From: Selaginella moellendorffii
Taxonomy: Eukaryota > Plantae > Lycopodiophyta
Assembly (NCBI RefSeq): GCF_000143415.4
Contig: NW_003314286.1
Coordinates: forward strand, 1,177,718 to 1,241,717
DNA: 64,000 nt
Direction: 5' to 3'
Of this stretch, positions 1-64,000 are shown piece by piece; position 1 is the first letter of the stretch; each line of letters starts with the position of its first letter. Position numbers and translations under genes: made by a program. The notes under the pieces are model-generated. The model was not told where the DNA came from and searched no databases. It saw only the letters and a list, made by a program, of their open reading frames with translations.

Positions 1-687
1 GTATTCGTACTTTGGTGGGTGTGGAGACTTGTACTCATACACCGGTGAAGGATCGTACTTGGGAGGAGGTGGAGACTTGTACTCATACTTTGGTGGGGGT
101 GGAGACTTGTACTCATACACCGGTGAAGGGTCGTACTTAGGAGGAGGTGGAGACTTGTACTCGTATTTTGGTGGTGGTGGTGACTTATACTCATACACAG
201 GTGATGGATCATACTTTGGTGGTGGTGGCGGGGACTTGTATTCGTATTTCGGCGGAGGGGGGGATTTGTACTCGTACACCGGTGAAGGATCATACTTTGG
301 GGGTGGGGGTGGAGATTTGTACTCGTACTTGGGGGGTGGAGGCGATTTGTACTCGTACACTGGTGATGGATCATACTTGAGGGGTGGAGGTGGAGATTTG
401 TACTCATACTTCGGTGGTGGAGGCGATTTGTACTCATACACTGGTGATGGATCATACTTCAGGGGTGGAGGTGGAGATTTGTACTCGTACTTGGGGGGTG
501 GAGGCGATTTGTACTCATACACAGGTGATGGATCATACTCTGGAGGTGGAGGGGACTTGTATTCGTATTTTGGTGGAGGAGGAGACTTGTAGTCCGGGGA
601 TGGAGGATCAACGTCATATGCATTTGCTACTAGTACCATTAGAAGCAGTGGTACGAGGCCGAGGCCTCGTACTTGAGAGGTCCTCAT
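1..687 (-). CDS. Extensin (classical SP4/YXY hydroxyproline-rich cell wall glycoprotein), 3' end outside window
   Basis: Minus-strand ATG at 687 reads MRTSQVRGLGLVPLLLMVLVANAYDVDPPSPDYKSPPPPKYEYKSPPPPEYDPSPVYEYKSPPPP...: a hydrophobic signal peptide, then SPPPP and YEY cross-linking repeats. Open to the window edge. Confidence 0.93.
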   Translation of the reverse strand, partial: MRTSQVRGLGLVPLLLMVLVANAYDVDPPSPDYKSPPPPKYEYKSPPPPEYDPSPVYEYKSPPPPKYEYKSPPPPLKYDPSPVYEYKSPPPPKYEYKSPPPPLKYDPSPVYEYKSPPPPKYEYKSPPPPPKYDPSPVYEYKSPPPPKYEYKSPPPPPKYDPSPVYEYKSPPPPKYEYKSPPPPKYDPSPVYEYKSPPPPKYEYKSPPPPKYDPSPVYEYKSPHPPKYEY

Positions 688-730
688 GGTTGGATTTCCT
701 CCGGCTCCAGTCAGTGCTTTCGAGTTCCAC

Positions 731-814
731 CTGAAGAGAAAAGTGCGAAGGGATTTCAGAGAAGATCGAATGAAGCACGCCCTTGTGGAGAAGAAGACCG
801 AAAGAGCAACATAC
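731..814 (-). other. Probable 5'-UTR intron of the extensin gene
   Basis: GTATGT donor at 814 and pyrimidine-rich TTTTCTCTTCAG acceptor ending at 731, between the TATA box and the ATG. Confidence 0.55.
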
Positions 815-930
815 CACAAAGTTCCTGGATTAGATTGCTGCTGCTATTTCTATTCCCCCCCTGTGGCTCTTGGGGACTTCTCGAGCCCCTGGAAACCTGG
901 TCTGCCTTGCCAACATGGCGAGCAGCGCCA

Positions 931-936
931 TTTATA
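931..936 (-). promoter_or_regulatory. TATA box of the extensin gene
   Basis: TATAAA on the minus strand ~245 bp upstream of the ATG. Confidence 0.5.
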
Positions 937-1264
937 CTCGCCAAAGATCGTGGTGGTGGCATGGGTTTAAACTAGTCCGCTCGCTTTGGAAAACGCACCC
1001 CGCTCTGAATGATTCAAATCTTTGCGGCTGCCAGCCAGTCCGGAACGAGCATGTTTCACCTAAGTATCATAGTTTTCTGGCTTCGCGATTTCTCTTCTCG
1101 TTACTTTCGTCCTTTTTTTCTCCTTGCAGGAACGAGGCCAGACTGTCGAGAGAGAAAGAAAGAGAGGAAACGAGCCTCCGTGTTTTCTCACGATGGCTCT
1201 GCCTTGACTTTGAGATATCAAGTGGGGCACACGCGGATCAACGACTAAGTAGCGAAAACACGGC

Positions 1265-1411
1265 NNNNNNNNNNNNNNNNNNNNNNNNNNNNNNNNNNNN
1301 NNNNNNNNNNNNNNNNNNNNNNNNNNNNNNNNNNNNNNNNNNNNNNNNNNNNNNNNNNNNNNNNNNNNNNNNNNNNNNNNNNNNNNNNNNNNNNNNNNNN
1401 NNNNNNNNNNN
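1265..1411. other. Assembly gap (N run)
   Basis: 147 Ns. Confidence 0.99.
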
Positions 1412-2777
1412 TTAACTGGCCAGAGGGATCATGGGCGAATTTAAAGCTGGGAAGCAGGCTCGAAAGCAGCGAAGCTCAAGAGTTGAAAACTTTACTCTTT
1501 TGAAATGGATTCGATTTGTTTTTTTGTGTGTTTGTTTGATCGAGAATCATCCAAGCCAAAAGTCTTCCAGCAGAGGAATCGGGTTTAGTGCCTTGTGTTC
1601 CGCTACTGTGATCAGCCATTTAATGGATTGTCTTCTCCTGGATCTTTGCACACGTTTTAACTGGTCTCGTAAGTGGAAGAGATTTTTTACACTGTAGCTT
1701 GCATTTCACTCGTTTACAGATGTAGTTGTTATCGTCAAAGAGATGCGAAGGAGCTGACTTGCGGCCGTGAATGCTCCCATGTGTTCTTGGAAGTCGAGGG
1801 AAAGGTTTTGTGTGTCATGTTTGTGGAGATGGATCATTCGTGAGCCAAACAATTAAAATAAAATACAATAAAGGATATGTCTTTAAAAGGAATTAAATTT
1901 CCATTCTATTATTTATAAAAATTGAGTTTTATAAATCATTATTTTAATTTATTAAATGGGAATAACTTCTATAAAATTATTGATAACTTATAAATTGATA
2001 TCAAGAAATGAATTTTCTTTTTTTATAATTGCATTGCCATCTTTAAGATTTTGCATTACACAATAACCATTTAATTTTAATGCCAAGAGAATGATTATAA
2101 AAGACTTGTAAAATTTAATCTTTGCAATTGCTATCTGTTGCATGTAGCAACACTTGGTTTGCTTAATAATAGTGTTATTCCTACTTAATTGATCAAATAA
2201 AAGTTTATAATTATAAGCATGTTTGTAATTTATAAACACAAGATTAATCTTATTGCATATCAACCATTAGATGGTAGAATAAAATAAAATATACTAGAAA
2301 GTTTAAAAATTATAAACATGTTTATAGATTATAAATACAAAATTAATCTAAATGAATAAAAACCGTTAGATGGTAAAATATCTTAAAATATCCAGATATA
2401 TCCACTAGGGTTTGTTAAAGCCAACCAAAAATATATTATAAAATACATTATTGATTTATATTTACATTACAAAAAGCAAGCAGTGGAGATGAAATGGCAA
2501 AAGTGATCACCACAGCAGCATTGGAAATCTAAATGGCCTTCAAGTCAGAAGTTTCATCCTGATTAATCTCTTGAGAGTTTCCTCTATGTTCGTCTTGTAT
2601 TTTTCAACCCATGCAGCAGACGATGCCACAACTAACTTAGATACACAAAGGCAGCTATATAATGCATCAATACAATTGATACTTTATAAAGTTTTATTAT
2701 TTAGTTACATTTAAAATGTAAATTCTAAAAAATAAAAACTTTTATACTTAATAACTTCAAGTTTTTTAGACAAACAT

Positions 2778-4397
2778 TTACAAGTCAAATGTTTTTCCAT
2801 CATGTTGCTTATGATGTATGTTTGCAAGCAAGACATAAGCAGCCGCATTTCGAGAATCCATGCGAAGGAGATTACTTGCGGCCCATGTACCATGGCAAAG
2901 GCTTCCATATGTTCTGCAAGCACCAAGGAAACAAACCCACTCAAGGGGGCCAATCTCAAATGGCATGCTGTCGATGAGCTCCAGTGCGTCTTGCAAATAC
3001 GTTGCTCTTGCAAGCAAGTCCAGGATGCAGCAGTAGTGCTGCTTTACGGGGATCAGTCCATAGTCCACAAACATCGATCCAAAGCAGCTCCTTGCACGCA
3101 AAATTATCCCCAAGTGACTGCAAGAAAACAAAGCCATTGCGAAGCATATCTCGTCTGGTGTCTCCACAGTGGTCATGGAGTTAAACACACATATTACATC
3201 TCCAAAACAACCGGCTTGCCAGTAAGACGAAACTAGAGCGCTCCACGAGATGCAGCTGTGGCTAGGCATGGTATCAAAGACCATTACGGAATTTCGCAGA
3301 TGCCCCTTTTGGGCATATGCCAGCACTAGACAGTTCCACGTTACAAGGCTTCGAACGGGCATCTTATCAAAGATAAACCTTGCGTTCTCCAAATCACCGT
3401 CCTGCGTGTGGGCCCAGATCATACAGTTGCATGACACAACGCTCCTCTCCGGCATATATCTAAACAAACGCTTGGCATCATCAAGATAGCCCGACCCGGT
3501 ATATGCTGCAAGAAGGGCATTCCATGTCACCACGTCACGCTGCGCCATTGCGTCGAATACATGCTTTGCTTCCTCCAGCTGACGCGCTTGTCCGTACATC
3601 GCAACCAATGCCGTGCACGAGAACCGGTCAAGTTCAGGGACAGCATCGTAAAGATGCTTAGCCTCCGCAAGGTGCCCCGCTTGGGCATATGCCGCCAGCA
3701 TGGAGTTCCACGTCACCATGTTTGCCTCTGGCATGTGGCTGAAACACCAGTTGCATTCTTCCACGTGGCCTTCCCGGGCAAATGCTGCCAGCATGGCATT
3801 ACAGCAGACTAAAGTCGTCTGTGGCATCTCGCTGTAGATACTCTTTGCTTCGTCGAGGTAGCCTCCGTGGGAATATCCAACGAGCATCGAGGTCCAGGAA
3901 AAGGTATCTCGCACGGGCATTGTGTCAAACACATATCTCGCCTCCTCGAGATGCCCATGACGGGAATATGCAAAAAGCATCGTGTTCCACAGAACAATAT
4001 TCCTCTGTGGCACTGAATCGAACAGGCCCTTTGCCTCCTCCAGATAACCATGCTGGGAATATGTCGACATCATAACGCCCCACGACACGAGATTCCGTAG
4101 TGGCATGATGTCGAACGCCCACTTGGCATCTCCAAGATGCCCGTTCTGGGAATATGCGACCTGCATGAGCACCCACGAGAAAGAATCTCTAATCCCGTCC
4201 ATGGAATCAAACACATTGCGCGCGTCTCCAGCACTCCCACACTTGCCATACATCTCAATGAGCTTGTTACACAAGAAAACATCTCTGCGGACGTTTGGCA
4301 GGGAAGCAGTAACTTGGGAGTGAATTTCCCTAGCCTTGGCAAGAGAGCTGCAGGCCTGTATGAGCTCCAAGGATTCATCTCTTTGCAACACTGGCAT
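2778..4397 (-). CDS. PLS-class pentatricopeptide repeat protein with E domain, no DYW (organellar RNA-editing factor type)
   Basis: Intronless 539-aa ORF with ~31-aa repeats (W..ml.aYs..G.l.eA..lFd.Mp.r) and a C-terminal HYCCILDLLARA...MPF...W..FLGACR...AYVLLANI E-domain. Confidence 0.93.
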   Translation of the reverse strand: MPVLQRDESLELIQACSSLAKAREIHSQVTASLPNVRRDVFLCNKLIEMYGKCGSAGDARNVFDSMDGIRDSFSWVLMQVAYSQNGHLGDAKWAFDIMPLRNLVSWGVMMSTYSQHGYLEEAKGLFDSVPQRNIVLWNTMLFAYSRHGHLEEARYVFDTMPVRDTFSWTSMLVGYSHGGYLDEAKSIYSEMPQTTLVCCNAMLAAFAREGHVEECNWCFSHMPEANMVTWNSMLAAYAQAGHLAEAKHLYDAVPELDRFSCTALVAMYGQARQLEEAKHVFDAMAQRDVVTWNALLAAYTGSGYLDDAKRLFRYMPERSVVSCNCMIWAHTQDGDLENARFIFDKMPVRSLVTWNCLVLAYAQKGHLRNSVMVFDTMPSHSCISWSALVSSYWQAGCFGDVICVFNSMTTVETPDEICFAMALFSCSHLGIILRARSCFGSMFVDYGLIPVKQHYCCILDLLARATYLQDALELIDSMPFEIGPLEWVCFLGACRTYGSLCHGTWAASNLLRMDSRNAAAYVLLANIHHKQHDGKTFDL

Positions 4398-4724
4398 GTA
4401 AAGCTATCCTTGCATTATTATCATTCTCTTCAAAGCCATGGACCCATGCAAGAAAAGTTGGCTGTCTTTTGAAATAATTTGAGCTGCTTTTTCATGCCAG
4501 GCATATCTTTGGGGAAGAGTAGTGCTCTGGATTCACTGCAAAAGCCCAGACTGCTAAAGTATATAATGCTGACATATTCTCTTTGATTCCAATCTCAAAA
4601 AGATTGTTCGGTCTCCCCTTCGACGACTGGCGTTGACCTGCTTTGAGGAAAGTTTGTTGTCGTTGTGTCGCCTATGAAAGATAGTCAGTGGGTGTTTTCG
4701 AGTTGAAATTCTATGGTTATGGTT

Positions 4725-5817
4725 TCACCAGTGTTCGTAGTGTTTTTTGCGTTTGGAGCTCTCTTCTACATCTGCGGGGCCTTTGCAAGGTCCATGGTTC
4801 TCGTCTTCTGAAGAAGCTCGAGGCTGGGGCTTCCTCCGCCTACGGTTGTGATCCGCTAGCCTCTTTCGGCAACTCCTCTTGCCCTCGTCAAACTCCAACA
4901 GTGCATGAAACCTGTAGTAGCATTCACTCATATAGGAGACGAGTGTCAGAACAAGTTATAAAACCGACTTCAAGTAAAACTATAGAAACGATTATGAACC
5001 TGCTGCATTGCTGGCAAAAGCGCTGGGTCTCGCCGTTGGCAGCAGTGACCGTGGAGGCCTTGGAATGCATCTCACAGACTTTGTGCCTCCTGTGGTAGTG
5101 CTTGGCGGTGCTTAGATCCGCTCTACAGCCCAGAGCTTGGCATAGAGGACCAGGCATTGGCTGTGATACCACTGAAGAAGAAGCGAGTAACTCCAGGTGA
5201 CCATGATCTACTAGCCTCGGTCGCTTGCTTGCCAGCAGCGCCACCATCACGTCCTTCTCTGGCCAATAATCGTCTTCCGTGGAGAAGTACGTTCTCCTAC
5301 CCAAATCCAGTCCAATCCTCATGCCGGATTGGTTGATGGGCTGCTCCGGTGATCGTTTCAAGTGCTCCTGGTGCTGCTCGTAGTGTTGGAGCTGATGTGC
5401 TTCTAGCAAGCTACTTGGAGCAGCGACCATGGACGAGTTATAGTGATGAGTACTTAGCTGAGAAGCGCTGCCACTGAAATAGACCCAGCCGCTCGACGAT
5501 GGCGATGGTGTTCTGGTGAGATTATAATCGTCAGACGCAGGAGCAGCAGCAGTGGCGCAAGGATTCAGGAAATGCGAAGACGAGTTGAGCAAAAGAGTGC
5601 CATTCAGGCTAGCTGTGTTATCGCTTGTGTGATTGATTGGCCAGGTCAAGTCTCCTCCTTGCATTTGCTGCTGCTGCTGTTGTTGAAACCTCAGAGTGGT
5701 GATCATATTCCCCTGGTAGATCATGGTTCTCTTTTTTCTTGGAAAGAACCTTTTCAATGGTTGAAACTTACAGCTCTTCCTTGCTGAGAAATTTGTCTGG
5801 AACGTGCTCAATAGCAT
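4725..5817 (-). CDS. SPL8: SQUAMOSA promoter-binding-like (SBP-box) transcription factor, SPL8-like; exons ~5817-5000 and 4911-4725, possible third exon from 4671
   Basis: SBP domain [28 protein letters not shown]...RFCQQCSR|[27 protein letters not shown] is split by a GT-AG intron (4999-4912) at the conserved position. The upstream [13 protein letters not shown] motif is typical of the SPL8 clade. True start and 3' end are uncertain. Confidence 0.88.
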
Positions 5818-7329
5818 TGTAGGATGGAAGAAAAAGATCTAAGGTACTATAGTCTATCTATGTCTCTCAAGATCCAACGCTCTCTTTGTACTCTATAAGG
5901 AAGAGACACACACAGTTGTCCATAATCCATTGCTGCTCTCTTAATCAATCAATGCAGGAAGCCATGGAAGTTGCAGGCACAGGAAGTTGCAGGCACAGCA
6001 GCCGTCGATGCAGGATAGATTCTAACGCCTAGCTTTGGCAACGTTGCACTCTGCTAGCTAGCAGATGACCCAGATTTGAATTTTCTAAAATATCTTTGGG
6101 GATGGTCCAAAATTAATTTAGATTTCTTTTGTAAGATTTTTAGCTGATTATGTTGACTTGAGTTGACTTGTGCTAGAAAATGAAGGTTTTAATGAACTTT
6201 AAAATATTGAAATTTATAAATATCTGAGCTAAAATTTTCTATTAGATTGAGTTGTTTTAAAAACCTATCATTTTTATTGTTATAGCTGTCATATTTTGAT
6301 TTGACTACTTCATATTTTAACTATTTTTACAGCTGTGATATAGTTATATACTATTCCTTCATTCAAATTTTTTTTAGGGTTCTTGAAGCAAGGAAAATAA
6401 AAGATATGTGAGCATTTTTATCCATTATGAGAGTGGTCTCTACATTCCCAGATAGGTAATAAGGACTAAGAGTGTAATATAGAGGTAATGAAATGAAATT
6501 AATATTCTCACATTCTTTTGTATTACAACTTTTATTCTTATTACTTCTGAAACAATAGTCTAGAGTAAGAGAAATAAAGAAGTGAGCAACATAACAGAAA
6601 GCATCAAGAAATCTACTCTATAAAACTTTCTATGACATTTATAATTTATATATTAATTGATATAAAAAACTCTCTTTCCTGCCTATATCACAATCCTTCC
6701 ATATAAAAAGACTAAGGTATAATTTTGCAATGAATCCCCAATAAGAGTTTTCGGGAGTTGTTTGTGAATAATAATAAAAGAAATCAAAATATTTTAAAAG
6801 ACTCAAAAGTAATATCACATCATAGAATCAACTCTATCTATATTTCCAAGACTAAAAGTTAATCTCACATAAGAAAATGGTAGCATGCCAACATACCTTA
6901 CCACTATAATGTGGTCTATATTTACCTAGAAAATTGGCATATGTAGCAAAGAATATATATATAGCTAAGTAGGTTTTCATCAAAATGATAGAGCATATTT
7001 ATACACAATAATCTAAAATTCTAGAAGCAAGCTATGATTATAAAGCCCCATTTCTGAGACTAACATTTCAAAGATTTGAGTATTATCAATATCATAATAA
7101 ATAAACCTCATTCCCAAAACTAAAACTTAATAAAACTTCGATCAATCAGTCCAATCCTAACAACGATCCAATTCCTTGGAGAATAGAATTAGTTGGCTTG
7201 ATTTGTCAAAATGCTTGGTCATGCACACATGTGCTCAACACACGTACATGATATAAACTACCTAAAAAAGTTATGGTCATTGTAGTTTTTTTTTGTTCTC
7301 CTTGAACTCCTTAGAAGTTTGTATAGAAA

Positions 7330-7869
7330 TGGCTTGAAGGAAAGTTACTATTACTTATATTTGGCCTCATAACATTTCATATCAATCTCTATATCCATCT
7401 CTAAGTTTTACTAACATACCACTTTTACCTCTACATAACAATCTTCTTTTTGCTAGAGGCTTTAGTGAAGTTGAACTAAAGCTCCCTATATATGAAATTT
7501 TAGATTTTGCTATTATAGAGGGATTGCCTCCAGTGCTTCAAGAGCAATACCACATGTTTTTACAAAATCTTGCTCTTGATATGGTGGGACTATTTAAAAG
7601 CATAAAATGTTATTATATTTAATGTCCAATATACTACTTTTTTTTGGACAAGATAAATGGCTTCATGGGTTTACAAACTTTTCTTAAGCACTATAGCAAT
7701 TGCTCAATGGTGGGTCTAGAAAATATGCGGATGTATAATAGATTCAAGAATGAGTTATGAGCACATACTCACTATTGTTTCATAGTGAGGAATAATATCC
7801 CTTTGGGAAATATTGCATTTGATAGTGTGAAATGTAGAGCTTTTAGGCCTCTCTACAGTGGAATGTAAG
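7330..7869 (+). pseudogene. Decayed coding-like stretch of unknown identity, probably TE-derived
   Basis: One frame reads ~160 codons with two stops (...FARGFSEVELKLPIYEILDFAIIEGLPPVLQEQY...VKCRAFRPLYSGM*) in otherwise AT-rich, CG-depleted DNA. Confidence 0.3.
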
Positions 7870-8183
7870 ATTTAGAATTACTTTACTATACTATAGTATT
7901 TTTTATTTTAAAAGAAAAAAAAATAATGAAATGATATTAGTTGTAGGTAATATACTTTGTTCTAGACGGTGCTATTATATCACATACAATTATTTATAAG
8001 ATGTTGAAGCAAGAGATGGCAACATATAAGTGCTAAACAGTGATGGTGACAAGTGAGAATGATAATTTGCAATTATGATATCTAACATTGGCACTATGAT
8101 TGACATATGACACTATTATTGAAATTTGACACTTTCACAGACATTTGACATATAACAACTTTTCATTTTATGTAAGGGTGCAA

Positions 8184-11100
8184 TTAGCTTTCTTTTGCCT
8201 CATCATCAACATATTGATTTCTTTTATGCCTCCTCCTATATTAGTATTGTGGGGAAATATAAGTGACTAAATTTTCCATTTTACTTTGTCACTTAACCAC
8301 ATCTTTGACCATTTGGAAGAGTCTCACTTATAACATCCATAAATCTTATTTTTGACTTGGGGACATATTAGCCCCGTGAGTGGCATTTATACCATACAAC
8401 CTTTGCAATTGGTCCAAGTGCTTCATGTGTTTGATCTTATGATAGAAACCCAAATATACCATTGACATATCAACCCATTATGCTAAGGGTATATCCATTC
8501 ATTTTTGTCTTGTAGGTAGTTCAAGACCACCCGTACCATAGTCTTGTCTCCCAAAGACTAGGCCATTTGTCCATAAATGGTCATCCTAAGACCACACTTT
8601 AGCATCCTTAGGATATCTGAAGGCATAGAAAAACCTTTTCCCAATGTCCTTTTTTCAGTTCCCACCAAGTCCCTTTCCATCCACGGCCATGCTCACCAAC
8701 ACCACCACTAGGTCAAGGCTAAAGGCCCAATTACTAAATCCTATTGACCTCTGAGACTTCCTCACTATATGAGCATATCCTTAGTCATTACACAAGAGGA
8801 TTGCTTTTTTTCCTTTCCACAATCTAAGACTTTGGGATGACATTTTGAAGCACTATAGCTCTATACAAGTCTCATGGGTACTCTCCCCACCTTTTGCCTT
8901 TATATGCTCTAGCCATGTGGCTAGAGCGAGGTTTTGATGAGCCACTCCAAGTATCCAAGTAGCTAGTGGCACTCACACTTGGATTGGGAGCATCGATGAT
9001 TTGATCTTCTATGGGAGCTAAAATTAGTTCTTGAACATTTCACCAAGTTACCCCACTTGTTCATCTGGACTCCTCAATAGTTATATCATCATCCACCACG
9101 TGAGTATAACCCTCCTTAGTCACATTAGCCTTTCTTGGCCAAATTGGTTCCACTAGAGTCCTCCCCCTACTCTCACCAAACCCTCTGGGGTCTGGGAAAC
9201 AATTGCTTGGGCTTTCACCCTTAAACTTGGACTTGGACTTAGACTTGGACTCGAACTCAGACTTGAGCTTGGATTTGGTCTTGGCCTCGATCTCAATCTT
9301 GGTCTCAGCCTCGGTCTTAGTATTGGTCTCGATCTCAGTCTTGGTCTCAATTTTAGTCTCCGTCCCCATCTCAGAGTCATTCTCGAACTTCTTTTCAGAC
9401 TACATCTTGGATCCCTTCTCGGACTCCTTCTTAGACTTCATCTCAGATTCCTTTTTGAACTCCATCTTAGACTCCTTCTCGAACTCCATTTTAGATTCCT
9501 TCTTAGACTCCTCGAACTTCATCTTGGACTCCTTCTCGAACTTCATCTCGGACTCCTTCTTGGACTTCTTCTCGAACTTTATGTCCGACTCCTTCTTGAA
9601 CTCCGTTTCAGACTCCTTTTCGGACTCGATGCCGACACTTCCATGTGTTACAACATTTGCTATATGTTAATCTTTCTTGTGTCTCGTTTTAGAGATTCAT
9701 TTACCAATTGCTTCATGCTTATTCCTCAAGCACTTTGTTTGGAATTCCACTCCCGCTCTTGACTTTCCAAGTCAGAGCTTTTGGTCCAAATATGTTATGC
9801 TTGTTAGACTTCCACTTTGACCACTACCATATGGCACTCTTTGGGCTCCAATTTAGGACTTAGGTATTTGTGTCTCACAACTCTATCACCCATATAAGAA
9901 GTTTGATGTCCTCATCGAATGATAAATCATTTTATAAGTTAACCTTATTATGGATTATTATTTTCATGCCAATATTCATTGATGGTTCAACATCAAAGGC
10001 TCATCATGCCTTGCCCATTCTCTAAGAAGTATAATCTCTCCATCTTAGAAACTCATAAGATCACTTGTATCAGTTTTATTTCTTTGTTTGTTTAGCTCTC
10101 ACTAAACCCATTAAAGACACTTTCTTTATCTCAATTTTACTACTTATTCTGAAGTAGTCTTGGTATAGCACATGTGATCATGGGATGAAATTTAGATATA
10201 CTGTCACTGTGAATCTTTGGAACCTTGGGGGATAAATAAGGATAAAATAGTTATTAAGGGTTTTCTCATAAAGTAATTACCCCTTTTCTAGTTAATTTAA
10301 GAGGAGAAAAATAGGGTGCATTACATTTGGCCTCTATTAACATAACCATCATATTTTAGAATTTTGATATTGATTTCTTGAGACACCTTACATTGCATAT
10401 ACTGTGCAAACTCTACTTTCCTATCCTAGAAAATTTTTGAGAGCATCATCATCTTCTTTTTTATTTTATACCACTCTAAGCATTAAATTCCATTTATTTA
10501 TGATTTATGCTAAGGCTATCTATGGCCTTATTATTTGGCTACCTTGCTACTCCATCTCTTAGAGCTTTCACCTTTGCTATACTAGAGCATTTGGGAAATC
10601 CATCCTTAAAAAGATTTTTCCTTTTCCACAATTCGTTAGCATCTATGGTGGTTCCTTGCCTAATTTATATTTTGGATTCCTTTCAGTAATTGTTAAGGCC
10701 CCTTCTTAGTCACTAGTCTTTCACTCCTATCATTTGACTATTGCACAAGTAAAATAGAATCACTACCTTATATATCTTTTCAGTTCCATAGCAAAAGCTT
10801 TGTTTTGCCAAGTTTAGGGGTGTTCAACCCTAATAGTCTCTTTAGTATTTTTTGCTATGGGCTCTATCCTTAGCTTAATCTTGCGACCCTCCTTTATGTC
10901 CTTCCTTAGAGACTACTTTTCTTGGACTTACAATACTATTGTATTTCATAGCTCATTTCCTTTAGATGTCTTTCCCACTTGGTCACTTTAACTAAGTCAA
11001 CATATAGGAGGACTAAACCTTCCTCTTCTCTTGCAAAATTTAGGCTCAAACTTAACTTGCCTTTCACAATTTCAAGTTTAGTAGCCATCTCGAGCACTTT

Positions 11101-14100
11101 AGTTGCCTAGGGGGACAAAGTTATTCAAATCCCTCAATCTTCTTTGCACTTAATCCCTTGATCTTCTTCACGCTCAATCCCTCAATTTCTCACGCACTCC
11201 ACTCACAGTGTGAATAGTAACCTAATCTTGGCAGTTACCCTCACCATACTATTTATATAAATCATTACTTGGAGCTAAGAACACTATTCCTTAATCTAAC
11301 AAAGAGTTTATCCTTGACTATCAGCCATGGAATCATCTAGTGATCCCACATAGGTAGTTTAATGAGTTTACCAATATACACTAAGTCCACTAGACCTTTA
11401 AGTTGTTGACCATGACCCTTGGAGATTTCCCACACTTGGCGGTACACCCAAGCTAACCCTTCCAAGGGTCCATAACAATTAAGACTAGGTATCCCCATTT
11501 CATTCATCACATCCTTGGTGCCACTTGCACCAAAGTGTTCAAATTATATATGCTAAACTTTCACACTAAGCAATTTAACTGTGTATCAAGACTTTGAGGC
11601 ATCCCCCACTTGGTGGTGTACCCAAGCCAACCTCTTTACTGAGAGTCCATGACCACCGAAAAATAAATCTCCTCATATTCCAAATAATCACTATGTCTTA
11701 GTGAGTTAGGATTTGAACTCAAGCACTAAGACTTGAACCTAATCTTTGCATATGCATCTACCGACAACATCACCTAGGATGTCTGACGTGACTCCCCATG
11801 TTGATACATGAACTTATACTCAAAGGGCTTTATGGATCACAGTTTAGGAATTTAATTCTTTTGAGCTTTTAAGTCCTCTCACTTGATAAGATAGTTAATC
11901 AGTCTATGATCATGCATGAACTCCTCCATGCTTGGCCCTATAAGCCACCCTTTTTTAAGTCAACACCCTCAAATAGAGTCTTTATTCCTTAATTTGCCAT
12001 TCTCACTTAGCAAGTCACATGACTAGCATAATATGGTTCTATGCATAAGCATGAAAGTCTTTAAACATCGACTTTTGTTCAAAATTATCTCTTGAACGCT
12101 TAAGAACTATTTCCTTAACCTTGATAGCCTCACCTCAAGGTAGGCTTCAAGGTCATGCTTTTGCTATGGCATTTTAATGTTGCACATTTCTATAAACCAT
12201 TTACACTTTTTTTTTAAGTATTAATTTACCCAAAATTATCTTTGGGAACATTGAAGGGACTTTGTTTTTTACCTTACTAAGGGTTCTCTTTTTTCAAGCT
12301 TCTTAACTGTCATATAGTCTAATATAGATAATTCCATATATTAGACTCTCTATAGTATTGTAGTTGTTAGTAGCGACACTTTTGAGCACCCACTTGATTC
12401 CCCACTCCCAACTTGCATAACTACTTTTAGCTATACCTTTTGATTCTTATAATTTAGTTCTATCCTTTAATTACTTGCTTTTAGCTTTATACATTCTTTT
12501 CTGTTATTTTCCTTTAGGCCAACAAGATAACTTTGCATTTTTTATTATGCCTTGGCAAGCATTCTTAAAGATGAACTTACTCAATAGCCTAGGGAGTGGT
12601 TCCTCAATCTAGATATATTCACCTTATAATCTCACATATTAGGATTAACATTGTTACTCATAAGCCTTTATATGCCCTTCACTAGTCTTACCAAAATCCT
12701 TTTGGATTTGTCTAATTTGGATAAATAGATTTTTCTTGTCTTTACAATTTTGGACATTGGAATAACACTTATCCATTATTTGCTAGGGTCTTAGTCCCTT
12801 GGGCCTTATTTAATGCTTTTATAAGACAAAACACCACTTCCTTGTGTTTTAAAGTATTTAGATGTCTCAATGATGGGCTTTTTTGACAATAAGCATTTCT
12901 TTTTACGACATCGACTCATTATATCACAACATAAATAATTTATCCCCTAAAGGATATATCTAAAATTTTTATCTCAATAATAAGCCTTGGGAAGTTAACT
13001 TCCACCAATCCAATTAATTATGTCACACATTTTGCTTTGTTGCCTCATAATTGTCAAGTCTTACAATTCATTATTGGTGCTTCCACACCTCCATCATTAT
13101 TTAGGTTAATGCACTTGAATTGCATGCCTTCCAACTTAGGCTATGCCAATCTTATTTCCATAAGATTATTTTGGCAAGGGGTTCTCATGAGCTCACCAAC
13201 TTAACCTCAAGGCATCATCCCTTGAAACATTTGTGATCTCCACCCCATCAATTCTACGAGCTTACCCTCATGACACTTTCCACTTATGTCTAGATCTTGT
13301 CAAAACCAAAGTAATTGTTTCATATGCCAACTATTTGTTAGCATTATAGCTTTCTTCAATGAACACGTTTTTATGACATAAATATAGCACTTTTCGCCAC
13401 TAATAAGATATTCATTGTTATCATACTTGGAACTCATGATCCTTTTAGTCTTTCACTAAGTATAATACATCTCTGTCCAAAATGAATTTCTTGAAGCCTT
13501 TGGGACCATCCTTTGACTCTATTGAGTTATCTAGCTTTTGGACTTTATTAATCTAACATCTTATATGGTCTTGGCCCCCTGATTATCTTTGAGATGCCAC
13601 TACACTTAAATACAACTTTTTATATTTACATCTTATTCACAAGGACCATCTTTGTAAGTGTTATTTTAACATTTATTTATCTTTTATTCTACATGGGCTA
13701 CTTTTGCCCCCCAATATGATGAGAATATCAACTCATCTTTTGAGTACACCCCCTAATTCCTTGGGTTGTTCTAACTTTTATTAAAAGTAGCCTTAGCTAC
13801 AATTTCAAGGATATGTCTTCATCCATATTTCACCTCTCACAGTTATTAACTCTAGTTTTAAATTCATAAGCACCATCTTCAACTATATAAGGATAATTTT
13901 GTGGCTCCTTTATTGTCTTGGAGTCTCTATTTTTCCCATGATCCTAAGAATAGTTATTTACCATAACTATATTAACTAGTTTGTTAAGTCAAATGCTTAT
14001 ATGGATCATATCTTCAACTCTATAAAAAAACTTTCTATTATTCCCAAGATCCCAAAGTCATTTATTAACCTCTTTCTATCCATCACATTGCCAACATATT

Positions 14101-17100
14101 CATATATAAACTCAGATGTAGATTTATGCCTTTTTAACATGCTACTCCTTGGGGGATAGGCCCACTCTTGGGGACCTTCCAATGCTAATACAAGTGGTGA
14201 TATACTTGATCACCAATAAAAATTGGACTAAGGAATAGTTCCGATACTAAATTGTAAGAAACTAAAATTTCCATTTTACTTTAATCACTTAACCACACCT
14301 TTAACCACTTGCAGTAGTTTCACTTACAACCTCCATAATTATTATTTCTAACTTAGGGACATAATAAGCTTGTGAATGGCATTTATACCACTTAGCCTTT
14401 ACACTTGGTCTAAGGGTTCCACGTGTCCAATCCTATGAGAAACACCTAAATATACTATTGATATATCAGCTTATTACACTAAGATTATGTTCATTTACCT
14501 TTGTCTCATAAGTAGTCCAAGACCACCCATACCATAGTTTCATCTCCCAAAGACCAAGCTATCTATTCATGAGTGGTCATCCCAGCATCCTTAGGATACT
14601 TGGAGGCATAAGAAACACCTTTCCCCAATATCCCTTCTTTAGTTTCTACCAAGTCCTTCTCTATCCACAGCTATACTCACTAACACCACCATTGGGTTAG
14701 GGTTGAAAGCTTGATTACTAACTCCCATTAACTTTTAGGACTTCCTCACTATGTGATTGTATCTTTAATCACTACACAAGATGACTATTCCTTTTTCTTT
14801 CCATAGTTCAGGATATTGGGATTACATTTTGAAACATTATGGCCCTATACAAGGATTATGGGTACTTTCCCCACCTTCAACTCTTAGGTCCTCTAGCTAT
14901 ATGGCTAGAGTGAAGTTCCAATGAGCCATGCAAGGTATCCAATTATGTAGTGCTATCCACATTTGAATTGGGAACATTGACCATTCGATCTCCTAGAAGA
15001 GCTAAAGCTAGCTCTTGAATACTTTATCAAATTACCCCACTTGTCCATCCATGTTCACTCTAGCCTTAAACTCTTTAATGGTTATATCATCACCCACCAT
15101 ATAGGTATAACTCTCCTTGGTCACATTAGCCTTTCTTGGCCAAATTAGTTCCATTAAAATCCTCCCTCTACTATCCTTTTGGAGCTCATTAAACCCCCTA
15201 GGGTTTGGGAGACAATCACTTTAGGCTTTCACCCTTGGACTTGGATTTTGACTTGGACTTGGACTTGGACTCAGCTTAGGCTCGGTCTCGGCCCCGGTCT
15301 TAGTCTTAGTCTCAGTCTTGATCTAGGTTCTGGTTATAATCCCCATTTTGGAGTCCTTCTCGGACTCCATCTTGGATCCCTTCTTGGACACCTTCTCAGA
15401 CTTTATATCGAACTCCTTCTTGGACTCTATCTCAAACTCTTTTTCGGATTTGATCATAAGACTTTGACGTGTCAATTCTTCTTGTGTCCTTTTTTAGAGA
15501 CTTATTCACCAATTGTTTCACTTGAGCATTTTGTTTGAATTTCCACCCCCACTCTCAACTTTCCAAGTCAGAGATTTTGATCTAAATATATTATGCTTGT
15601 TGAACTTCCACTTTGACCACCACCATATAACACCCTTTTGGCTCTACTTTGGGGCTTAGGGATTTGTGTCTCACAAGAAAATTCACCTTGCATTTGGTGA
15701 GCCATGGCTTTGGCATAATTTCTAAAGCCTTTAATTCTAGAAACTCTAGGTGACTGTGATTTATAAAACAAAACAAAATATGTATTAAAATCTTAATAAA
15801 TATAATTACCTTTTTGAGATTGAAGGCAACTCACAAAATCCTCTAAGCTAGCATTTGAAGAACCTATATTCTTCAATAGCAAACACTGACCTATTAGAGT
15901 CATGTATTGCTTCTACAATAGAACCACTATTTACTGTGCAATCAATCATAACACTATCTGGTGGGCAATAGAGCTTAAGCAAGACTTGCATCACCAACAG
16001 AATTTGAAATTAGTACACTGGAAATGTGTTATAGATTTGCTCATTCACAAGATTGGGTATAATGTCAGTGGAATTATTGTACCCAAAATGTGTAATGTCA
16101 ATAAAACTGTATTCTCGCTATCATGAAACCCATTATGTGTGTTTTTGTAAAAGGTATGATAGCTCCACATCATAACCTAGAAAATAAGAAAGTTTAGAAA
16201 TTAAATAAAAATATAAAATACATACTCACCTTTTCAGGCTTCCCTTGGATGCCCCTAGTATCAACGCTAATGGGATCCATGATGCGCTTGAAAGAGAATA
16301 ACTTCAAATGAACTTTTGCTACATATATTATACATTGTTCATACATTCAATTGGGTTCATTCAATAGGATGAAGACAATATGGCTAATTTTGAGGATAAG
16401 TGCTTCCAATAAAAGGAATGCATCATGTATGTGGTCGGGTGTGAGAAAATTCTAGTCCTCAACTTTTCCATCAACATCTAAAAAACCGTATAAGAAGTTA
16501 AAGAGAATAAAGTTCGCAACAAGGAGTAAGGGCCTTTGTATCTTTTGACACCAATAATCGAACTAACACCGTATATCCATATTCATGTCATCTTCCATGA
16601 AAGATGATAACAAATTATTGAAGGAGCCAATAAAGACACCCACAATGCCTCGATTGTTATCGAAGAAACATGATGGATCTATATAAGAGTTAAGTGAATG
16701 ATAAAAGCAAGGAATAATATACTACTATCATATAATGTGTTATTGATAAGAGTTTTTTCAACTCCTCATCATGAGCATCTCGTCGAGCTGAAATGAAATT
16801 ACTACCAATAGTCATTGTTGCAAAAAACATATATTACCACCTTTGGTTTGTATAATTCACATTTGCTTACCTCAAGATTAACGTGATATTTTATGCACCA
16901 CTTGATTATCATTATTTACTGGTGGAACCTGATGTGGATCTTGGCTATCTGATGGTTGAATTAAAGTCTGATTTTGGCTGTTTGGTGGTGGAATATGAAC
17001 TTGATCTGAAGCTTCCTCATCCTCCTCTTCATTATCACTTACATCACCATCATTACAAGAATTGATAACTTCCTTTTGGTCTAGTGTAGGGGTCTCCTTC

Positions 17101-18146
17101 CCTAGGAATTCCAACTCTAAAGGGCACTCTATTTTTTGTGCATTCGGAACTTTCGTAAATATTCTTGGGTATATTCCTCCATCCTTTACACCCTTTGCAA
17201 TAAATCAAGTGCAAACTAGTGCCTCAAATAACATGTCTTTATATCAAAGATACTTATAAATAATACATATTTAGGGAAGATTTTAGAAATCATGTTATAC
17301 CTGTAAACTACATATCATATGAATAAGGTTGACCATGTTGGAAATCATAAATTGTTGTGCTTGTAAACTTCTTTGGCAACCACCCGTCTTCAATCCTTTT
17401 TAATGATGTGTGGATGTATGTGTTGAAAAGACATAAATGTGCTATCTAGATTATCACTAATGTATAGTGCTAAAAGATTCACTTTCACCTATAGCATATG
17501 TGATGTAGACATCTCTTCTCATCATATTCTCAAATACTTTTAGCAATCCTTTCTCTTTGTTCATTAAGTAGATATTGAGGAACTCTAAAATCTTTATATG
17601 TTACTTGTATGGAAGTCTCAAATTTGTAATATTATAAATCATGTCATTTGGAGTTTTGTTCATTACAAAAGTAACATATGTGCAATTGAGAAAAATTAAA
17701 CATGATAAATAACTTTCATTTATGAGAAAAAAAATTTAGCAGTCTCTAGCTACTCTTTTAACTTGCAATTGTCTATAATACATACTAGTTTTTTCAACTT
17801 TGAAGACTTTGCATATTGAATTTTCTGCTCAATTTGTATGAGATCAGTAGAGACCTCTTCCCAACTCTTCTCTAGATACGCAAATTTATAAGCATTTTTC
17901 TTGATCTTCACCAAAGGCTAGAAATCAAAACAATAAAAATATGTCTTTATAAAGTGAAAGGGAAAGATATACTTTACACCACAAAGTGAGCATAAAATTG
18001 ATTGAGTTGTTGAACCATATTATACCGTTATTTCAAGTGCACGAGTGCTGAATAAGTGTTGTAAGATCATCATTATAATATTGATAAATATCATCCTCAC
18101 TCAAGTTTGCCAAAAATCAGAGTTGTTCAATGTCATGAATAAGGTT
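8184..18146 (-). pseudogene. Decayed multi-exon gene with beta-class amino (N4C/N6A) DNA methyltransferase-like domain, split by the LARD at 8258-15675
   Basis: Exon ~16678-16230 has VANFILFNFLYG (DPPY-like motif IV, 16485-16499). Exon 16176-15810 has LLKLYCPPDSVMIDCTVNSGSIVEA...RSVFAIE (motif I, 15920-15946). A 53-nt GT-AG intron lies at 16229-16177. The last exon resumes across the TSD and ends ...RNQYVDDEAKES* at 8184. Confidence 0.6.
8258..15675 (-). mobile_element. Old non-autonomous LTR retrotransposon (LARD family A): 5' LTR 15675-14253, 3' LTR 9879-8258
   Basis: Reverse-complement homologue of the 55197-63005 element along its length. Decayed PBS ~14238-14249, PPT at ~9880-9891, TSD GGAAA (8253-8257) / AGAAA (15676-15680), heavy C>T/G>A decay. 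Confidence 0.85.
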
Positions 18147-18285
18147 CTACTTTTGAACAGCAAATCGCCCAAGCTTGCATTTAAACATGACAAAACAAGT
18201 TAAAGTAGAGTTAGAGGTGAAATTATAAAACTTATGCATTAATCTTTTGGCATGCCAAGATAAGTTTGTTAACATCCAAAGACCT

Positions 18286-18480
18286 CCAAAGTGCCTAAAG
18301 GTGGCTGGCACAAGCTTGACTTTAGGCATTTTAGAGGCCCAAAGGGCCAAGGTTATTCAAATAACCATGGCCCCCTGGGCAACTAAAGTGTCCTAGGTGG
18401 CCAGCTTGAGCTTGACCTTAGGCACTTTGGCCACTTGGGGGGCTAAGGTTATTTGAATAACCTTAGATCCCCAAGCTGCT
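18286..18480. repeat. Two ~95-bp units with nested palindromes (AAGGTTATTYRAATAACCWT)
   Basis: Palindromes at 18344-18373 and 18443-18466, and an inverted pair CCAAAGTGCCTAA (18286) / TTAGGCACTTTGG (~18418-18430). Confidence 0.6.
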
Positions 18481-18649
18481 AAATTGCCCAACCAAAAATG
18501 CTTAAAGTGGCTATAAAAATGTTTGTGTTTGCCAACAAATATGCAAAGTGGCCATCATAAAAGGAGTAAACAAAAAAAAGCATAAAAGTAATCAAATGGA
18601 AAAAACTCACATTTAATGGCATTGTTGTTCAGTTTCCCATTCGTGTGCT

Positions 18650-19020
18650 AGATCTCTCTTATTCTTAATCTTGCACTCTCACACACTCAATCTTTCGCAC
18701 TTTTGGTCTCAACTTGTGCACTCGATTTCTCACACTTTCTCACTCAATCTCGAGTTGTGTTTGCACTTGCATATTAGATCTCTTCCACTCACACCTTCAA
18801 TCTTTCGCACTCGCACACTCAATCTCTCACTTGCAAGCTCAATCTCACACACTTATGCACTCAATCCCTTGCACTCTACCACACTTGATCTCTCACACTC
18901 TCCCGCACTTAATCTCTTGCACTCGTGTGTTTAATATCTTGATTTCTTGCATGCTCCACTCAACCTAATCTTGGCAGCTACCCTAACCCTAATCTTGATG
19001 GTTGCCCTAACCCTAATCAA
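18650..19020. repeat. Decayed low-complexity CACTCAATCTCTC array ending in CCCTAACCCTAA telo-box-like motifs
   Basis: Short imperfect repeats; a related fragment occurs at ~11130-11245. Confidence 0.5.
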
Positions 19021-20383
19021 TCTCTCATCCTAGCTATTCATTCTGAATAACCTGAATCTCAACCGTCACGATATCTTTGATTTTATTTTATCTTATCATT
19101 TTATTAAATGTGAATTATAGTTTAATGATGATATAACTAGCACCTGTCAATATTTTAGTTATTAGAGATATGATATTACTTTTTTCAAATTGTCTAGAAA
19201 GGATACATTCTTAGTACATATTTTGGAATTGTTACAGGAACTTTAAAGAGTATAAATAAGGCACATTGAAATATATTATACTATATTAATCTATAAATGG
19301 ATGAATCCTCATCAAAAAATTTATTTTATGTTGTATTAGATCCTAAATAATAGGCACATGGTTTAAATATCATTGAGCAGTATTCATAATTATGGATAAA
19401 ACTCGAGTTATACTAAGAATCAAATCTATCATTAAAGAATTATCATTACTTAGCACTTAAGATTTGATAAGCTTTATCACCACCTAGCACTTAAGATTTG
19501 ACAACTTGATACATCACACATGCTAAGAGTTAAATTGGATCTTTTGGATTGACACACTATAGTAGAATGTCATTATTGATATCATTATTAACTAACTAAC
19601 TTTACACGTTGAAAATCCTTCCTTAGATCTATGTGTATACATACATCAAACATCACAATAAACAATAGTAATATTAATACTGTCACACTTGCATATGTTA
19701 AATTTGCTATAGACTTTAAATTCATTTTATATGTTATTAATATTCTTCTTATTGGTCTCCTTAAATTTCAATTTATGTTTCACTATAGATTTTTACAAGT
19801 AGCATAAAGAGAGAGAGAACTGCAAAACTTATTAAGGATAGAGATGTTTTTTCTATATTTTTTAGATCACCCACCTCTTTCATTCTTTTAAAGTATTGTT
19901 TATGAAAGTTTTTATGTTAGCGTTTTGATTTTCGTCTTAGCTCTATTTCTTTAGAAGCTATAATTTGCAATGACACCGATATAGTTGCATGTTCGGAATT
20001 TCTTTTTTCCAGTGTGGGTGAGGGCAGACAGCAATAGAATTTATAGAATTCAGTGAATGTAAAACAAAAGTTAATCATCATCCTCTCCTCCTCTTTTAGT
20101 TCAAGTAAAGAAGTCATGCTAGTGCTAGTACCGAATTCACTAGCTCCATCTTCAGTAATATTCAAAGCCGTTAGTGATGCTTTCCTTCATGCCTCTCAAT
20201 CGATATACGTTTGTTTTTGTATAAACCTATGAGCGAGCTTTTATCTTTCTATAATGGCAATATTTTCTTCGAGCTACCACCTCTTGTCAGTAGCATAGGT
20301 TCCAATAGAAGGGGATAGAAACCAAGTAGAATGTCTACAATTGGTGTAAGATCAAGACCACATTTCCAACATTTTAAAAATAA

Positions 20384-20406
20384 AGCTCTATTTCGTTAAA
20401 GTGGGA
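20384..20406 (+). repeat. Left terminal inverted repeat
   Basis: AGCTCTATTTCGTTAAAGTGGGA. Confidence 0.9.
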
Positions 20407-21042
20407 TTTATTCAGTAAAATGGGACTAGGTACAAATTTTCAAGTATTTGAAAATGACGTGAAATTATATGTTTTTTGTCCAAGGGCTAGACATATCTGG
20501 GGCATGGTGACTAGCGCGGTGACTTTGTGTCCAGACTGAGTCCATCTGGTTGTATAATAAATCTCATTGTCAAGGTGAACAAGCCGAATCTGAAGTTAAA
20601 GAAGAGCGATGGCATGCGCGCACACACTATTTGTTTGTTCATTGAGCGTGTGGTGAGCTTTCCAAGATGAACGTCATTCCTATTAGCCAAACATATAACT
20701 TAATGGTGAGAACATTTAGATATTATTCAATGTTATCTTTTTCTAACGAATCTAATTGTGAAGGTGTAGCAAGAGGCATTGCTAGTCTGGAGAAGTCATT
20801 TAACTCATTTGACCCTTAGTGTATTTTCATGAAACTAAATAACATTCATATTATTAAGGAATTTCTCTAGTACCTTTTTTTTACGACATAGAGGCTTGCA
20901 TTTCTTTCAAAGGTGATTTAGTAAAAGGCCTGAGGGCACATGCCATTCTATTTCTCAGACCGGTATTAAGATATACTAGTGCAAAGGGAAAAAGGTATTT
21001 GGTGATCAAGTAAATGGCATGAGGGCACACGCCATTATAAGC

Positions 21043-21300
21043 CTAAGCGCTAGTGGACACCTCCTTTTTGGTACTCTCAGCGGTACTATCATCCTTCTCC
21101 GGGTCAGTTGTTTTGCTTTGGATTGTTGTCTCTAACGTTACTGGGGCGTTCTCGATAGTTGTTAATGTTGCCGTTTGTTCAGAAAAATGATCACCTGGAG
21201 TATAGTACGGGGAGTTTGGAAGACTTATATATTCTACATCTTCACCTATCTCCTTCTCCGTCTCCTTTTCTGCCTCACTTACAGATTTTGTGCTTGCCAT
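21043..21300 (-). CDS. Small acidic/Thr-rich ORF inside the DNA transposon (hypothetical)
   Basis: ATG at 21300 opens MASTKSVSEAEKETEKEIGEDVEYISLPNSPYYTPG... (85 aa), a GC-richer island in AT-rich subterminal DNA. Confidence 0.3.
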   Translation of the reverse strand: MASTKSVSEAEKETEKEIGEDVEYISLPNSPYYTPGDHFSEQTATLTTIENAPVTLETTIQSKTTDPEKDDSTAESTKKEVSTSA

Positions 21301-22013
21301 GAGAACGCTCTTCACCCTAAAATATGGAGTTCGTTGTGTTATAAAAGGAAACCAACACACACGCTACAAGGGAATGATGGTACATAAAGCACGTAAGCCC
21401 ACAATATGGGTTTATGTGCCATTAATATGGGCCATACGCCATATTATTAGATTTATGCACATGTGATTGGTAAATGAATATGTCACATCATCTTTGTTTT
21501 ACCTCACACACTATATTAGGCCTAATGAACCATATCACATGTGCGGACATGCTATATATATGGAGAAGTATTATGCAAGGATAGAAAAATTCAATGCATG
21601 ATTGTGGAGAGCAATGGCATGAAGCCACATGCTAAATAACATTTTAGAGAAAGAATTAAAATAGAAACATGCAAACAGTACTGAGTGGACCAAGACTTAG
21701 AAGTGCACAATTGAATGAGGTATTTCTAATAAATATTTCACTCACCTCATATAGGAATGGCTACCACTCTCAAATGGCGTATCGCCTCATGCCATCACCT
21801 CGCAATTTGTTATAACAATCCGATGAATTCATATTCGGCTTGTTCACCTTGAACTTTAAGTAAGATTTGCTAGAACAACTAAGAATTTATACTTGTTATT
21901 TGTATCATCTCACATAGGAATGGCGTAAGGCCACATGCCATCACGCCTCCTCTGATTCAGATTCGGATTGTTCACCTTGAAATAAAATACATTAGAAACT
22001 TAGTAAAGGAATA

Positions 22014-25000
22014 TTAATGAATCTCACCTTGAACCCGGGTTATGAATGCTCTTGCTGCATCTCTTGCATGGTCTGGCAAGGTGATGGTGGCACTCTGCTT
22101 CCGCATCCAACCATGCACAACATTATCCACCGATATGCTCATGCTGGGATCCCTTGGATTTAGCACCCATCTCTTTTCTAGGCAATCCTTCGTATATCCG
22201 GAACTTGGCTTGAACCACTCCACAGTTATATTGAAGGAGTTAGTTTCCGCGTCCTCCTCTGCATCAGTGATGCAGCGCCCCACCCATATCATTTGTTTTT
22301 TATTACTGGGTCTAACAAGCACGACCATTCCTTTGCAGACCTGTACTGGATTGAATGCTGAATCCGGCTTCTTGTTCCTCGGCCCACAATAGTGATCCTC
22401 AACATCGTTATCTATCACTGCATTTCTAGAGGACATTGTTCCGCTACTATCTGGTGCTCTGGGTTCTGGCCAAAAGGACTCTTCCAATTCTTCATATACA
22501 ACCGGCCCATTTTGGATAGCAGATATAATCTTCTCCCAGTATTCGAGCAAAGGCTTGCACCTCTGAAAATAGGATTCTCCACCAAACACCAACCCCCTCT
22601 TCCAAAAGGCAATATGCTGTCTAATCCTGGCCACTATACTTTCCTGGTCTTTGAGTCCATCCGGGTGCATCGGCCGTGGGGAACCCTGAGGAATCATAGG
22701 TTCCCCAGTTATGGGATCTCTCTTGAAGAGTTCAATGCGTCCACTGGCAGCCACACTGTGTCCCATTCTCTCATCTTGTACCTCATCACTGGAGCACCGT
22801 CACGCATGCTGAAATGAAACTGAAGAGGCTTGGAGTGGCCAATCAACGTTTTGGATCCGTCCCTGATGTAGCCTCTTACAAACCCCTTAAAGTCTGGAAC
22901 CTCTGTCACAAGTGCAGCTTCAACAGTGCCTTTGATGCAATTTTGGAATTCATCGTAGAGTTGTGGGAGGGTGAGGACATTGGATCGCCGGAGGGACTCT
23001 GCTAGGTGACTGAACATGGCATCGACGTCTTCATGAGTGTGCCCAACCATGAGAAAGCCAAGTGTAACCGTTTCAAATATGCCTTTGGCAACAAGCATCG
23101 CCAAGTACGCAAAGACGTACATGTTTTTGTTCTCACTGCCAGCATTGTCTGTTTGGAGCAGAAGATGGGGTGGAAGGCCACATCGGCCGCAAGAACTTCC
23201 TTGAGATTCTGCTTCGTTTGGATGAGGCTGTGCATTCACCGGGCGACCAGCCTCGTCGGAATAGCATGAGGCCTCACGTGATAACCCTACAATCTGACGG
23301 CTAACATATTCACTGGGATGGCATGGGGCCCCATGCGATACTGCAAGCCTTTGCTCCTCCTCCAGCTGAACCCTGTATGGGGTTCGATAGACAAGGGCCT
23401 TATGCAAGGGTTGGCCGTTCAGCTCAGTCTGTGCACTTTGTAGAGACCTTAAGTGTTTTGCTAGGGACGCAATCATCATGTTTGCACCCCCGCCACCCCA
23501 TAGAGGTACAAAGAAGTTCCCATAGTTCTGGGCACCATGCCCATGAGCGATTATGCCAAACAGAGACATAGGCAGCTGCATGGATGAAGAGATTGCCTTG
23601 GGGGCAGGATTGAGTCGAGGTAAACACGTCTTTTTCTGGTCCATTTTGTCGTGGATGATGCAGAGGTAAGAGTTAGGTCTCTCCATGGAGAGAATCCTGT
23701 TATGATAATATGCAGTCCTGCAGCTTCTCTGCTCGATGTTGTGGTCGAGCCGCCTTCTAACCAACGTCTCTTGCTCTTGAGCGCTGCAAGAATTCTTCGA
23801 CAAAGCCATTTTGATAGCAGTGCACTCGTCACACTTTGAAAAGCTGGAGTACTTTCCTATACTCACATCCCTGAACCTGTTGCTCCACAATCTACTAAAT
23901 CTAGATTGGCTCAGCTTCCTGTAGCCATTACTCTAGAGTTCCCGATTCACATCTTCCAATATGGCCCCTTTGGTATACATGGAAGGGAGAACTCGTTGGG
24001 TGTCTCGTGTTCCATCTTCCAAGAGGCGGGTTTTATGTGGTTGCTGCTCGCTACATGTCTCGACAAACCTCTTGAAGATTGCCTCTCCATATACAACATG
24101 ACCCCTGGTTTTGTGCGTACTGTCGTTCCCATGGACTGCCTGTTGAACCCTTTGTTCCTCGAACTCAGTTTTGATTCTGTAGAATGTGCTTCGAGGGACT
24201 CCATAAATGATTCTCCATGCCTTCATGCAGACCAAACCCCTCTGGAAGACCATGCCCCCCACCTGATGTTCTGAAGCATCAACAGATGACCGTAATGCCT
24301 CATACACAAAATTGCGAGCTGCCTTCCAGGACAATGTCTTGTATCTTGCTCTCTCCTCTTCAATAGCATCCCAATCAGCATGTTGATAGCACCTCCTCTT
24401 GCAACAAGCAACTGTCGAGACCATTCGAACCTCCATCGCCATTTTCTGCCTTTTCGGTTCGTTGCTCAGATCCCTTTGGCTGCGCTTTAGGAAGGTGTAC
24501 TTTCTTTTCCCATGAAGAGATGTTCTGTCATCAGTTGTAGTGGTGTTTGATTGTGAATCCTTCACATTCTCAAACACTAAGTGCCTCAATTTCCACCGCA
24601 CAATGCTTCTAATAGTCAGACTGTTTTCTTCTGTGTCAACAACCTCTAAAATCGCAACTCCAATATCATCCCAGCCCAATTCTTGATTAGCAACTGCATC
24701 TCTTGGATCGACAACTGTTTTCCACCGCACAATGCTTCCAATAGTCAGACTGTTTTCTTTTGTGTCAACAACCTCTAAAATCGCAACTCCAATATCATCC
24801 CAGCCCAATTCTTGATTAGCAACCGCATCTCTTGGATCGACAACTGTGGCTAAGCCCTCAGCTACCACCTCCCCCTCGGGGTTGTTTAGAAACACCTTTG
24901 CCTGAATCCATGTAGCACGGTTCTTAAGATCCACGGAGGGAACATGCATCGCACTTGCGCTGTCCCCAACATCTGCTTTCTTCTGAAGATTTTTCAAGGC

Positions 25001-25210
25001 AACAACAACATTTACCCCGACGACCATCTCTCCTCGTTCAATAGCAACCACATTCCCATCGAAGACAGTCTCTACTGATACAGCAGCATTGCCTTCCCCA
25101 AGCCTTTGACAGTGTATAACAAAGTTCCGATCCATAGACACAAGGGTCCCTTTTGCAACTCTCTTCCCACCATTCAAAATGTAAACCTTTTCCCTAACCC
25201 TGAAGGCCAT
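22014..25210 (-). pseudogene. Sola-like DDD transposase (~1065 aa), one premature stop (23933-23935) and one frameshift (~22740)
   Basis: Three ORF-track pieces join into one gene. Motifs KCDEC, CIIHDKMDQKK, LLQTDNAGSENKN and FLMVGHTHEDVDAMFS indicate an RNase H-fold catalytic core. The N-terminus has Tnp1/En/Spm-C-like repeats. Confidence 0.78.
24590..24847. repeat. In-frame 129-bp tandem duplication in the transposase N-terminus
   Basis: TVVDPRDAVANQELGWDDIGVAILEVVDT[K/E]ENSLTI[G/R]SIVRWK occurs twice, nearly identical. Confidence 0.95.
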
Positions 25211-25574
25211 TCTGAAAGTGCAGAAAAGAAGTTAAGACCATACAAAAAATGATTGGAGAATGGCCTAAATCATAACATACCAAACAACCTCAATAGCATG
25301 AGGCCACATGCCATTATTCAAACATGCTATTGACACCCACGTGAAATTTCGCATTCACAAAATTGGCATGAGGCCTCATGCCATCTTGATATACACACAG
25401 CTACAGGCAAGTAAAAACATACATGACAATACGCTAGCCATGAAATTGCAAGGGCCCAAGATGGCATGTGGCCTCATGCCATTTCTAAATGTGGTCCTAA
25501 GCCATTCCATGGTGAACATACCAGGAAGCACAAGTGCCGAATATCAAGAGGAAGCGGTAGCCACACCAAAGACA

Positions 25575-25770
25575 GTGCCGCTCGCAACACCGCAACTACT
25601 CGTAGCGCCGCTCACAACACCGCAACTGCTCGTAGCGCCGCTCGCACAAACTGCCACTCACATAAACTGCCGCTCGCAATGGCGCTCGCAATGCCGCAAC
25701 CGCTTGTAGACGCATAAACCATAGCTCACAACGCCGCTTACACAAGCAGCGCTCACTGCGCTCAGCGGAA
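25575..25770. repeat. CG-rich tandem repeats (GCCGCTCGCAACACCGCAACT...) upstream of the transposase
   Basis: 30-bp and shorter imperfect units. Confidence 0.7.
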
Positions 25771-26506
25771 CCAAGAACACGGTGCACAAAAATGATAGAC
25801 CTAGGAATGAGTTCGAGAATTCAAAAATAACACACGCTTGAACGTCACATCAAATCCTCTGACAAACCAGATCTTATGATTCCTCTGACAAATTTCAAAC
25901 TGAGTAGCTTCTAGACTTTGCTGTCGAAGGTTGAACTTTGTCACATCATGTCCTTGCCTCAATCCAGCTGTGCCATGTTAGTGATTCGAACTTTGCCATG
26001 CCGTGTCAGTGATCCGTGCCAAGATTATTCGCCGTGTAAAGGAATAATTATGCTGTGTGTGTACGTCCATTTATGGCAATATAAGGCCACATGCCATTCA
26101 AAGAATAATGCTAGGCGAGCATTTTTTTGGTGCATTTTTGGGTTCAAAATTGCATGAGCCCACACGCTATAAAGTTTACCTGTACCAAAAATAGAAACAG
26201 CTTTATTTACTTGGGAATTTAAGTGGTTGAGGCATTTTTAACCTTACAAACACATGCCCTACTTACATTCCTTTGGTTGCTTAAAATTCAAAAATATTAT
26301 AAACCTTTCTTTTTGCATTTTCAATGTTTTCAATTATGGTTTTTGATTTTCGAAGGACCAGCCTAGTAATCTATTTGCATCCCGTCATGTTTATAGCTAG
26401 CTTTCGTTTGTCCCCTTCGCTAGCCTGAGATACATCTGCTCGGCATCTGCCTCTTACAGCATTTGCCCAGAAAGGGCATCTTTCTTCACGCAGCATTTGC
26501 CACATG

Positions 26507-26532
26507 TTTAGGGTTTAGGGTTTAGGGTTTAG
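26507..26532 (+). repeat. Interstitial plant telomeric repeat (TTTAGGG)3.7 / telo-box cluster
   Basis: TTTAGGGTTTAGGGTTTAGGGTTTAG. Confidence 0.8.
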
Positions 26533-27384
26533 CAATTCAGTAGCTTGATAAACATGCAAATATAGAACTTGATGCAAAATCCTTTGATATGTCACAATGC
26601 CCCTAGGACCATAAACACATTTCAATAGAGAGGGTCCTTTCATTTCATAACTCCTTACGTAGATCTTGGTGAAACCAGAGTTAGTGAAGTTAGTTTCTTG
26701 TGGTCCCACATCTGATTGTGATGTCCCTTTGCAGTGTCGATGGAAAGGTCAATGCACACCAAACTGTAAAATCTTGGAGCAAAATAACGGTCGGATCTAT
26801 GGCAAATGCCCCTGAAACATTGTAAGGCTCGTGTGGTCTCATGTGGTCTTTGATCAAGATGCTTCTTTGCAGGGTCATCAAGAAAGACATTGTATACCAT
26901 TCTGTAAAATCTAGTTATGATCTAACGGTTGGATCTCCAGAAAACTCAAAAAAATCTCGCGCGTATTAGAATATTCTAGGAATATACTCCTATGTGCCCC
27001 TCAAAATGGCATGCGGCCCCACGCCATTCAAGAGATAACGCCAGATGACGCCGAGCATTTTTTGGGATTTGTATACCATTCTTTATTTAGCTGAACATCT
27101 GGCATTTTTGGAAATACAAGATGCTTTGGAATATCCAATCATGCATGGTATAAATATGGCGAGGGTATTAAATGATATCCCAATCATGATCTTTCTTTTG
27201 GATTTCGCGTGCATGCAGTTCGAGGAATGATGACGTTGCGGATTTCTTTTGGATTTCACGTGCATGCATGCGCGCGGCGATCCAGAAATTAATGGTGGCG
27301 CCCAAGTCCGAGGAATGATGACGTGGCGGGATTACCAACCGTCGTGACATTTTGCGCGTGTGAGGTTAGGTTTTGCATTTTTCT

Positions 27385-27552
27385 TCGTACTCGCGCTCGC
27401 ACACTCGCGCTTGCATCGCGCTCCCACTCGCGATCACGCTCACATTCGCGCTCATTTACCTTCTCTACAGGTTTCTCGTGTGCATCGGCGTCCACTCGCG
27501 CTTGCATCACACTCGCGCTCGCATCGCACTCGTGTGCATCGGCGTCCACTTC
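27385..27552. repeat. CG-rich CACTCGCGCTCGCATCG repeats upstream of the cargo gene
   Basis: Imperfect short repeats with retained CpG. Confidence 0.7.
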
Positions 27553-27757
27553 AAGACACACCCAGTTTGTAACTTTGCCGCCAACTCCGCCGCCCACTCT
27601 GCCACCCACACGCAGCCCACTTGGTGTCCCGGGAGATTTCAGCGCCACTCTCCAACTGTAAGTGGCAGAGTAGCCTTGCTGCTAAGATCCACTGCACACA
27701 CAGTGCACATTCGCCAGCGAGTCCGGCCTCGATTGTCACGCCTCCATTCAGCTTCAA

Positions 27758-30700
27758 ATGGTAAGTCTTTTAGGCCAAGTAGAAAATGGCATGAGGCCAC
27801 ATGCCATTCAGTAGCAACATTGGCATGTACCGATTGGGCTCTCGAGTGTAGTCCGGTTACAGATGGTGTGTAGCCTCACGCCATCTTAAGATGCAGCCTT
27901 AAGACATCTGATGCAGTGGTGAATGGCGTGTGGCCTCACATTATTTCCAGCTGGTAGCTTTTCATCTGTCAGCTCTAATTGTTGTGCATTTCTGAACAGG
28001 TGAGGAATTGCGTTCTTCTTCTAGCCACTGTCAATGTGGATGCAGAGAAGGGGGAGGAGCTCACCAGTTGGACTTTCGGGATGGAAGGCGAGGATCTGAG
28101 GCTGTACAACACAGATGGTGGGAGAAAAGAATGCATGGGGATCCTCATCCAAGTGACAGACACTCCATGTAGTTCCATGCAAGAATATGGACTGGCACTT
28201 GTGGTAGAGACAACGTTTGCCTTCAAGATCCACCTTGCACATCCTAGCGGCTTCCCGGAGGGGGGTAGCGGCTATGAAGAATTCCTAGAGGGAGCTAGGG
28301 AAAGGTTGTCCAGGAGGCCCACAATTTCAAAGACGCTGTGGGTCTATGAAGATCATATGGAATCCACGGACCTCACTTACGGCGATGTTCAAAAACTATA
28401 TTCCAACATTGAGCCGTTGAGAGTGCCTCCAGTTCGCGAAGCAAAGGGGAAGGGGGTCGATCTGGAAACTACCCCGAAGCAGAAAAGGGTGGTCAAGCTC
28501 AAGCCGACATCTGACTCTCTTGCTCCAAAAAAGAAGCTACTCGGTGATGCCATTGCCTCGGGTTCGAACACTACACCCACCAAAAAGAAGAGCCGCAAAG
28601 AGTAAAAAGAGCAAGAAGAGGCAGCAAAAATCGTCGCAGATAATAGTACTTGTTACTATTCCAACAAAGTATATACAATCGACGTGAGCCATATCGACAT
28701 CCAAAGCAAATACAACCACAGGCTAGTATCTGATGAGTGGGTGGAGAAACTGAAGCAGAAGATGCTGGCAAGTCCAGTAACACCCGACATCGCAGACGTG
28801 ATCCCCTACTACCGAACAATGAAGGGCGAGACGAGGTTTCCAGACTTGATCAATAGGAAGGTGTTGGACGATCAGAACATTCGGTTCTATGCCGTCTCCG
28901 GGCAGCATTCTAGCTTGGCGATGCAAGAGATAGTTGTGGATATTATGGTGGGCGAGGAGGTCAAGAAAGTCTTCAAGACAAGAGTTGTCCGCCTGATAAA
29001 AGGCAACTCGCCCCTCCGATCTATCATATACATCTCCCACGCGCAGAATGTCAAGCAAGAAACGTGCTACAAATCGGGTCTGCACGAGACATTGGCACGA
29101 ACACGGAAGCTCTGGGTTCAACTGAAGAAGCCACAAAAACCAGGACAAGGACGTGCACTAGCAACTAGCGCCTGGCAGGTAAGCCTCGTTGCATGTGGCA
29201 TAACATGTGGCCTCACGCCATTTCCATTGCAGGAATTCTCGAGTCTTCTCTCGAAAACACTGGGGGTCAATGACACACTCAGCATCTATAACATTCTACT
29301 CGCGACAAAAGTTGTTTTTGACAAATGGGTAGATGTGCTGAGGAGGTACCATGACGGGGAGTTACTAAACTCAATGGGTGTGGAGGACGGCCGGAAGCCC
29401 AATGATTTGAAGCTCAACGCCTTGCGTTTCTCGCGGTCTCTAGATGACGACGACCTTCTGACAGTGGCTAATGCTCTTCTACGTGGTGAGGTAGTCCTCA
29501 ACAAGACCAAAATGACTCCCGGCCATATTGTGACATACGAGGACTTGTGCACGACTCTTAGAGCTCGTGCGCTATTGAAGGATTGGATCTTCGAGCAAGT
29601 GGCCGTGGAGAGGGTGAGCATCGACACCACGCAAGAGATGATGGAAGCGCTGGATTTGTCAAATGAAGACATCGACGAGTACGTGAAGGAGGCCCCCAAG
29701 TTCATCGATCTGCTGCGGGATGCCACGAAAAGTAAAGCTGAGAAGTTGGATCAGTATCCAAATTTCATTAAGAGGGATGTCGACCGCCGGCTTCAGAAAC
29801 AGGTCGACCCCGCAGCAGAGGCCTATCAAGAACCTTACCGGGTATACGTGAATTCGGATGAGGATCAAAGGTGGAGGAGCATCGTTTCCCGCGGAGATGA
29901 GCAGGTCAAGAACATCTTTTGTGTGATGGACTTCACAAATGAGGAGATCACTCATGCAGACGAAGTCAGCTCCATCATTGACTTAATGGTGGGACTTGCA
30001 GAGATGGAATCTTCAGTCCACTATATGATCTACGACTCCGAATCCTATCACAAGTTCTAGAAGGCCTTGAACGAGGTGAAGGCTCGGTTGAAAGGCAAGG
30101 AGATGCAGGAGATCCATGGGATAATGGGTAAGAAGAAGATACCGACGAATGTCCGCATCTTCACACTCGCCCTTGTTATTGGTCTCGCAGCAGAGTGGGA
30201 CTGGAGTGACTTCCCAGCTTCGTTCGACATGGCCGATCGAATTAATCTGAGGGAGGTCAATTTACCCGTGCCTGAGGAACTGAAGACGACTATGGAGCTT
30301 TCGAATCCAAAGAAAGTTCCAGGTGCAGCATGGGAAATGCTCAGCTAGGTCTTCAATGCAATAGTGGGTGACTCCAAGGGCAAATGCGTTGTCGAGTACA
30401 ACTGTGGCGGACTATTCTTTCGAGCCGCACTACTCAAGGGTGTCTCGTGTGTTGCGGTGACAAACTCCATTGAAGAGGTGACTTCAATGGAGCATATAAT
30501 TACAGTTGCCAAAGAAAAACAGTATCTTCTCTGCGAACCTGGTGAGTATGCACTTTAAGTTTAAATGTTATCTCACAAGCTCTGTATGCAGGAGCGTGGC
30601 CACCCCCAGATGCTGAAACGGCGTTAACAGCTACTGTTGAAGATACCCATGTTGGGCCGAGCTCACAACCTACACAAGGTAAGGTCACGTGAGGCCTCAC

Positions 30701-33350
30701 ACCATTTTGATTATAGATCGTTGTGAATATTCAGACACGAGGACTGAAAAGCGCACTGGTGGCGCGTCGAAGAAGGACAAACAGACAAGCAATAGGAAAA
30801 AAGGAGGTACAAATTATATTTGCAATAGCGTGTGGTCTCATGCCATTCCTTGCAGGAGACACTTCTTCAAAGGCAAAACAGGCAAGCACCAGCCAAGCTT
30901 AAACTGACAATAGTCATAAAAAGCGAAAGCATGTTGGACAGTCGTCGGGATCAGAGGCATTTGATTCGAAAAGGAAAAAGGGCAACGAAAAGATGATAGG
31001 TAATGCCTCGCGGTTATGGCGTGTGTGCTCATGCCATTCATTGCAGATCAAGGGCTGAGTGAAAGCAGCCAGTCACCACCTCCTGACTCAGATTCCTATG
31101 GCAGACTCCCCTTCCCCAATCTCAATGGAGAGGTACAATGGATGAGGGATGCTTTTCAAGTCAGGGCCACGTTTTTCTCATCTCGTCATCTTCGAAGGGT
31201 CCAAGAACGTGCAGAAACCATGTTAAGACAGTCGGGTGAGGATATGGTCCTAGGTCACGCACTAAAACAGGCTATGGATGTCTTGTATTTTGAGATGGAG
31301 ACTCGGCCAGATGATTTTCCCAAGATGGTCCTGAAAAAAAAAGCCATCCAGCCTGAGCAGCCTATGGAAGAAATGCAAGAGGGGGATGAGGAGCCAGAGA
31401 AAGATAATGAGTAGGAAGAGCAGAAGGACGAAGAGGAGGACAAAGAAGAGGAGGACGAAGAGGACTTGGATGGTCCTCACAATGGTGACAATCACAATAA
31501 CGACGACGACGATGATGATGACGATGGCCAGCCTGAGGTGGCCAAAGAGCAGCGGAGGAAGGTCATACAAGACAAACCATCAGGTAAATAATAGTACATC
31601 CATTCCTAACCTTTTACCATTTCTAACATTGTCCATATAGGTCGCAGAGCAAATGGTAAGTAGAGATTATTCAGTTGAATTTACAAACTCTAGCCTTTAG
31701 TGTCGAGGAAGGATAGTGCCAAGCAAGGGTCGAAACGTATGTCCAATCCTTTAGAATCAGCAGTGCACCCAAGTGATATCGGTCCTAGTTCCTCAATAGC
31801 AGTTGATGGTAAATACAGTATAGTCGATTCAATGTGCTAATGAGTTTGTTTTCAGTAGCACGGGAGGATACCATCTCAATCGAAGGGAGATATTTGGACA
31901 TGCATATGGATCCGCCAGTGGACTCTACTTGCCTACAAGAGTCATCAGAGCTGGTGGAGGCTACTATCCATATCAATGCCAAGCAAGCTGACCACGCTCC
32001 ACTTGATGCTGCCCATACCACTGAGTCAATCTTGTCCACGTATCCAACTGACGGTGACCAGGCGCCATTGGACCCGCATGAGGCCGCCCCAGCCGCCGAG
32101 CCGGTCGTATCCTCATTTCCAACGGACTCAACGTGTGCCCAATCGTCTGACTACGCGCCGTTGGAACCTCCCTACACCGCCCTTGCTGCCTGTTTGGTCA
32201 TGTCCACTTTGCCAACGGAGGCACCAGCTGAAATGGCGTGTGATCACATGCCATCGGAACCACCCCATGCCACTGTTGAGCCAGTTGTACTAGAGTCTAC
32301 AGCTAAAATGGCATGTGCCCACACGCCATCGGATGCGATTGACCCCACATTGCAAAGGAGAGTATTTCCGCCCTTCACGTTTCCTCGACCAAAACCCTCT
32401 CAATGACCATCGGGAGCACCATTCGCTAATATTGTAGATGGTAAAATTGACTTGTACCATTTTTTATGCTGACGCATTTCATTTCAGAGTCACGGCGAAG
32501 GTACTGTATCGTTTTTGATCTGAACGGTGTCCTTTTCTCCCATGAGCGTGGCTTGTCCTCGAATGTCACTACACCCTCCAAAGCCTGTGGTCGCAAGTTG
32601 GTCAAAAGAGACAGATTCACATTAATCACATGGGAGAAACTACGGGATCTAATAATGACCATGCGACACTTAAAACAGAGGGCCGGGTTCAATTTGCAAT
32701 TGGGAGTTTGGACATCCATGATGCGCCACAATGCATTAACGTTGCTACAGATGATGCACGATCAGACGCGAGTAATATTACCATTTGACTTTCTTCTAAC
32801 GCAGGAGGATTGCTTGACTATGGTCCATGTGAGGGGTAGCAAGCCCATCTTCGTCAAGCCAGAGGCTGTAGTGATGAACCGGACTGCTAGGTTAAGTGAA
32901 ATCCTCATCATCGATGACTTGCCGATTAAAACTGCAGCGAACACGCACACATATGCAGTGCACCCCATCTCTTGCAATATGGAAACTAGGGAGAAGAAAC
33001 CGTATGTTCTGGGGGACCTTGCAAAACGACTTGGAGCGATGGTGATAGAGAACCGGCCAGTCCAAGAGGTGGCTGCAGAAATCAACCAAATGGCAGATGG
33101 AACGGTATATCAAAAGCCATTTGATCGGATAGACACCAGTCATCATTTATGGCATGTATATTGTCTAGCCAAGCACTATCCGCATCTCCATAATCTGCTC
33201 AACCGGATGGGTTCTTCGACCACTGAACATGAGCGTGGACGTATTAGAGAAGAGATGGCATTACAATTGGATTTAAATCCTGATAGTGTGGAGAGTGATG
33301 AAATTCCAAGATTATTGTATAGGCGTTGGAGGCAAAATATAACAGTCTGA
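27758..33350 (+). pseudogene. 11-exon transposon cargo gene (~1633 aa): ParB/Srx-like domain + degenerate beta-class amino-MTase fold + acidic linker + FCP1/NIF HAD phosphatase-like domain
   Basis: Exons 27758-27760, 28000-29178, 29233-30541, 30592-30678, 30735-30806, 30856-30999, 31047-31583, 31641-31655, 31701-31808, 31856-32440 and 32488-33350 total 4902 nt in one frame, with all introns GT-AG. Six premature stops (28603, 30058, 30346, 30900, 31412, 32404) are each one transition from a sense codon. Motifs: RLVSDEWVEKL...FYAVSGQHS; KKVP...GKCVVEYNCGG...AALLKGVSCVAV; IVFDLNGVL...WTS...ILIIDDLPIK. Confidence 0.8.
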
Positions 33351-33768
33351 GATGGCATGTATTTATTTAAAAATGTAACTTATTATGGCATGGGGTTCCA
33401 TGCCATTGTATTAATATTAAAAGACAATTCTTTGAGAGGATTTGCATTATACTAGAAGTGTTACAGCATGTTATTGGAAGTCTAAGAAGTTGTTTTATTA
33501 ATAAGGGGAAAGTAAAGATTGAATGGGGACTTGGGCTCCACTTAGACTCGGAGCAACTGAGCCAATATTAAAAGGATGGAAAGAAATTGGACGACAATGA
33601 CAAGGAGAAGAGAGAGGTGAAGCAGTGGCAGGGGGAGGAGAAGTGATTGAGTAGACATTTCCTTGTTTAAAATAAAATGGCATGTGCCTCAATGCAATTG
33701 AATTTTGTTATATTTATATACTATATAAAGGTTTGGAAACCTTATTTTACAAGTGGGATAATGACAAT

Positions 33769-33791
33769 TCCCACTTTAACGAAATAGAGCT
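33769..33791 (-). repeat. Right terminal inverted repeat
   Basis: TCCCACTTTAACGAAATAGAGCT, the exact reverse complement of the left TIR. Confidence 0.9.
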
Positions 33792-35763
33792 TAGCACAGG
33801 ATTTATAGTTTATCATGGTGGGTATTTAGATTGTGTGGATGAAGTATGCAATTGAAATTGTTGTAGAAATTTTATATTTTTGAAAGGTCTGCAATCAATC
33901 CTTTTGCCTGTGACACCATTGTTATTAGATCGAAGTGTCGATTATGCAAAAATGCTCTTTTATATTGTGCCATCTATGAGGCCAAGATGTACTACTTTCT
34001 TCCGACTGGAAGAGCTACAATACATGTTAGCACACACATGCATCCAATGCAATAGGGATACAAAGGAATTCTCTCAACCGTTTCAAAGATATTGTGTAGG
34101 AAGAGATTGTGAGAAATTTATTTACAACTTCAAAGCATGTTCAAAAAACTTTTTTTAAAGATTTTATTGCGAACACCCTACTCAATAAAAAGACTCAACT
34201 AAATTAGGCTAGCTTGTGGGATTTACTACAAAGAGTATAACCTGCTACTAGCATGAGGAGGTATGTCCATTATATTTTATATGTTACAATAATATCTTTT
34301 TCTTACATGATATTGTTTAGGATAAAATCTTGAATCTCGAAAGGGGAAGTTGCAATAAAAAATTGACTTCATTCTTGAATTGAAACACACCTGTCCATAG
34401 GAGTTCACTTACAGAAGTTTGTTTCCAGACCAAGTTATGAATAAGCACTAGTGCCCCTTCATCTTCAAGATGTTTACAATGAGCTTTGCTTCTAGTATAG
34501 ATCTTGTTTCCTAAATGGACATGTCTGGGTCTAGAGTACATTTTGGCCATATGGAACATGTATTAAGTTTGACAACTATGGGAGATCATGTATATAATCC
34601 AAGGCAATTTTTATTCTTATTATATTGAAGTGGTTGTAATATTTGTGTTTTCACAAGCTATATTATAACTTAACAATTGCGAAAACAAAGTTTAAAGTAC
34701 AAAACCAAACAACCTAGGAAATATTTTGGAAGCCCCTCTACAATATTATGCTAAAGTGGACTGGTAAGCCTACAAACTTTTGCAATTTCATGGCAAATGG
34801 GGCTCATGCAAACTAGAATAGTGTTCAAGTAGTTTTGGGAATGGTCAGCTATTGGAAGGTTGTGAGAGGACTTGTGAGTTCCATTGGGCTCAAAGTTTAA
34901 ATTAGCACTGACATTTTATCAAGCTAGAGTTTCAATTAGTGTTTAAAAAGTTGTGTAGATAATGGTAGGTTGCACTTCTGAAAAAGAGTATGAGGCAAAA
35001 GTAAATAAAATTCAAATGTGGTGGCATGAAGATGGTTATACATATGTAAGTTGTCTGTTACAACTTGAGTCATGGTTGGGATAGTGGGAAGTTAGAATGT
35101 TCTAGTGGGGACATCACTCTCTTCAGATTAGTTTATATTTTTTCTTCTCATTTTATTGCCTCTTAATATTGCCTTTTTCATTATGATCAACCACTTAAAG
35201 ATCTAACAAGTAAAGTTAACTTATATGGAAGAATCAGAGTGTAAACTCTTGAATTTGAAAGTAGGGAATGTTAAGATGCTATTTCAATGCATTAATAAGC
35301 CCCATTTATTTTGGGGGCTTGCTTATACGGTAGAATTATATGAAAGTAGAGAACTTTGGGATGTTAATTTAACACTTGAATAAGCCCTATTTTTTCATCT
35401 TGAGTAAGTTAATTTTGCTATGTAACATCAAATTTGTGGCTTATATATATAAAAGGATGCCCAACTTGAAGCAATATGGCCTTAATAGCAAACTCTAAAG
35501 CATTAGTCAATAAAGTATCACCATTACCTATCCCAACAATCCCTTTTACATAAACCATTGCACTTTATAGAGTTAATATAAACTTGAGACTTTGATTCGT
35601 GAACTTTTGCTATGGGATGTGGTGTCTACAGAGTTAATAAGAGCTTGAGACTTTGGTTCTTAATCCACAACAAAAATTTTGACCAAGTATTCATTACCCC
35701 CTTCAAGACAATCCTTCACCAAGCACATAACAAGTAGGGTTAGGTTATGTGGCAGAATTAGAG

Positions 35764-35898
35764 TGTAAGCTTCTAAATTTAAGAGGTCACCATTCTTAAT
35801 TGATTGGAAAAAAGGTGCACTCTTGTTCATAAACTATTTTTTTATATATTTGAACCCTAGTAGATTATTTCTAAAGTCATTCTTTTTTATTACTTATA
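35764..35898. mobile_element. Decayed solo LTR related to the TRIM at 46294-47002
   Basis: TGTAAGCTTCTAAATTT...GATTGGAAAAAAGGTGCACTCTT...TTGAACCCTA matches the TRIM LTR; flanks TAGAG/TGGAG. Confidence 0.55.
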
Positions 35899-37586
35899 TG
35901 GAGCTACATGAAGAGGATTAACAAAGTCTTGGATATGAGAATTTGCCTAGGATTAACTACTAAATGCCTTTAATTTGAAGCTCCTTGACTTTTGTAAAGC
36001 CATATGATTTGTTATTCTCAATAAAATTCATCCCTACATTGGGGTGTATACATGTGAGATATAGCATGGATTACAAGCTTGACTATATGGGCAAAGCATA
36101 ATTGACTATATCTTATACTCAACCCTCATAGCAAATCATGTCACTATTATATATCTAAAGGAATGGAAGTTAAAATACAATCAACATTCACATATAATAT
36201 ATTATACACTCTTTCCCTCACCACAAGGCCCTTTTGTTCGATAAGTGGGATGATGAGAAAAGACAATCCTTTTGCTAGATTCTTTATGCACATTGGATTT
36301 TGTTTACCACTAGAAAGCCTTTTCAAGAGAAAGTACCACACTTGTGGATACGAGGGAAAGGTTGAGGTCAAAGTGGGTTAGAGCTAATAGTATTCTAGAA
36401 GATAAAGCTTACTCCCAACTCTCAATCCCTAAAGGCACTAGAGCATCTAAAAACTTCAAAAAGGGGGGTCTTTAAAGTTCATAAAAAAGAGGCAAATATT
36501 GATTCAAGTTGAAAAAGCTAATATAACATCAAGAGGTAAAGCCTATGCTAGATTTAAGGTTTTTTTACATACCAAGACTAATAGAAGATCATAAACTCAA
36601 AGATGGTGCATGCAAACAAACACAAAGAGACAAGAAAATAAAGGTTTGATAAGCTAGATACTCCTTACAAGTATGTATGCAAGTTTAAACAATTTTGATG
36701 TTTTATGCCTATCAATTTGGGAAATTAAGCTTGATTTTTGGGTGGAGGCTTGTTTGGGATGTGTAAGACCTTGAGCATGGTCATCCAATATGGATGCTCC
36801 TTTGGGTTCTTCCTCTTCAAGGGTGGGGTGATGAAGGAGATTATTTGGTAGTTTTGGCTTTAGTTCCTTAGTATGTTTTGCTTAGTCTAAGAGCTTTCCA
36901 AAGATCTCAAACTTCCTTAAATTGACCCCTTTGTATTTTCGACATTACACCTTATTGTGAGTGTTCTAAAATCACTAGTTATGAGGAGAAACCTCCTCAA
37001 CTAGTGGTATATTGATGTAGCAAAGATGCATAAATCACTTACCATATGGGATGCATAAAGGTAGTCGGCAATTGACTAGGGGCCAGTTGTGTGGCCACAC
37101 TAGAGTGGTGATCAACATGAATAACTTTCCCCTCTCCAACCACTTCCTTGGTGGTGTCGAGGTCCATCTACTCACAATCTTGAGGGGGCCAGCCACTAGC
37201 AAATGAATTAGGAAGAAGTTTCCATTTGTTGTACCAATAGTTGTCTAGCATTGAATAAATGTAAGTTTAGAACATCCTTTATGTTCATATTCAAAGGATC
37301 CTAAGCACTCTCCAATCTTGTTTGCTGGCTGAATTTGGAACTAGATGTAGTGGAATTCAGTGAATAGTATCTTAGCTTTCAATGGCAAGCAAGAGCGATA
37401 GAAAACCAAAGTGCTTAGGAGCGCAAGTGAGCATAGATATACTGGAAGAGACAAGTGGAGCAATGTGTGAGACATAAATCCCTAAGCTCCAAGTGAAGCC
37501 GAAAGAGTTCTACATGGTATTGATTGAAGTGGAAGTCCAACAAGTGTAATATGTTTAGACTAAAATCTTCAACTTGGAAATGAGAG

Positions 37587-40500
37587 TGCAGCGCATGTGG
37601 TTTTTACCCTTTATCCGATGGTGATTTACCATAGGATAACACCACGAAGCGGAACCTAAACCCTCTTTGTGCCATGTGACAGATGCCATGTGTCACATGC
37701 CACGTGTCCAAAGGACAGTGGTGTGGAACCCGAGGTTTAGGGCCTTGGGCCACTGAATGAAGGAACGGTGCCAAACTCCCAAGCTTGGAGCCAAGGAGTG
37801 ACAAAACCAGACCATGGAGCAACTCCCGAGCATATAGCCTAAGGAGTGAAGGGACAGGCGCCCGAAGCAACTTGGAACAGTCCTAGAGCAACCAACATCC
37901 TAATGCCAGGACCAGCATGCAAAATGGAGCTAAACGGAGTCTGGTGCTATTTCAGCATATCGGTGGCCTAACGCGAGGATATGGGTACTCCACCAGCTAG
38001 CATGGTGTGGAGCTTGGGCTTAGACTCAAGCCGGATGCAGAACAAGGACAGGCACACAAGCGGGAGCTAGACTATGCCTCAGGTTGGTCGGCCATGCCCC
38101 ACCTACCCACTATCCCTACTATACATTTGGAACCCCCCATAGGCCCCCCCCCTTATGGAACACATGCTTTGGGCTTTCACCCCAAGCGTCCCTTAGTACC
38201 AAGAATTAGTCTCTAGGACAAGTTTGAAACTTACTAAATATGGAATGTCTCTAGATTGTGAATTTGGATACGGGATGAATACCATTGTGTTTAGGCTGAT
38301 CTCTACATTCCGTAGATATGCCAAATGAGCAAATCTGGACACTTTCCATAAATAGCATTTGGGACCGAAATGAGACTAACACAAAGGGCATGATAGCGAG
38401 GGTGTTTAGCAAACACGGTAAGCTATCATGTAGCGATATTGAGGGACCAATCTCAATACGCGAGGGTTCTTGTCAAGCCAGTGCAAGACAGAACAAAAGA
38501 GAACCAACAAGCCGGGCCGAGTATGCTCAGGTAAATAGACACTTAGGAATTCCTTCCTGTAGCGCACGTGGTTTTGACCCTTTATCCTATGGTGATTTAC
38601 CATAGGATAACACCACGAAGCGGAACCTAAACCCTCTTTGTGCCACGTGACAGATGCCACGTGTCACATACCACGTGTCCGTGCCACGTGTCCATAGGAA
38701 CCCGAGGTTCAGGGCCTTGGGCCACTGAACGAAGGAACGGTGCCAAACTCCCAAGCGTGACGCCAAGGAGTGATGGAACCGGACCACGGAGCAACTCCCG
38801 AGCATATAGCCCAAGGAGTGAAGGGACAGGAGCCCGGAGCGACTTGGAACAGTCCTGGAGCAACCAGCATACCAATGCCAGGACCAGCACGCAAAACGGA
38901 GCCAAACGGAGTCTGGCGCTATTTCGGCATACCGGTGGCCTTACGTGAGGATATGGGTACTCCACCAGCTAGCATGGAATGGAACTTGGGCTTAGACCCA
39001 AGCCGGACGCAGAACAAGGACAGGCACGCAAGCGGGAGCTAGACTATGCCTCAGGTTGGTCGGCCATGCCCGACCTACCCACTATCCCTACTATACATTT
39101 GGAACCCCCCATAGCCCCCCCCCCTTGAGGAACACACGCTTTGGGCTTTCACCCCAAGCCTCCCTTAGTATCAGGAGTTAGTCTCTGGGACAAACTTGAA
39201 ACTTACTAAATATGGAATGTCCTTAGATTGCAAATTTGGACACGGGACGAACACCATTGTGTTCAGGCCGATCTCTACATTTCGTAGATATGCCAAATGA
39301 GCAAATCTGGACACTTTCCATAAATAGCATTTGGGACCGAAATGAGACTAACACAAAGGGCATGATAGCGAGGGTGTTTGGCAGACACGGTAAGCTATCA
39401 TCCAGCGATATTGAGGGACCAATCTCAATACGCGAGGGTTCTTGTCAAGCCAGTGCAAGACAGAGCAAAAGAGAACTAAAAGCCAGGCCGAGTATGCTCA
39501 GCTAGAAACACATAGGAGTTCCTACCTTATGTCCATCTGGCTAAGTACAGATGCTAAGCCCAGTAAACTAACACTTGAACAAGAGGGGCTAATAAAGGGA
39601 ACCAGCAATACCGACCTCCTGCCATCGTGGCAGTAAGGTAAGAGTGTCCGTAAGGACTAGCCGACAGGTAACTTTCGATACCTGAAGTCACATTCGCGAC
39701 ACTTCCTTATGCTCATCCGGCCAAGTACAAATGCAAAGTCCAGTTTACTAACACTTGAATAAGAGGGACTAATAAAGGGTCCAGCAATACCGACCTCCTG
39801 CCATCGTGGCAGTAAGGTAAGAGTGTCCGTAAGGACTGGTCAACAGGTAACTTTCGATACCCAAAGTCACATGTGCGACACTCTCCCCCCCTAGGGAAGA
39901 TCGACGTCCTCGTCGATACATACTCGAGTCTAGAATACCACCAAGGAAACAACTCCAGAAAAAGTTTACGGTACTCACACTATGTGAGAAATGCACTAAC
40001 TTAAATGAGTTAGGGGGCAACCTCTTTGTCTAACATGGATGCGCTACAAGCTCAGACACCTTCCGGCTGTGGCCGACAATGAAATAACCAACGAAGTCAG
40101 CCACCCTTGCTGCTCTGGGTGTCACCCAGCTACAAAAGTGTGATACGCCCTGCCCGCAGGGACATAGAGAGAGAAGCCAGAGGCCCCAACCCTCCTGAGC
40201 AAAGAAACCAAACCCGTCGGTAAGGTTTAGATAGACTACTATAAACAGGTAGTTAGAGTTGTTTACACGGTCACGCCCTTTTCAACGGAATAAGGAACAT
40301 CGGCAGAGAGGCGGGTTATGTGACCAGTCGACAGTAGTTACCCCATGACTAGAGATTTCAACATGCACATGAAGTGCCAAAGCCAGTCTGCCTATACTGG
40401 CCCAAACTCAAAGATCAATATGTGGACTATATCAAAGTCAGAGACAATGATATCTTAGAGACATAATTATTAGTGAATAAAGCTTAGATTAGAACACAGA

Positions 40501-43500
40501 AGTATTCCAAGTAAGTTATTATTTGATAAACTAGTATTACAGTATAGGAACCACCAAGATCACTATCATTGGAAAATATAGGATTCACCATCTAACAAAA
40601 TTCAATAACAAGTATATCATTAAGTAAACTCAATGAGAAAACTTAACTACCAAAGATTGTAGACAGTATATTAAACAACTTACCAAAGATAACTCAAAGA
40701 TCACAAAATATCCTTAATCGACAAGCACAATGCTCACGAATGTATCACCCGAAGGAAATAACATCCTAATCAATCAGGACTAACTTGAGCAATGATGAAC
40801 AGAACAAAATGAATGTTGCAAAGCAAACAAACACTTAGTCATGCCAACCATCGCACCAGCCAATCTGAATAGATCCCGGTCAACAATACCAAGAAACTCA
40901 AGTTGCTTTAGCAAGTGTTAGCAACATCCTGCTAATGTCTCAAACCCAAGAGACCAATCTAGAGAAAGCCACAAAAAACATGTGGTATTGCGAAAAGCCA
41001 TAATCCATCAAAGAGAACAACTAACCATCATGAAAGATCATTAATCATCCCATCAATAAAGAAATGCATAATCGTCACCAAAGAAAGATTCCACCATCCC
41101 GAAAAATGGCAAATCATTCTAGATCAATGATAATCAAGCAAAACTTTTGACAAGGATAATCAACTATCCTAGATGATAGTCAATCATCACCAATGATTGC
41201 TAGATGCAAAAGCCAACTTCAACATTGAAGCTAATAAGCCAAAATGCCTTCCCCAACATCTAACAAATGGAACAATGGGCACAAAACTCAAGGAACCAAA
41301 GCTCAAAGAAGCCTATAGCCAAGTCTTGCCTAATAATGATCACAAGTCTCATAAAAGCTAACTTCAATGTGAAAGAAGAAATCGTGATGCAACTCACAAT
41401 ATCTTCCTCAACATATCCATAATCCAAACTTCATAATGCCAAAGCTAATGAAGAGCATGTCTGCATCAATCCAAAAGCTAAGCATAACGAAGCTATGCTT
41501 AACAAGTGATCATTAAATGATCCTCCATGAATCCATCTATAGCAAGACATAACACACTTCATAATAAGCCCAAAAAAGAATCATTAATGATCGCTATATC
41601 CCGAACTCAAATCTAGCAAGGACTCAACATTCTAATATCGATCACTAACTCTTCCTTTTGTAGAGTTAACATAGTCCACAACTAAATCACTTTTCAAGGA
41701 AAAGCTAAAGCTCAACCCTCTATTAAATAACCTTGTCTAGAACACAATTAACTCAGCTTGCCACTTAGTTCATTTAAACGTCAACACAATTGCTAACTAG
41801 CAAATGCACGAATGCCAACAACACAAAACTATAGCCAAATCATCAACACTATATTCATCAAGACTAATGAAACTCAATATCAATCCTTGGAAGGATATCT
41901 CATTTCACTCAGATCTCAATATCAACAATGTCAATGACAAAGCATCACTTCAATGCTATTAACACTAAAACAAAGCTAGAAGAAAGCACGAGTGAATCAC
42001 CACTCAAAACTCTCCAACAACCAAGCTAACCAAAGTCAAAGATACCTTAGTCAATATCCAAGACCAATCCTCTAACAAAACTCAGTTATAGATAACGTCC
42101 AAGACTCAATGAAATCCAACACTATGAACTAGATGCAACCAAATGATATCGACAGAGGTAGAATCGACATGACAACATGGAAAACCTATGTAAGTCTAAC
42201 AACACGATCCTCCACAACACCATTCGGCAAAGCAAGCCTATCACCGCTAAATCATCATCGAATGAAGCAAGTGTCAACAGTCCTGAGAAAAGTCTATAAG
42301 TAATCACTAGTCGCTAAGCAACTAACAATCACCCTTCAACTTGCCTTCACAAGACCCAACACTAAACTCACGTCACCGAGTTATATACTTGTCCAACATA
42401 AACGTAATACCCTAGATCGAGATAAAAGTTCATAGACAAGCACGAACTAAATGACCACTCAAATCCAACTCAACCGCAATAAATTCACTAATGCATTTAG
42501 CCATTAGTTCTGAGCATGCCTTGAAGAGGCTAACTATGCGATTAACACTCAGTCGAAACTAAAGTGAAGACCATGAGATGGACTCATATTGGTACACAAC
42601 CTCCTCACAGACAAAGCTATAATACGGGTACCAACATCTTAACTTTAAACAACTAAGTTGGACATCACCATCCTCAACCAAGGCGTAGGGCCACGAAGAC
42701 CAAGTCAAGATCAGTGAGAGCTCACTACTCTCATAGAGTCTAAGCGAAATGCAAGGTGCAACCTGCCACCGAGCATAATGCTACAAAAGAAAGGCACAAG
42801 AGTCACCCTTCTTAGAAAAGTGCAACAACCACTTTTCTACACCAACTCCAGACTCTATCCAACTCAATTGCCTTAGCCCCAAAAGTTAGCATCCCTTTTG
42901 GGCTGCATCATACAAACTATCTACTAAAGTTTAAGCCGACCGAAGTCAACTTCAACCCCTTCACTAGTTTGTATTGGATTTCAAAAACGGAATGGTTTTC
43001 AGGCAAAGTGATCAATATATCAGCCATTGGATAAGTCTAAGAAAATTTGTGGAAAATTTTCCATCCTAGAGAAAGAATGACTCTCAGTCCAGGAATGCAA
43101 ACTTTCAAGACTCAACCAACTTCCTCCTACAAACAACTTCACATAAGTTCACCTCAACACAAATTCTCATGACCCATAATATGCTTAAGCATTGAACATC
43201 TTTGCCCATTTTTCCGATATCCAACACAGACATCCATAAAATGCAAAATGAACATCCAAGGCTTAATCACGAAGACCACATCTCCAGATATCCACATTGC
43301 ACTAACACTCTTCTTCAACCATCTTCAAGATCCAATATGAAGCCAAAACACTTAACAAGAAAAATGACATGGAAAATCAAGCTCTAAGGAAAACTTCCTC
43401 ATCACTCGAAATAACAATGCCACTTCCAGTAACACAAGTGCTAGCGATGTCAATGCCTTAACTACACACTTTCTCCATCCAACAATCTACTCCAAGTGCT

Positions 43501-45901
43501 AACAAATCAACCAACGAATTATAGCAAATGAATGCTACAACCCTTTTCCAACACCTTAATGGGCAAACTCAAGGAAACAAGGTACCAACTTAAGCTTGGC
43601 ATAATGGACCACCAACGAGAATCCAGTCAAAGCTACTACAATGCTACTTCATGCAAGTAGACTAACTTCTCTATCAACCACCTTGGGATTGATCATCATT
43701 TAACCAAGCAACTTCGTAAACACATTGCTCATTATCATATGGATATGATATGAGTATCACAATGACTTGATCATCAATCGAGCAACACTACGAGCAATGC
43801 CCATGTCATTACTACAAAGGTTTATGTGAATATCAAGTGCCAACTCGATTTGACAAAATGCAACATAAATGCCACACTCCACCGATAGAGATTTACGACA
43901 CCTAACACTACTAACTTTTGTTCACAACACGGACAAGCTTATGCCACTCTCTATCTGACTAAACTCAAAACTAATTTAACACCAAGCTACTCAAGGAGCA
44001 ATAGCAAGGTTCCCCAGAAAAGAATTGAGCATTGCAACCCACGTCTTCAATAGCAAGCCTAGACAAAATGGTATAGCACTTCACCGCTATTCATCCCACA
44101 ACTCACCATTGTAAGACCATCATCTCCAACATGCATCAAGATAGGGACTTTTGTTTGCATGATGTGAACACGAGCAATGAGTTAATACCTCATTGCAAAT
44201 CATCTCTCCAAGAAGAGAAAATGATTTATGTGTTTGAGCCTTTGTCCCTGACGACTCTCTTTCCGGCCTTATCTTGACTAAACCTCAAGCTTGCGTTCGC
44301 ACTGCCTTCAGTTCAATCCAAGAAAAGTTTATGAGAGAGCACGGCAATGATTTCTTGAATCAATAGACCAATCCCCACAGTTTTGATTGATTCACCTATA
44401 ATCATGCCTAGGAAAGATCCACTAGTGCCGTGCTAAACAACTATGGACCAGCCTATTTGCCACTCATAACAAACCCAGGGAAGGTTTACTTTCACCCATG
44501 GTACATGGAACAACTCATGGAACCACCGATAGGCTAATATTAATCCTGCCAACTCAAAGTGTAACCTTGAGTTGCTAATGTGCATCACTCACGAGCCCAA
44601 GCGCAAACTCGTGCAAACGAAACAACTCAGTCCACCCTATGAGCCCAAGAGCAAGCTCACATAATATGGAACAAAAAGGTAACCAAAACCTATCCCAAGG
44701 AACCAATGCGAAGTCTTTGCACCAAAACATGTACCCACTCGGATCATCGTTTTCATCTCTGCGTATGCAACTAGACTAGTTGCCCAATCTCATTGGATAG
44801 TTCTCGCCAAGACTTATCCTCTGATACCAAATGTAGCGCACATGGTTTTTACCCTTTATCCTATGGTGATTTACCATAGGATAACACCACGAAGCGGAAC
44901 CTAAACCCTCTTTGTGCCATGTGATAGATGCCACATGTCACATGCCACGTGTCCAAAGGATAGTGGTGTGGAACCCAAGGTTTAGGGCCTTGGGCCACTG
45001 AACGAAGGAACGGTGCCAAATTCCCAAGTTTGGAGCCAAGGAGTGACAGAACCGAACCATGGAGCAACTCTTGAGCATATAGCCTAAGGAGCGAAGAGAC
45101 AGGAGCCTGGAGCGACTTGGAACAGTCCTAGAGCAACCAGCATCCCAATGCCAGGACCAGCACGCAAAATGGAGCCAAATGGAGTCTAGTGCTATTTCGG
45201 CATACTGGTGGCCTAACGCGAGGATATAGGTACTCCACCAGCTAGCATGGTGTGGAGCTTGGGCTTAGACCCAAGCTGGACATAGAACAAGGACAAGCAC
45301 GCAAGTGGGAGCTAGACTATGCCTCAGGTTGGTCAACCATGCCCAACCTACCCATTATCCCTACTATACATTTGGAACCCCCCCACAGCCCCCCCCCCCT
45401 TATGGAACACACGCTTTGGGCTTTCACCCCAAGCGTCCCTTAGTACCAGGAGTTAGTCTCTGGGACAAATTTGAAACTTACTAAATATGGAATGTCCCTA
45501 GATTGTGAATTTGGATACGGGATGAATACCATTGTGTTCAGGCTGATCTCTACATTCCATAGATATGCTAAATGAGCAAATCTGGACACTTTCCATAAAT
45601 AGCATTTGGGACTGAAATGAGACTAACACAAAGGGCATGATAGCGAGGGTGTTTAGCAAACACGGTAAGCTATCATGTAGCGATATTGAGGGACCAATCT
45701 CAATACGCGAGGGTTCTTGTCAAGCCAGTGCAAGACAGAGCAAAAGAGAACTAACAAGCCGGGCCAAGTATGCTCAACTAAATAGACACTTAGGAATTCC
45801 TTCCTTATGCTCATCCGGCCAAGTACAGATGTAAAGTCCAATTTACTAACACTTGAATAAGAGGGACTAATAAAGGGTCCAGCAATACTGACCTCCTGCC
45901 A
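37587..45901 (-). mobile_element. Non-autonomous LTR retrotransposon family B: 5' LTR 45901-44832 (outer end truncated), 3' LTR 39880-37587
   Basis: Direct repeats >1 kb, PBS TGGTATCAGAG (tRNA-iMet) at ~44819-44829, PPT AGGGGGGGAGAG at 39881-39893, ~5-kb internal region without long ORFs. Confidence 0.85.
38558..39701 (-). mobile_element. Solo LTR of family B inserted inside the 3' LTR of the same family
   Basis: TG...CA ends and TSD CTTCC (38553-38557, 39702-39706). The empty site GGAATTCCTTCCTTATGC is visible in the 5' LTR at ~45793-45810. Confidence 0.92.
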
Positions 45902-46293
45902 TTTATTGTCCTAAAACCCTAGATTGTGGAAAATAAGAGGAGTAGTCCTCTTGTGTAGTGATTAAAGATACAATCACATGGTGAAGAAGTCCTAGAGGTT
46001 AGTGGAAAGATAAATTTAAAGTGTTATACTTAAACATTGCAATTAGGTTATAATGTGATTGTGGATATAAAATTTAAATTGTATTTGCAAATCTTATGTA
46101 GATGCAAATGGTGTAAGCATGGTTTATCTTATTAAATCACATATTTTACCTAGTGATCAGGCCTTTAGGCCTTGACTTAGTGGTAGTGTCGATGAGCACA
46201 ATTATGGATGGATGGGGACTTGGTGGGGACTAAAACAGGGACATTGGGAAAGGGTGTTCTCCATATCTCTGGGCATTTTAAGGATGTTAAATT

Positions 46294-47002
46294 TGTAAGC
46301 TCTTGAATTTGGACTTCGTGAGAGGTTACCCAACCTAGTACTATTCAAATCCAAGGACGTTTAACCCCAAGTATCCCAAGATCCTTAACCGATTGGAAAA
46401 AAGGGTGCACTCTTATTCATGGGCCCTTTCCCTCTATATTTGAACTCTATAGATCGTTTCTTGAGTTATTCTCTTTGGTTGCTTACAATTCACCATGCTT
46501 CCTTGCAAGTTCACACCCTTGTGAATGGAAGTTGAGAGCTGCAGCTCTCCTGAGAGCCCAGCTCTCTTGACACCCTACCCCTCGAGTCGAGCCCAACCAG
46601 AAGCAAACTAGACCTACCAAATGTCAATCAACATGTGATGTAATTCCCTTAGCCAACCAATAGAGTTAGACTCGAGACCACTCTGATACCAAATGTAAGC
46701 ACTAAATTTGGATTCGAGACCGCTCTGATACCAAATATAAGCACCTAAATTTGGATTTCCCTGGAGGTCACCCAACAGAGTCAGACCCGAGACCGCTCTG
46801 ATACCAAATGTAAGCTCCTAAATTTGGACTTCCTAGAAGGTCACCCAACCCAATACTATTCAAACTCAAGGATGCTTAACCCCAAGTATCTTAATACCTT
46901 TAACCGATTGGAAAAGAGGGTGCACTCTTATTCATGGGCCCTTTCCCTCTATATTTGAACCCTATGGATCATTTCTCGAATCGTTCTTTATGGTTGCTTA
47001 CA
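46294..47002 (-). mobile_element. TRIM-like miniature LTR element (LTRs ~46294-46487 and 46809-47002)
   Basis: ~195-bp TG...CA direct repeats, ~320-bp non-coding interior with three tRNA-iMet PBS copies. Confidence 0.78.
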
Positions 47003-47009
47003 ATTCAGT

Positions 47010-50000
47010 TGTGAGACATAAAAATCCCTATGCCCCAAAGAGGAGCCGAAAGGGTGCCATGTGGTAGTGGCCAAAGCGAAAGCCAATCAAGCGTAACACA
47101 TTTGGACTAAAAGCTCATACTTGAAGAGTCGAGAGTGAGAGTAGAACTCTCAATAGAGTGCTCAAGGAATGAGCATGAAGCGAGCAATAAAAGAGTCTCT
47201 AGAAGAGGGACACAAGAGGACCAACACATGATATGTGGTTGAGTCCGAGATGGAGTCTGAGATGGACCCGAGATGGAGTCCGAGACAGACCCGAGATGGA
47301 GTCCGAGATGGACCCAAGATGGAGTCTGAGATGGAGTCTGAGATAGACTCGAGATGGAGTCTGAGAAGGACCCAAGATGGAGTCTGAGATGGACCCGAGA
47401 TGAAGACCGAGACCAAGACCGAGATGGAGACCGAGACCAAGACCAAGATGGAGTCCGAGATGGACCCGAGATGGAGTCCAAGATGGACTGAGATGGAGTC
47501 TGAGAAGGACCTGAGATGGAGACCAAGATTGAGACCGAGACTGAGACCGGGATCGAGAATGAGATTGGGACCGAGACCGAGACCGAGACCGAGACCAAGG
47601 CTGAGGCCGAGGCTGAGATTGAGACTGAGTCTGAGTCCGAGTCTGAATCGAGTCCGAAGGTGAAAGCCCAAAGCGTTCGTCTCCTAGACCCTGGAGGGTT
47701 TGGTGAGCTCCAAAAGTATAATAGGGGGGAGGACTCCAATGGAGCCAGTTTGGCCAGGAAAGGCTAGTTTGGCCCAGGAAAGTTGTACCCAGGTATTGGG
47801 TGATGGGATAACCACTAAGAAGTCCAAGGCTAGAGTGAATATGGATTGATAAGCGGGGTAGTTTAGTGAAGTGTTCAAGAGTGGGCTCTAGTTCCCCTTG
47901 GAGATTGAATGGCCGATACTCCCAGTCCAAGTGTGGGTGGCACTCCTTACTTGGATACCTGGCATGGCTCAACGGAACCTTGCTCTAATCCCATGGCTAG
48001 AGCGCCCAAAGGCAGAAGGTGGGGAAAGTACCCATGAAGCTCGCATAAGGCCACAGTGTTCCGAAATGTTATCCCAAAGTCCTAGACTATAAAAAGGAAG
48101 AGGAGTGGTCCTCTAGTGTAGTGACTAAGGATATGGTCATGTGGTGAAGAAGTCCCAGAGGACAGTGGGACTTAGTGGTCAGGCCTATGGGCCTTTTCCT
48201 AATGGCAGTGTTGGTGAATATGGCTATGGACAGAAAAGGGACTTGGTGGGGATTGTAAAAGGGATACTAGAGAAGGTTGTTCCCCATGTTTGTGAGCATC
48301 TTAAGGATGCTAAAGAGTGGACCTAGAATGGTCACTCATGGATGGATGGCCAAATCATTGAGAGACGGGACTATGATGCAAGTGGTGTTGGACCACTAGT
48401 GTGACCAAAGTGAATAGGCATGGCTATAGCATAATGGGCTAGTATGTCGGTGGTACCTTGGGGTGTTAGTCATTGGATCGAACATGTGGAGCACTTGGAC
48501 CAAATACAATGGTTGAGTGGCATGGATGCCATTCTTGGGGCTAGCAAGTCTCTAAGTCCAAAATAGGACTTACGAAGGTTGTGAGTGAGACTCTTCCAAG
48601 TGGTTGAAGGTGTGGTTAAGTGATTAAAGTAGAATGGAAAATTTAGTTGCTTAAAACTTGGTATCAGAGTTGTTTCTTAGTCCGACTTTTATTGGTGCTC
48701 AAGTATATCACCACTAGTGTTGGCATCGGAAGGTCGTAAGAGTGGCCTATCCTTGGGGAGTAGCAAGTCGGGAAGACATAGCTCTCCACTACAGTTCATG
48801 TGTGAGATTGTAAGCGAAGTGGTGGATAGAAAAGAGCCAATAATGCAACGACTTTGGGATCTTGGGAACAGTATAATAGTTTCCTCAGAGAGTTAAGGAT
48901 GTGATCCAGATGGGTGTTTGACTTAGGAAATTGGCTAAAGTATTTGTGATAAACAACTATAGTTGGGATCATGGGGAAGATAGAGACTCCAAAATAATAA
49001 AAGAGTCACAAGACTACCCTCATATAGTTGAGGCTAGTGCTCATGAATTTGAGACCTAAATTGATAACTGTGGGAGGTCAAATACAAATAAGGATATAAG
49101 TCCTTGAAATAGTAGTAGGGGTTACTTTTTATAAATGCTGGAACAAACCCAAGGAGTTAGGGGTGTGCTTAAAGGATGAGTTGGTAATCTCATCATATGG
49201 ATGGATAGTCCTAAAGGGCAAGGGTAGCTCACAAGGAACAGAAAATAATCAAGTGTTGGAATAACACTTGCAAAGATGGTTCTTATGAGTACGACATGAA
49301 TACAATAGGTTATATTCCAGGAAGTTAACACCTCAAAAGTGGGACATTACGGATCATTAGATTAGCAAAGTTTAAAAAGCTAGATAACTCAAGTAGAGTC
49401 AAAGAATGGTCTTAAGGGACTAATAGAAGCATTTGGACTGAGGTGTGTTGTGCCCTACGAAGGATGGGGAAGATCATAGGATCCAAGTACGAGAATAGTG
49501 GCTATCTCATTGATGGCAGAAAGTGCCATACTCAAGTCGTGGGAAAGGTGTTCCCATAAGAAAACAACTTTGATACAAAGTTGTGTGTAAACTCTATGGT
49601 ACATATTAATGGATAGTTGGCGTGAGAAACAATAGTATTAGTTTTGGCAAAGACCTAAACACAAGCAAAAAGTTTCATAAAGGTAAGCTTGTGGAGCCAA
49701 TAGTGTGGAGACATCAAATGCACCAATGCATGATGCCTTGAGGTTAAGTTGACGGGTTCATGAAAACCCCTCCTCAAAGGAATCCTAATGGAAATGGGAA
49801 TGGCATAGCCTAAATTGAAAAGCATGCGGTTAGAGTGTGGTGATCCAAATAATGATGGAGGTGTGGAAGCACCAGCAATGAGTTGTAGAACTTGACCATT
49901 ATGAGGCAACTAAGTAAAAGGTGTAAAATAATAATTGATTAAACTGGTAGAAAGTAACTACCCAAGACTTTTTATTGGGATAAAGAAGTTAGATGTACCC

Positions 50001-50183
50001 TTATGGGGGATAAATCACTTAAGTTGTAATATAGTAAGTCAATGTCGTAAAGGGAATGCTCATTGTCAAAGAAGGCTATCATTAGGACACCCAAACACTC
50101 TAAAACACCAAGAAGTAGTATTTGGTGTCATGAGGGCATTAGATAAGGCCCAAGAGACTAAGTCCTTAGCAAATGATAGATAG
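47010..50183 (+). mobile_element. LARD family A copy of intermediate age (5' LTR 47010-48655, PBS 48659-48670), interrupted at 50183 by the chromovirus
   Basis: Colinear with 55197-~58551 of the young copy; homology stops at the chromovirus LTR. Confidence 0.88.
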
Positions 50184-53100
50184 TGTAAGGAACCAACTCA
50201 CTGAAGTATTGTAGCCTAAAGGATCCCCAAAAGCATGACCAAAATGATAAAAAGTTCATTGGATGGGACCGAGTCTGAGATCGAGTTTAAGACCGACTCT
50301 GAGACCAAGTTCGAGATAGAGTCCAGAATCGAGTTTGAGGCCGACTCCGAGACCGAGTTCGAGACAGAGTCCGAGATCTGAGATTGGGTCCACGACCGAG
50401 TCTGAGGTTGAGTCCGAGGTCAAGTCTGAGATCGAGTCTGAGACTGAGTCCGAAGTCGGGTCCGAAATTGAGTCTGAGATCGAGTCCAAGACCGAGTCCG
50501 AATACTAATATAGGTCAAGGGGTGAAAGCCCAAAGCATGTGTCTCCCGGGGGGGGGGGGCTGTAGGGGGTTCCAAAAGTAATAGTAGGGATAGTGAGGTC
50601 TAGGAACCAATCTTGAAGGAACTCTCCAGTAGTGCTTCCAAATTGACTTAAGGTTGAAACTGGGGCCAAAGGGCCTTAGGTGGGAGTTAGCATGGACTCG
50701 AGTGGTGCCAGAGGGGCCATCCAAGGAAGTGCTCAAGAGCAGCTCCCACTCCTAGAAGGGAAACCGACTGCAGTGCTCCTAACTCATGTGGAGTGGTGCC
50801 TCACTTGAGTACCTTGTAGCTCATTGGTCCTCGCCCTTCCTAGGGGCTTGGGCCTTCCCTTCAGGATGGAAGTGGGGGGGTAGAGGTACCCACACCGGGC
50901 CATTAGGCTGCAGTGTTTAGCCCCGGTGTCCCGAAGCAAGTGTTGCACCCAAGGTTTGGGATTTAGAGAGTCCCATGATCAAGTCTTGTTGTACCAAGGG
51001 ATGTTAGGAATCTGGAAGCTTGGTGTGCTTGGCTGCTTGTGCCTACAGGGAATGTAGCCAAACCTTAAGTCTAGTCTAACCCAGGGAGGGGGATTGGGAG
51101 AGATTTGGGAATCTATGGATGGGTGGCTAAACTCCGTTACTCGTGCAGTGAGTAGCTGAAACCAAGTAGGACCAAGTAGGAGTTGGTACAATAGGCGGGA
51201 ACCTTAGCAAGGGAACTTAGCAAAAGCCAAGACAGTGTTGGTCGAACAGATGAGGTAAGCTAGCAAATTGGAAAGGAAAAATTTGTGGCTTACAATTTGG
51301 TATCAGAGCCTTTTTCCTCAGTTCTAGTGAAGGATAGAGGCGGATTGCTGGGAGATGGCAAAGGCAGGGCAGAAACGAACCAAGGTGGAGACAGAACCTC
51401 TGCTAGAGTTGGAGCCTTTGGTCGAATAAGAGGCTATGGATGAGGAATCCTTGCATGAGGAAACTTCCAAACAAGAGTCCGGTGGTGAGGTTTGGTTGTC
51501 TAAGGCTCGATTGAACATTCTAGAAGGACAATTGGCACAGACTAATGCCCTGCTAGAGACTCTCATATGCAAGCTAAAGCGTGACGAGAAGCGGAAGAAA
51601 AAGCAAAAGATTGCTGATGCTGGTAGCACAAAAGGTGCGGACCCTTCGGTAGGGACTGAGGTAGAACCAAACAAGGTCGAACAGATCGAAGTGGAATCAG
51701 TCCCTCAAGCAGTTCCAAAGTACAAACCAAAGCCCCCACCGGTCTTCAAGGGAGTGAACGACTATAAAGTGGTGGAGGATTAGTTTTACAATATGGAGGA
51801 TTACTTCCGAGCATTGCAGTTACCGAGCTCGGAGAAGGTGCCATGTGCAAAACCATACTTGGCAGATAATGCTAAGTCTTGGTGGAGAACGACGGAGGCC
51901 AATGAAGGACCAGTGGCCACTTGGGAAATGATGAAGGCGAGGATCCACTGACATACATTCCTCCGAATGCTACTTTGCACCTAAGGGATAAGCTGAGTAG
52001 GTTGAAGCAGATCGGAACCATTCAAGAGTATGTGAATGGATTTATAGCAAAAAGGATATTGGTCACGGATATGGGTGATATGGATGCATTCCATGCCTTC
52101 ATATCAGGCTTGTAAACCTGGGCTCGCGGCGAGGCGATGCGTTGGAACCCAACCAATTACAAAGAAGTGTTGGATGCGGCTATTAAGGTGCATTTCAACG
52201 ATAACTTGCGAAAGGGGAACATGACGGGGTCGGGGTCCACATTTAGCAAAGGGGCCAAACCAAGGGGAACATATAGCAAAGGGAAATTCAAGAAGAGTTT
52301 CTCTAAGAATGAGTCCTCGGGGTTCCAAAAAGGCAGATCCGGTAGCTAGCGAGCGAGTACGTGGGGGAGTCAAGCAAAACGAGACATACCCACGGATAAG
52401 AAGGGCAAGTCAGTTAGCAATATGGGAAACAACGTATGCTACAACTGCGGTGGAGTGGGACACTTCTCGAGGGAATATCCCTATCTAAAGAAGGCTAGAG
52501 CCAATATAACCATTAAGTCGGGTGAAATCCAAATGGAGGTACGTGATCCAGTCCCTAACTCAAAGTTACTCATTACATGAGCAACTTTGGTAGAGAGTGG
52601 TTTGCAACATCTACTAGCCCTCCGAGGGAAGCTTGGAGGTAGCTTTGTTAAGATCGTTATTGACACGAGTGCTTCGGATAATTTTGTGGCTGCAGACATA
52701 GTCCAGCAAGCCAGACTAACGGTGCAGCGGTTGGGCGAACCAAGGACTATAAAGTTTGTTCAAGGAAGCCAAAGCACCGATGAAGTACTTCGACAAGCGA
52801 GAGTCGAAGTAGGGACATGGAAAGTAGATATGGATTTCACCATGTTGGACATGGCAGGATTTGACGTAATCTTCGGGATGGATTGGTTCTATTGGTTCGT
52901 GGTAGTCCTGCATGAACAAGGTAGGAACCTTGTGGTACTAGCGAATGCCCAAGGAAGAAGATCCAGGATGGAGGCCCAAGATCTAAAGGTAGGGCAATGC
53001 AAGGCCAAAGATTCCTACTTAAACCTAGTGTCCACGAGAGGACAACTCAGCAAAGGAACTAAAGCAGCATTTTGTGCTTACTCTCAGTGAAGAGTGACAA

Positions 53101-54630
53101 AAAGACGGGAATGGAAAAAGTATCTTTAGTGATCCAGTGAGTGTTGGACCAATTCCAGGATACCATGCCAAAGGAGCTACCGGTGGGGCTACCCCCTGCA
53201 CGACCGATAGAATATAAGATTGAGCTAGTTGAGGGTGCTAAGGCAGTGGTTCGTCCCCCCTATCGTTTGAACGAAAAAGAACTCGAGGAGCTCAAGTGCC
53301 AACTAGAGGAGTTGGTGGACAAAGGGTATGTTAGGTTGAGCAAGTCGCCGTATGGGGCATCGGTGTTATTTGTGAAAAAGAAAGATGGATCTATGCGCAT
53401 GTGCATAGATTACCGGTTGCTCAACAAGTATACAAAGAAGAACAAATACCTTTTACCAAGGATTGAGGACCTGTTCGATAAGTTGGGAAAGGCAAAATAC
53501 TTCTCGAGGATTGACCTAAGGTTAGGATACTACCAAATCAGGGTAGCAGAGGAAGATGTCGAGAAGACAACCTGTCGAACAAGGTATGGGAGCTTTGAGT
53601 TTCTGGTGATGCCTTTTGGGCTATGCAATGCGTCGGCAACGTTTTCGACGTTGATGAACCACATCTTTGTACCTTATCTGGATCACTTTGTGATCATCTA
53701 TATTGACGACATATTAGCTATTTATTCCTAGAGATATTTATACGGACAATGTGGCAACAAAACACTTCTTGTCACAGCCCGACCTGAGAGGGTAATAGGG
53801 TCAGTGGGCCAATGCTTTGGCCGAGTTTGATTGCAAGATTTTGTATAAGCCTGGGAAGAGCAACATCGTGGCGGATGTGCTAAGTCGAAAAGCGAGCTTG
53901 AAGTTAGTGTTATCCAGCGCGATAGCAACCTTTTGGGATGATGTGTAGACAGCATATGAGAACGATGGTCTAGCACAAAAAGTGTTGTTGAGGAATCTAG
54001 AGGCACGAAAAGCTCACCAGAGAGGTGAGCTGCTAACGAAAGGGAAAACGGGCTATGTGGAACGCAACAGACTCATCTATTACAAGAAAATGAGGGTGTA
54101 TGTTCCAGAAGGGGAATTAAGGAAGGTAGCCTTAGAAGAGTGTTATGATGGACCTCTTGCAGGACACAGCGGAATGCCCAAGACAATGGGCTTACTCAAG
54201 AGGAAGTATCACTAGCCAGATATGGCTAAGGACATCCAAGACTATGTAAAGACATGTCCAACATGTTAGCAGGTCAAAGCCGTGACTAAGGCAAGTGGGG
54301 GCTTGTTACAAAGCATCCCAATTCCAAATCGTCCATGGAAATGTCTTACGATGGACTTCATCACGGGACTCCCCCCAAGCGAGGGGTTCAATGCGATATT
54401 CCTGGTGGTGGACCGATTTTTGAAGATGGCACATTTCATACCCACCACAACAGAAGTGGATGCGGAAGGTGTGGCAAAACTGTTCTTTGAACAAGTGGTT
54501 CGAGTGTAGGGAAGGCCAGAAGAGATCATCTCAGATCGAGATAACATCTTCACCAGTAGGTTCTAGAGAACCCTCCTAGAACAGTATCGCACCAAGTTGA
54601 AATTCAGCACAACCTATCACCCATAGACAG

Positions 54631-54677
54631 GTATTGGGTATTAAGTCAAGTTTGATAGCACTAACACTTTTTGACAG
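54631..54677 (+). other. 47-nt GT-AG intron-like insert in the integrase core
   Basis: GTATTG...CACTAAC...TTTTTGACAG; removal restores YHP(Q)TDGQTERVNR. Confidence 0.75.
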
Positions 54678-55095
54678 ACGGACAAACGGAAAGGGTGAAT
54701 AGGTAGCTAGAGGATTATTTGCGATGCTATGTCTTGGGAGACCAGATTGATTGGGTAAGTCATTTGGGACTTGCAGAAATGTGTTATAACAACTCACCAC
54801 ATTCGAGTATCGGGGTGAGTCCATGGGAAGTCATCAATGGGCGAGCTATTGAAGGTCCTATGGAACTTGGCATGGTCGAGTATCATGGAGAGTTACCCGC
54901 AGTGGAGGCATTCACGGCGGAAAAACTCAACATTTGGAATCTAATGAGGGATTCCTTGGAATGGGCCCAACAAAGGCAAACCAAGTATGCAAACCAAAAG
55001 CACCGGGATGTAGAGTTCCAAGTTGGGGAGAAGGTGTGGCTGAACACCAAGAACCTCAGGCTACCAAGTGGGATTAGCCGGAAGCTGACCCAAAG

Positions 55096-55147
55096 GTAAA
55101 AATGCATGTATTCCTTTAAATGAATTGATCTTAAGTTCCTTAAGTAG
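55096..55147 (+). other. 52-nt GT-AG intron-like insert just before the integrase GPY motif
   Basis: GTAAAA...TAAGTAG; removal restores KLTQRFAGPYEI. Confidence 0.75.
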
Positions 55148-55196
55148 ATTCGCGGGGCCTTACGAGATTGAGGCACGAATCGGTAAAGTGGCTTAC

Positions 55197-58100
55197 TGTG
55201 AGACACAAAATCCCTAGGCCCCAAAGTGGAGCCGGAAAGGGTGCCACGTGGTAGTGGCTGAAGCGAGAGCCAAACGAGCGTAACACGTTTGGACCAAAAG
55301 CTCCGACTTGAAAAGTCAAGAGCGGGAGTGGAACTCCCAAAGAAGTGCTCAAGGAACGAGCACGAAGCGAGCAAAAAGTGAGGCTCCAAAAAGGGACCCA
55401 AAAGGACCAACACATGACACGTGGAAGTGTCCGAGATGGACTCGAGTTGGAGTCCGAAGTGGAGTCCGAGATGGACTTGAGTTGGAGTCCGAAGTGGAGT
55501 CCGAGATGGACCCGAGTTGGAGTCCGAAGTGGAGTCCGAGATGGACCCGAGATGGAGTCCGACGTGGACCCGAGATGGACCCGAAATGGAGTCCGAGATG
55601 GAGTCCGAGGTGGACCCGAGATGGACCCGAAATGGAGTCCAAGATGGAGTCCGAGATGGACCCGAGATGGAGTCCGAGATGGACCCGAAATGGAGTCCGA
55701 GGTGGACCCGAGATGGACCCGAAATGGAGTCCGAGATGGAGTCCGAGATGGACCCGAGATGGACCCGAAATGGACCCGAAATGGAGTCCGAGATGGACCC
55801 GAGATGGAGTCCGAGATGGACCCGAGATGGAGTCCGAGATGGACCCGAGATGGAGTCCGAGATGGAGTCCGAGATGGAGTCCGAAGTCGAGACCGAGACC
55901 GGGACCGAGACCGAGACCGAGACCGAGATCGGGACCGAGAACGAGACCGAGGCCGAGGCCGAGACCGAGGCCGAGCCCGAGTCCGAGTCCGATTCCGAGT
56001 CTGAGTCCGAGTCCGAGTCCGAGTTCGAGTCTGAGAGGGTGAAAGCCCAAAGCGTTCGTCTCCCAGACCCTGGGGGGTTTGGTGAGCTCCAAAAGTATAG
56101 TAGGGGGAGGACTACAGTGGAGCCAGTTTGGCCAGGAAAGGCCAGTTTGGCCCAGGAAGGCCAGACCCAGTGTTGGGTGATGAGCTGCCCACTGGGAAGT
56201 CCAAGACTAGAGTGAACACAGACCGACAAGTGGGGTAGCTTGGTGAAGTGTTCAAGAGCCGGCTCTAGTTCCCCCGGGAGATCGACTGGCCGATGCTCCC
56301 AGTCCAAGTGTGGGTGGCACTACCTACTTGGATACCTGGTGTGGCTCAACGGAACCCGCTCTAAGCCCATGGCTAGAGCACCCAAGGGCAGAAGGCGAGG
56401 AGAGTACCCAGGTGGCTCGCGTAAGGCCACGGTGTTCCGAAATGTTGTCCCAAAGGCCCAGACTGTGGAAAGGAAGAGGAGCAGTCCTCTGGGGTAGTGA
56501 CCAAGGACACAGTCGTGTGGTGAGGAAGTCCCAGAGGACCGTGGGACTTAGTGGTCGGGCCTGTGGGTCTCGATCCAGTGGCAGTGTTGGCAAACACGGC
56601 CAGGGGCAGAAAGGGACTTAGTGGGGACTGACAGAGGGATATTGGGGAAGGCTATTCCCCTTGTCGGTGGGCATCCTAAGGATGCTAAGGAGTGGATCTG
56701 AGATGACCACTCACGGATGGTTTGCCTAGTCTTGGAGGGCCAAGACGGTGATGCAAGTGGTGTTGGACAACCAGTGTGACTAAGGTAAATGGGCATGGCC
56801 TTAGCGTAACGGGCCGGTACGTCGGTGATACCTTGGGGTGTCGATCATGGGATCGGACACGTGGAGCACTTGGACCAAGTGCTAAGGTTGAGTGGCATGG
56901 ATGCCATTCTCGGGGCTAGCAAGCCCCAAGTCCTGAGTTGGACTTATGGAGGTTGTCAATGAGACTCCTCCAAGTGGTCAGAGGTGTGGTTAAGTGACTA
57001 AAGTAAAATGCAAAATTTAGTCGCTTACAACTTGGTATCGGAGCTGTTCCTTAGTCCGACTTTTATTGGTGCTCAAGTATATCACCACTAGTGTTGGCAT
57101 CGGAAGGTCCGAGGAGTGGGCTTATCCTTGAGGAGTAGCAAGTCAGGAAGACATGGCTCTCCATTACAGTTCATGTGTGAACTTGTAAACGAGGTGGTGG
57201 ATAGAAAAGGGCCAATAATGGAACGACTTTGGGATCTTGGGAACAGTGCAAGGTTTTCCTCATTGAGTTGAGGATGTGATCCGGATGAGCATTTGTCTCA
57301 GCAAATTGGCTAAGGTTGTTGTGGTAAACAACTAAAGTTGGGATCACGGGAAAGATAGAGACTCCAAAACAATAAAGGAGTCACAAGATTATCCTCATAT
57401 AGTTGAGGTTGGTGCTCATGAATGTGAGACCAAAGGTAATGACTGTGGGAGGTCAAATACGGAAGAGGACTCAAGTCCTTGAAATGGTAGCCGGGGCTAC
57501 CTTTAATAAATGCTGGAAAAACCCAAGGAATTGGGGGTGTACTTAGAGATGAGTTGGTATTCTCATCACATGGACAAGTAGTCCTAAGGGGCAAAGGTTG
57601 CCCAGAGAACAAAATCAAGTGTCGGAGTAACACTTGTGAAAATAGTCCTTTTGAATAGGACAGGAATGCAAGAAGTGTATTCCAGTGAGCTAGTGCCTCA
57701 CAAGTAGGACCTTACAGGTCTGTGGATTAACCAAGTCCAAAACTGCTGGATGACTCAAGTAGAGTCAAGGGATGGTCCTAAAAGGACTGATGGAAGCATT
57801 TGGACTGAGGTGTGTTGTACCCCACAAAGGATGGGGGGGGGATCATAGGATCCAAGGATGAGAACAGAGGGTATCTCATTGATGGCAAAATGTGCCATGC
57901 TAAAGTTATAGGAAAGGTGTTCCCAGAAGAAAACAACTTTGACATAAAGTTGTGTGTGACCTCTATAGGGCAGTGCTAATGGATGGTTAGCATGAGAAAG
58001 AGCGGTGTTGGTCTTGGCAAAGACTTAGACACGAAGGGGAAATGTCATAGAGGTAGGCTCGTGGAGCCGATGGTGTGGAGACACCAAATGTGCCAAGGTG

Positions 58101-61100
58101 TGATACCTTAAGGCTATGTTGGTGGGTTCATGAGAACCCCTTGCCAAAGGAATCCCAATGGAAATGGGAATGGCATAGCCTAAGCTGCAGAGCATGCAAT
58201 TGGAGTGTGGTGACCCAGATAATGATGGAGGTGTGAAAGCACCAAGCAATGAGTTGTAGGACTTGACAACTATGAGGCAACTAAGCCAGAGGTGCAAAAT
58301 AACTGGTTAAACGGGTAGAAGGTAACTACCCAAGACTTCTTAATAGCATAAGGAAGTTGGATATACCCTTACGGGGGATAAGTTGCTTGTGTTGCGATAT
58401 AGTAAGTCAATGTCATAAAAGGAAATACTCGTTGTCAAGAAAGCCATCATTGGGACACCCGGACACTCTAGAACACCAGAAGGTGGTGTTTGATGTCGCG
58501 AGGGCAATGGATAAAGCCCAAGGGACTAAGTCCCTAGCGAATGATGGATAGAAGGTGCTATCCAAATGTCCAAGGTTGCGGAGACAGGAGAGGACTGTCT
58601 ACCCGAGTTGGACAAAGCCAAAAATGGAATTTTGGCAAGGCTAGTGATGGGCATGTAAAGGCCCATAAGCAACAATGTAATCCCAGTGTGTGGGATTATA
58701 AGGTGAGCATACCCGGATTGAGGAACCACTCCCTAGGCTACTGGGTAGGTTCATCCCTAAGAATACTTGCTAAAGCGTGATAGAAAGTGCAAAGCTATCC
58801 TCCTGGTTTGGAGGAGAATGACCAAAGGAAAGGTGTGAAGCCAAAAAGCAAGGAGTAAGGGGATAGAACCGAACCATAGGAATCAAAGGGCATAACCAAG
58901 GTTGGTTATGCCAGCTGGGAGTGGAGAATTAAGTGGGGGCTCAAGGGTGTTGCCGCTAGCAACCGTGATGCCATGGAGAGTCTAAAATATGGAATTGTCC
59001 ATGTTAGACTATGTGACATTTTGAAGGCTTGCAAAAAGGGAGGCCTTAGCAAGCTGAGGGACAGAGTTCCTTCAAGGTTCCCAAAGACGATTCCAGGTAG
59101 CTTAGTACCTAGAAAGGCCAAGTGTAAATGGTTCATGGAACGCGCGAAATCAGAGTGGCGCAGCAGAAGCGTGGTCTTGAAGCTTGCCATGAGGCAAGGC
59201 TATCAAGGTTAGGGAAGTAGTTCCCGAGTGTTCAAAGAGAGGGCTTTGAACGAAAGTCGATGGTCAAGGACTTTCACGCTTATGCAGGAACCATGTTACC
59301 GTGGTCAGAGGACTTGCCAAGCGAGATTGGCACGTCGGGGGAACAAATACCCTAGTTGAAGGTGATAACTTCAAAAAGGGTGGGCCATGGGGCCAAGCAT
59401 GGAGGAGTCCATGCATGATCACAGACATGTCAAGTGAGAGGACTTGGCAGTGTGGAGGAACTAAGTTCCTAAACTGTGATCTGTAGCGCGCTTTAAAAAT
59501 AAGTTGGTGCACCGGCGTGGGGAGTCACGCCAGGCATCTTGTGTGATGCCGTCCGTAGATGCATATACGGAGGTTGGGTTCGAGTCCCGACCCTCTAGTG
59601 CTTGGGTTCAAGTCCCAAATCACTAGGGCGTGGTGATGGTTTGGAATATGAGGACACTCCTATTTCGGTGGTCATGGACTCTCAGTGGGGAGACTGGTTT
59701 GGGCACACCGCCAAGCGAGGGATGCCTCGGAGTCATGATGCACGGTTAGATTGCTTAGTGTGAAAGCTCGGCATATCTAACTTGAATGCTTTGGTGCAAG
59801 TGGCACCAAGGACGTGGTGAGTGAGATGGGGACACCTAATCTCAGTTGCTATGGACCCTTAGCCGGAAGGGCTGGCTTGGGCACACCGCCAAGTGTGGGG
59901 GATGCCCCCGGGGTCGTAGTTAACAAGTTAAAGGTCTGGAAGACCTAGTACTTATTGGCAAACCTATTAAGGTGCCAAGGTGAGATCACTAGGTGATCTT
60001 GTGGCTAAATAGGGACAAGGTCCTTGTTTGGGTTAAGGAATAAGGTTCCTAGTTCAAAGTGTTGATTTGAACTATTGATGATGGTGTGGCTTGGTCAAGG
60101 TGACCAAGTGGGAAAAGCACCTTAGGGAAATGAGCTATGTCATTGCGATGGCATAGTGTGTCCAAGGAAAGTAGTCTCTAAAGAGACCCATGAGAGGGTC
60201 ACAAAGTTGGGCCGAGGATAGAGCCCACAGCAGAAAATGCTAAAAGAGACTTACTAGGGGTGAACACCCTAGTCTTGGCAAAGCAGAGCCTTTGCTATGG
60301 AATCAAAAGAATACCTCAAGGAGGGAGGTAGAGATTCAATATTGCTTGGTGCAACAATCAACGGATAGGAGCAAAAGATGAGTGGCCAAGATAGGGCCGT
60401 GGAATCCCTGGGAAGGAATCCAAGTGACAAAGTTAGGCAAGGAACACTAATGTGTTGGACGCTAACAAATTGCGGGAAAGGAAGTGTGTTTCCAAGGATG
60501 GATTCCGAATTGCTCCGATTTGGCGAAAGTGGAAGCTCCAAGGGAGGGAGCGGTAAGGTAGCCAAATGATAGGGCGATGGACAACCCTAGCACAAAGTGT
60601 GATAAATGGAACTTAGTGCCCAAGGTGGCACGAAATAGAAGAGAGGATGATGGTGCCCTCAAGTAATGAACTTCCTAGGATAGGGAAGTGGAGTCGCACA
60701 ATCTGTGCAATGCAATGTGTTGGAGACACCTAGGAAATTGACTTCCAAAAGTCAAAAGAGTAAAAGTTCCAAGGTGCAAACATTCACTAGAAGGAAATTG
60801 AGACTACTCAAGAAGGAGTAGTGGGATTGACTTAGAGAAGGGTCTTTAAGAGGTTTAGCGAGAACTAAACCAATAAAAGGAGAGAACCACTACATGTGGT
60901 CCAATCAGTCTCTAAGTTGGGGAGACTACCCTCCTTAGAGGATAGGCAAGGCATGATGAGCCTTTGGTGTCAAACCATTGAGGCATATGCAAAAGGCATG
61001 GTGAGCCTTCAATGTCAAACCATTGACAAATATTGGCTAGGTGCCAAGGATGAAAATGGTAACACATGTGAGTGTTACTTTACAAAATGGTTTACCGTTT

Positions 61101-63005
61101 GATGAGGACATCGAACTTCGTCTATGGGTGGTGGAGTTGTGAGACACAAAATCCCTAGGCCCCAAAGTGGAGCCGGAAAGGGTGCCACGTGGTAGTGGCT
61201 GAAGCGAGAGCCAAACGAGCGTAACACGTTTGGACCAAAAGCTCCGACTTGAAAAGTCAAGAGCAGGAGTGGAACTCCCAAAGAAGTGCTCAAGGAACGA
61301 GCACGAAGCGAGCAAAAAGCGAGGCTCCAAAAAGGGACCCAAAAGGACCAACACATGACACATGGAAGTGTCCGAGATGGACTCGAGTTGGAGTCCGAAG
61401 TGGAGTTCGAGATGGACTCGAGTTGGAGTCCAAAGTGGAGTCCGAGATGGACTCGAGTTGGAGTCCGAAGTGGAGTCCGAGATGGACTCGAGTTGGAGTC
61501 CGAAGTGGAGTCCGAGATGGACCCGAGTTGGAGTCCGAAGTGGAGTCCGAGATGGACCCGAGATGGAGTCCGAGGTGGACCCGAGATGGACCCGAAATGG
61601 AGTCCGAGATGGAGTCCGAGGTGGACCCGAGATGGACCCGAAATGGAGTCCAAGATGGAGTCCGAGATGGACCCGAGATGGAGTCCGAGATGGACCCGAA
61701 ATGGAGTCCGAGGTGGACCCGAGATGGACCCGAAATGGAGTCCGAGATGGAGTCCGAGATGGACCCGAGATGGACCCGAAATGGACCCGAAATGGAGTCC
61801 GAGATGGACCCGAGATGGAGTCCGAGATGGACCCGAGATGGAGTCCGAGATGGAGTCCAAGATGGAGTCCGAAGTCGAGACCGAGACCGGGACCGAGACC
61901 GAGACCGAGACCGAGATCGGGACCGAGAACGAGACCGAGGCCGAGGCCGAGACCGAGCCCGAGCCCGAGTCCGAGTCCGAGTCCGAGTCCGAGTCCGAGT
62001 TCGAGTCTGAGAGGGTGAAAGCCCAAAGCGTTCGTCTCCCAGACCCTGGGGGGTTTGGTGAGCTCCAAAAGTATAGTAGGGGGAGGACTGCAGTGGAGCC
62101 AGTTTGGCCAGGAAAGGCCAGTTTGGCCCAGGAAGGCTAGACCCAGTGTTGGGTGATGAGCTGCCCACTGGGAAGTCCAAGACTAGAGTGAACACAGACC
62201 GACAAGTGGGGTAGCTTGGTGAAGTGTTCAAGAGCCGGCTTTAGTTCCCCCGGGAGATCGACTGGCCGATGCTCCCAGTCCAAGTGTGGGTGGCACTACC
62301 TACTTGGATACCTGGTGTGGCTCAACGGAACCCGCTCTAAGCCCATGGCTAGAGCACCCAAGGGCAGAAGGCGAGGAGAGTACCCAGGTGGCTCGCGTAA
62401 GGCCACGGTGTTCCGAAATGTTGTCCCAAAGGCCCAGACTGTGGAAAGGAAGAGGAGCAGTCCTCTGGGTTAGTGACCAAGGACACAGTCGTGTGGTGAG
62501 GAAGTCCCAGAGGACCGTGGGACTTAGTGGTCGGGCCTGTGGGTCTCGATCCAGTGGCAGTGTTGGCAAACACGGCCAGGGGCAGAAAGGGACTTAGTGG
62601 GGACTGACAGAGGGATATTGGGGAAGGCTATTCCCCTTGTCGGTGGGCATCCTAAGGATGCTAAGGAGTGGATCTGAGATGACCACTCACGGATGGTTTG
62701 CCTAGTCTTGGAGGGCCAAGACGGTGATGCAAGTGGTGTTGGACCACCAGTGTGACTAAGGTAAATGGGCATGGCCTTAGCGTAACGGGCCGGTACGTCG
62801 GTGATACCTTGGGGTGTCGATCATGGGATCGGACACGTGGAGCACTTGGACCAAGTGCTAAGGTTGAGTGGCATGGATGCCATTCTCGGGGCTAGCAAGC
62901 CCCAAGTCCTGAGTTGGACTTATGGAGGTTGTCAATGAGACTCCTCCAAGTGGTCAGAGGTGTGGTTAAGTGACTAAAGTAAAATGCAAAATTTAGTCGC
63001 TTACA
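55197..63005 (+). mobile_element. Young complete LARD family A element (5' LTR 55197-57029, 3' LTR 61138-63005)
   Basis: Near-identical TG...CA LTRs, perfect TSD CTTAC (55192-55196, 63006-63010), PBS TGGTATCGGAGC 57033-57044, PPT GGGTGGTGGAGT 61126-61137, ~4.1-kb interior without a coherent ORF. Confidence 0.95.
55425..56035 (+). repeat. LTR-embedded minisatellite (GGAGTCCGAGAT / GGACCCGAGAT, then GAGACC and GAGTCC hexamers); also at 61365-62010, 47240-47660, 50265-50500, 63820-64000 and 9225-9630
   Basis: Tandem 11/12-mers and 6-mers that generate the many spurious repetitive ORFs. Confidence 0.92.
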
Positions 63006-64000
63006 CTTACCACCTCCGACTTCCTCGAGAGATGGGGAAGATGCACCTAGTATTCCATGTGAACCTACTCAAGCCGTACTTTGAGGATCCGCTTCGCAAG
63101 GGCCAAGTAAGACCTTTACCTAAGGTTATCCAAGGGGAAGAGGAATATGAAGTTGAGGCCATCCTCAATGCGCGCAAGAGTAAGCGACAAGGACACGAGG
63201 TGAGAGAGTTCCATGTGAAGTGGAAAGGATTTCCACACTGCGAAGCAATATGGGAACTGGACGAGAACCTAGCGAATGTGCGAGATCTAATGGAGGAATT
63301 TCTGCAAGACAGAACTCTATGTACTTATGCAAAGTTCAATTAAAGTGTCAATTTGTGAAGTTGAGCAATGGCATATGTTGGGACCCGAAGGCGCGCCGAA
63401 GGTAAGCTAATTAGCATGGGTTAGCTAAGTCGACCAGGTGTAGAGAATTACACCTGACTCCCCATAGGGATGTTGAATCCATAGATGTATTCTACGGAGG
63501 TTGGGTTCGAGTCCCAACCCCCTAGTAAAGCAAGGTTGGGTTCAAGTCTCAACCCCATATTAGGGCATGGTGGGGTGAGGGGTATAGGGACAACTATATT
63601 CCGTTGTCATGGGCTCTTGGCCGGGGAGGCTAACTTAGGCACACCGCTAAGTGGGGGGATGCCCTCGGAAACATGGTCAACAAGTCGTAGGATGAAGGAT
63701 GTGGGCATCAAACTTCTTTTATGGGTGGTGGAGTTGTAAGGAACCAACTCCCCGAGGTGTCATAGGCTAAAGGATCCCCGAAAGCATGACTGAAATGACA
63801 AAGAGTTCATCAGATGGGACCAAGTCAGAGATCGAGTCCAAGACCGACTTTGAGACCGAGTTCGAGATAGAGTCTGGGATCAAGTTCAAGGCCGAATCGG
63901 AGACTGAGTTCAACACCAAGTTCGAGACCGAGTTTGAGACAGAGTCCGAGATCCGAATCAGGTCTGAGACCGAGTCCGAGGTCGAGTCCGAAGTCAAGTC

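What the first reader, a model, noticed from the sequence alone, without database searches (positions are those of the whole stretch)
20384..33791. Giant TIR transposon pairing a ParB/MTase/phosphatase cargo gene with its own palindrome array: candidate self-targeting system
Seen: perfect 23-bp TIRs enclose a transposase gene, a divergent ~1633-aa cargo gene and ~24 copies of one 22-bp palindrome that I found nowhere outside the TIRs. The flanks rejoin into one MULE gene, which fixes the boundaries. Established: bacterial ParB loads at palindromic parS sites, and Arabidopsis VANDAL elements encode VANC proteins that bind motifs accumulated in their own non-coding DNA to counter silencing. Inference: an element-encoded protein recognises these palindromes and acts on the element's chromatin, transcription or transpososome assembly. 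I do not know this combination as a described system.
Basis: partly seen in the sequence, partly recalled or inferred. Interest (0 to 1): 0.93.

Follow-up and report, generated by a model that had tools for sequence, protein, structure and literature searches.

The report
Two-gene plant transposon with palindrome array
This is a decayed copy of a very abundant two-gene DNA transposon in a land plant. Its relatives in other plants each carry their own repeated 20-24-bp palindrome, which suggests an undescribed way for a transposon to recognise its own DNA.

Summary
The core observation holds. Perfect 23-bp terminal inverted repeats (20384-20406 / 33769-33791) enclose a minus-strand DUF7869 transposase gene, a divergent plus-strand accessory gene of about 1,600 aa, and 24 copies of one 22-bp palindrome. 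None of the palindromes lies in the other 50 kb of the window.

The claim that the flanks rejoin into a MULE gene found no support.

This copy is dead: it has four in-frame TAA/TAG stops and a strong C-to-T bias against the family majority. The family itself is very abundant in the source organism, and this scan has noted other copies in the same genome.

The accessory protein has a ParB/Noc/KorB-like N-terminal fold (Z about 10). It also has a degenerate N6/N4 DNA-methylase-like module and an FCP1/NIF-like phosphatase end.

A Riccia sorocarpa element has the same gene pair and 59 copies of a different palindrome. Three related elements with a transposase but no detectable accessory gene also carry their own palindrome arrays.

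So the array is a trait of the transposon lineage, probably binding sites for an element-encoded protein. Pairing with the ParB-like gene is possible but not required. No description was found in the literature.

The parts
20384..20406 (+). Left terminal inverted repeat. The 23-bp core is perfect; the inverted repeat extends to 20383-20409 at 26/27.
33769..33791 (-). Right terminal inverted repeat, the reverse complement of the left one.
22017..25210 (-). Transposase gene, decayed. It has an N-terminal region with a Cys-rich stretch and a psq-like helix-turn-helix. The DUF7869 DDE/D core spans 22712-23932. The C-terminal part spans 22017-22799 in another frame.
23933..23935 (-). In-frame TAG in the transposase. 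A 94%-identical copy from elsewhere (P0028) reads Gln at this position.
24590..24847 (-). Tandem duplication, 2 x 129 nt at 98% identity, inside the transposase N-terminus. It is absent from copy P0028.
25211..27978 (.). Region between the two divergent genes. It holds eight palindromes in all. One triplet sits 80-270 bp upstream of the transposase ATG (25293, 25363, 25461). Another sits just upstream of the accessory gene (27786, 27863, 27923). Two more are at 26149 and 27006.
27979..33350 (+). Accessory ('cargo') gene of about 1,600 aa after removal of nine predicted 47-57-nt introns. It is interrupted by three in-frame stops.
28606..29178 (+). ParB/Srx-type N-terminal domain of the accessory protein. 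The family motif is ADxIP...F.A(I/V)SGQHS. The match to ParB, Noc and KorB continues to about residue 320 of the modelled piece 28606-30057.
29860..30541 (+). N6/N4 DNA-methylase-like module. The SAM-binding motif-I block is VVEYNCGG...; DFTN stands where the catalytic (D/S)PP(Y/F) motif is expected. Two in-frame stops lie inside it.
32488..33347 (+). FCP1/SCP (NIF)-like phosphatase domain. The first motif reads DLNGV in this copy.
28603..28605 (+). In-frame TAA in the accessory gene.
30058..30060 (+). In-frame TAG in the accessory gene.
30346..30348 (+). In-frame TAG in the accessory gene.
20609..21941 (.). Left subterminal palindromes, six copies starting at 20609, 20925, 21014, 21614, 21774 and 21920.
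23261..23339 (.). Two palindromes inside a non-conserved insert of the transposase (residues about 169-252 of the core piece). That stretch is skipped in alignments to relatives.
29179..29232 (+). Predicted 54-nt GT..AG intron holding a palindrome (29200-29221). Three similar predicted introns also hold one: 30679-30734, 30807-30855 and 31000-31046.
   Evidence: no RNA support
32233..32329 (.). Two palindromes in the Pro/Ala/Ser-rich linker between the methylase-like and phosphatase domains.
33385..33698 (.). Right subterminal palindromes, two copies at 33385 and 33677.

Best explanation
Shown:
- This is a mutated, non-functional copy of a highly abundant cut-and-paste DNA transposon of a land plant.
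- It has 23-bp TIRs, a DUF7869-type DDE/D transposase, and a divergently transcribed accessory gene.
- The accessory protein combines a ParB/Srx-fold N-terminus, a degenerate N6/N4-methylase-like module and an FCP1/NIF-like phosphatase end.
- The gene pair is conserved in a liverwort element at only 22-38% protein identity.
- Dense arrays of a family-specific 20-24-bp CpG-containing palindrome are a recurrent trait of this transposon lineage.

Inferred:
- The palindromes are binding sites for a dimeric, element-encoded DNA-binding protein that marks the element as 'self'.
- They sit at both subtermini, in front of both genes, and in introns or variable linkers.
- They would serve to assemble the ends and/or to control the element's own transcription and silencing state. 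En/Spm TnpA sites and VANDAL VANC motifs work this way.

Which protein reads them is open. Arrays also occur in related elements that carry only the transposase, so I rate the transposase (its N-terminal Cys-rich plus helix-turn-helix region) the more likely reader. The ParB-like accessory protein would then be a lineage-specific add-on that acts on the same element, or possibly a second reader.
For: Element identity:
- TIRs are confirmed.
- DUF7869 scores E=1.4e-43.
- Sixty-two relatives include many in Riccia and Calypogeia.

Abundance and decay:
- 23,735 contigs of a DNA run lay on the 5.7-kb accessory gene, with many internal-deletion joints.
- The window has T or A where the majority has C or G at 58 of about 73 sites that differ.
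- Copy P0028 reads Gln at the window's TAG.

Accessory gene:
- ParB, Noc and KorB are the top PDB matches.
- VIA-align gives Z 9.3-10.1, with 96-98 residues at 2.6 A.
- The Riccia locus L002 has a transposase homologue, a ParB-like part, N6_N4_Mtase at E=1e-3 and NIF at E=7e-11, in the same divergent order.

Arrays:
- Window: 24 copies, none outside the element.
- Riccia L002: 59 copies, all between the candidate TIRs.
- L007 has 20 copies, L008 has 13, L010 about 9, L001 has 12, each with a different sequence.
- None of the 24 window copies lies in conserved coding sequence, which is 47% of the element (P=2e-7).
- There are clusters just upstream of both genes in the window and in Riccia.

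Transposase as reader:
- An HMM of the accessory family finds nothing in L007, L008, L010 or L011.
- L008 is an 8.7-kb TIR-bounded element with only the transposase. A palindrome abuts each of its TIRs.

Precedent: transposases can act as sequence-specific regulators of cognate copies (bioRxiv 10.64898/2026.08.24.746577).
Against: - No binding data exist.
- The TIR sequences do not resemble the palindrome. The transposase would therefore need a second DNA specificity.
- Perfect dyad symmetry is more typical of dimeric ParB/KorB/Noc-type proteins than of transposases.
- A Calypogeia locus has an accessory-like gene and an array but no transposase within 10 kb.
- Cargo-less elements could be served in trans by cargo-bearing copies of the same family.
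- One Riccia element with both genes (L009) has no clear array.
- Only one locus per family was examined, and two of the families come from metagenome contigs of unknown organisms.
- Introns are predicted from splice signals only. RNA runs gave 6 reads and no spliced joints.
Confidence: 0.5

Rival explanations
1. The ParB-like accessory protein is the reader. It binds the palindromes as a dimer, as ParB binds parS, Noc binds NBS and KorB binds its 12 operators on RK2. It thereby brings its methylase-like and CTD-phosphatase-like modules to the element, to shield it from silencing or to tune its transcription.
For: - The fold match covers the ParB N-terminal domain and runs on through the DNA-binding region of ParB, Noc and KorB (model residues about 20-320).
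- Those proteins bind 13-16-bp palindromes at several dispersed sites (established knowledge).
- The window and Riccia elements have both the gene and an array.
- Calypogeia L001 has an accessory-like gene and an array but no transposase.
- The palindrome is unrelated to the TIR.
Against: - Arrays occur in L007, L008 and L010 with no detectable accessory gene. L008 has no room for one.
- L009 has the gene but no array.
- The GERR arginine box of CTP-dependent ParB is replaced by SGQHS.
- The helix-turn-helix part aligns only at about 5 A rmsd.
Confidence: 0.25
2. The palindromes are not protein-binding sites of the element. They might be small palindromic insertions that spread within the element, some read as short introns. 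Or they might be hairpin or cruciform-forming sequences that act at the RNA or DNA level, or are tolerated by-products.
For: - Five of about ten predicted 47-57-nt introns consist largely of a palindrome between splice signals.
- DNA contigs of other copies skip 59-63 nt at 30690-30753 and 31008/31012-31072, next to palindromes.
Against: - At least six diverged families each keep a different palindrome of similar length, placed at subtermini and promoters. That is hard to explain without selection.
- There are no copies in 50 kb of flanking window.
- An 11-bp stem is too short for Dicer substrates (established knowledge).
- The skipped segments do not coincide with the predicted introns.
Confidence: 0.12
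3. A host factor, not an element protein, reads the palindromes. Candidates are a methyl-CpG-sensitive or CATG/RY-type transcription factor. The element would have accumulated such sites to recruit or evade host chromatin machinery.
For: - All the palindromes contain CpG, or its TpG/CpA decay products, near the dyad.
- The window motif contains GCATG-like cores.
Against: Each family has a different sequence, including three different ones within the single genome of Riccia. A conserved host factor should impose the same motif.
Confidence: 0.08

Closest known systems
Arabidopsis VANDAL (Mutator-like) elements with VANC anti-silencing proteins (PMC5735166, PMC10398659)
   Same: - The element carries an accessory gene beside the transposase.
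- Short motifs are accumulated in the element's own non-coding DNA.
- Related families carry different motifs.
   Different: - The transposase is DUF7869-type, not MULE.
- No sequence or fold relation to VANC was looked for or seen.
- The motifs are 20-24-bp perfect palindromes rather than short asymmetric repeats.
- Arrays also occur without any accessory gene.
- No hypomethylation effect has been shown.
En/Spm (CACTA) TnpA and its 12-bp subterminal binding sites; transposases as regulators of cognate copies (bioRxiv 10.64898/2026.08.24.746577)
   Same: - Repeated binding sites lie in the subterminal and promoter regions of the element.
- An element protein both aids transposition and controls the element's transcription or methylation.
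   Different: - The transposase superfamily differs.
- The sites here are dispersed over the whole 13 kb, including introns.
- The only link to TnpA is a chance-level Pfam Transposase_23 hit (E=0.03).
Bacterial ParB family: ParB/parS, Noc/NBS, and KorB with 12 operators on plasmid RK2
   Same: - The N-terminal ParB/Srx fold matches (Z about 10).
- The logic is the same: a mobile replicon carries several dispersed palindromic sites for its own dimeric protein.
   Different: - This is a eukaryotic, intron-containing gene.
- It has no GERR/CTP-binding arginines.
- No partition ATPase partner is present.
- It is fused to methylase-like and phosphatase domains.
- Binding is not shown.
Phage and plasmid ParB_N + N6_N4_Mtase fusion proteins (Pfam PF02195 + PF01555), and the ParB-HTH-fused Dam-type methylases of chlorophytes and chytrids (PMC4738411)
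   Same: - The domain order is the same: a ParB-like N-terminus followed by a beta-class amino-methylase-like module.
- Such phage proteins appear among the structural neighbours.
- Chara braunii look-alikes are named N-4/N-6 DNA methylases.
   Different: - The catalytic (D/S)PP(Y/F) motif is not conserved in this family: it reads DFTN, DVTH or DSAN.
- There is an extra FCP1/NIF phosphatase domain.
- The gene is carried by a eukaryotic transposon.
Zator (IS630-Tc1-mariner group, derived from bacterial TP36/ISAzo13; PMC7386202) and Sola superfamilies
   Same: - The spacing between the second and third acidic residues is about 39-42, and a Q.DNA motif is present.
- Once DUF7869 clusters are excluded, 94 of the 100 nearest named clusters are ISAzo13/PF07592 transposases.
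- Other notes of this scan call it Sola-like with a 4-bp duplication.
   Different: - There is no Pfam PF07592 hit, and the language-model scores are low (0.66-0.69).
- The target duplication could not be read in any of the three families.
- No Sola or Zator reference sequences were available to compare.

Membership tests
Class II cut-and-paste (TIR) DNA transposon | Terminal inverted repeats at both ends | tested here: met
   23-bp perfect core, 26/27 over 27 nt. The core 21-mer occurs only at the two ends.
Class II cut-and-paste (TIR) DNA transposon | Encodes a DDE/D transposase | tested here: met
   Pfam DUF7869 E=1.4e-43. Acidic residues in QTDNAGSENKN and GHTHEDVD were read from the sequence. 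The RNase H fold was not modelled.
Class II cut-and-paste (TIR) DNA transposon | Target-site duplication of fixed length | tested here: inconclusive
   Either AGCT/AGCT, which is palindromic and may be part of the TIR, or TAA/TAG. No clear duplication in Riccia L002 or in L008.
Class II cut-and-paste (TIR) DNA transposon | Many copies, including internal-deletion derivatives | tested here: met
   23,735 contigs of DNA run X1 were laid on the stretch, 11,836 of them at >=99% likeness. At least 30 deletion joints were reported.
Zator superfamily | Transposase related to bacterial TP36/ISAzo13 (PF07592), with a 3-bp duplication | tested here: inconclusive
   No PF07592 hit at E<=10. Weak language-model proximity only. 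The TAA/TAG flank matches 2 of 3. The 3-bp rule is recalled from Bao et al. 2009, not read here.
Sola superfamily | DDD transposase linked to Sola1-3 by iterative search, with a 4-bp duplication | not tested
   No Sola reference sequences were available. The AGCT/AGCT reading is compatible. Scan note s1-341714 reports a 4-bp duplication at another copy but is unchecked.
ParB/Srx superfamily | ParB/Srx N-terminal fold | tested here: met
   AlphaFold2 model of 28606-30057: pLDDT 70 overall and 80-90 in the domain. ParB, Noc, KorB, PadC and sulfiredoxin fill the top ranks. Z 9.3-10.1, rmsd 2.6 A over 96-98 residues.
CTP-dependent ParB clamps (ParB, Noc, KorB) | GERR arginine box for CTP binding | tested here: not met
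   The aligned family motif is (I/V)SGQH(S/T), closer to the DGQHR/Srx type.
CTP-dependent ParB clamps (ParB, Noc, KorB) | Helix-turn-helix domain that binds a cognate palindrome | tested here: inconclusive
   Alignments extend to model residue about 320 over the DNA-binding domain of 6t1f, 7nfu and 8qa9, but at 4.5-5.3 A rmsd. Binding is not testable here.
Beta-class N6/N4 DNA methyltransferase (PF01555) | Motif X to motif I block (HP..KP ... VLDPF.GSGT) | tested here: met
   The block is conserved as HPGSK...VLDFFSGG in Riccia and VVEYNCGG in the window. Pfam hits on that profile region score E=2.4e-4 (L005) and 1.1e-3 (L002). Both are below the gathering score.
Beta-class N6/N4 DNA methyltransferase (PF01555) | Catalytic motif IV (D/S/N)PP(Y/F/W) | tested here: not met
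   The aligned position reads DFTN (window), DVTH (Riccia), and DATT or DSAN in relatives. The fold model was too poor to judge: pLDDT 46, with M.RsrI only at rank 10.
FCP1/SCP (NIF) phosphatase, HAD superfamily | Pfam NIF above gathering score | tested here: met
   Window 21.9 bits against a cut-off of 21.8. The Riccia orthologous position scores 42.5 bits, E=7e-11.
FCP1/SCP (NIF) phosphatase, HAD superfamily | DxDx(T/V) catalytic motif | tested here: inconclusive
   The window reads DLNGV, with Asn in place of the second Asp. This copy carries many G-to-A changes, and the state in the family majority was not visible in the truncated table.
VANDAL/VANC-type sequence-specific anti-silencing system | Family-specific motifs accumulated in the element's non-coding DNA | tested here: met
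   None of 24 copies lies in conserved coding sequence. Six families have six different palindromes.
VANDAL/VANC-type sequence-specific anti-silencing system | MULE transposase and a VANC-family protein that causes loss of DNA methylation | tested here: not met
   The transposase is DUF7869, not MULE. No VANC relation was found among the Pfam hits. The methylation effect is not testable with these tools.

The most novel reading that the evidence does not exclude
A widespread eukaryotic transposon lineage runs a plasmid-like ParB/KorB operator system. A ParB-fold accessory protein dimer recognises family-specific palindromes spread over its own element. It bridges or coats the element and delivers a methylase-derived module and an RNA-polymerase-CTD-type phosphatase. 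The result would be sequence-specific self-recognition that protects or regulates only cognate copies, with palindrome and protein co-diversifying between families.
Probability: 0.2. Interest if true: 0.85.

Novelty: new variant of a known kind. Interest (0 to 1): 0.62.

Why it matters
How transposons tell their own copies from the rest of the genome is understood in only a few plant cases (En/Spm TnpA, VANDAL VANC).

Here a different and poorly described transposase lineage (DUF7869) shows a simple, computable signature of such self-recognition. Each family has its own 20-24-bp palindrome, repeated 10-60 times, at the ends, at promoters and in introns.

Some families add an accessory protein built from a bacterial-type ParB fold, a methylase relic and a CTD-phosphatase-like domain.

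Because motif and candidate readers are both known, the system is directly testable by DAP-seq or EMSA and by cross-family swaps.

It may also explain the many uncharacterised ParB-like proteins in Chara, cnidarians, molluscs and echinoderms that came up as structural look-alikes.

Tried and rejected
- **Alternative genetic code.** All four in-frame stops are TAA/TAG, which could suggest reassignment. Rejected: the window holds ordinary land-plant genes (PPR-E, SBP). The copy shows a strong C-to-T bias against the family majority. Another copy reads Gln at the transposase stop.
- **Stops hidden in introns.** No GT..AG intron of suitable length and phase removes them.
- **MULE gene across the insertion.** No Pfam signal in the flanks and no continuous frame across the junction.
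- **Sequence searches of the accessory protein.**
  - Pfam, PDB by sequence, and PDB with a family profile gave nothing useful.
  - The exhaustive representative search gave only 13 hits. Two were low-complexity artefacts.
  - The word-indexed profile search returned only one known member.
- **RNA evidence for splicing.** Two RNA runs gave 6 reads and no joints. The 'RNA?' contig run is unspliced across a predicted intron and may be DNA.
- **Fold of the methylase-like module (Riccia ORF).** pLDDT was 46 and the matches were mixed, so this is unusable as proof.
- **Superfamily from the literature.** The papers read give no sequence criteria that I could apply.
- **Selaginella and metagenome relatives (L003-L006).** They have an accessory-like gene only, with no transposase and no arrays, so they say nothing about the pairing.
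- **P0038 locus.** No DNA could be fetched.

Full report
**What is in the sequence**

The window comes from a land plant. It carries an E-class PPR gene (2778-4397, minus strand) and an SBP-box gene (4924-5817, minus strand).

Between 20383 and 33792 lies a 13.4-kb element.
- It is bounded by a 27-nt inverted repeat (26/27) with a perfect 23-bp core. The core 21-mer occurs only at these two places in 64 kb.
- The 22-bp palindrome ATGGCRTGNGGCCNCAYGCCAT has 21 matches at up to 3 mismatches, against 0 expected. All lie inside the element. At up to 4 mismatches there are 24.
- The position counts give the dyad AATGGCRTGnGGCCnCAYGCCAT(t).
- The R/Y positions are CpG in about a third of copies and TpG/CpA in most others.

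**The two genes**

The minus strand (25210 to 22017) encodes a transposase.
- Its middle part is a strong DUF7869 match (E=1.4e-43).
- It has one in-frame TAG (23933) and a frame change near 22712-22799.

The plus strand (27979 to 33350) carries one long gene.
- It stays in one frame from 27979 to 30541 apart from three in-frame stops (TAA 28603, TAG 30058, TAG 30346).
- It continues through a series of 47-57-nt GT..AG candidate introns to a C-terminal NIF phosphatase match.
- Five of about ten candidate introns consist largely of a palindrome between the splice signals.
- I found no RNA evidence for splicing. Two RNA runs gave six reads in total.

**A dead copy of a very abundant family**
- On the 5.7-kb accessory gene, one DNA run of the same organism laid 23,735 contigs, half of them at 99% likeness or more. 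There were dozens of internal-deletion joints, as expected for a high-copy DNA transposon with deletion derivatives.
- Where the window differs from the family majority, it has T for C at 30 sites and A for G at 28 sites, out of about 73. This is the signature of deamination of methylated cytosines.
- A 94%-identical protein from another assembly (P0028) reads Gln where the window's transposase has TAG. It also lacks the window's 129-nt tandem duplication.
- The all-TAA/TAG stops are therefore decay, not a variant genetic code.
- This scan has noted other copies of about 13 kb elsewhere in the same genome. I could not inspect them.

**What the accessory protein is**
- Sequence searches were nearly blank. 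The exhaustive search of 1.84 billion representatives gave 13 hits. The real ones are in Calypogeia fissa, Riccia sorocarpa, Selaginella moellendorffii and unnamed metagenome or Logan contigs.
- Their alignment shows a conserved N-terminal motif, ADxIP...F.A(I/V)SGQHS.
- An AlphaFold2 model of 28606-30057 has mean pLDDT 70, and 80-90 in the first 170 residues.
- The model matched ParB, Noc, KorB, PadC and sulfiredoxin at the top of the PDB list.
- VIA-align gave Z 9.3-10.1, with 96-98 residues at 2.6 A for the N-terminal domain. Looser alignments continue over the ParB DNA-binding domain to about residue 320.
- The arginine box (GERR) of the CTP-dependent clamps is absent.
- In the AlphaFold cluster library the best look-alikes are uncharacterised eukaryotic proteins. 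Their accession prefixes suggest Nematostella, Chara braunii (many), sea urchin, Mytilus and Physcomitrella, but the organism column was blank. Two are named N-4/N-6 DNA methylases.

Behind the ParB-like part is a block that aligns with motifs X and I of beta-class amino-methylases.
- It reads HPGSK...VLDFFSGG in Riccia and VVEYNCGG in the window.
- Two relatives give sub-threshold Pfam N6_N4_Mtase hits on exactly that profile region.
- The catalytic (D/S)PP(Y/F) motif is not conserved.
- A fold model of this module was too poor to use.

The C-terminus is NIF/FCP1-like. The match is marginal in the window and clear at the orthologous place in Riccia (E=7e-11).

**Relatives: the gene pair and the arrays**

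The Riccia sorocarpa locus L002 repeats the architecture.
- A transposase homologue lies on the minus strand.
- A divergent ParB-like / methylase-like / NIF gene lies on the plus strand.
- Candidate 36-nt TIRs lie 16.7 kb apart.
- It holds 59 copies of a different palindrome, with core GGGACGCGTCCC flanked by CTTC/CATG. All lie between the TIRs, with clusters just upstream of both genes.

I then fetched loci around transposase relatives.

| Locus | Source | Genes detected | Palindrome | Copies |
|---|---|---|---|---|
| L007 | metagenome contig | transposase only | CCCACGGGTGwwCACCCGTGGG | 20 |
| L008 | metagenome contig | transposase only | GTATCGGCGGnCCGCCGATAC | 13 |
| L010 | Riccia | transposase only | ATGTTGGGACGnnCGTyCCAACAT | about 9 |
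| L001 | Calypogeia | accessory-like only | GCCTCGAGATnnTCTCGAGGC | 12 |

- A profile of the accessory family finds it in the window, L001-L006 and L009. It does not find it in L007, L008, L010 or L011.
- L008 is bounded by 38-nt TIRs 8.7 kb apart. It holds only the transposase, and a palindrome sits directly inside each TIR.
- One Riccia element with both genes in tandem (L009) shows no clear array.
- The Selaginella relative sits among ordinary genes with neither transposase nor array.

**Reading**

The comparative pattern argues that the palindromes are functional cis elements of this transposon lineage.
- At least six diverged families each have their own palindrome, all of similar length.
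- The palindromes are placed at subtermini and promoters.
- In the window they are excluded from conserved coding sequence: 0 of 24 copies fall in the 47% of the element that is conserved coding (P=2e-7).

Binding sites for a dimeric element-encoded protein is the simplest reading. The function would be comparable to TnpA sites of En/Spm or VANC motifs of VANDAL (PMC5735166, PMC10398659).

Which protein reads them is not settled.
- The ParB-like fold and the dyad symmetry favour the accessory protein.
- Arrays in one-gene relatives favour the transposase. A recent preprint shows that transposases can be sequence-specific regulators of cognate copies (10.64898/2026.08.24.746577).

Any action of the methylase-like and phosphatase-like modules on chromatin or RNA polymerase is speculation.

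**Classification and novelty**
- The superfamily is unresolved. Once DUF7869 clusters are excluded, the nearest named clusters by language-model features are bacterial ISAzo13/PF07592 transposases, but at low scores. That is the group from which Zator derives (PMC7386202).
- Other notes of this scan call the element Sola-like with a 4-bp duplication. The duplication here can be read as 3 or 4 bp.
- Full-text searches for DUF7869, for DUF3723 with ParB, and for ParB-like accessory genes of eukaryotic transposons found no description of this system.
- The nearest published item is a ParB-HTH-fused Dam-type methylase family of chlorophytes and chytrids (PMC4738411).
- I class this as a new variant of a known kind: a TIR transposon with an accessory gene and self-motif arrays.

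Noticed in passing
window 24590-24847: A 129-nt tandem duplication (98% identity) adds 43 residues to the transposase N-terminus. The near-identical copy P0028 lacks it, so it is private to this copy or polymorphic.
   Followed up: partly
window 28133-28220 (contig of DNA run X1): One DNA contig joins 28133 to 28220 with plant telomere-type repeats (TTTAGGG units and their complement) in between. This could be a chimeric or rearranged copy.
   Followed up: no
window 30690-30753 and 31008/31012-31072: DNA contigs of other copies skip 59-63 nt next to palindromes. The skipped segments do not coincide with the predicted introns, so these are small indel variants among copies.
   Followed up: no
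L003 (Selaginella moellendorffii, P0006/P0015): A 450-aa protein matches the helical and methylase-like parts of the accessory protein. It sits among ordinary genes (ArfGap, VQ), with no transposase and no palindrome array. It may be a domesticated derivative.
   Followed up: partly
L004 3318-3941: On a Logan contig, a SET-domain ORF (E=4e-5) lies 2 kb downstream of an accessory-like gene.
   Followed up: no
L008 5404-5462 and 14062-14122: In this one-gene relative a copy of the family palindrome directly abuts the TIR at both ends. A second left-end copy lies at 4829-4890.
   Followed up: partly
L009 14500-18400: A tandem satellite with a period of about 524-543 bp lies downstream of a Riccia DUF7869 element. 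Its units contain short palindromes unrelated to the arrays discussed here.
   Followed up: no
window 20410-20425 and L002 330-345 / 17098-17113: The window's left subterminal sequence has ATTCAGTAAAATGGGA. The left arm of the Riccia TIR has ATTCAGTAAAATAGGA, and the right arm differs by one more base. This hints that the termini are homologous across families.
   Followed up: partly
window 44000-64000: This region is GC-rich and strongly skewed, with overlapping ORFs. Another first-stage note calls it a Ty3/gypsy element with introns in the integrase. I did not examine it.
   Followed up: no
(feature search of window 28606-29178): Fungal DUF3723 clusters score 0.95 against the ParB-like domain. 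From memory, DUF3723 is a recurrent accessory gene of fungal Starship transposons. A possible shared ParB-like fold was not tested.
   Followed up: no
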